A stretch of DNA of 62,226 nt, counting the filler, from Hausera hauseri (taxonomy: Eukaryota): NCBI GenBank assembly GCA_046269625.1. It is 10 parts of 10 records of this genome, joined end to end, with 100 filler letters (N's around TTAATTAATTAA, not from the genome) between each part and the next. Parts side by side here need not be neighbours in the genome. Positions count along the whole stretch, not along the records: positions 30,143 to 39,188 come from JBJURY010478798.1; 9 more parts are not named here. One strand, given 5' to 3'. Each line of letters begins with the position of its first letter. The first letter of the stretch is position 1. The notes under the pieces were generated by a model that was not told the DNA's origin, did no database searches, and worked only from the letters and a program-made list of their open reading frames with translations. The position numbers and the translations under genes were made by a program. Below, piece by piece: positions 1-62,226 of this stretch.

Positions 1-200
1 GAACATTATATGCAAATCTTTCTTTGGTGATTAAAAAAGCATCATTTGTAGTACATGCTTTTGGAACAAAATTATGTCGAATAAAATACAGGATATTTCC
101 TCTTTTATGTTCAGGTTTCTCTTTTGATCTCTAGTAAACACATTATTAAATTTTATTCCTAATATTTGGTCAAACGAAGAGTCTGGATTAACTGTTATTA

Positions 201-656
201 ATGTTGTACTTTTTTTCAACCGATGAGGTTCCGTGTATGGAGATACGTTGTCCTATGGCCCCAGAAATTTACCTAGAGTATTTGATAAGCTCGCCCAATA
301 AACCGATTTCGTTATTCGATACGTATTCTGAACGAAAAGGTCGTCGCGAATTTCTCATTGCGTATCATGAACCTCTTGACGAAAAGTTAATCGTCATCTC
401 TACTGAATTATTTGTAATGAACGAGTATACCTTCCATGAAAGAACCATGTTAATTTATTCACGACATAAACATTGGACATCATTAACTGATAAACTTTAC
501 AATATTTTTGATGAATACGGAGTGAGTCACATGTATTCTTCCGTTCCAAAGATTATAATGCTCGATCCCGATTGTTGCTACAATTTTGTTGAACTTAGTC
601 TACACAATAATCCCATTTACTACTTCATCCGACGTTTGTCCTACCGATTCCAATGA
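201..656 (+). CDS. Hypothetical 151-aa ORF, function unknown
   Basis: ATG-started ORF in AT-rich DNA; no motif recognised. Confidence 0.25.
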   Translation: MLYFFSTDEVPCMEIRCPMAPEIYLEYLISSPNKPISLFDTYSERKGRREFLIAYHEPLDEKLIVISTELFVMNEYTFHERTMLIYSRHKHWTSLTDKLYNIFDEYGVSHMYSSVPKIIMLDPDCCYNFVELSLHNNPIYYFIRRLSYRFQ

Positions 657-1559
657 AACTCAATTTCAGATAAAATAGGTTTCTAACTATCCCGCCCTGG
701 GTACAATTTTCAAATTTAAATCCCGTTGAACTTGATATCAACGTTTGTCGGAAGTTCAACAAAAAAATTCTGCCATGTTTCTATCCGAAATTGATGTGCA
801 CCAACGACAATAAATTTAACAATTATTTTTCAGACGAATCAAATTTCTTATTCGTGGTAGCCAAGATACTTATTCGAACTGTAGCCCAAAGTCGCCAAGG
901 AAAACCTGACAATGTATTTTAAAGAGGATGTTGAAACGCACTTTCTTAATTCTCAACAACAGAAATTGATCATTGAAGAAAAATACTTAAATTTTCAGGA
1001 AATTTCTCGGCGCATCACTGTGTCTTTCTTGAACTCATTAATAATGAATGCCGACGAAGAATCTACAATTCAGTATATCGATTCCACCACGGAAATTAAT
1101 GTCGTCTCTGCGGTTAGTTTGTCTGACGGTAATTCGGCACTGTCGTGATGGGACTACGACTCCGGTTGCTCGCCTTGCGACCGTGGGGTGCGCTGGGATA
1201 CCACACTACCTACTCGGCTACCTACTACCACCATTTTCCATTTTGTTTTTTACATAATAAATTGGTGCATACCCTATACTTAACAAAACATATAAACCTT
1301 ACCCACTTACATGACCACATCCTCACAATAAGTCATATCTGATTTTTATCTGACTCACAATGGCTTCACCTTCGCTAGTCTTCAAGACATCACCTTTTCT
1401 CCATCTTTCCTCCGCCTTTACATCAATCCCAGAATCCGTGGTGGCATGCTATCTTCGCCAACCAACGACACCACAGATAAGGCCATTACTAATATAAATC
1501 TATCTAAAATCAACCAACAAAACATCTTCAATTGATCTTATCTTTTCACCTAAAACCAC

Positions 1560-2477
1560 TCCTACTACACACTCACATTGTACCGAATATTTTATAAACT
1601 ACGAAATTTCTAGCAAAACATGGCTTAACTTCCACCAGCTCTGGATACAATCCAACGGCATCATTGATTCGCTAACCAAAGCTCTTAATCTACTTTGTCT
1701 TTTACCGACTACAGTAAAAACCTGAGCCATAAACCCATCTTTTCAACGCCGTTTTAAAGCTTACCGGACCATCTATGAACTCTATAATTCATCGGTTCTT
1801 CAACGACAATGCTATGGGAACGCAAAAACCGCCCGATTTCCTTAGAACTTCGCTCGCTCAACTTCAAACACTTGGCGTAACTAAACAACATAATGCCGAT
1901 CTTTTGCGACGATACTTCTTAAACGCATTGCCCATACAAATTAGGGCCTTACCGTCGTCAAAGAATCGACAACTCTATAAATTGGCCGAACTGGAAGACA
2001 AAACATACGAGGTTTTTGCATGTACACACTCAACCAGTCATTTCTGAAGCTGGTACTACCAACAACACTACATTAGAACAGCAGGTAAATCAACTACAAG
2101 TGGAAAATGCGACCTTACAAACAACAATAAGTAATATCAACAATAAACTGAACGAGATTTCATTGACTCGACGGCGGGTTTTGTTTCTAACCGTACTCGT
2201 TCCGTATCTAGAGGTCGGTCACCTTCGCCTGGACGATTACTGATTTGCTATTATCACGGTAGATTCGATAAGAAAGCACAAAAATGCCATCTTGGTTGCA
2301 AATTTTACACCCAGAAGTACCATAATAACAACATTGTTTGCATATACCATGCAAAATTTAGACAATGCGTACAAATGCATCTCAGGTTGCACTTTTAACA
2401 ATAACACACAGTATTCAAACAATGGACGTGATAGCTTCACTTCTAACCGCCGCTCAGGTTCTCTTTCAAAAAACTAA
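1560..2477 (+). pseudogene. gag: Ty3/Gypsy gag, frameshifted
   Basis: MNSIIHRFF..MGTQKP.DFLR..LQTL..LLRRYFLNALPIQIR capsid-like segment; two C-x2-H-x9-C-x3-C knuckles (CYYHGRFDKKAQKCHLGC near 2245, second near 2338); ends in ...SKN*; homologous to the Gag portion of 17439-20018. Confidence 0.8.
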
Positions 2478-2512
2478 CTTCGCCGCCAGAGTTTACGGCG
2501 AATACTGGCGAC
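2468..2512 (+). promoter_or_regulatory. Putative -1 ribosomal frameshift signal at the gag/pol junction
   Basis: A AAA AAC heptamer (2468-2474) just before the gag TAA, followed by TTCGCCG/CGGCGAA and CGCCAG/CTGGCG complementary segments. Confidence 0.6.
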
Positions 2513-5500
2513 GGCCATTCTTTGCATTTTGATAGCCAAAAAATTTCTTTCGCTGTATTCACGTTAAGAGATTCTACCATCACACCATCATCTTAAACCA
2601 TTTTCTTATCGACACAAGTGCAGCGATATCGCTATTACCGCTCACCTTTCCACTTCAAAACGTACTATCTAAAACAAAATCTCTTTTTACGCCTTTAGGA
2701 CAGTCGTTACACGTTTCCGGCACCTAGTCTGTACATTCTTTCACTTTGACAAACTTTCCTTCAAAGTTCCATTGGACATTTACCGTTGCAAATGTCCAGA
2801 CAGCCATTCTAGGGTCTGATTGTATATCTCATTACAATCTTCTGGTGGACTGTAAACAACGTTGTTTAAAAAATGGCCAAAAGAATCAAATTGGCCTGAC
2901 AAATGGCGTTTCAGCTGTCGCGCAAGTGAAGGTCAAACGGAAGCCAATATTAAAGTCTTCGAATAAACAGATTTTTTCAAATAATCATAACTTATTTCAT
3001 AAATTGCTATAATATGATATTCATACCGAATCGAAATTGGATGTTGACAACTATGATTTTGTCGCCATCGTAAAAACACTTGATAAAATTACTGCCTCAA
3101 ATACAATATTCAACATGACCATACTGCATCAAATACCTCTCGATCTTAAGCCATCAAGTATGTTCCATATTTTAACTGTTAAAGATAAAACTATCTCGCC
3201 TCCACCCGATCTTTCATAATTACCTAAAAGTCTGAAACAGTACGTTAATACGTCATGTACTCACGTAATTCAAAAATATAGGTCTTTTACAAAAGCAAAC
3301 AGTACTTTTCATCACATCGTAACACAACACCAAAGACCTATTCGCCAAAAGGTACGTCCATTACCTCCGCGCCGCAGACAGACCGTTGAAATTGAATTCC
3401 TAGATCCTGAACGCTCCGGCATAGTACGCAGATCCAAGTCGCCATGGTCTTCGCTTTTACATGTTGTTCACAAAAAGGACGGATCGTTTCGACCATGCGG
3501 TGACTATCGGCAGCTAAACTCTGACCATAATGGACGCGTACCCCTTACCATTGATAAAAGACATAACATCGTCTCAACGCCACCACAATCTATTCCCACA
3601 TTGAACTGGCCAAGGCTTATCACCAAATCCGGGTGACACCTTTAGATATCGAAAAAAACCGCCATTACCACACTCTTCGGCCTTTACGAATATTTACATA
3701 TGCCTTTTGGCCTAAGGAACGCAACACAAACCTTCCAGCGTCACAGATGCAATACGTCCTGATCTCCCTTATGTTCATCCTTTCATTGATGACATTCTAG
3801 TTGTTTCTTCATCCAGTAAACAGCATAAGGAACATCCACGATCTATATTTCACCGTTTACACCAACACAACCTCCAAATAAACTTTACAAAATATCATTT
3901 CTTTCAACGACGCATAAATTTCCTCGGACATGTTATCTCTTCTGAAGAGCATTTTCCTCAGCCTGACCGAGTCGAGGTCCTCAAAAACGTTCAACTACCG
4001 CGAAAAACCACTGAAATGGAACTTCCTCGGCACATTACATTTCGTCCACAAGTATGTCCCATATTGCTCAGAACTAACCGCACCCTTTGCTCACCTAAGT
4101 GGCGGAAAAAAGCATCAGCCAATACTGTGGATCCTGGAACCCTAAGCCAGGCGCCGAGCTTATTCTTACTACAGACGCCTTTACTACCGCCGTAGGCGCT
4201 GTACTGCACCAGATTTATAAAGACGAAAATCAACTGCTGGAATTCTTCTCACACAAACTAACACCTCCTGAAACCAGATACTCCACGTTCGACCGAAAAC
4301 TACTTGCGATAGTTCTCACTTTAAACACTTCAATTTGCTCACTGCTCGCTGTTTCACTATACAAACCGATCGTAAACCCCTCATAAATATCATTACAATG
4401 AAACAACCATCTACTCGGCAAGAACGACAGATATCGTACTTGTCGACGTTTAATTTCGAAATTAATCATATTAATGGCGTTAACAACTTAGTCGAGGACA
4501 TTTTGTCTAGATCAGTTAGCTCAATTAATTTTAAACCCATTTTCACTCAAGATCAACTTCATGAGAACCAACCACCTCAAGACATTCTTAAATCTTTTAA
4601 ATCGTGGAACATCGTTGACGGAGTGGCCTTAGACACGGCCAAACCAAGACAGTCTAAAATAATCTTAGCACCTGCTTTACAAAAACCGGCATTCAACAAT
4701 GTGCATTCTCTACACCATCCTGATGCTAAGACCAATTTTCGCTTACTTCGCCGACAGGTAGTTTGGCCGTCAATGCGTTCTGATGTACAAGCGTGGGTTA
4801 AGGAGTGCGTAGCTTGCCAGAAATTTAAAACCACCAAGCATTTGAAGCCACCACTATATCATTTCCCTTGCATATCGCATTTCGAGTCCGTTCATATAGA
4901 TCTTGTCGGCTCTCTTTCTCCAGATAATGGTCATCAGTTCATCTTAAACATGATGGACCGTTCCTCTACATGGCCAGAACCCGTCCCGCTGTGAAGCACA
5001 AACACGGACACGATAGCCGAAGTTTTCATCCTCACTTGGATCAGCAGGTTTGGATCTCCTAGATTTATCATTTCGGACAAACGTCCCCAATTCGAATCGA
5101 ACCTGTTCAAATCACTCGTTAACCTATTGGGTATCAGCCATATACACAAAACGCCTTATCAACCCCAATCGAATAGTCTTATTAATAGATTTCACAGAAC
5201 ACTGAAAACATCGCTAAAATTCTCACTGAATCCAACAGTAGTTGGACAGCTCTTCCTTCTGCTTAGCTGGAGGAACACTCCATCCACATCTACAGGATGA
5301 TCACCTACCGAAGCCTTATTTGGAGCGCTTGTTCTTTGTTTGAGCTAACCGCCCTAGAAGATATGCCTATAGATGAAACGATCCGAGCAGCACAGGACCA
5401 TTTCGTCGCAGTCAGTAAAGACTCGTTCTGTAAAATACTACAAAACGATAAAATGTATTTACCGGACAATTTATATTCTGCAAAGTTTGTTTGGCTGAGG

Positions 5501-5640
5501 AATCAGACGTCGTGGTTTTCAACCGCAGTATCTAGGACCCTATAAGCTAATCCAACTACATTCTCACAACGCTGTAATTTTTAAAGACAACAAGGAACTG
5601 GCAGTCCATATAAATAACGTAAAACCTGCCTTTTTGTAGA
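2478..5640 (+). mobile_element. pol: Degenerate Ty3/Gypsy pol (PR-RT-RH-IN)
   Basis: Protease FLIDTSAAIS (~2602); [39 protein letters not shown]; RNase H TTDAFTTAVGAVLHQ, YSTFDRKLLA; integrase H-x3-H..CVAC and VHIDLVG; many stops and frameshifts. Confidence 0.92.
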
Positions 5641-5699
5641 CGACACCTCTACAACCGAAATTTCGACATAGACCTGTGGACTCGAGCTGGAATTCCATC

Positions 5700-7960
5700 A
5701 CAACCACTGAAGAATGCGAAGCTCAAGATGACCCAATTAATGGACGATGGAGCACAAGCATCAAAGAAAGGCAAGAAGGCTGAAAAGGCAGTAACTTTCA
5801 TGGAAACTCCGGATCAGCTGCTTGATATTGCTTCCTGACAATATTAGGATTTCGGGGCATGCGGATGTGAAAGATACATTCATGTACCATAGCGAGAACG
5901 ACAGTTTCACATGGACCAGAGAACCACAAGGAAAATGCAAATTAGTATAATCAATAAGAAGGTAACAGCAAGTATGAAAAGGAAACAAGCAAAGGAAGAT
6001 AAGATGAAAAAAAAGAGAAAGTGAAGAAAGAAGTATGGCAAGTAAAAACAGTTTCCTGCAGTACCAATATGAAAGAGGCTGATGGTGCTAATGAAGATGA
6101 CGATGATGGCAACGACGACGACAATGATGATGAGTGGGTTGGTGCTACCCGAACAGCAGGACAGGAATACGGTTCCAATACCAACTGATGTACTGGAAAC
6201 AGACCGATACGGAGTGTCAAACAGAGCTGCTGCAACGATCAGCACAGCTACGTTGGTGGACTATGGCGTTATTAACCTAGAAGACCAGGTCAATGTTGTC
6301 GATCATCACAAAGAATAAAGAGCCTGACAGTAGTTGAGAAGGAACATCAGAGCAAATCCGATCAATGTTGAGGAAGAAATATTTTTTATAGACGGAAGGA
6401 CATGACGCTGGTGACAGAAAGAAAGAAAGACAAATGGTGTAGTATAAAGAAAACTGAAGATCATTATGTAATTGTTGGTGAGCCTGGAACTTTCTATCTG
6501 CGTCACCTAACACCGGAACGAGGTACAGGTGCTTCTATTGCTGATTGCATTCATGGTGCAATTGAAGACATGGTAATTACAGACAAGATCATGGTTGTTG
6601 CAGCTGAGAGTACAGCTGTGAACACTGGGCACCATGGTGGAGCAATACATTTGTTAGAACTTCACATTGGTCGTCCTTTAAATTGGTTCATTTGCTCCTT
6701 ACACCTGATCGAGCTTCCAATCTGCCATCTCTGCAGAACGCTCATTAGACCAACTGAAGAACTGACACTGTGGAAAGGACCGATTGGTAATGCGTTAGTA
6801 ACCTGTGCATCACTGCAACTTCCTCCGACAGGGTTTCCATGCATTACAGACGGCAATTCTCTTCCAGAAATAGATCTCTGTGAACGTAGTAATGACTAAG
6901 CCTACTTGTACAAAATGATCACAGCTATTCGAAGTGGTAGTATCAGTGATGATTTACTACAGGAAAAGCCTAGGCCCATTTCGGCTCACAACTGCTAGCA
7001 GAATGTGTCGGCTGTATGTGGCAACAGCAGAACCAAGCAACGAACTGTATTCTATAACACAATTCATTATATTCAGCTACGGGCCATAATGGTTCAGCAT
7101 CAAATGTCGCTCAAGGTGCACTGATGGGCCAAAGCACTTCTTTGATCAAATTAACAAAATGAGTCTGTTACTATTGGCCTGAAGAAATGTAACATGGTCT
7201 GTAGTCCACCTGAATGCATACCGGACCCACCAGGAAAATGTTCTTTTGTCAATGTTTGGAGATGACGATGAAGTCAATAGGAAGGCCGCAGTGGACATAA
7301 TCAAGGTCATTCACCAAGAAGCTGGTGGATCCCAACGGCAAGTCAGAAAATTTCGACCTCACGAAGTAAGTGCAAATGCACAAATATTGCAAGACTTACT
7401 GCCACCAATGGAAGAACTCATCCTTGAATCACCTCTCACAAAGAACCTTTCTGATCAAGCAGCTTCTCATACAGTCCTTCATCAGTCTGATGTCGTGCCA
7501 CTCTCAGGGAGTCAAACGCTGTGCCAGAACAGTGAGTGAGGCATCAAAATCAGTCTACGGGATGGATGCAAAGGATGACTACATTCCAGCAGTCATCAAG
7601 TCCAGAGACTTCGTGTCATCATTCCAGACGAAGCTAGATTTTGTTTTACAGCACGACTAGAAATAAAAACTGATACGTGAAATGTTTGTTTTTATTGACT
7701 CACAGTAAGTCTTACAGATATTATAAGGAACTGATGTAATGGCATTTATTAAACACCAGTATATACGTACAGAATTTCTGTCAAAGGGGGAACATTTTCA
7801 CTAAAAACCATATTTTTCAAATATTTGGCAGAAAAAAGGAGGTGTTCTACTGGCTAAGAATTTTTTTGTTATGCATTTTTGAACTCAGCATTGCTGGTTG
7901 TACAAAACCCCAAATGTGCCACATGATCTGTTACAATTCATTGGATGATGATACACCCTA
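5700..7960 (+). mobile_element. hATm-type DNA transposon remnant with right terminus
   Basis: IDGRT..TL..EDHYVIVGEPG.FYL.H; ESTAVNTGHHGGAIHLLE..GRPLNWFICSLH.IELP.CHL; CHSQGVKRC.RTVSEAS; ends in CACCCTA (7954-7960), the reverse complement of the TAGGGTG terminus typical of hATm elements. Confidence 0.8.
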
Positions 7961-8404
7961 CTGAATATTTGAGTTTTAGCAGAACCCTAACGGCACACTG
8001 CAAATTGAACCGTAGTACAATATTTATTGAAAAAAAAACCTTGATAGCATAACTTATGTTTTGAATGAAAATATTTTTCCATATTAGTAATCGCCATAAA
8101 ATTTTGTACTTTAGTGCTCATTTTCATAAAATAAACTCTGACTGGAAGTAAAGTTATGTTCCTTCTTAGGAGTTTGAAACGAGTTATTAGTGTCAACTAC
8201 AGTATTAATAACATATAAAATATGATTTAGAATAAACCCACGTCAAGCAGTTAAACAAAGAATACTGTAGTTTACTAAAAGCGATATCATCCAAAGCATT
8301 CGAGTCACATTAAATTACCTCTAAACCGGATTGTATTCGATCCTGAATTTGATAGTCACATTTATTACGATAATGAAAAAAAAGTTTGAAATCTTAAAAC
8401 TTAC

Positions 8405-8606
8405 CACTTTGAATGTCATTTTGAGGATTAGAATATTCAATGTTCATTTTGTGGTAGTCGGATGGTATACTTTCGCACTCAAGGAGATTTAAGTATCGAT
8501 CTGTAGTCTTGTGAAAACTTTGATTTGATATCGTCATATAATGTCTACGTAATTTTATTGCAGTCAACAAGGCATTAGCATGTTCTTCGAATTCTTCAAA
8601 TATTAG
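8405..8606 (-). CDS. AMP deaminase-like exon
   Basis: Bounded by TTTTCAG and GTAAG; translates LIFEEFEEHANALLTAIKLRRHYMTISNQSFHKTTDRYLNLL..., resembling the AMPD N-terminal ALxIRxKYMxxSxQSFxxTTxRYL segment; no adjacent AMPD exons recognised. Confidence 0.5.
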
Positions 8607-9189
8607 CTGAAAATTTTAAAATCGTGATGAATTAAAAATACGTATATAGATAAAAATGTATTCAACTTGATACATTTATCAAGACGATGTTGACCATATT
8701 TTAGTTTATTTCTTAATAATCTTATTTAACTTCAACATTAAAAATGCTAAAAAAGAACAGCACTTTTCAACTGGTCTGAGTTTTACAAGTTCTAAAAGTA
8801 CAAAATTCTATGATGATTTATTGTATCAAGATAATTTTTGGAACAAACTAAGAATTATGCGGTGTGGGCTACTTATGGGCAACGTCATGTCGCACTTATT
8901 CGTTTCCCCTTAACATGTTGAGGAATTTTGAAATTTAATAAAATTTTCGTTTCATTTTTAACCAATGATTTATTAAGGACGAATTTCCAGTTTGTCATTC
9001 ATGTTATATCAAAGTACAATGTATTCGTCTAATTATCAGTTGCATCACTAATAGTTCCTCATCTATATAAATATTAACTTTACACATGAACGATGACATG
9101 TTATGAGTTAAATATTAGAGGGATATTCATTAGGTCGACAAGACATCAAGAAAAGACAATCAGACAAATATTTTGTTAATTCGTAAAAT

Positions 9190-9289
9190 NNNNNNNNNNN
9201 NNNNNNNNNNNNNNNNNNNNNNNNNNNNNNNNNTTAATTAATTAANNNNNNNNNNNNNNNNNNNNNNNNNNNNNNNNNNNNNNNNNNNN
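9190..9289. other. Artificial contig spacer (first of nine; others at 14588-14687, 20176-20275, 25768-25867, 30043-30142, 39189-39288, 44757-44856, 49163-49262, 54971-55070)
   Basis: Each is 100 bp of N with a central TTAATTAATTAA (stops in all six frames). Confidence 0.98.
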
Positions 9290-9779
9290 AGTGATGCGGA
9301 GATCTGAGCACCTATGGACTTGTCCGGAGTGCATCGACGATGATCCAGCTCATAACTCATAACTCATTCTCTAAATCAGAGCAATTCAAACAGAGTTATG
9401 TCTACCCCTGGAGATACGTGATACCTCTCTCTGGGGTACACAAAGAAAAAACAGTAGACCAACTATTTCTTTACAAAGTTGTGTCGGAAAGTGAGATAGG
9501 GAGACCGTATGTCTTAACAGGACAAGGAAAAGGTTGTAAAGTTTGTAAAGATAAAACAGCTAGGTTTGAAGCAACACTCGATATCTTTATGTTGTTCTAG
9601 CCAATGCTAGCGGGCTGGTGGAGAAACGTCAAACGGAAGCAGTCTCCTCTTATTAAAACATGAATTCCAGTGCCCTTTTCTTATACAGGTATACTTTAAC
9701 TAACCAACGGTTCGCAGCCAGTCGGTTATCATCACCTGGTTTAGCCAAAATATCAATACAGTTTCCCAGGGGTGGCCGA

Positions 9780-10020
9780 TGTTACATATTGATAACTGCG
9801 ATAAAACATTGGTGAGCGCTGAATTCTAGATCCGGACCATCTGGAAGAAACACTTCTACAGGAAAGTCAGTGTGGATTTTAGAAGCAACTTGGCACCACA
9901 AATATGGTATAATTGCTGTAAGACACATGCAGGACAAATGTCAAGAACAGCATTAAAACCTATATGCTGGATTCGTCGACTTAACAAGCACGACGAACAC
10001 TGTCAACAGAGAGGATTTAT
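9780..10020 (+). mobile_element. RTE-like LINE reverse transcriptase fragment
   Basis: HLEETLLQESQCGF...RHMQDKCQEQH.NLYAGFVDL, decayed. Confidence 0.65.
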
Positions 10021-13000
10021 GTACTTGTTTTACTGTTCTCACTGCTGATTATTTTTTGAGACTCAATTTTTTAGTATTTGGCTTGAATCCTTTATTCTCT
10101 ACCTCACTTGTTACTACATTCATCACCTTTTGTAAATGCGCCTCGAGCCAGATCTTTTTTGTTATTATTAGTACAGTGTCGGTTGCGCATCACAAGTCAT
10201 GTAAATTTCATAATGCAAATTTTAATTTAGGGCAAATCTGAAATAATTCTCATGATAATTTTAACTGTACAGGCAGAACAATTTTGAGTGACAACACGAC
10301 GTTGTCGGACAGCGTTTTTAATATCTTCTATGCTTTTTGCTGTCCAAGTTTCACATGCATAAAGCTGTACGGACATTATGTAACACTTTAATATTCTAAC
10401 ATACTTACTGACCACATATTTATTTATTACCATCTTTTATAATTATTCAGCTTTACCTGTGTCATTCTGAAAACAGATCATGTAAACTTACTTGTGAAAG
10501 AATCCCTTGTATAGCAGCTGTAGCAAACAGAATAATGAAGAATAGTTCAGTCATTCTTCAACTGTCCCTGTTGTTTTCTTGAGTATCAAGACAATATGTT
10601 AATTTTTCCTATTCAAAAAATTATAATTTATCAGTCTATTATTAATATATGTATTCTATTTTAAAGGTGTATGTGATTTAAATTTTTTAGCAAGTTTAAA
10701 ATATGTTGTATTCATATTGGATTCAATGAAATATGCTACTTCATGTTTTATTGGAGCTACCATCACGCAATGCCAAACATAACGTTCCCAAAGATACGCT
10801 TTATTCCCAATTCACCACCTACTGAAAAATGTTCTCGCTCTTCAACCCAGTAACTCACTGACTGTAGAACCTTCTTGCTGTTGTATGCATGTATCCTTGC
10901 TTCCATCACTCACTCTCACATACATTGCCTCAATTTTCTTTAAACAAATTATTCTGTGACTGTGCATTATGTGGTCACCCAACCAGTTGAGAAAGTCTGC
11001 ATGTGGCGTACCACAGTGTCCAGCGGAGAAGTCATCAGTGAACCAGTTCCACTCCCTGACTCATCTTCCAAATGTGCATTCTTGATCTCTGCTTCACCGA
11101 ACGGTCAGCTCTTCTGAAAGAGTTCCGAAAAGGTAGTTGCAGTCCTAATAAAGAGGATTGTGTATAATGAGGTAGATCGAGGTCCTCCAGACAGTAGTCA
11201 AATGCATGACCTCTTAGACGTGATCCACCACTCAACAGGGGACCATTCCGAGCCTCCGACCGTTAGCTGTCAGGTTTCCCCACATTTCAACAGAGATACG
11301 GGGTGGACGTGGGGAAATATCTTGGCAGACTATGATTCGTCAGCCTCTGGCACTGTGTAGCAGAAGTTACAGAACCTCCGTCGCCGACTACCTTCCTCCA
11401 ATCCAGTATTTAAACGAATACTCGCGTACTTCAGGAAAAATGCATTTGAAGCTAATATGATCAAATGCACTTAAAATGGTTTGGTTTTAATTTGAGACAT
11501 TGTCAAGAACAATATCTTCATTATTTTTTTTTTAACAAACAGTGCCGCAGCGCATGAGACATTCTCATAAATGTTCCTCCTCATTCCATTATCCACCGGA
11601 GAGTACACACATTCAGTCACTTACTGATTTTGTGATCTTTCAAGTGTTACGGCAAGAACAATTGTCTGCCCTCTCAAAGAGACACAAAATCTACATATAA
11701 ATCTTCTTTCAATGGAAGATGTTGCTAGATGACGCGATCTTTCTTGGCCTCATTGGCAATTGCGTTTTGATTAAATTTTGAGGAATTTATTTTTCAGTTG
11801 GCGGTTGAGACTGAAAATTGAAAAGACTTAATATCACAACGAAGTTAGTCTGTACAGAGAAATGTAAAGATGTCCAGTGAACAAACTGCTGATCAGGACC
11901 GACTTCCTTATACAAGACAATATGGTGTCTAAGTCGGTTATTTTTGTGATCATTCGTAGCATTCAACTGCGTGAATTGAGCACATGCCATTTTTGTTCAG
12001 CATGGTATCCAACAATGCGTAAATCATCCGGAAAACAAATCGCTGTGACAGCGTATTCATCTATGTTTTCCGGTTTGTAATCTCTGGCTTCGGCTGATCA
12101 AATGTTTCCGATTCTCTTCTATTTAAATTTTAGCAGGCATAACCACGCGTCTTCTTACGCCTTCCACTTTGCTCTCTGCATCATGCAGAATATTCACATT
12201 TGCATTGATAGTAAGCAGTCTCGTTTTTCCTGGTAAAATAGGGCTAATGTTTTAAGCTTGTCCACGTATTAATCAAATACAAGTTTGGGAGGGAAGGAGA
12301 GGGTGCGGTACACTTTTTTTTTAAAAAAAAAGTTATTCATGGTTTTTTTAAATGTTTGTGTCAAATGTTGCGCCAGAGTCAGCCGCCCCTGTATCGCTCT
12401 CATCATCATCACGTGACACGCTGTGAAGCAGAGGTCGTCGTGAATCTCCATCTCTCACGATTCATGGTGTCTCCGGTCATCTCTGCTGCTGTGTTACTTC
12501 CGACCCATTCACGCAGACCATCTTGACACTACATTCTCTGTCGTCCACAATTTCCATTTCCCGGTATTTTGCCTGTGGGACCAAGTTCTTCAGACCTTAC
12601 CTGTAACGCTTTAATCTTGTCTACTGTTAATATGCTTAACTCAGTGGTGTACGGTAGGTGTTTTTTTTTTTGTACGATGAGAATTAATTGAGGACCACTC
12701 CATTTTCATCCTTCCCTCGCCCATGAATTCACGAATTAAATACAGTGAATAAGCCCTAATTAACAGAGAGAATTGTCAGTGAAGTTATATACAGAGACGC
12801 ACAAATATTTTTAAAATTAATTTCTTTGGGAGAAAAACTTACTCATTTATTCCAGTGTAAAATCCATTCTCCTCTTCAATCGTTGCAAAGAAGTTCTATA
12901 AAAAAATGTTTCCTTAAGCTTGATGTCATTCAACAGAATATATTCTATTAAAAGTAGCGCCCAGATTAATAACTCTTTTTCCACAAATCCCGTTTCTTGA

Positions 13001-14687
13001 GTTAAAGTTTTTACTTTCTTCTACTCAAGAAACAAACCTTCAGAGATCCTCCAGAATGAAGAAGAACGGAACACTTATCTATCCGTGTGAGAAGCTGTTG
13101 ACCCTTCAACTATAGCGTTCAAAAGGCCGTACAGAAAGGCTATCAATGGCAGTTGAGAACGAAGATGCATTTCAGAGATCTTTAGCTGGCTAAGCTTCCT
13201 GGTCACGATGAAATACTATCTATTACTTTTAGCTACTAACTTTGCGAAGTGTGAGGGAGGGGGATATGAGAATATCCCTTATGTCCAAAGTGCTGCGAGA
13301 GAAACATGCTGTATAAAGACAAACTCCTATTCTCTGCGAACAGGAGTTTCAAAGAATACTATCCCTAACCTGCCATCGATACTCGATAGTGTCAATGAAT
13401 AGGAGATGGTAGTAGATCGCCCTGAGCAAGATTCGAAGAATCTTTTCCCAAACTATTGCAACAATAGATTATACTGGCGGAACACCAACAAGAAGATGTG
13501 ATGATTGAAGATATGGGCGTGGGATGATACGTGAAAGCAAGGCGTTATTGAGTGTTTCCCCGACAACAACTACAGACGTCGGTGGGTGTCCAACATTATG
13601 AAGAGTAAAACATTGTGGAGGATATCTGCCAGACGCAAGGTCAGAATTCGTAAAGATGGTCTCCTAAGTGAATACAGCAAATGTCATGGAGAGGTCCATT
13701 CTTATTAGTGCGAGAAATGCAAATATACGCCAAGTTGTCCGCATATGTCACAAACCGTTCCGGATGATATTGTTTTGAACGTTGTTTGTTGTTTCGTTGT
13801 CAGTTTTGGCCGTTCCGATGAATTAGAATATCAAACTATCACATAATGCGCATACCACTGGTTCAGACAATTTTGAATGACGGGTCAGGTAACAGCAATT
13901 GACATCTTGGAGTCAAGACTCATGTGGGTCCGACCTCCTCCCCCTCCTAGTGGGTCAAGAAGCGAGAGATGAAACACAACAAAAGGGGTATTTTGATGAT
14001 CAGATATCCTTCTGTTGATTCGCTTTCTTCTGAGTTTTATGTCGTACGTGGTTAAATTGTTTCTGTAAAGATTTCCGAGAAAAAATTTGAAATGAGAAAA
14101 GAGCAGTTCTGCTTTCACTTGAATTATTATCTATCTTCAATCCGTATACTCTGTTTTACATTAATTCATTACATCATAAACAACGAGTTGTATTACTTTC
14201 ATGATACCAGATGGAAAACAAATGCACTGTAAATTTGACAGGTTTAACCCCACAGCTGCTCCGAGATCTGCAGCAGCAAATACCACCAAGAAAACATAGC
14301 TACGTTTCACGAAGGTTGTATGGTAATAGCAAGAAAAAATAACAACAAAAGCATAGCGTTTATAATACGCAAAACCGATATACTCCTTCCAACTTACAAT
14401 ATATATCGATGCAATGAGAGCAAATAAAAGTCTTGTGCATGTCCATATATATATATGGCTACAGCGTGGCCGAGTGGATAGTGGCGCGTTCACCCTTACC
14501 GCTACGAACCTGTGATCGAGAGATTGCGGCTTCGGCGGCGGGAAAAACCTATAACGCTGTCCCCGGTCTATGTGTAGGTAGACCGACNNNNNNNNNNNNN
14601 NNNNNNNNNNNNNNNNNNNNNNNNNNNNNNNTTAATTAATTAANNNNNNNNNNNNNNNNNNNNNNNNNNNNNNNNNNNNNNNNNNNN

Positions 14688-14998
14688 TAATACCACGCGT
14701 AACTGTTGCAGACAAGTATGAATGAATTCCGGTAGAAACTGACATTGTCGATGAATGGGTATTAGAAGATTACGTACATCGGGTAAGTGATCCACTTGTT
14801 GAAGGAGTATTCTATTTACTGGTAGTCCAAATTGTGAAGACAAACGGACATTTGTAACATTGAAATAGTTAAAGAACAGTAACACCAATTGCTTTTTAGC
14901 CTGTAGACTGACATTTGTTGAATTGCAATTTGCAGTGAGATTACACGTTGTGTTCAATGTCAAAAGGCTCTGTTGAATTGCACTAAATGAAACACACC
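14688..14998 (-). repeat. Inverted copy of 16259-16568
   Basis: Both copies translate to nearly the same peptide (..LLFF.YF.VTNVRL.S.FGLPVNRI.LQQ.DHLPDVRN.LIPIHRQ.QFLPEFIHTCLQQLRVVL); this copy is cut by the contig end. Confidence 0.9.
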
Positions 14999-15361
14999 GA
15001 TCAGGATCTTCTACGTCTGATGGAACGGCGAAGCGTAATCTTTCATTTTCCACAATTGATATATTTCTTAATAGAAACCGTCGTATTTCCGGCATTCGAT
15101 ACGCATAGAACAATCAAAATCATTTCTTGATTCAAATGTTCTTTCTCGATAATACTCTCCGATGATTTGTCACCATTTTCCAGATTCTGAATGAAATTCA
15201 ATGACATCTGGTGTGACGAATTACGAAGATTACATTTCCAAAGTATGAATCTACACTTATCCGTTTGTCGACCAATTCGATCGAGATTTGTCAAGAGAGA
15301 CAGTTGTTTCGTATTGAAATTATCCACGAGTGAATTGAGCTAGGCAACGAGAATTTCATGT

Positions 15362-15868
15362 TTACAGACACTCGTGTTTTCGTGAATTGATCACACGACA
15401 TTTTGATGAGCAGTAGACAAATGAGCAATCCTCACAATGATAGTTATCAATCGGAATGATGGGATTTAATATGTTAGGACAACGAATGTTACAGCATTTT
15501 CTTTTTGTCTGATCAACTGATCTCAAATGATGACGATATCGTGCATAGTCATTCATTCGCTTAGACATCGATACCAGAAAATCATTGGCCAATTTCTTTA
15601 ATAAATCTTTGTTATTATCGCCAGTTATTGATGGTATATTTTGCTTAACAACATTCAATGTTTCTCTGGTTTTTGATGTCATTATTTGACTGAGTTTCGT
15701 TTTGTGATGATAATATCGTTTACTCGGTAAATCAAATTGATTTCGGGCAGCTTTTGGCGGATTGGATTTTTTGATGTTGACATAGTCAGTAAACGACAAC
15801 GATTCTGACACCAATGTAGTTTCAATAGAAAAATATCCACAAGTAATAGTAGAAGCTCTGACAAACAA
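15362..15868 (-). CDS. Hypothetical ORF with C-terminal MYND/HIT-like zinc finger
   Basis: CCNIRC...CEDCSFVYCSSKC.....KHEC pattern; start codon uncertain (non-ATG in the track). Confidence 0.4.
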   Translation of the reverse strand: MFVRASTITCGYFSIETTLVSESLSFTDYVNIKKSNPPKAARNQFDLPSKRYYHHKTKLSQIMTSKTRETLNVVKQNIPSITGDNNKDLLKKLANDFLVSMSKRMNDYARYRHHLRSVDQTKRKCCNIRCPNILNPIIPIDNYHCEDCSFVYCSSKCRVINSRKHECL

Positions 15869-16367
15869 AAGTTTATATTTAAAATTTAAAAAACAATATC
15901 TGCAATCAATCTATTACTCAATACTTGTCCTTATCCTAACAACCATAATATTTTTAACATATAATTCAATCATTGAGGAAAATAAAAAACAACGTATCTT
16001 TGTTTTGACAGAGAGATGTATTTTAAAATATCGTTAGATAGATATTTCCTGACATTACAGTAAAGTTCGTATAGGACGTTCCAAGACGACGAAATAAAAC
16101 ACCAAAACACATTGATTCTTCGGCGAAATAAACAAAAACAAAACAAGTGGTATTAACAAAATTGTATTTTGAGTTAAATCAACGACCAAAATAAAAAATG
16201 AAATAAAACGAAATCGCGATTACATTGTACACAACATTACCCCCTCCCCCCGTGGCGAGGTGTGTTCCGTTTAGTGCAATTCAACAGAGCATTTTGACAT
16301 GAACACAACGTGTAATCTCACTGCAAATTGCAATTCAACAAATGTCAGTCTACATGCTAAAAAATGA

Positions 16368-17123
16368 TTGTTGTTACTGTTTTTTGACTATTTCGATGTT
16401 ACAAATGTCCGTTTGTTTTCCCGATTTGGACTACCAGTAAATAGAATACACCTTCAACAATTGGATCATTTACCCGATGTACGTAATATTCTAATACCCA
16501 TTCATCGACAACGTCAGTTTCTACCGGAATTCATTCATACTTGTCTGCAACAATTACGCGTGGTATTAGACAATAATTGGCGAGAAGCTGTGTCTGTACT
16601 GGAGCTATCATATCATTTTCGCTCGAGCCAGATGGCTGATACATGGAAACAGGCGTTGGCTGCTGTCAAACAAACTACCAAAACAATACTTGCACCGGAA
16701 AGTCACAATCGAGTACTGTGGTTGACATACACCGAATTATTGTTGCAACTTACAGATCCGCCGCCATTTACACAGTCCAATAAGGCTGTAGATTGGTTGT
16801 TTCAAGAGGCTTCAAAGGTTCTTGCAAGATTATTTCAGCAAATTGACAGTGATGACTTGTCATTAGAACAAATTCTGCGAATTTTAAATCATTCTATCTG
16901 TCTAAAAATCAAACAGAATCCCACCAATGGCTCACAATCCATACTTGAAGATATTTTAAAGAAAGTGTTGGCCGCAAACGTTCAATGTAAAAAATTTGCA
17001 TTGCCTATACCGAGAATTAATTCGGTCACAATGGGGGGCCACAAAGATAATACGTATTCCTTTTTATCAAATTTCATCGATCAAACCTCGTCTTCGTCCA
17101 ACAAAAATTTATATCCACGGTGA
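16368..17123 (+). CDS. Hypothetical helical protein fragment
   Basis: 251 stop-free codons; the 5' part is duplicated in inverted orientation at 14688-14998; family not recognised. Confidence 0.35.
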   Translation: MLLLFFDYFDVTNVRLFSRFGLPVNRIHLQQLDHLPDVRNILIPIHRQRQFLPEFIHTCLQQLRVVLDNNWREAVSVLELSYHFRSSQMADTWKQALAAVKQTTKTILAPESHNRVLWLTYTELLLQLTDPPPFTQSNKAVDWLFQEASKVLARLFQQIDSDDLSLEQILRILNHSICLKIKQNPTNGSQSILEDILKKVLAANVQCKKFALPIPRINSVTMGGHKDNTYSFLSNFIDQTSSSSNKNLYPR

Positions 17124-17169
17124 AGACATAGTTACCAGTACAGGTTGGAATACAAGTAATACATTTAGA

Positions 17170-17410
17170 AGGAACCGTGTTTTTAGTTTTTGGCGTGTCA
17201 CACCAAGTCTAAGTTTTGAAAGTTTGGTTAAGCGTAATATCCGAAGTATAATCCTCACCAACGGTACTCTTTATCCTATTGACAATTTAAAATTAGATAT
17301 GAAAATAAAATTCTACATAGAATTACGTAACAACCAGGTGATTAATAAAGATCAGCTACTTGTAACTATTAGCGGAAAAGCGCCCGATGGAGAATATCTG
17401 AATAGTAAAA
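17170..17410 (+). pseudogene. RTEL1: RTEL1/FANCJ (XPD-family) helicase fragment
   Basis: VFSFWRVTPSLSFESLVKRNIRSIILTNGTLYP...IELRNNQVINKDQLLVTISGKAPDGEYLNS aligns by eye with RTEL1 LSYWCFSPG..M.ELV..GVRS.ILTSGTL.P...LENPHII...Q..V.V...GPDG..L.S (motif III region); only a fragment. Confidence 0.7.
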
Positions 17411-17438
17411 CGACTGGAAATGACTTTGGAATTAAAAG

Positions 17439-20018
17439 ATGACTCTGGTAGGAAAGTTGTTTACATTACCGAACCTTGTTTTATGCAGAAGGTTTATACA
17501 AAATGTGACTTACATGTCTATTTATTGCAATGGAACGCCTCCGACTTATAGTGAAAGACAGTCGTTCGAAAACACCAGCGACACTACCGATCGAATCAAC
17601 GTTTTAGAGTCGGCGTCTCTACTCGGTACACTTCACATTCGAAAGAATCGATCAGATTCGGCCACTGAAATATTCCAAAAGTTACAACTCGAATTCGGAC
17701 AGATGACCCGTAAGATGACGCGGTTGACCTGTAAAGACATCGATCTGCAGTCTCCACAATACAACATGATACCACCGATCATGGAGAAACCTGTACACGA
17801 TAAGGTGAGATTCACCATTATACAATGTTCGGTCGGCGAATATTTTTTATACATTTTTATTCACAATATTTCTTACCCACTTTTCCCCTACTTCTTTGTC
17901 AATTATACAGTTGACACAACATCGCCTACCCATGGTTTTGTAAGTAGGGAAATATCTGAATCTTGTTTACATAGTTGCAACAGTAGTTTTCGACTTGCTG
18001 TATATTCGTATAAGCGTTTAGCCCATACCATTCGTTGTAAGATATCCAACTACGTGTTCACGATCCTTAGATCATTTTTTAAAACCATATTCCGATCTCT
18101 AAGATTCGTCGAAAAGAAACCGATTAATGATTACAGTACACATTTTACATTGTGCCTATTGCTTGTCATTTGTCAAAATCAAGGTGTCAGTGAAACGCTA
18201 CTTCCGCTATGTGGGTTCACATCCAAATCTCAATCTACCGTTGGTAATTATCGAATGCTGACGGAACAGATTATAAACGTATTTAACTATTCCGTAAAAG
18301 TTAGAAATTTTATTGTAAGAAAAGGTCACATCAAAATTATATTTAATTATAATCCGTCGAATAGTACGCAATTTAGTGGCGTATTCAGTTTTTCTTTACG
18401 AGATTTTGTGAGTGATTTGATACACATTACATCGTTGGGAAATTCGGATTATTCAAAGAGATGGTATTCATCATTTTATATTGATCCATGTTGGCAGTAT
18501 TACCTTTTCTTTTTACGTATGATTCAGTTCGTTTTTCGTCGTCTCGAGTATTTGACCTACAACTTTTATCTAGTGAAGGCATCCTTGCGTGACGCATATT
18601 GCTATTATTCTGACAGGACTCCTGTAACCTTTGGAATTCTAAATAATTTCAGCCAAACATTTCTTTTTAATCCTCAGATGATAAATTTCATCTATTCTAT
18701 TCAGCCGTTGTTGCATTTTACCCTTTGTTCACGACATAGTTTTTCGAGGTACCGTGCACTCACAAGAATTTGTGAACTTGATGATGGCCACATAGAAATT
18801 AATGAAGTGGTTTATTCATCTCATACTCCTGAGGTGCAAACAAACCATGGCATGACAAACCAATCAACCTTCTGTTCTACATCAATGAGTCCCACGCCAT
18901 GGTGTGTTTCGTCACCACACCAACCACTTGAGTTTACATCGACTATTACTTTTTTATTCTTTCTAAAGAATCACCATTTACTAACACACAGAATGACAAA
19001 TTCGATAGATGCATCCTATCTACACAACTATGTACCATACATCGCCAACATCTCTGATTTTTATCTTACGTACAATAATCTACCAATAACTAACTCCAAC
19101 CTCCGTAACCTTTCTATACATTCAATCCATTGCATCATCATTCACATACACATTCGCATACGTGGTGGAATGGAACATTCACTTACAATTAACACCACTG
19201 ACCTAAATACCCTCAAAACATCACATTTTGCGTTCAACCAAAAACCATCAATCGTTACCACGCCATCTGTCAGTAGTTATGCTTCTTCAACCTCGCCAGT
19301 CAAACACACTTCTCAATGCACGGAGTATTTTATTGCCCACGAACAGTCCAACAAAACGTGGCTTAGCTTCCACAAACTTTGGCTGCAATCTAACAACATC
19401 ACTGATCCGCTAACTAAAGCCCATAACCTGCTTTGTCTTTTGCCAACAACTGTTCAAACGGCCATTCATGATTTGCTAGATATCTTCCAGAAAACTGATC
19501 CATACACGCATCTTTACAACGCCATTTTAAAGCTTACTGAACCATCTATGAACTCAATAATTCATCGTTTCTTCAACAACAATGTTATGGGGACGCAAAA
19601 ACCATCAGGTTTCCTCAGAACGTCACTCACACAACTTCAAACACTTGGCGTGATTAAACAACACAACGCTGATCTTTTGCGACGCTACTTCATGAACGCA
19701 TTGCCCATCCAAATTAGGGCCTTACTTACTCTCGTCGAAGAATCGACAACACTTGATAAATTGGCCGAACTGACGGACAAATCATACGAGGTTTTGAACG
19801 TACACACTCAACCAGTTATTTCTGCAGCAGTTATTACCAACAACGTTATACTCAAACAGCAGCTAAACCAATTACGCGCCGAAAATGCGGCACTCCAACA
19901 CACCATCAACACTATCAGTGATAAATTGAATGACCTTTTTTTACATCGTCACCTACGAGGTCATTCGTATGCTACTACCATAACAAATTTAATAACAACG
20001 CAAATAAATGTTGCTTAG
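17439..20018 (+). CDS. gag: 859-aa ORF: long unknown N-terminal region fused to Gypsy Gag
   Basis: The C-terminal part (SNKTWLSFHKLWLQSN...MNSIIHRFF...LLRRYFMNALPIQIR) is homologous to the gag of contig 1; Cys-His knuckles follow in a shifted frame at ~19965-20120. Confidence 0.7.
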   Translation: MTLVGKLFTLPNLVLCRRFIQNVTYMSIYCNGTPPTYSERQSFENTSDTTDRINVLESASLLGTLHIRKNRSDSATEIFQKLQLEFGQMTRKMTRLTCKDIDLQSPQYNMIPPIMEKPVHDKVRFTIIQCSVGEYFLYIFIHNISYPLFPYFFVNYTVDTTSPTHGFVSREISESCLHSCNSSFRLAVYSYKRLAHTIRCKISNYVFTILRSFFKTIFRSLRFVEKKPINDYSTHFTLCLLLVICQNQGVSETLLPLCGFTSKSQSTVGNYRMLTEQIINVFNYSVKVRNFIVRKGHIKIIFNYNPSNSTQFSGVFSFSLRDFVSDLIHITSLGNSDYSKRWYSSFYIDPCWQYYLFFLRMIQFVFRRLEYLTYNFYLVKASLRDAYCYYSDRTPVTFGILNNFSQTFLFNPQMINFIYSIQPLLHFTLCSRHSFSRYRALTRICELDDGHIEINEVVYSSHTPEVQTNHGMTNQSTFCSTSMSPTPWCVSSPHQPLEFTSTITFLFFLKNHHLLTHRMTNSIDASYLHNYVPYIANISDFYLTYNNLPITNSNLRNLSIHSIHCIIIHIHIRIRGGMEHSLTINTTDLNTLKTSHFAFNQKPSIVTTPSVSSYASSTSPVKHTSQCTEYFIAHEQSNKTWLSFHKLWLQSNNITDPLTKAHNLLCLLPTTVQTAIHDLLDIFQKTDPYTHLYNAILKLTEPSMNSIIHRFFNNNVMGTQKPSGFLRTSLTQLQTLGVIKQHNADLLRRYFMNALPIQIRALLTLVEESTTLDKLAELTDKSYEVLNVHTQPVISAAVITNNVILKQQLNQLRAENAALQHTINTISDKLNDLFLHRHLRGHSYATTITNLITTQINVA

Positions 20019-21059
20019 GTTGTAAATATTATTCGCCAAATCTACATTCGAGTAATATAATTTGCATCTATCATGCAAAATTCGGATCTAATGCTCGGAG
20101 TTGTATTTCTGGCTGTACCGACAAAACTAACAAAAACTATTCCATCGATAGACGTCCCAACATCTCTAATAGTAANNNNNNNNNNNNNNNNNNNNNNNNN
20201 NNNNNNNNNNNNNNNNNNNTTAATTAATTAANNNNNNNNNNNNNNNNNNNNNNNNNNNNNNNNNNNNNNNNNNNNACTCAACTGTTATGTTTAAAGGATC
20301 TAAATAGCTTATGCCTCGCGACCATAAACTCTCTTATTCTTTGACTTTAGGATGTGATTCGATCGCTAGAATGCACACTAGCGATGGTTCCGCTTACTTA
20401 TTTGATTTTAGACAACCTTCCTCATGGGACGGTATACCGAAACGGGACTCTTTTTATCTGTAATTAGCTTGTTTATTATGATTTATAATGTATTTTTATC
20501 GACCTGTTTACTTAGACACGCAATTATCAATAAGTACTGAAGACAAGAAAATGTTTAATAGGTATTGAAATAACTAAACAACCAAAGTATAAACGACCAT
20601 TAAGTAATACAAGTATAATTGGAAAAATACAATTATCAATCAATATTATCAATCAGAAGTATCGTAATAACGGAAAGAAAAACAAGTTACAAAAATTTGT
20701 GCGTTTGTTATACGAATTTAATTGGGTTGTATAATGGTTCATTGGCTATCATTTTTCAAATAAAAACCGCATTAACATACAATTACAAGAAATGAAGGAG
20801 ATTATATCGTCTAATCGAATAAATCATATCAGATTAAATTCATTGTCGTGTTCAGAATAAAATTACATCAGTATTTGAATTACAATTGTTAATTTACTTC
20901 TGTGTCAATTTGCATCAGAATCAAGTCACATTGGTATTTGAGCTAATTTACATTTGCAATTGCATTTGCATTTACATTTGTGTCGACACCTCCCATCTCA
21001 GATGAAGCCGTCCTCGGCTGACTTATGTCCTCCCAGCATAGCATCGTGGTATTGGATCA

Positions 21060-23440
21060 GTAGTAACTTTATGCGTTCTTGAGGGACAACTATAAATAAT
21101 TTTCCTTTATGATTTTAGTATAGTATGCCGTTCTTTATTTCATAATTTTCGGCAAATTTCACTAAGTGAGCATACAAATTGGTACAAGTTAGTATTGTTT
21201 TCTTTTTCAAATACTCTCTGAATTCTTTTATTTGCTCATCCTTTTGTTGTTTTTGTAGCGACGATTTTTCTTGATCTGTAATATTCCAAATAGCTGCTAT
21301 AACACCCGATTTTTCTGCTGATTCGTCTTGATTTGTATCTTCAGGTATCCCTGATAGGTAATCTGCGTTTGCGTTGGTCTTGTCAGTTTTATATTCAAAC
21401 TTAAATTATATAGTTGGAGTAACATAGCCCATTTCATTAAACGGCTTTTCTAATTCTTATTGTTTTTCGGCCACTATAACAGTTTATGATCAGTATATAT
21501 AACAGGTTTAGTTTCTGACACGAACTGACCATATTATTCCAGTGCATATACAATTGCGAGTAATTCTCTCTCAGTCGTAGAATAATTTGTTTCGTGTTTT
21601 CTTAGCTTCCTTCCTCCAAATGATATCGGATGTTCTTGTCCTTAGTCATCCTCTTGAGATAAAACAACTATTCCAACTAGGCTCTCATCCGTAGCTAGAA
21701 AATATGGTTGTGACATATTTTGGTAAGCCAGTATAGGTTGAGCTAATGGATTATCTTTTAATTGCTAATACGAACTTAGAATTTTCTTGTAATAAAGAGT
21801 GTAGTGGAGCAGCTGCCTGTTGGTATTCCTTAACAAATTTTCGATAATAACCCGTGATACCAAGAAACTTTCGGATTTCCTTAACTGTTTTTGGAACTGG
21901 GAAATCCTGAGTTTTATTTATTTCTCCAATTTGAGGACTGATACCTTCTCTACTTACCGTATGACCTAAAAAGTCAACTCTGGTTCTAGCAAAACAACAT
22001 TTCTTAAGACTTACCTTTATTCCAAGGAGTGCACATTCTTCCAGCATGATTTGAGATGCTCTTTGTGTTGTTTATAATCAGTTGAAGCGATTATAACATC
22101 ATCCACATAACACATTATATATGGAGCATGCATTGTGATTATATCCATAGCAGTCTGAAAAGTTTCGGGGCATTTTCATTCCGAATGCCATTCGATTAAA
22201 CCAATAATGTCCGTCTCAGGTTACGAAGGCTGTTTTCTGTTTACCTTCCTCTTGTGCGTCTCCCTGTCAGAATCATTTTTGTAAGTCCAACGTAGTGAAT
22301 AACAGTTTATATTTTCGTTTACCTAATATTTCGTCAATTCTAGGTAACGAATAAGTATTGCCTACCGTTTTATCATTGAGAGCTCGATAATCCATGCACA
22401 TTTTAATTGATCCATCTTTCTTTTGTTCCATTAAATTGGAGCTGCCCATGGGGTATTACGTGGCCTGATTATGTCATATTGTTTCATCTCGGCTATTATT
22501 TCTTTAGCCTTCTATCCTTTATCGTAGTTAAGCCTGTATAACCTCTTTTTGATGGATGTTTCCATTCCAATTTTTAGTTTGATTTCGTGTATAATGACAG
22601 GTATTATTCCCATGTCATATTTATCTATTGCGAATATATCTTTATATTGTTGTATTATTTAACTATACCTTTTTCTGTGTCCGTCAGTGAACTTTCTTTA
22701 CTAAATAAGTCATAATCATTCAAATTAATAGTTTTTACAAATTCTGTTATTTTCTTATTTTTATTGAGATTAGTTCTCAACCTGTTCAATGATTCCTCCT
22801 CAGATCGTATTCCACATTCTATTAGTGATTTCTGACGTTGTCTTTCCACGAAATCGGATAATTCGTGTACAGTGGATATTGTAGCTCCTGTTGAGTTGTT
22901 ACCTATATCTTCTATTATATATACATAGACAATTCTGGTACCTTTTCTAAGTAACTTGGGCTTGTTAGAAACATTATCTATTCGGACAATCACTTGTTGT
23001 TCCAGAATATTATCTATTAAATAAGCTATCCATATCTCGTTTCGGTGCATGAAGTTCACATTTGGTTCAATATAAACGTCGCCTTCATCTTCCCTTCTAC
23101 TATAGCTTTAAGTACAATTTCTGTTCTGGCAGGTATTAATATATCTTCCTTAATGGATAATGTATCCTTTTCATTTTTCGTGTTCCAAAATGGTTGGATT
23201 TGTTGTGACTATAGATGTATACACATATCTTTTAGCTCTGCCAACGCATTACAACCAAGTATAGCTTCCACCACTAATTCATCTGCTATTCTGAATTCTT
23301 GTTCAAACTTCTGGTCCAGGATTTTGGTTTCGCATTTTATTAAATCTCTAACTTGCACTTTCGTCCCGAAGGCTCCGACATTTGTGATAACCTCTGTTGG
23401 CATCTGTAACGTTTTCTTTACAGAAGCAAACATAGAATTT
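21060..23440 (-). mobile_element. pol: Degenerate Ty3/Gypsy pol (protease C-term, RT, RNase H)
   Basis: NTPWAAP, CMDYRALND, YVDDVIIA, VDFLGHTVS, IRKFLGITGYYRKFV, NYSTTERELLAI, NANADYLS; related to the contig 9 element (shared NVGAFG). Confidence 0.9.
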
Positions 23441-23669
23441 AAATGGAATTTTTGCTACAAATCGAAATTTATCTGATTTGCCCAATGGTGGAGCCCAAAA
23501 AGATCACGTAAAATTAAATAAATAGAAATGAAATAAAATTAGTCTAAATTCTAAGAGAAATAGACTGATCGAATTTTCAAAAAAGAAAATATTCCAGCAA
23601 ATCCACATCACTTTTTACAGTAATTTTTTGTTGCACTCCATTGAACAATTTTTTATAACTTCACGAAAC

Positions 23670-23900
23670 CTTGTTTCAATAGAATGGTGCGACATTGCAT
23701 GCTGCAAGGCAATCAATGGCAGCTGTGATAGAATTATTTGGTGACCGTGTCATCTCATCATACGGTGACATTCTCTGGCTCTCAAGATCACCGGATTTAT
23801 CCGTCTGATTTTTATCGTGGAGCTACTTCAAGAGTCGGGTTTACATGACTCGGCCAAAGACGCTGGATGAATTGAAACGAAGAATTCAAAGACGGAATTC
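23670..23900 (+). mobile_element. Tc1/mariner-superfamily transposase C-terminal fragment
   Basis: FQ.NGATLHAA..SMAAVIELFGDRVIS.YGDILW.SRSPDLS..DF..WSYFKSRVY.TRPKTLDELKRRI. Confidence 0.8.
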
Positions 23901-26900
23901 GTGGTATCAAAAACATACTGCTCTTTCACTTATGAATTCATGGGTTAAAGAACCTTGGAAAGACTTGCCATCTAAGATTATTTGTAATTAAAACTGATGG
24001 ATTTAAGAATGATGATGAAGATAGGATTATATCAAATCATAATACAGACCATACAGTAAAAGCGCATTTTTAGCTTATGAAATTGGTTTTATTGTTTTTT
24101 ACTTCTATAATTTTAGCCTTTAACTAGGTTAATCATTTAAATTTGAATTTATACATAGACATCATTTATTATCAACTTCCAACTTTATACACTACATTCA
24201 ATCATTCATTCATGGAATTCTATATAAAACACGAGAAAAACGCGGTTTTTTACAGTATGGTTTGTATTTACGGTCAAAACATTTCTCAGGCTTGCATAAA
24301 AGTTGAAATTGACCAAACCAATAATGTTGTGGTCAAATGTAATTGCATTTGTTTTTGCATAAATAAATGGGAAATATTTTCACGGACAAATAAAAATAAA
24401 TGAACCAACATTCGGTCCATTTTTTGATGAAGTTTTGCCACCTTTCAAGAAACTTCTTATAACAGTGTTCAAAAACGTTATTTTTTGGCAAAAACAATTC
24501 CAAGACAAATTTGGCACTCTCATCGGACGTGAAGATTTTATCACTCATTATGTTTAGCACTGACAAGTATCCCGTTCGGGTTCCAACAATTTTTCGTAAA
24601 TGAACACATTTGTATGGGGTTTATCAATATCGTGGTGAAACGTAACACTTTTACGATCCTCCAATTTTGGACGCTTCTATTTAATGGAAAATTTTAAATT
24701 ATCCAATTCACAATATTCGATAGAATTAATTGTTTGATTACGTGAAAAGAAATTCAAAATGTATGCCTTTAAAACTCTGAAAGTCAACAGAATAATCTTC
24801 TGTAGTTCAGACCGCCGCAAACAAATTCTTCATATTTATGGCTTTAATGTGATTTCGACGAACAAGCCACGTACGTTTAGAAACGAATTAAAAAAAATGA
24901 AAAGTCACTGGAAGAAAAGTAAATACGCCAAACAGATCACGTTTACTAAATAGAATGTCAAACGAATTTGAACTACAACATTTACAGTACTATACTGAAA
25001 CAGAATAAATATCAATTACGCATTACAACAGTATCAGTAACGGTAAGGAGGATGCAAATGTGCTGATAGAAATAACACTTAATCTTTACCTATCCAATAT
25101 CATATGTAACGTGACATTTGGAAATAGTCGTTCCAATACTGTCACGTGCTGCATTATACTTTACAAATCCATCTGTTTATGCCGTTACATGTTTGCATTA
25201 TATAGTTGAATTGAAAATTGCAGTGATTATCCCCAACATTAGATTAAGGGCAATATTAAAAACAGCTCGATCTTCGCAAAAATAATTGTATTTCTGTGGG
25301 AAGACACCAAACATTTAATGGATAGGTAAAGATTAAACACACCAGTTGAATAGATTTGACATGCATTATAAAATATCAATGAAATTCAAGTTATTATGCT
25401 TCATGAATTCTGAAAATAAAAACAACGAAAGACTATTTTCCTATCTTATTTTTCGCATATTTTGTTATAAAAAACTGAATATTAATAAGTATAGGAAGTG
25501 GAAAGGTGTTATTTGAAAAATTGAAAAAGTCGATTTTTTTGTCAGAAGGCTTTGCTGCTAAAAGTATATAATATTCATCTAATGAAAGTAAAATAATCAT
25601 TCGTGATCATCACTTAACAAAGTAAAATCAAGATGTCACATTGATTTTTTATCGAACAATTTCAATTCTATGGAGTGATTATCCTGAAGAAAAAGCCATT
25701 GTTTTTTGTCGTTCTAACTGCAACAGTATTTTTCTCAAATATTTCTGATCTTTGATTTTTCAATATANNNNNNNNNNNNNNNNNNNNNNNNNNNNNNNNN
25801 NNNNNNNNNNNTTAATTAATTAANNNNNNNNNNNNNNNNNNNNNNNNNNNNNNNNNNNNNNNNNNNNTTGGTTTTGACCGTTTTGGGAAAGTCGTAAATC
25901 GATATGTCCATTTTCTTCCTCATCGTCATCTGTTACGGATATGTCAAAAATGGTATCCAAAACGCTGTTTAAATCCTCGAGTCGGAAGATCGGGCCCAAC
26001 TATGGGTCCGACACGGCGGCAACTGACGCCCGGCCGTGTCCAACCAAATGGGCCAAAGGGTACCGGCCGCTGTGGGCACCACAATAGAGACTTGCATTAT
26101 TCCTCGCCAATGTGATGAAATCTATGGGTAAACTGCATGAATCGGTAGGTTGTTCGCATCCCATTATTCGACATCTTCCGTTGAAAAATATTACAATTAT
26201 ATATATACAACTGTAGTGAAACCTTTGTAATTGATATTGCTCAGCATTTTTGTAAAAATGAAAATGAGTGTCAGGGTATTGATTTATATACTTTTTCAAC
26301 TGACCTTTGATTGGTTCAGTCAAATTGGACAAATCAGATTGGATTACACAAGAAAGTGCGGTTGACACCGTTATATTTTCGATTTTATTTTAGAAATCCT
26401 TTTGAAAAATGGCGAGTTTTTATTCTGCTCTCCTAAAAAATTTCTATATCTATTTAGAATTGCAAAATTGAAAATACTGATGCAACACTTGGTCAAGCGA
26501 TTGATAATGTGTTGAACGTTCCAAACTGTAAGAGAATGACTGAATATCTGATTGATTACATGAGAAAGCTGAAAGAGCAATTGGATATGGAGGTGATGAG
26601 ATCAAAATGGTAGGTATGAAGCCTATGACATATAATTGTTGTAAAGAGTCACTATTGATTATTGACTAGAGACAGTAACAGTCCAGATGTTGATTTGTAA
26701 ATATTAAATGTAGTAAACTGAATATTAATATCGATTAGAAATAGCATATGCTAATATTTAATGAAAATCCGAGAAAAACAACTCCTGAATAAACAAAGCA
26801 AATGTTGACAAAGTGAAAATTAATTGAGAAAATACACCTGTGTTGCATAGCTAACGACTATATATACAGAACCCAAAAATTGAGAAGAGAGTAGTTTTTC

Positions 26901-27399
26901 TTCGACTGTAGCGTCGAATTGTTAAGCGATTTAATCTAGAATAAAAATTTCATCCACTGTAGCGTCGATTAGCTGCAAGCTCTACAACTCTTAGACAGAT
27001 TTTCATCGTCGACAGTGACGATTAGTGCGACCACTTCAATTCGTAGAAGAAGACAATTCGGTCCAGCGTTACGATATTAGAAATATTGACATTATTCGAA
27101 ACGGTGATTGTTTGTGGATCTAATATATTGGTATATTTGTTTCATATTTTCTAAAATCCCGCTATAGTTTTCTCATCGGCCCTTAAGGCTGATTGGACGT
27201 ACATTAAGTGTAAAATCTACTGTAAATTATATAAGTTACGAGAAATTTATAAAACTACGCACAGGACTTGCACGCATCACACAGCATACACGTAAAATCG
27301 ACATACTAGGCACATTCGTCTAACAATAACGTTAGTCCGAATTTGCATAAGGAAATCTAAATTCAAAAGTAATTCTGTTATATATAAGGGGCGTGAGTT

Positions 27400-28760
27400 A
27401 AGGGCCACCCATATATATATATATATAACACAACCAATAGTGTGCAGTCTTCCCTTGAAATTATTTTCCAGCACTGTAAGAAGGCCACATTCCCAAACAG
27501 CATTTGTTGCTGTATTATCAAGTGGTACTGTTTTGAGTTTACACTTTGGAACTCCTCCAAGACGTTCTCCACCTCTGCTCCAAGAACAACTCCTTTTATT
27601 GGAGTGATCATATAAGTTAGATATGTTCCACTGTCTTTTCTTTAGTAAAAGTCAAAAGATGCTCAAGTCCCTTTCCTTTCTTCAGTTTAATCTGTCCATC
27701 TTCACTCGTAACCTCTAAGTATATTAATGTATCTCTATCAATCTTTGAATCAATCCAAATACACATTAACGGACACATACTTTTTCCTTTATTCCTATCA
27801 CTCTTCTCTTTCATTCTGTTCTTTCCTCGATTAATTTTGCATTTATCCAGGATTATTTGTCCTACATTCAGACATGGTTTGAAAAGATTCATAGCCTGTA
27901 AGTCGAAGAAAAATGTGTTTGCGAGGCTGGATCCAAAACGAAAAGACACGTCAACCCTAATCAGTTCCATTGCATATCTTGGAGTTTTCAAGAAACTGTA
28001 AGCACTACTGGGCATACTATCAGGATTGAATTCTCCATCCTCGCTGTCATCGTTGCACAAGGATAGACTTAAATCTGACGACATAGCATGAGACGTGGTC
28101 GTGGAGGGTAGGTACTTGGCTTGTTTCTTTATCTTCACTTTCTCGACTTCTGCTTTGGGTCTTCTCAATGTCTTTATCGCCTCGTGATCTATCGATTCCA
28201 ACTGGAACGTACCTTTTGGTCCATGTTTTTCTTTCTGATCTCTTAAGTACTCTCTCCTCAAGTGGAACCTTCTTATTTGGAGGACACAAGCAGACTACAT
28301 ATTGAGTTTGACAATTTTTATTTAAACATCTCACAGATTTGTAATTGCATAGTCGAATAAGCAGATGGCAGATGCACGCAGAAATGTCAAAAAGTTTATG
28401 AAGGTTTTCCCTTAAATTTTGTTGCTGGACTGCTGAAAACATCTTCTAATTTATCTTCTTCGCCTTCTGGAACCAAGCTTTATCTATTTTCTTTACTATG
28501 TAATATTCATTATAGAGTGGCAGCCGTGGGTTCACCGATCGCCAGACCTCAATAACATTCTTCGCAATTACTTTAGAAATGTCATAGTCTTTAAAATCTG
28601 GATTACCGTTTTTAAGAAAATAGCGGTATTGAATAACTTAATTCAACGTCGGAGGCTCCGTTGTCTCCAAATGGGATGGATGTCCACTGAACTTCTTGCT
28701 ACTCTCTGCTATAATCAATACTGTAGATTTACGCTTTTTACCCTTAATAAACTATTTCAT
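27400..28760 (-). mobile_element. hATm-type transposase N-terminal half, decayed, probably inside a GPX intron
   Basis: VIEVWRSVNPRLPL; LHKLFDISACIC..C..C..CLCPPNKKVPLEE.EYLRDQK; IDSKIDRDTL..EHLLTF. Confidence 0.7.
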
Positions 28761-29129
28761 CAATAATGTAACATCCTAAAATATAACAGAACAAAAATTA
28801 AAAATACCAAGGAACATGAATGATTTCTACTAACACTAAGAACATTTTACAGTGATAAAAATATACTTGTCATATGCAATACACGAAAGTTCTGTTGTCT
28901 AATTTTTTGTGGGTTTATTCTTGCACAAACGAGAATATGCGAAAAATTATACCCAAAACTGGCTGGTTTTCCTGAAAAAGCTTTTCCTATTTTTCAACAT
29001 GCTTAATGTTTTTTTTTGTTACTAAAAATAACATGAATATTAAATCAGTCGCAGAGAATTGATGTGTAACCACAAATCATGATAGTAATTATAGAGCTTC
29101 ATCACAATTGTTTTGTCTGCTATTTCCAG

Positions 29130-29278
29130 GAGCCAGGAAGTAATGAGGACATTAAGCAGTTTGTCCAAGAAAGATTTGGCGTTCAGTTTGACCTTTTCAG
29201 CAAGATTGAGGTGAATGGCAAAAATGCTGACCCTTTGTTCAAGTTTCTCAAGAAGGAGCAGAAAGGGACCCTTGGCGA
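29130..29278 (+). CDS. GPX4: Phospholipid-hydroperoxide glutathione peroxidase (GPX4-like) internal exon
   Basis: TTTCCAG|GAG CCA GGA...EPGSNEDIKQFVQERFGVQFDLFSKIEVNGKNADPLFKFLKKEQKGTLG(D)...GA|GTGAGT; splice positions match those recalled for animal GPX4. Confidence 0.9.
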
Positions 29279-30142
29279 GTGAGTAGTCATTATAAGTTGG
29301 CACTAAAACTTGAAATGCCTCACACTAAGTAAAATCCCATAATGCCAGAAGTATAAAAGGCCTAAAGTGCAGTGCAATAATGACTATATCATTTTGTTCT
29401 TTACTGTATCATTGGTCTTTTTCATATATGGCAAGCCCTGACAGAGAGGCTTCAGGTTTGGATTCCTGAAAACCCTGGCACAAGTGATGAGTGATCAAAA
29501 TAAATAAATATGTTAAGGTATATATTTAAAGCATGCCAAACAAGTCCTAAGGACGAATTAAAGAGGGGAAAGAAATCCCCAGTAAATCTTATTTTCCCCG
29601 CGTGTTACAGGCACGGCCACTTAATTTTATCGGTAACCGAGTTCGAATCTTCAAGTGCCTGTTACTTAGCTCTGTTCGAAAGCTACCGACTGGTATATTA
29701 ACCCTAAGAGCCTGTAGCTACTTACCCAGGCGGCTATGGTCTTATAACCAACAATTAACAATGAGTGGCAGATGAAATTCGACACCGACCGAAAAGGGTT
29801 AATGAAATTGCCCGTTTGGCTACCCACTTATGATAAGTTGGCCAAACTTGAGTAGTCGGTTAACTGTGTAAGACAAATTAGCTTCTTCCGTATTTGGTAA
29901 TACCGCCGATCTCGAGTCGTTTCAACTTTGCGATCATATTTGGTATTAATCATGGTTCAGTTTCATACATTTTGAGAAATGTTAATGATTAATTCAGTTA
30001 ATGTAAGCGTAACACAGACAGTTTGCGTTATGTTAAAATATANNNNNNNNNNNNNNNNNNNNNNNNNNNNNNNNNNNNNNNNNNNNTTAATTAATTAANN
30101 NNNNNNNNNNNNNNNNNNNNNNNNNNNNNNNNNNNNNNNNNN

Positions 30143-30342
30143 ATACACAGTGTCCATCACAGTCTATAATCAGTGAAGCACTTGTAATGAACGAAATATA
30201 CACTTGAATTAAGAAAACAATCACTGTTCAATACTGTCGCACATAACATATAGTGGAATGAACAAAATACACAGTGTCCATCACAGTCTATAATCAGTGA
30301 AGCACTTGTAATGAACGAAATATACACTTGAATTAAGAAAAC
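30143..30342. repeat. 124-bp tandem repeat (about 1.6 copies visible, cut by contig end)
   Basis: ATACACAGTGTCCATCACAGTCTATAATCAGTGAAGCAC...AAGAAAACA starts at 30143 and again at 30267. Confidence 0.9.
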
Positions 30343-30356
30343 AGTCCAATACAGTG

Positions 30357-30869
30357 TCAATTCCGTAACCATGTTTCAAAATCTTTGGTATTGGAAATGT
30401 TTGAGTCTTGTGTGTCGTCCCCGTCCTGTGTGTACTCTACGTCCAGAAACGGGGACATACACATACACCGATCACACATACACAGTTCACTATAATCGCA
30501 TCTTGTGGACATCTGGACAGACTCGGACGATGGGCTCCTGTTTGCTGACTGCATCTGCTCTCGTCCGGGGAATATCGGGGACTGTTGTCCGGGAAATATC
30601 GGGGACTGTCGTCTGGGGACCATCGGGGACAAATACAATGGGCTCATACATCGATCACAAATACACAGTTCACTATTGTCACACCGTCTGGACATCGGGA
30701 CAGTCTCGGACACTGGGCTGCTGTACCTGGGTGGTGACTGCGGTGTCTGGTGTCTCCGGATCGTCGGGGACATCGGAACAGTCTTGGACTCTGGGCTGCT
30801 GTCCCTGTGTGTTGACTGCGATGTATGGTGTCTCCGGATCATCGGGGACATCGGGATAGTCTCGGACAC
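30357..30869 (-). CDS. Ser/Pro/Arg-rich ORF with two C-x5-C-x-C-x2-C motifs; probable 3' part of the frame overprinted on rep
   Basis: SP(T/M)IRRH and QSPIFPG repeats; RCDNSELCICDRCM and RCDYSELCMCDRCM 183 nt apart, in frame. Confidence 0.5.
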   Translation of the reverse strand: MSETIPMSPMIRRHHTSQSTHRDSSPESKTVPMSPTIRRHQTPQSPPRYSSPVSETVPMSRRCDNSELCICDRCMSPLYLSPMVPRRQSPIFPGQQSPIFPGREQMQSANRSPSSESVQMSTRCDYSELCMCDRCMCMSPFLDVEYTQDGDDTQDSNISNTKDFETWLRN

Positions 30870-31020
30870 TGGGCTCCTGTCGCGTTGTCTGGTGTCTCCG
30901 GATCGTTGGGCTCCTGTCTCTGGGTGTTGACTGTCTCCGGATCGCCGGGGACATCGGGACAGTCTTGGACACTGGGCTGCTGTCCCTGGGTCACGTTGTC
31001 TGGTGTCTCCGGATCGTCGG
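30690..31020. repeat. GC-rich 72-78 bp tandem repeat at the 3' end of rep
   Basis: GGACATCGG.A.AGTCT.GGAC.CTGGGCT starts at 30690, 30768, 30846 and 30949. Confidence 0.9.
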
Positions 31021-32008
31021 AGATGACGATGGGCTCAACTGGGCTGTCTGGCTCGGCTTTGATGCAGTCATCTGCGGTGAGCTGTGTGATGTTCCAGCGG
31101 TCCAGTGAGAGCATCCTGATGTCTGGAGCAAAATTGCTGAAGCAGACAACGTGGGGAGGCGAGTAAATGGCTGAGACGGGCTGGTACTTGCTTGAGAAAA
31201 TACAGCCGTTTTTAATACACTCGATTGCCTCGTAGTTGATTTCTTGCTCTTGGGCTCTGGAGAAGTCAAAAACGACGATGCGCTGTCCTCGATAGAGGTA
31301 CTTGATGTCGGCAGATTTACCGTTTTCAAGCCTGAGCGCTCTTTTTTTGGATACCAGGTACTTTGCAAGGAATGTTTTGCCGGTGTTGCCCTGAGAGTCC
31401 CAGATCCAGTAGACTGTGCGATCATCTGGGGGGATTTCAAGGAGGATGAGTGTTCGTTTCTGCCACACTTTCCACTGGACATCATCGAAACCTTCAGCGA
31501 TATCACCAGCGTGCCTACTGATGCTAGACTCGAGTGCAATGCGCTCGAGAGCAGAATGATAGGTGAGGTATGTACCTCCAAGTGCTTGATCTGCCAGGAT
31601 GCTGGAACTGGGTACGCCACTGGCACGTCGACATACAATTGTAGTTCCTGTTGTAGAGACTGAAGGTTTCCCTCCACTCTCATTACATTCATTAACAATT
31701 TGTCCATGCACAAATGGTGCTGGGTCCTGCTTGCAGCAATACTCATAGTTTTGTTGATCAGTTCCCTTTGCGATTTCAACATGACTTCGCACTCCCGTGA
31801 TTTTTTTAACAGCACTGAAGTAAATCTGCCTTGTGGCATGGAGATAGCCCTGAAGGTGAGGCGTATTATTTGCACCAATCTCTCTTGCAATAACTGCAAA
31901 TAAGAAACTAACTTGTGATACACTTCGCTTGATGTGTTGATATTCTTCTTCAGTATAGTTGTTTAAAGTAAAACACCAACGTCTGGCTCGTCCTGAAGAT
32001 GTCGCCAT
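30839..32008 (-). CDS. rep: CRESS-DNA virus-type replication initiator protein (HUH endonuclease + SF3 helicase)
   Basis: RCR motif I CFTLNN, II PHLQG, III YCCK; Walker A GNTGKT; Walker B IVVFD; motif C VVCFSN; LSLDRW; ATG at 32008; acidic repeat-derived tail. Confidence 0.97.
   Translation of the reverse strand: MATSSGRARRWCFTLNNYTEEEYQHIKRSVSQVSFLFAVIAREIGANNTPHLQGYLHATRQIYFSAVKKITGVRSHVEIAKGTDQQNYEYCCKQDPAPFVHGQIVNECNESGGKPSVSTTGTTIVCRRASGVPSSSILADQALGGTYLTYHSALERIALESSISRHAGDIAEGFDDVQWKVWQKRTLILLEIPPDDRTVYWIWDSQGNTGKTFLAKYLVSKKRALRLENGKSADIKYLYRGQRIVVFDFSRAQEQEINYEAIECIKNGCIFSSKYQPVSAIYSPPHVVCFSNFAPDIRMLSLDRWNITQLTADDCIKAEPDSPVEPIVISDDPETPDNVTQGQQPSVQDCPDVPGDPETVNTQRQEPNDPETPDNATGAQCPRLSRCPR
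30991..31923 (-). CDS. Candidate overprinted ORF within rep (alternate frame), Ser/Thr-rich
   Basis: 310 stop-free codons in a frame overlapping rep, ending SPTIRRHQTT*; the same frame resumes after a single TGA. Confidence 0.4.
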   Translation of the reverse strand: MYHKLVSYLQLLQERLVQIIRLTFRAISMPQGRFTSVLLKKSRECEVMLKSQRELINKTMSIAASRTQHHLCMDKLLMNVMRVEGNLQSLQQELQLYVDVPVAYPVPASWQIKHLEVHTSPIILLSSALHSSLASVGTLVISLKVSMMSSGKCGRNEHSSSLKSPQMIAQSTGSGTLRATPAKHSLQSTWYPKKERSGLKTVNLPTSSTSIEDSASSFLTSPEPKSKKSTTRQSSVLKTAVFSQASTSPSQPFTRLPTLSASAILLQTSGCSHWTAGTSHSSPQMTASKPSQTAQLSPSSSPTIRRHQTT

Positions 32009-32046
32009 TAGTGACACACAGTTAATGAGAGTGATTTCCCGCGACC

Positions 32047-32148
32047 AGATCGGTTAGATCGGTTATAACCAGACTGATTGCTAGGCAACTAGATTGGTTA
32101 GAACGGCACGCGGTCTAGTATTACCCGCGTGCTGATCTGTTGATCTGT
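32047..32148. repeat. Iteron-like repeats flanking the origin
   Basis: AGATCGGTT x2 (32047-32064), AGATTGGTT (32091-32099), AGAACGG (32100-32106); inverted core TGATCTGT x2 (32133-32148). Confidence 0.65.
32104..32134 (+). promoter_or_regulatory. Rolling-circle origin stem-loop with nonanucleotide TAGTATTAC
   Basis: GCACGCGG (32106-32113) pairs perfectly with CCGCGTGC (32125-32132) around the loop TCTAGTATTAC; nonamer at 32116-32124; about 100 bp upstream of the rep ATG, on the strand opposite to rep. Confidence 0.95.
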
Positions 32149-32187
32149 AGATATCAGGGGCCTTTTTAGAGAAGAAGGGAAGGTCTC

Positions 32188-32278
32188 GGGTTAGGGTCGT
32201 GGGTGAGGGTTCTATCTAACCCCAACCCTAATCCAAACCCTGAGTAAACCCATGGGCTATCCAGGGTCCTAACCCTAA
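32188..32278. repeat. Head-to-head degenerate telomere-like (TTAGGG/CCCTAA) repeats; G-quadruplex motif
   Basis: GGGTTAGGGTCGTGGGTGAGGG, then TAACCCCAACCCTAATCCAAACCC...CCTAACCCTAA. Confidence 0.75.
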
Positions 32279-32284
32279 GTTCGC

Positions 32285-34515
32285 CGCTGCACCAATTGCC
32301 GAGCCCGAAGCATCCGTATAAAGTATTAATTCCTTGTCCATTTCAGGGTAAGCTAACAATGGTACAGTTGTAAGATTCTCTTTCAGGTATTCAAATGCTC
32401 TTTGACAATTTTCGTCCCATTTGAATCTCGCATATTTTCTCGTAAGAGCGATGATTGGTTCCGCAATCTTTGAAAAGTTTGGAATAAATCTCCAATAGTA
32501 TCCGCAGGTCCCAATAAATCCTCTCACTATTCTCACTGTCTTTGGTGCTGGCATCTGTCTAATAACCTTAATTTTTTGTCTTCCTCCGGTTTGATGCCAC
32601 TCTTGTTTATCACAAAACATAGATACTTTTTCTCTGTTTTGAGGAACTCATATTTGCTGAGCTTCAGCTTTACTGTGTGCTGTCTCAATCTGTCAAACAC
32701 TAACAGGTCTCAGATGATCTTCGATTGACCTGCTGTATGAATCAGAATGTCATCAATATAGGCTGTAGAAAATTTCTGCATGCCTTCTAATACAATGTCC
32801 ATTAGACTCATGTATGTTGCCGGTGATCCTTTCAGTCCGAATGGTATGACATTCCACGCGAAACTTCCGACATGTGTGCAAAATGCGATTTTATTCTTTG
32901 CACCTTCTGAATTTGGTATACACCAAAATCCACTTCTGGCATCCAGTGTTGTAAAATAATCTGACTAGTTCAAGGTGCCAAGGACATCATCTATGTAAAT
33001 CATAGGATGCGCCAGATTCCGAGTTATCGTATTGAGCGATCTGTAGTCTACACAAAAACGATGTGATCCGTCTTTCTTTGATACGATCACTATCGGGAAT
33101 GACCACTCTGATCTTGTCCTTTCAATAATTCCTGCTTGCAACATGTCTTCGATAGCCTTTTCTACTATCTCTCTGTTCTTTAATGGAGTACGGTATGGCT
33201 TTAAGCTTATGGGTGGATGATCCCCTGTATTAATCTCCATTGTTACTGTTTGCGTTCTGCCTAACTCCATGTCATTAATTGCAAATACATCTGCATGCTT
33301 CTTCACAAAGTTCTCTAACAGCTGTTTGTGTCCCCCTTCTGTTTTCAACTGCTTCATTAACTCCTGTACTCTATCTTGTTTATGTGATCCTACTTCGTTG
33401 GTCTCCATCTTTTCTAGCATCTACCCTTTCTCTGATTCCTATTATATGTTCTTCTCCTTGGTTGTTCTCTCTTCATTTGTTGTTCTATCCTGTTGTTGTT
33501 CCTTGGTTGGGAGTGTTCAAACCATCTTCTGTTTGAATTGTTCTTGTTTTGCTTCCTGTCTCCATTCCATTTTCTTCTTTGATTTCTCTCATTTTGTTTC
33601 TTCACTTCATTAATCATTCTATTATCTCCCATATTCCTTTGTTCGTAGTCACTATCCTGATAGTTCCGAGGTGTGTATCTTCCTTTTGGTTCTCCCTGTT
33701 TTCTGTTACCTTGTTCTCTTTCACCCCTCATCTCCTTTATGTCTTCCTGTTCGATTACCTTTGGTTCCACTGCTCTGCCTATTACACATCCTCGCTTCAG
33801 AGTTATAATCTTGTTGGTGCCGTTTGTAATCATCACTGGCACATCAAATCCCTTTCCTATAGTTGCTATTCCTTCTGTTACAATTAGTCCTGGTTCATCA
33901 ATGATGTCTCCTTTATCTGTCTCTGTTGTTGCTATTATTTGTCCCTTCTCAAAGTAGTGTGTTTTCTTCAGTCTCCCCACTATCAAATTCACTGTATTGG
34001 GCTTCAATGTTGCGCTGTGTCTCACTCTAAGCTATGTGTATGTCATCCTGTAGTTCAACGTATTCATCTCCTATTCTCAGTTTCTGCAAGTCAAAGCATA
34101 TTCTAACTCCATTTTTTCTAAGAAAGTCTCTGCCTAAAATCATGCTCCGATTCATGTCCCTCACAACATAAAATGGATGTACTACCTCTACTCTACCTAA
34201 TTTGAACCTCAGGTTGACTGACCCTATTACCTTCAGTGATTCTCCTGAAACTGACTGTAAATTTGCCTTCCTGTCAAATAGCCTGTCTCTGTTTTTCAAG
34301 GATCTGTAAACTGATTCTTTTAGCAAGCTCACTTCCGCACCTGTATCAACTAAACATCTTAAACGTCTTTGATTAACATTTACAATACAAGAGTTTGGGT
34401 CTTCTGCTAAATTAACACTAAATCTCTGAGTTTTGTCTATTCTTCTTTGTTGGGTTCTAAATTCCCAAGGCCCACTACAGTTCGAACCCTTTACTGTGCG
34501 GGGTTGTCGTTTCCC
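32285..34515 (-). mobile_element. pol: Ty3/Gypsy pol (PR-RT-start of RNase H), truncated at the Rep element
   Basis: CLVDTGAEVS protease; SEWSFPIVIVSKKDGSHRFCVDYRSLN; LDARSGFW; YIDDIL; GFIGTCGYY; LYTDASGSAIGA, after which homology stops. Confidence 0.95.
34452..34515 (-). promoter_or_regulatory. -1 frameshift slippery site plus H-type pseudoknot
   Basis: G GGA AAC (34515-34509), spacer, stem 1 CCCGCACAGT/ACTGTAGTGGG, stem 2 GGGTTC/GAACCC; the -1 frame is open into the protease. Confidence 0.75.
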
Positions 34516-35642
34516 GCCTGATTAACTGGAGTGTTCTGATCTTCTCTTCTCCTGTACGGTGTAGGTTGTCCATTTCTGTTTCTGCAATTCCTTGCAAAAT
34601 GTCCAGGTTTATTGCAATTAAAACATCTTCTCTCATCTTTTGTTCCTTGTCTCTGTGTTCTGCACTCTCTGGCTTTGTGTCCTTCCAGTCCACAGTTAAA
34701 ACATTTCATGGTTCCTTTTGCTACCACGTGTACATGTCTTCCTTGGTTTCCTCTATTCGCATTTCTGTATCCACCTCTTATGTCATTGTTTCCTCTCCAT
34801 CTTGGTCTGTGATGGTCTACTTCCATAGGTTCATCATATCTGTCTCTCCCTAGCCTCAGATTAAACCTTCGAATCAGGTTTTCTTCATCTATCGCAATCT
34901 GAATCGCTTGACTTAATTTTTCCGGATTTTCTCTCATCAGTTTCAGCCTCATACGTGTGCTGTATAATCCGTCAATAAAGATAGGCACTAATGTCTTCCC
35001 TAGTTCTTCTGGGGTGATCTCCTGTCCTAGAAAAACTTCCTCTGTTAGGTTCATCAGTTTGTCCGCAAAGACCTTCGTTCTTTCGTTCATCTCTTGTTTG
35101 ATCTTCCTGAACACTGTCATTGCGAATTGTGAGTCCGTAATCTCTCCATATCTATTTGCCAAATCCCTACACAGTTCTAACCAAGTTTCATCCTTGTGTA
35201 TGTCCAACCTCCTCCTTAAATAACTGGAAACACACCCGTTTGCTGACATGAACGCGATCTTTTTAATTTCATCATCACCTCCGGCCTTCATAAGATAAGC
35301 GTATTTTTCCACTTGAGTTATGTATGGTTTTTGTTTCCGTCAAATGGCTCTATGACGGATCTGATATTTTGTTGTCTACTGTTCTGATCCAGCTTCTCGA
35401 TAACGTTCCTTGATGGATCTCAATGCTGTTTTGACAGAGTCTTCTGATTGTTTCTGTTTTTGTTGTTGTGTCATGTGATGTGTGGGTTGCATTGCTGGTT
35501 GTTGTGCTTGTTGAATAGTCTGTTGTTGTAACTGTTGGTACTGTTGTCTGACATATTATTCTTGTTGTTGTTGTGGAAGCTGTCTGAAGTCATCTGGCAG
35601 TGGTAAATTAGCTGCCAGTTCCTCCAAGGAGAGATTTTCCAT
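34491..35642 (-). pseudogene. gag: Ty3/Gypsy gag with two CCHC zinc knuckles
   Basis: EPMEVD, CFNCGLEGHKAREC, CFNCNKPGHFARNC; the Gln-rich N-terminus has stops and frameshifts. Confidence 0.9.
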
Positions 35643-35882
35643 GGTCTTTTTCTAATCTAGGAATCTCCCTGTAATCACTATACTTAATCTACAAAATCTC
35701 AACTAAATGATAATTATTACCTAGTGTCCCTTATTATCAATGAACTGTGTAATTGTAGCCTCAGTGTTTGCTTGCTCAATCACCTCTGTATTCACATACA
35801 ATATCTTCTCCCAATTTTTCTTAATTTCCATCTTTCCCAGATGATCCTACTAGAGGATTAATCCTGTCTAGAAGGAACAATT

Positions 35883-35900
35883 ATCTGGTCACGGAAACCA
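35883..35900 (-). promoter_or_regulatory. Primer binding site, tRNA-His-like
   Basis: TGGTTTCCGTGACCAGAT on the minus strand just after ...AACA GAAG; resembles the His-type TGGTGCCGTGACCAGGAT. Confidence 0.6.
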
Positions 35901-35904
35901 CTTC

Positions 35905-38671
35905 TGTTTGTTATGTCGACGTGCTATCAATCTAGCACTGTCGTTCAAACATAGGTGACTCACTCCTCTCGGTGCCTAAGAGGAACACAATTTAGTAATT
36001 AACGGAAATACTCGGGATCCTTAATAATGGAGTTGAGTATCTTCCGGAGTATCCGTCTATCAGTTACTTCAAAGGTTCAACAGAAATCCACTCGGATTAT
36101 TCCTATGAGTAGTCTCTGGGAATCCTCTCAACAGTTGACATCTTGAAAATTTGCTGTCTCTGCTAACCATGAGCCAGGGATACACTCTGCTTCACTACCA
36201 TACACTAAAAATATCCTCTATCAATAACTAAGTTAACTCCTTTAAGAAATTGTACAAATAAAAGCTTATAATTTTATTTTAAATTAAATTTCATGCCAAG
36301 AATGTTGTTATAGATAAATAAAATTAAAAGATAATGATAATATTCTTTTTGTGTACGATGACACAATCCATCATGCACTAACAATATGCTAATTAATTAT
36401 GATCAGAGTCTAGAACGAATTTCTTAATTCCTTTATTCTTAAATATCAACTAAATTAGCTACTGTCTGTTCTGTCTTGAAATTAGTCACTGGTGGTTATC
36501 TATGTTCAATTGAAAATTACACGTTATCTGGTCGTGATCTAAAATTGTGCGTGGGTATACCCCGGTTTTAGGCACAGAAATTGTAAACCCAGGAATGGTC
36601 ACCTTCTGTGACGCTAGTCCCTTGTCACTAGAATCTTCCATGAAATATTGTGTCTTTAGTTGTTGGTTAAATTGTCTATTTTTACTGGTAATAGTCTCTT
36701 TTCAAATGACATGGACTTGGTTCTCGAAATGACAAAGAGAAGGCTATTACGGGTTGGAGTAGAACGATAGTTGTTGTGCTGTCACGAGAACTATCTGAAT
36801 AAAATTGTCACGATTTCCTTATTAAAATGCCTGTCTCTGTGGATAAGTTGTTGAATCAAATATGGGTAATATCTTGTCTATAGCTTTATGACGAGTCTAA
36901 TGTTCGCATTCGCTTTAGACTGAAAACTTCTGAGTTGAAAAACTGTCTATTTCTGCTGCTACAGTGGGTTAATAGTGCTGACACGGTTTTTGGAAAACCA
37001 ACCACTAAAATTGTATAAAAGTCTCTCGTAAGTAAATTCAGGCACTCTGGATGTAAGGCTCTGTCACACTTATTCAACTAAGGTCTCTTGTAGGTTTTGT
37101 TTGTTCAGTTCAATATAACTGAACAGGCTACTAAGTAAATTGTTATGAAAATGATAATGTTCTCAGCGCTACAAATATTATTAACTGTTGGCTCTCTTCA
37201 CAATAGTCTATGTTGAAAACTTTCTTACAAGTCAATGGTATGAATTCAGGTACGGTATGTTTTTGTTACTTTTCTATTTGAACTTCAATCTACACACTGC
37301 ACTCTAAAATCAGTCGGACTCTTCGTGTTGTCTCACTATTCGGCTATAAAATCCTTCTGGTTAGTTACTACTATTGACTTTATGTGCTCTCAATAATTAA
37401 TGACTGCCAGTAAAGCCTTCTGTTACGATGAACAACTGGTAATGTGACTGACTACTGGTAAAGTGTTAGTTCCTATCACCACAATCACTCTGTTATTGTT
37501 AGTTATTAAATGTTAGTGTCACTATTTGAACTCTCTGACTCCGCACAACTTGATTAAACTATCTGTCTATTCGTCCACAAGTTAAATTCATTACCTCAGT
37601 ACAATTCTGTTACTATGAGTATTTTGGTAAGATGATTGACTACTGGCAATAATGTTAATTACTTTCACAACAACTCATTCTGATGATTGTTCTAAAATGT
37701 TAGTGGCACTTATTATAGCTTTCTGATTCCACGCAAACTTCGATTTGTCTGTCTACTTGTCTATTGTTCTTTCATGTGTGTCAATGTTACAGCAAAATAT
37801 TATTCTACGTACAGGTCAGTCTTGGTCTGTTGAAGATCTTGAGATTGGTTGCGCCTTGAAAATTTTCTCAACACTAACCTAATATACCACTGACGAAAAA
37901 TTGGAAATTTTTGTCTATTAGCTGAGACTGGATCCTACGTGCTTCATGTCTGCCTTCCTGGTTCTTTAGGTACCAACTACACACTATAAATCTCTCTCTA
38001 TGAATCCAGACTTCTGTCCGGCCACTATTCTCTATACTATGTCTAACGATGTTTCCACTACGAGAGATCTGCACAAACTGACTGAATTTCCAGTGCGGAC
38101 TATATATTTAAAGCTCTGTTTTTCCAGACTTTTCCATGCTGATCTATTTTCCAGCTCACGTCACGTGACCGTCTGGAAAGTTCTGAAATTTCCACCTTCT
38201 CCGTTAATTAAGTCAACATTCTCCTTGATTCCGCTTGTATTGTCTGAGTTTATCCTGTTTGTTTACCTAGTGTCTGGTATTCAGTTTAATCATCACCTCC
38301 TTGATGTCCGCACGGACAATGTCATGCCATCTCATTGTTTTGTTTAGTTAATTAACGTGTTTTGTCTCCTGCCGCGACCTTGTGTCTGGCCATATTTGGA
38401 TAACTCCGCGTCAAAATGTAGGGTTTGTTATTTCAACTCCTGTCACTGTATCTAGGTGATTGACAACTTTACATTCCTTAAATTTTGGTTGCCGTTAGTT
38501 TTCTGTGTTCAACTATGTTAAATTTATATGGCTGTTTTCCTATATATATCTATTCTTCCTGTGTTTTATTTTCATTCTATCTTCTGACTTTAGTTTTGAG
38601 TTTTTACTTAAATTATTAAAGCTATTTTTTTCCCATTGATTTTATTGATTTTCCTGGCCGATACTGTCACA
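35905..38671 (-). repeat. Candidate long (~2.7 kb) 5' LTR of the Gypsy element
   Basis: Non-coding stretch between the PBS and a TGTGACAG start at 38671; contains a diverged ~190-bp internal duplication (~37446 and ~37634); no second LTR available to confirm. Confidence 0.35.
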
Positions 38672-38899
38672 CTAAATCATAGCGCTGTCAGCTATGGGTC
38701 TGACATGGATTTAATCTGCAAGAAAAGGAAAGTTATACAGTTTTGCAGTTGCACAAATCTCTTCTCTCTAGCAGCCCCGTATATCAGGCACCAAGGGTAC
38801 ACCAAGAAACAAACAGATACACGTTCTTCTGTATTTGGTTATATCGGGCAATAATCAATAATTTCCGTTTCCGTTGACTGATTCTATACCCCCATGAAA

Positions 38900-39188
38900 T
38901 TTAATGAAAAGGCACTTGGAGTTTAGGGGCAGAGATCTCAGTACTCTCTCAATATATACAGGCCAAGAGAAAAGACATAACATCTTTTATCTGATATGCC
39001 TTCGCAGAATAATGAATACCAGGTGGCAGGCTAGAGTACTCAACACAGAATCACTGCAGAGTACCACGCTACCATCTCCCAAGGCAATACTTCGTAATAC
39101 AAGACTTAGGTAATTGGTGTATATTAGTAAAATGAATAACCGCCACATTCCTTGGCATATTTTACTTAGTGAATTGTTATAGGGGAGA
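38900..39188 (+). mobile_element. RTE-like LINE ORF C-terminal remnant
   Basis: CLRRIMNTRWQARVLNTE.L..T.LPS..AIL..TRLR*..YISKM...IP..IL.SEL. Confidence 0.65.
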
Positions 39189-40947
39189 NNNNNNNNNNNN
39201 NNNNNNNNNNNNNNNNNNNNNNNNNNNNNNNNTTAATTAATTAANNNNNNNNNNNNNNNNNNNNNNNNNNNNNNNNNNNNNNNNNNNNAATTACAGAATT
39301 TTATTTTGACTCCGTTTTTCTTTGAATTCTGAATTTGTCGCTGGACGAGTTGACTGTCACACATTCGGATACCCTTTGCGATAGTATTTAGTTTAACAAG
39401 TCACTTTTCACTTTTCACATATTTGGTGCTGTGAAGCATAGGATTGATGGAATCGATCAGGGTCAAGTGCAAGTAGATAGAGCATGTTGAGATGCACCTT
39501 GATATATACTGTGCAGTGCAAAAATACGTGTACAAGTGTGCAAAAGTCAATAATATCGATTTTCCGATATTTCCAATATTGATGATTGGGATAAGTGACC
39601 GGGTGCATTCGAACACAAACATGGTGCAGTATATGAATGTGCAGTTAGAATTTAAAATTATCGATTAGTTTTCGAATAATATAGATCGAAAGTGCAATTG
39701 GTGGCGAATGACCATAGGTTTTATTTGCCTTTAACACTTAAAATTCGATATTATAATTAGCGGGAACAGATAGGAAGTCGACTATGGTGATCACGAATCT
39801 CAAGTCACATGTTCTAAATTTGAATATTTTCAAGTTCGAAAATCGACCTTTGAATTTTTCGAAAAATCTAACACAAGCAATCGATTCATCATATATGAAA
39901 ACCCCCTCATACATTACAATTATTCCATGAAAATGTACTATATAGATATAAAATCAATATTTAGAATTAAGCAAAATGTGCATTTAAAGCCTAGTGAAAC
40001 AAAAATCAATAAATCTAATAGCGGAATGGAATAAGAAATCATATACGTTGAAACGGAATATGATGTTAAATATTTGAATTCGAGCTCACAAGTCGAATAC
40101 TTTGCTACTTGAACTAGAATATTTGGTCAAGCATGCATTATTCGAAGAATCTGACGGCTTTAGTCGATTCTTCGTGCGCGAAAACCTATAGAACAATCAA
40201 TATCGGCAAGGTGCACCGCACAACGGAGTATTAAAACAAGGTTTGATAACAAGTAAAAAATGAAATCATTAAATCTAATAGTGCACGTAGATAGGAAACA
40301 ATATATGCTGAATCTGAATCTGGTGTTACATATTCGAATACATTATTCGAAATATAATAATTATCGATCAGAACTCAAAAAATCGATAAAGTGTACGTTA
40401 TTCGAAGAACCTGGGAGCTCAACAGATTTCCCCTGTATGAAAACCCGGATGAAATTTTAAATCTCGCGCGGTGAAATTTATATATTTGTTGCATTAAAAC
40501 AAATTTTGGTACATCTGTGCATGAAATTGACAAGTCAAGTGCATCATGTAAACAAGTTCATGTAAATTATGCGTTAAAACAAAGTGTTCTGGAATGTTCA
40601 AAAAATCCATAAACGAGGCAGTATGCGTTGACATGGTTACATATTTCTTTATTTCCAAATTCACGTCCAAGAATGGTGAGTTTTGTTATTTGTGTTCCTC
40701 AAATAAGTGATTTGTTTAGATTTGCAACTTCTACAAATTTTGTATGGCGCAGAAACACGAGGAACAGAATTGCCACAGTTTGATGCAGATTTATTTTCGA
40801 TACCAGCACAATAGTACTCAATACTATGTATGTCCTGTATGTAAGGTAGTGTGACGGATCGGTTACGAAGAATTTTACACCCAACATAAACAGCATCTGG
40901 ATTCGTTCACAAAATCGAAGAAAGAAATATTCAACAATAATATTCCA

Positions 40948-43900
40948 ATGACAACAAGTGTCCCAAAAGCAAATCAGATATGCGGTTCCTATGCTTATTG
41001 CACATCCAAAGCACATAATCCGCAACAGTGTCATGAAACGATGCAGCGGTATTATGGACACAAATCCAAAAGTATCCAATATTATATATGTGCGGGATGC
41101 GAGACAGTATGCAATGCAGGTTACATACAGTTCTATTATGATCACAAACATCATTTGAGTCACTTCGTATCAAAATCAAAGAAGGCCATCTATAATGAGC
41201 AACATAATATTGATGCATCTGCTTCGCAGTATTCTGCCTCGCATTATGCTGCTGGATCTGGTGCAGCAGCTGCGAAGCATATTAGAGAATCGAAACGCAC
41301 AGCCGTCTCAAGCGCAGCAGCATCAGGCGCAGCCACATTATGCACGGCCACATCAGACGCACCGGCTCCATCAAAAAGCCAAAGACAGCGGCCAGTTGAT
41401 GCTGCAGCATTAAAGAGAAAATGGCGCAGATATGTTATTGAGGCAACTGGTCAAACAATTCTCCGAGAGTTCCTCTTATACATAAAGGGCGAGACAGAGG
41501 GGATTCTTCAAGACAACATGACTGAGATCAAAGCCCTTAATGTGGATATGAAACTGGAGGCCACATACATCAATGTTGATGGCGAAGAATCCAATAGGGC
41601 CTTCAAGGCCTAAAATAGACCCGTATTGGAAAACACCAATATAGCAGAATGGATGCAAGAGGCTCACGAGAAGCTGATGTGTGAAGCCGGGAGAGCCAGG
41701 ATAAGAAGAGCGGATGGACTCTGGCAACCATTAAAAGATTGATTGTGTATATTCACAAGTACTTTCACATGCGGGGCAGTTCATATATTCAGCTCCCTTA
41801 TTGGATCGCTAATAAAAAGCATGCGTCTATGTCCATAATAATGACAACATGTGTTTCATGTATGCCACTTTATCAAACTCGTAACGGATCAAAATCATGC
41901 TTCATCAGTTTGGCTATATAAGGCTGTGCAGCACAACTATGATTTCCAATGTATCAAGTTCCGTCCATCCATAGATGAAGTTAAAAAATTTGGAAAAGTC
42001 AACAACGTGTCCATCAATATCTTGTGATTGGACGAGGATGATAAATTCTATCCCCTGCAGATATACCATGCTGAATTGGAAGATCATAGGCATCTGCTCC
42101 TACTAGACGATGGAGAAAAGAAACATTATGTTTGGATAAAAGTCTTTGAGCGGCTAGTCCCATTTTAGCGGCTATGTGGCTGTATTGAAGCTGAAAGAGC
42201 GCATGATGTACCTCAACAACAATTATTGTATTGGGCCAAATTTTCCCAAAGAGGACTGTATTGAATTCAAGGAGTTCGAGAAGAAGCTCAAGGTCCCAAT
42301 AGTTATTTGTTGCGACTTTTAAGCTATTCTCAGGCCAGTTCACAGCTGCACTCCCAGTCCTCAACATAGCAGCACAACGGCATACTACTATCATGAGCTC
42401 TCATCATATTGCACGTATGCTAAATGACTGGACAGTGAACCGTATCTATTCAGGGGTCCAGGCGCAGCAGCTCATTTCATGAAACGACTTGAAGATATGG
42501 CTCATAGGATTGGAGATATGCTGCAACAGTATAAGGATACAATGAGCATGTCGAAGCAGCAAGAAGAACGGCGCAAGGCAACAGCATGTTACTTGTGCTC
42601 CAGATCATTCAGTAAGGATAATTGTAAAGTAAGGGATCATTGCCATTTGCAAGCAAATATCGGGGCGCGGCATGCAACAACTGCAATCTACGCTACAAAA
42701 CATGTACATGTGCCTATAGTGTTCCATAATCTCAGTGGCTATGATTCCCATTTCAGTGTTCGGGAACTGGGAGGCATTGAAGGAAAATTTGATGTGATTC
42801 CTAATAGTGAGAAAAAATACATCACATTTACCAAGCATGTTAGGAAAATCATGTTTCGCTTCATAGACAGCTTCCGTTTCATATTGTCTTCACTTGACAG
42901 TTTAGTGAAGAACCTCCCTGCAGAAGAACTCAAGGAGATGAAGCAGTTTATTCCCACTACATTTGGCCTCGTCAAGAGGAAAGGCGTGTTTCCCTATGAC
43001 TATATAACATCATGAGAAACACTGGATGAGACCTCATTGCCAGCCAAGAAGGACTTTTATAATATCCTCTCTGATTGCGATATCAGTGACATGGACTACC
43101 AGCATGCTCAGAACGTCTGGCATGCATTCCAATGCCGAACATTAGGAGAATACAGCGACATATACCTCAAGACGGACGTGCTGCATCTGACGGATGTCTT
43201 TGAGAGTTTCAGGAATGTTACGATAAAGAGCCATGCATTGGATCCGGCTCGTTTCTTGGCTCCAGGGATGAGCTGGGCAGCAATGCTAAAATATACATGT
43301 GTCTGTATGCAGATCATAAAGGATTACGACATGATACTCATGATTGAGATAGGCATTAGAGGTGGAATATGCCAGACCATTCACCGCCATAGCGAGGCCA
43401 ACAACAAGTATATGGCCCAGTATGATCCATCCAAGGAATCGTCATATATGTCATACCTAGATGCCAAAAACTTGTATGGATGGGCAATGAGCGCCCCATT
43501 ACCATATGATAACTTCAAGTGGGTGAAACATCCTGAAAACATCCCTATACTAGACCTGGATCCCATTGGAGATACGGGATACATACTGGAGGTAGATATG
43601 GAATATCCGGCTTCTATCCAAGCAAGGCATCAACAGCTGCCTTTCCTCCATGAGAGCAAGCCTCCGCCCCATGGAAAGCATAGAAAGCTGCTCTGCCATC
43701 TGGATAGTAGGGAGAGGTATGTAGTCTACTACATAAATCTCCAGCAGACGGTCAGGAATGGACTCCGCATTACTAAGATCCATCGGGCCCTGCAGTTCAG
43801 CCAGTCCCACTGGCTGCAGCCGTACATAGATCTTAATACGAAGCTGCGGACCAATGACAAGGACGACTTTGAGAAGGACCAGTTCAAGCTGTACAACAGT

Positions 43901-44646
43901 AGCGTTTTTGGTAAGACCATGGAGAATATCAGCAACAGGATCAACATCGAACTGGTCTCTGAGTGGAAGCGGGCAAAGAAGTTCATTGCCAAGCCTAACT
44001 TCCACAGCAGCACCATATATGCTGAGAACTTAGTCAGCATCCATATGCTGAAAACATCCTTGCAATTCAACAATTCCATATATATTGGTATGGCAATACT
44101 GGACCTGTCAAAGACCTTGATGTACAAATTCCACTATGACATCATGGTCCCCAAGTTCGAGTCCATGCAGTTGATGTATATGGATACTGATAGTTCCATC
44201 TATCAGATTCATACAGATGATATTTATAAGGACTTTGCTAAGTTGGCAAAGCATATTGATACCTCAGATTATCCGAAGGATCATCCCAACTATTCAATTA
44301 CCAACAAAAAGGTCCTTGGGAAATTCAAAGACGAGGTGAATGGGGCAATCATCTCGAGATTTGTAGATCTTAAATCCAAAATGTATGTCATTGATATGTG
44401 GCCAAGTAAAGAAGCGGGCTAAAGGGGTTCAAGGGGCGACCTTAGCCAATAAGATCACTTTCGAGGATTATGTTAGAGTTCTGCATGAGCAGACTCATCA
44501 TATCAGAGATTCGAAGGATCCAGTCTAGGGCTCATAACATTGAGACAGTAACATTACAGAAGAACAGCCTAGATTGGATGGATGACAAGAGACAGATCCC
44601 GGATGATGAAATCCATACACTACCTCACGGACATGTGGCATTGTAA
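40948..44646 (+). pseudogene. polB: Protein-primed family B DNA polymerase of Polinton/Maverick/adintovirus type, frameshifted
   Basis: N-terminal zinc-finger-like motifs; endonuclease-VII-like CYLC..KVRDHCHL; exonuclease FHNLSGYDSHF, FIDSFRF, RKGVFPYDY, YLKTDV; polymerase YLDAKNLYGWAM, KLYNSSVFGK, YMDTDS; terminal DDKR..TLPHGH*; AATAAA downstream. Confidence 0.92.
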
Positions 44647-44949
44647 ATATGTACATATTGTCATTCTTTGTTTAATAAATATTGTATAGAAATATCGTGT
44701 TGTCTTCTTGATCAAGTAATGTGGGATATAGGATAAGGCCAAGTAAAACTAAGTAANNNNNNNNNNNNNNNNNNNNNNNNNNNNNNNNNNNNNNNNNNNN
44801 TTAATTAATTAANNNNNNNNNNNNNNNNNNNNNNNNNNNNNNNNNNNNNNNNNNNNGTACATATTATGATACCATCCTCATCAGAATGTTCACAAATTGG
44901 AACGTTAACCTGTGTGTCTACTATCAGTGGGCAAAGCTCCCTGCATTTC

Positions 44950-45400
44950 CTGTCTAGAGTGATTACAATAGAGAAGGGTCCACGAAGAGGTGCAGAAAAC
45001 TGTGTCCATTCTTCTCCGGGCTCAATGTCATCAAGTACACAAATGAACTGAATGTCATCATGGGCGCGACCCATCCAGGACTTACCTCTCTTGAGTTTTG
45101 CCGTGCCGATAGCCCAGAATGTCCTATGCATAAGAGAGTGTTCTCCTGAAACCTTGGCGCTGTTATTCCGATTGTGTATTCGTTGATCCCCATGGAAGGC
45201 CGGGCAGATGTTTACTGTCTCAGATACCCAACCGCCTTGCTTCAGCAGTACCTTTCTTTGTATCAACTCTGAGAGTATCCAATTTACAATATAAGGAGGG
45301 ACCATGAGATCTTGTAACTGAAGAGCCAGAATCCGAATGAGACCATGTTATAGGCATCCTCCGGATCGATCGCCACTGAACAAGTTTCAATACCAACATT
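44950..45400 (-). mobile_element. Non-LTR retrotransposon RT fragment
   Basis: VPPYIVNWILSELIQRKVLLKQGGWVSE resembles the segment before the GxPQG motif of LINE RTs; decayed. Confidence 0.5.
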
Positions 45401-46399
45401 ACTCCGTGTTTCTTTTTTTTTATTCGATAACCACCTAGTGTGGGAGGCAACAGTTGCGACTATTCGGATTCACTTCCGAGTTTCCTAGCAACAATCTTTG
45501 TCGGGAGTTTTCTTGTGGTATTATCTAATGAAATTACACGGAAACCTTGGAGTTATTTTTTCCTGGCTATGGCAGCCGTAATAATTGGCCACGAAGCCAG
45601 CTCAGAACAGAAGTGCGTGCGTGCGTGCGTGTGTGGGGGGGGGGGGGGGGGAAGGGGTGGGTGGCTGGCTGGCTGGCAGCTAGTAGGAAACAAGTCTCCT
45701 CACCATTAAAAACATTGTCTGAATGATTTTACGCGATGCTGGGTCATTTTTCTTGCCTTCCGTCCTTTGTCTTTTTGACAACAATTCTTTTTTTTTTTGA
45801 CGAAATCCTAAAACGGTTTTTGAAGGGAGGAGTCATTCACCCAAATAATGTCATAAACAGTGGCGGTGCGCCCATGTTCGCAGTGTTACTGATGCTTACA
45901 AACTGAAAAAAAATGAAATATAATATATAATGGAAAATGTAAAAAACGAAATTTAAAAATCATGTAAGCAACGAAAATCTTACAGCCAGTAGCTCTTCAT
46001 TGTAAAAGGGAAAAAAGCAATGCTTACCACCTCGCCCCCCAAATGCAATGTTAGCAGGCTGACAAAATTCTAACACAGGAGTGGGGGGAAAAGCTGGGTA
46101 TTATTGTGCTCCTCGGTTACATTCGTCACGTCTATCTTTTGAAGTTTACCGCCGATGGACCAATCTAATGTTAGCAAATGGAGAAATGCTGACAGGTCGC
46201 CAAGTTCAGACGAACGGATGTGTGCTTAGCATTCTTGCCGCGTTTTCAAATTATTTTGAGTGCAAAGTATTGTTTCTATACGGCTCCTTAGGAGCTACGT
46301 AGCCACTATTTCCTTCGAGAATTTTAGACCAGACGAGTACAGAGGTAAACTATTTCTGTAATATAATTAAATAATTTCAAATCCTGGTAAAAGCATTGG

Positions 46400-46640
46400 A
46401 AATTTGTTCTTCCGTTTGCCTCGAGTGCTCGAGGTACGGAGTTCGAATCCCAGTGGAAGCACTTGGGAGTTTTTCTCCTGGATTTTCTATTAATAAATTC
46501 CCCTGATCTCTGGGTGGTGAGATCCAACATCTGTGTTCATTGTCGTACACGTTAAAGATCCCTTGGCAGTTGGAAATCGAAAAAGAGTAGGCCTAACGGT
46601 CGCTATCCTGGAAGAATTCTAGGAAACATCTACCCCCTGG
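46400..46640 (+). mobile_element. tRNA-derived SINE with Deu/Nin-like core
   Basis: B-box GGAGTTCGAATCCC (~46438-46451), then CACGTTAAAGATCCCTTGGCA...TCGAAAAAGAGTAGG...TCCTGG..GAATTC, resembling the DeuSINE/Nin conserved domain. Confidence 0.6.
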
Positions 46641-47589
46641 TCGAAAATGTAAAAAGGCAAAACAGCCATCATTCAGCACGGTTTATGGCATTACACATGC
46701 CCTACGCTTCTTTCGGTATGTAGCCTTCCTCTGTGTAGTGGTGCAGATGTGCTGTTTGATGTTCAGTTCCTCTTTTACTGTTCTATGCCATCTTGTCTCA
46801 GGTCTTCCTCTTTTATTCTACACAGTAGAGACGCTACTGGGAGAGAAGTATATGCATACAAATCATGCATTTGTGCTTTACATCTCAGCATTGCTTTCTG
46901 TTGATTTTATTTTAATATTTACCTTCATACATTTTACTGAATAGGAGGCTTATCACAATTAGCAAAACTCAGAACTAATATTGGTTTACCAAGGTCACCG
47001 ACGTCAGGTAATCTTCGAATCCATGGCATTAAGAAAAGCAACGGAAAAAGAGAAGATGAATAAAGAATAAGCATACTTAGAACACGATGAAGAAGATGCT
47101 CTCTACATCTCCCTGTCTCTTGTGCTCGATATCAACTCTGTTGATGTTTTTTTTGTAAATGCCATGTTGTCAAACTATTTAAGGTTTTCTGCCTCTGTCT
47201 TCCGCTGACTCTCTTCCGACCTATTTTGTCTGTTGTTATTAAGTTCTCCAATCCACCTTTCTGATTACATGTTCGAAAAATTGTATTGTCCTTTTCTTAT
47301 TTCTGAAATTCACAAAATAATAAATACAAGGACGAGTAACAGAATAAAAAGGTAAAACGAGACGAATAAACATTATTGAAAAAAGGGGATTAAACATAAG
47401 AATAAACTAAGAAAATACAAAAATGAAACGGGTGAGGAAGAAGCATTAGAAAAACAACATAAATATATGATAAGTATTATGTGCTATTGAAACCAGCATC
47501 ATCGCATTCAAGGCCTGTTCACATGTGTTTCACATTGTGGCAGCCACCGATAAATGCTCATTAAAGCAAAATGAAGAGTAAAGACATCA

Positions 47590-48950
47590 GACGTTATGTG
47601 ATGATGATGTATGCAGACGACCTCGTCACATGGTGTAAAGAAGAATATGCAACAACTACCACCAAGAGACCCCAGAACGCAGCAGATGCCTTGACCTCAT
47701 GGACAGAGAAATGGTGCGTCAGTATCAACACAGACAAGCCATCAACGATATTATTCACACTTTCACCTAAACAGAAAGCAGCAGCCATCAGCGTAGATGG
47801 AACAACCTTAATAGAGGGCAGCCAGCCAACTTACCTAGGAGTCATATTCGACACCAGCCTTACCTGGAAGCACCATTTTAGCAGAGAAGAAACAAAGGCA
47901 AGAAGGAAGCTACCCATCATGAGGAAATTGAGTGGCACTACATGGGGATCAAATGATAGAATCCTGAAGAATATGTATCAGCAGGGTATTCGACTCACTT
48001 GGAATATGGTTCAGCAGAATGATGCGCAGCACTAAATACAACATTATACAGTTTGGAGCAAACTAAGCATTCTGAATCGTCATAGGTGCAATGAAATCCA
48101 CACCTACAACACAAATGGAAGAAACAACTGGTATAATACCATTAAAGGAACGAAGAGGTATAATGGTAATGGTACAAGGAGAAAAAGACAAGAGCATGAT
48201 GAACCATCCAATGAAACACAGTAAGGCGACTAAAGAGAAACAGCTTTGTACACCAACCCAAGAACCTTCAGAAACAAATACCCGACCGACCGGATATAAC
48301 TATTCCCATAACACACGTTCCACAACATACACCATGGATGGAAGAAACCTTTACAAAAATAGATATAAGAACAGAAGTACCAGGTGTATACAGCCGTGAC
48401 CATGAAAATCAATCAGAAAGGAAAACAGCAAGACTAAGCCGCCTGGATGACGTATACCCTCGAGAACAATGGATTCGCATCTATACAGATGTATCAGCGC
48501 AAAACGCTGTAAAGAATGGAGGGGCTGGTATCGAATATCCTGATAAAACCAGCAATACTGTCAGTATTCCTGCAGGAAAACACAGTAATAACTACAATTC
48601 CGTAGTCAGAGCAATTATTGTGGCAGCGGAGGAGCTCTCAAAATCTAAGTTTCGCACACACCCTGTAGTATTCCTCACAGATGCAAAATCGGTCTCAGTA
48701 GCCATTGAGAGCAGAAAACTGATAGAGCTGAAAGATACTCTGGCCAAAATTAGCAGTCATCAACGAGTACAATGGATCCCATACCACTGTGGAAATTGAG
48801 GAAATGAGAAAGCTGATACTCTGCCTAAAGGCGGTACTGTAATGAAACAACCAAACATCCCAATAACGTATGACCACAAGAAGAGTATGATAAAGATACA
48901 CAAGAAATCACCTTCAGTGTTACCAGATGCCTATCATATGTTTAGCCTTA
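47590..48950 (+). mobile_element. I-group LINE remnant (RT C-terminal half + RNase H)
   Basis: YADDLVTW, TYLGVIFD..LTWK.H, LSGTTWG, IYTDVSA..AVKNGGAG, VFLTDAKS, QWIPYHCG..GNEKAD. Confidence 0.9.
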
Positions 48951-49262
48951 GACTTTCCTTGATTGTATCCAGTCGATGTTCGCAGTGTTACTGATGCTTA
49001 CAAATTGAAAAGACTTCCGGTTCCAACATGGCGGTAGGACCAGTCGCGTCAGTTTGAGAAGTGCAGCTGTGGCCTTTTTCCTAGATGTCGACTGTGTCAG
49101 TTTCGCGGTGTTCCAGTGTGGAGGTCCGGTCTGCCGCCGGAGCGACTGTGAGAGTGCTCCTGNNNNNNNNNNNNNNNNNNNNNNNNNNNNNNNNNNNNNN
49201 NNNNNNTTAATTAATTAANNNNNNNNNNNNNNNNNNNNNNNNNNNNNNNNNNNNNNNNNNNN

Positions 49263-50118
49263 AAAATCATGTGAAATAAAATGGCGTTGGTAATAAAAAA
49301 ACCAGATATGGTAGCACCAGTAATGTCATTAGGCGATGAAGTAATAGGAAGAGGGATGGGTGAAGTACTGATAACCATTGAAGGCAAAAATTTGGAAGTG
49401 ACGATAAGGCCAACGGATAAATGCACGCCGAAGTTACCCGTGATCTACCCCACAGAATCTAGATATGTTATGCCTGTAACTGGGATATTACTAGATATTA
49501 ACACAAAAACAATCCTCTTGGATAATAGTACCTTTAATATGTCACCTATGTTTAAATTAGACGAGAAGATGTGGATCAGGATGCCGAAAAGAAAAATAGT
49601 ATCGAAACCAGAAACGTTAAATTTAATAAATTTACAAAGAAATCAGAAATTCAAACCACTTACAGGAATATCTCAAGGAGGGATTTATACGTAACAAAAT
49701 TTAGAAGATTATCGACAAATTCTCTTATTCCCTAAACAGAAGCAACGAGTAATAACGGAACTAACAAGAAGAGTAATGTTGGATGGCGAAGGCTCACCAC
49801 AACGGGAAAACCTGATGGGAAAAGATTATTTGAAGAAAGTTACCCGGAATATCATGGAAAAGATGTGGGGAAAGTTTCTATACTTTAGTCAAGCGGCCTC
49901 AGGTTTTCTTGAATATATATTTCATCATTAGTGCGATACAAACAATATTCACTGCTCTTAGCAAGGCTTATAGAATATATGCAGCAGTGGGTTGCTCTTG
50001 GAAAATTCTGATAGCAATAATACCTGCAGTAGCTAGTTGTTTTTTAGCGAATCATGATGCTCAGTGGAAAAAGAAAATGTTTAAAGAAAGAAATAGAGTT
50101 CACCGTATAGTACCTTGA
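49263..50118 (+). pseudogene. env: Chuvirus-like (class III-type) envelope glycoprotein, C-terminal half
   Basis: MGEVL..EVTIRPTDKC..KLPV.Y..Y.MPVTGIL..PMFKL..W..GGIYT*.NLEDYR..LLFP..K.WGKF..F..AASGFL.IY..AY.IYAAVGCSWKIL; pattern recalled from chuvirus G proteins and retroelement-captured copies; one in-frame stop at 49692-49694; hydrophobic C-terminus. Confidence 0.65.

Positions 50119-62226: not shown

Follow-up and report, generated by a model that had tools for sequence, protein, structure and literature searches.

Endogenous CRESS virus elements of invertebrates, as described in the available text of Liu et al. 2011 (PMC3198968) and Dennis et al. 2018 (PMC6069186), consist of Rep alone, are in many cases intact, sit next to host DNA or transposons, and are known from both gastropods and bivalves. 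The latter source, in the part available, lists intact rep-only CRESS sequences in assemblies of Biomphalaria, Conus, Mytilus and Modiolus. HUH endonucleases also reside in eukaryotic chromosomes as Replitrons, which use a Y1 HUH transposase without a helicase (Craig 2023, PMC10288648), and as Helitrons, which combine a Y2 Rep with an SF1 helicase.

The locus described here lies in a window of 62,226 nt made of 10 joined segments from unrelated contigs of a fragmented assembly (segments of 4–9 kb), and it occupies the start of a 9-kb, repeat-rich contig. It resembles the endogenous CRESS elements, but its origin hairpin is kept beside rep, a feature unmentioned in the available portions of those two sources, and its lineage and probable pulmonate host are its own. 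Like Replitrons and Helitrons, it would place an HUH endonuclease in a eukaryotic chromosome, with the Y1/HUQ arrangement of Replitrons (PMC10288648). Unlike either, it pairs a circovirus-like nuclease with a viral SF3-type helicase, is present at low depth, and has its nick site in the interior and no visible termini. We favor, with a probability of about 0.7, the reading that this is a fairly young, truncated endogenous CRESS virus fragment in a pulmonate gastropod, joined in by host repair or recombination.

Rep gene, origin and flanking features

The features of the locus are as follows (positions along the window).

30043–30142, no strand: artificial spacer joining contigs (N44, 12 bases, N44), of no biological origin
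30143–30346, no strand: a 124-bp unit in two incomplete copies (80 bp, 99% alike), interrupted at the contig end; depth 8 in run X1
30462–31026, no strand: tandem duplications of the 3′ end of rep and of the adjoining DNA past it, with periods of 24, 78, 103 and 183 bp, 84–88% alike
30839–32008, minus strand: rep ORF, 389 aa, with an HUH (HLQ/Y90) endonuclease (9–95), a helical linker, an SF3 helicase to ~310 and a disordered repeat tail, from ORF, Pfam, motif and structure evidence
31013–31063, minus strand: putative motifs at the start of the Rep tail, which we take to be a psi-K-x-E SUMO-site-like motif (IKAE) and a SIM-like motif (IVISDD)
32009–32180, no strand: viral intergenic region with short, putative iteron-like repeats, read from sequence only
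32106–32132, plus strand: predicted rolling-circle origin stem-loop, with a perfect 8-bp stem and an 11-nt loop, on the strand opposite rep
32181–32286, no strand: telomere-like (GGGTTA/TAACCC) DNA in both orientations, from sequence and depth
32287–35339, minus strand: decayed Ty3/Gypsy gag-pol of a multi-copy family, with CCHC, protease, RT and the first part of RNase H, broken off at the junction (~32286)

The initial annotation described a rep with every HUH and SF3 motif intact, and the protein bears this out. Pfam identifies Viral_Rep (E 1e-17) and RNA_helicase (E 9e-5); the nuclease motifs lie at residues 13–17 (FTLNN), 51–54 (HLQG) and 90–93 (YxxK), and the helicase motifs at 207–212 (Walker A), 245–248 (Walker B), 289–292 (motif C) and 304 (Arg finger). 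The AlphaFold model has pLDDT mostly above 90 over residues 11–320, and its top structural matches are circovirus Rep nuclease domains. HUH motifs I–III fused to an SF3 helicase, together with a nonanucleotide at a stem-loop apex beside rep, mark the locus as derived from Cressdnaviricota. The core looks unworn, deviating at 2 of 64 conserved columns (0–8 in relatives). Past residue ~320 the disordered tail is made of tandem duplications that are 12–16% diverged, and the ORF departs from the frame of the repeat just before its stop codon. This combination of core and tail fits selection on Rep, unless the repeats arrived with the virus.

The perfect stem reported around TAGTATTAC is present, with arms at 32106–32113 and 32125–32132 and the nonamer at 32116–32124. 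The hairpin has a fold z of −4.85, and only this rep-adjacent site, out of 18 NANTATTAC sites in the window, carries an 8-bp stem. The iteron-like repeats hold up as short repeats, comprising a pair at 32041–32062 and 32085–32106 (82% alike) and a 7-mer present twice in 32133–32147, with a putative role in Rep binding. CRESS Reps are established to bind, nick and unwind their origins; in the virus, the Rep found here would have bound the short repeats, nicked TAGTATT^AC with Tyr90 and unwound the DNA with its SF3 domain. The nick site lies ~160 bp inside the Gypsy junction with both stem arms and their flanks present, which is not the anatomy of a Rep-mediated insertion. The visible part holds a single origin, and nicking at this site would lead away from rep, into the repeat and Gypsy; the visible part is therefore no self-releasing unit.

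Rep lies within one contig, flanked by host repeats (~7 kb) in one direction and by the contig end in the other; position 30143 is the contig start after the spacer, not the end of the element. Telomere-like DNA between origin and Gypsy, and a broken Gypsy that stops within RNase H, were both correctly recognized at the outset, and the pol has at least three frame changes and two in-frame stops. The 124-bp tandem array is not established, because only two partial copies are seen, at low depth and cut by the contig end. Rfam gave no match in the rep contig, and no further copy of the element or its end repeat was found elsewhere in the window.

Viral relatives and the search for a capsid

The best Rep matches are small circular viruses (37–43% identity), three of which belong to Anicreviridae (Mulpavirales) by NCBI taxonomy: Kopavirus (Cyanoramphus nest associated circular X DNA virus, 43%), Manawavirus (Dragonfly larvae associated circular virus-10, 39%) and Rakkovirus (37%), over nearly the whole core. 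The family, which is defined on Rep phylogeny, shares the circovirus-like nuclease with a matching helicase type, and the Rep falls among family members and unclassified relatives in our trees. A quick tree of 75 rows places it with Kopavirus in a group of SH-aLRT 90. In a careful tree, which included three named Anicreviridae members and left out outgroup families, it has a long branch (1.44) with no starred sister group, and no starred set contains it. The locus differs from the family in its 9-kb repeat-rich contig, its duplicated tail and the lack of a capsid in the visible part.

Further relatives in viral contigs were found by an alignment scan, a single-protein scan having given none. 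Among them, IMG/VR contig L001 (Rep 40%) has a like layout, with the nonamer opposite rep and a capsid-like ORF from 154 nt past it. That ORF encodes 307 aa and matches a Circo_capsid cluster in the ESM Atlas (0.91), with no partner at E 1e-3, capsids being fast to diverge. The nonamer lies opposite rep in 32 of 76 viral loci. In alphasatellites and nanovirus DNA-R it lies on the rep coding strand, and these are circles, whereas the arrangement here is that of the capsid-bearing L001. What these and other Rep-only circles share with the visible part of our locus is a Rep and a TAGTATTAC hairpin without a capsid (PMC6186406, in its available text).

No capsid was found past the origin or in 30143–30838 (85 capsid-like ORFs, best E 0.062; Pfam; Atlas), a result that, with the contig ending at 30143 and capsids diverging fast, covers only ~700 bp downstream of rep. 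The element can thus be called capsid-less over these stretches; the broader form of that claim in the initial annotation goes further than the contig allows. The duplicated region (30462–31026) showed no capsid similarity. In 17 of the 21 measurable opposite-strand loci the next long ORF begins more than 104 nt past the nonamer, a distance that here falls beyond the start of the high-depth repeat. A missing capsid is the norm for such viral fossils: endogenous sequences number 302 for Rep vs 3 for capsid in the available text of PMC3198968, some of them inside transposons and one in Aplysia.

Relatives of the Rep, broken or intact, also occur outside viral DNA, where their neighbors are a DUF1759 gag (L123), a Mutator transposase (L092) and LINE-like ORFs recognized by eye (L086 and L087).

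Depth, junction and competing readings

Depth was taken as summed contig depth in one public run that contains rep (X1) and may be the assembly's own sample. It is 8–17 across 30143–31954 and 11–14 over rep itself, compared with 4.4–6.4 in the eight listed single contigs and 185–745 over the Gypsy coding bins. Rep thus has a depth that would suit one or two copies, like nuclear DNA and as in an endogenous element, although this is a rough measure from one run and, by the tool's own warning, gives no copy number.

We consider it unlikely that the locus is an assembly artefact or a co-sequenced virus, in which a free or defective circle, or a rep from elsewhere, was joined to Gypsy through the telomere-like repeat. 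The junction lends this reading some weight. The join crosses a ~57-bp piece (~32229–32286) that matches contigs of summed depth ~3000, and no bridging contig is present among those listed in run X1. All six contigs placed at 32253 carry a different letter from the window, other Gypsy copies carry RNase H on past the junction (loose end at 32305 in the X1 contigs), and the assembly is fragmented. However, rep has roughly double the depth of single low-copy contigs, which suits a nuclear locus, and this depth does not change across the rearranged tail; an ordinary read would also be longer than the shared repeat piece. Duplications and a frameshift mark the tail, no capsid is visible where relatives have the capsid 3′ end, and no circle-closing joint occurs among the 15 of 39 joints listed (contigs only, run X1).

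Less probable again is a capsid-less, Rep-driven rolling-circle element, with rep as the autonomous gene and the abundant telomere-hairpin repeat as its non-autonomous family. Such an element would form a third group of eukaryotic HUH transposons, near its viral source. The intact catalytic motifs and origin, and the very abundant repeat adjoining the origin region, are in keeping with it, and the available text of PMC3198968 raises self-propagation of endogenous Reps as a possibility. Six of 76 related viral contigs contain telomere-like clusters (at least 10 motifs; 0.07% in shuffled sequence), so the telomere-like DNA here could be partly viral. An argument that such DNA must be host, drawn from an early census of 0–1 motifs at 21 viral origins, was dropped after this wider test, in which the clusters lay elsewhere in the contigs. 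Two relatives on long contigs (P0019 and P0025) run into PNPN/PNPK-coding (TAACCC-type) repeats, and several long-contig Reps form near-identical groups on different contigs.

Several observations run against mobility: rep is at low depth and the nick is internal, and many dispersed copies with ends at the nick site were not seen in run X1. The bin 31955–32256 averages 280, whereas an abundant family starting from the nick would bring it to ~1320. This value fits a family covering only the last ~27 bases of the bin. It seems that the abundant telomere-like piece stops short of the nick site, although a smaller subfamily may extend further toward it. At its other end the family continues past 32286 into more GGGTTA repeats, so the junction is not the end of that family. 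A 25-base piece of the repeat has no match in the viral contigs. The generic telomere-hairpin pattern has one match there, on a contig named as a giant-virus MAG and without a Rep, and a nonamer with a telomere motif has 15, one of them with a distant Rep (L170). Long-contig Reps are polyphyletic rather than a transposon-like clade, requiring at least four changes on starred branches, with a single origin in 0 of 200 bootstrap trees and one clade rejected by the AU test (p 2.6e-7). A weak search for longer, fused Rep forms found none. Of the two options first proposed for this locus, then, the young endogenised virus is supported and the mobile replicon is not, and present evidence does not reveal a new transposon class. 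A more specific form, equally improbable, is that of a virus-derived, capsid-less gastropod transposon whose nuclease and SF3 Rep seldom mobilises itself but drives short, non-autonomous telomere-hairpin copies, hundreds in number; its terminator would be the visible origin, and its start would lie beyond the contig end.

That the host kept rep, either as an expressed gene or within a small-RNA (piRNA-type) locus among transposon remnants, also has little probability: an unworn core beside decayed Gypsy and diverged tail repeats would suit it, as would the intact, apparently fixed and expressed ant rep in the available text of PMC6069186, but no orthologue was found, the nearest relatives being viruses at ~43%, and the intact origin and viral intergenic DNA fit youth better than long domestication. 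The search of public runs listed X1 as containing the locus and gave no RNA run, an outcome that does not bear on expression.

Probable host and route of entry

Under the endogenous virus reading, the gastropod germ line would have been infected by a CRESS DNA virus, small, ambisense and related to Anicreviridae, whose origin, intergenic region, rep and rearranged 3′ end would have joined a repeat-rich chromosomal site, probably by host repair or recombination and not by Rep strand transfer. The capsid side would have been lost before the capsid start codon, where an abundant telomere-like fragment and a truncated Gypsy now follow. The intact Rep core suggests that the insertion is young.

The host is probably a pulmonate gastropod, judging from one 49-aa GPx exon on a neighboring contig, with 88% identity to Arion and 82% to Bradybaena and Candidula. 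Placement of the element within a GPx intron was rejected, since the exon sits on a different contig. In the literature searched, mostly without subscription papers, we found no report of Anicreviridae elements in gastropods, nor of an animal CRESS-Rep transposon family built in this way. Judging by what they are called, the named Anicreviridae relatives derive from environmental or mixed samples, and the locus, as an endogenous fragment, would offer a clue to their hosts: a germ-line copy in a probable pulmonate gastropod, with further lineages on other long contigs and in an annelid, suggests that these viruses infect lophotrochozoans. The intact origin and intact Rep also provide a matched enzyme–substrate pair for biochemistry.

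Preservation of the replication gene and its origin

The CRESS-type rep and its origin at this locus are real and well preserved. The initial annotation described every HUH and SF3 motif as intact, and the nuclease and SF3 motifs are indeed all present in the encoded protein. Over 64 strongly conserved columns, the window Rep departs from consensus twice (0–8 times in 33 aligned relatives). Its predicted structure is confident across the core and disordered past about residue 330, and the nearest structural matches of this model are circovirus Rep nuclease structures.

32008-30839, minus strand: rep, 389 aa, with Viral_Rep and RNA_helicase Pfam matches
31013-31063, minus strand: ψ-K-x-E motif, then a hydrophobic-acidic SIM-like motif, in the Rep tail

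The tail pair occurs in 5 of the 31 Rep tails examined, the window included (the others being the protein matches P0013, P0017, P0022, and P0023). We take these to be motifs of the SUMO-site and SUMO-interaction types, and, judging from sequence, the pair may be a link between these Reps and the SUMO of the host.

The origin comprises a perfect 8-bp stem and an 11-nt loop holding TAGTATTAC on the plus strand, opposite rep as first described, and it is the only one of 18 nonamer-like sites in the window with such a stem. Short repeats flank it, in keeping with the iteron-like repeats noted earlier. Downstream of the gene are duplicated stretches of the rep 3′ end (periods of 24, 78, 103, and 183 bp; 84–88% identity), followed by a repeat with the 124-bp spacing previously read as a tandem array, although only 80 bp are repeated before the contig end cuts it off. 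Six residues, RADAVS, read from 30541-30565 (minus strand) in these repeats, appear again, in three copies, within the tandem tail of P0019, a Rep on a long contig, either by chance or through a shared DNA motif.

The capsid side and the candidate Gypsy junction

Among the best 120 of 940 matches in the Rep protein search, the closest are 41–43% identical and lie on 2.1–2.4 kb contigs, and three named matches are Anicreviridae; an unindexed search reached the same identity ceiling. The available text of PMC11532311 and PMC12451638 holds nothing descriptive on Anicreviridae beyond reference to the Mulpavirales proposal. In 76 IMG/VR loci, retained as the best among 581 relatives and many only ≈30% identical, the nonamer is on the strand opposite rep in 32, on the same strand in 26, and on none or both in 18. 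The closest of these 76, L001, has a layout like that of the window, and a 307-aa ORF resembling the Circo_capsid cluster begins 154 nt beyond its nonamer. The next long ORF starts more than 104 nt beyond the nonamer in 17 of 21 measurable loci. In the window, a high-depth repeat begins ≈104 nt past the nonamer and Gypsy at 161 nt. The most economical interpretation has the viral DNA truncated ahead of the capsid start. Comparison with 85 capsid-like ORFs revealed nothing resembling a capsid in the window (best E 0.062; as a control, 64 of these ORFs had a partner in another locus), a search of limited sensitivity, with only ≈700 bp visible past rep.

In the Gypsy element (minus strand), gag, protease, RT, and the RNase H model's first 45 positions survive. 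Its reading frame shifts near 34030, 33420, and 32650-32710, and stop codons interrupt it at 32967 and 32712, which bears out its description as a decayed copy ending in RNase H. A diverged duplication of ≈187 bp lies upstream of it (37418-37761).

Depth was taken from the contigs of one public run, possibly the assembly's own sample, that holds 0.80 of the sampled words. It is 8–17 over 30143-31954 (eight single contigs listed at 4.4–6.4), 280 in the bin 31955-32256, and 185–745 in the bins that code for Gypsy; at position 32253, six contigs together reach 2976. The contrast between rep and repeat spans two orders of magnitude in summed depth, which, as the tool itself warns, is no copy number. 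Another very abundant repeat, at depth 6564, occupies the right end of the rep contig (38901-39188).

Five contigs depart from the window at 32286 and carry on as GGGTTA repeat; at 32305, two Gypsy contigs take a different course. The junction therefore interrupts both the telomere-like repeat and Gypsy and has the look of a rearrangement breakpoint rather than an element terminus. Because no bridging contig is among those listed (8 of 1471 pieces) and each of the six contigs at 32253 departs from the window sequence, the rep–Gypsy join is a candidate only. An artefact or a free virus is an unlikely account of the locus. We favor, with a probability of roughly 0.7, a truncated and fairly young endogenous virus, carried by a gastropod and allied to Anicreviridae. 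Of the two options first proposed, this upholds the young endogenised CRESS virus; the capsid-less mobile replicon is disfavored by low rep depth, an internal nick site, and the polyphyly of long-contig Reps.

Transposition or repeated endogenisation

Rolling-circle transposons have ends defined by cut sites. At this locus both arms of the stem survive with their flanks, and the proposed end is ≈160 bp away from the nick site, which is internal. A nick on the plus strand would direct synthesis into the repeat and Gypsy, leaving rep behind, and only a single origin can be seen. As it stands, then, the element does not form a self-contained unit, unless it begins past 30143. Replitrons and Helitrons are defined in PMC10288648.

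Telomere-like DNA is dense at the locus (18 motifs in 120 bp). Clusters of at least 10 motifs also occur in 6 of the 76 viral loci, and 3 of the 76 reach 18, against <0.1% of shuffles, so such DNA is not host-only. GGGTTA clusters far above shuffles are seen in the CRESS contigs L010, L012, L021, L032, L059, L065, L102, and L122; none of the 20 papers listed by a literature search used the term "telomere-like". These viral clusters, and two long-contig Reps ending in PNPN/PNPK-coding repeats, would suit a Rep-driven transposon whose abundant repeat is related to a viral intergenic region. That account is very improbable, however: a family beginning at the nick site would give a bin mean of ≈1320, whereas the mean of 280 is matched if high depth covers just the last ≈27 bases of the bin, and the piece shared with the abundant repeat is absent from viral contigs.

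ENA contigs of 48–508 kb account for nine of the same best 120 matches; another match is on an ENA contig of 10 kb, and one more comes from Lamellibrachia satsuma. Several long-contig Reps are nearly identical to Reps found on further long contigs. We infer from contig size that these are integrated. A careful tree covered 28 Reps from the top matches (the window, 8 long-contig, and 19 short-contig, counting as short P0145, of unknown contig size). On it, the long-contig label requires at least four changes on starred branches, and a single long-contig clade is rejected (p = 2.6e-7). Six JGI loci (L086, L087, L089, L092, L093, and L123; about four distinct, as L086/L087 and L092/L093 overlap) carry related, mostly broken Reps in AT-rich, non-viral DNA, adjoined by Mutator transposase, DUF1759 gag, and LINE-like ORFs. 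This scatter is a pattern of repeated endogenisation. A close group on 99–508 kb ENA contigs (P0011, P0030, P0032, P0039, P0122–P0124, P0128, and P0129), several of them on a 508-kb contig, is very like the L. satsuma protein, which contains two partial Reps in tandem; if an endogenous Rep has amplified locally, this group is a likelier case than the window.

Endogenous CRESS rep elements are already documented, and this locus is probably one more. PMC3198968 counts 302 Rep against 3 capsid endogenous sequences, some within transposons and one in Aplysia, and raises self-propagation as a possibility; PMC6069186 describes all its new endogenous sequences as rep-derived, intact in Biomphalaria, Conus, Mytilus, and Modiolus, with only Modiolus confirmed as flanked; and PMC6186406 and PMC10193959 cover Rep-only molecules and the use of endogenous elements as evidence of host. 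Co-option of the gene is just as improbable as a Rep-driven transposon.

Genomic setting and probable host

Because the window is built of separate segments (ten of 4–9 kb, linked by nine identical spacers of 44 N, 12 bases, and 44 N), 30143, where the locus occupies the left end of segment 30143-39188, is a contig end and not an element end. The neighboring segment carries a host clue.

29130-29276, plus strand: glutathione peroxidase exon (Pfam GSHPx)

Its identity is 88% to Arion vulgaris, 82% to Bradybaena and Candidula, and 78% to Elysia, and this one 49-residue exon points to a probable pulmonate gastropod affinity.

Elsewhere, 42428-44422 (plus strand) holds the beginning of a DNA polymerase B domain of the protein-primed type (Pfam DNA_pol_B_2) and a 468-aa ORF with no Pfam match, possibly a Polinton/Maverick or similar remnant. 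Retroelement pieces with integrase zinc-binding, DUF7041, RNase H, RT, and rve domains lie on separate contigs (4272-4994, 17436-20018, 48215-48799, 51372-51872, and 53013-53795). Segments 1-9189 and 14688-20175 have 631 bp in common at 75%, and 55071-62226 is a 7-kb degenerate GA-rich microsatellite segment with small gaps, whose long ORFs are by-products.
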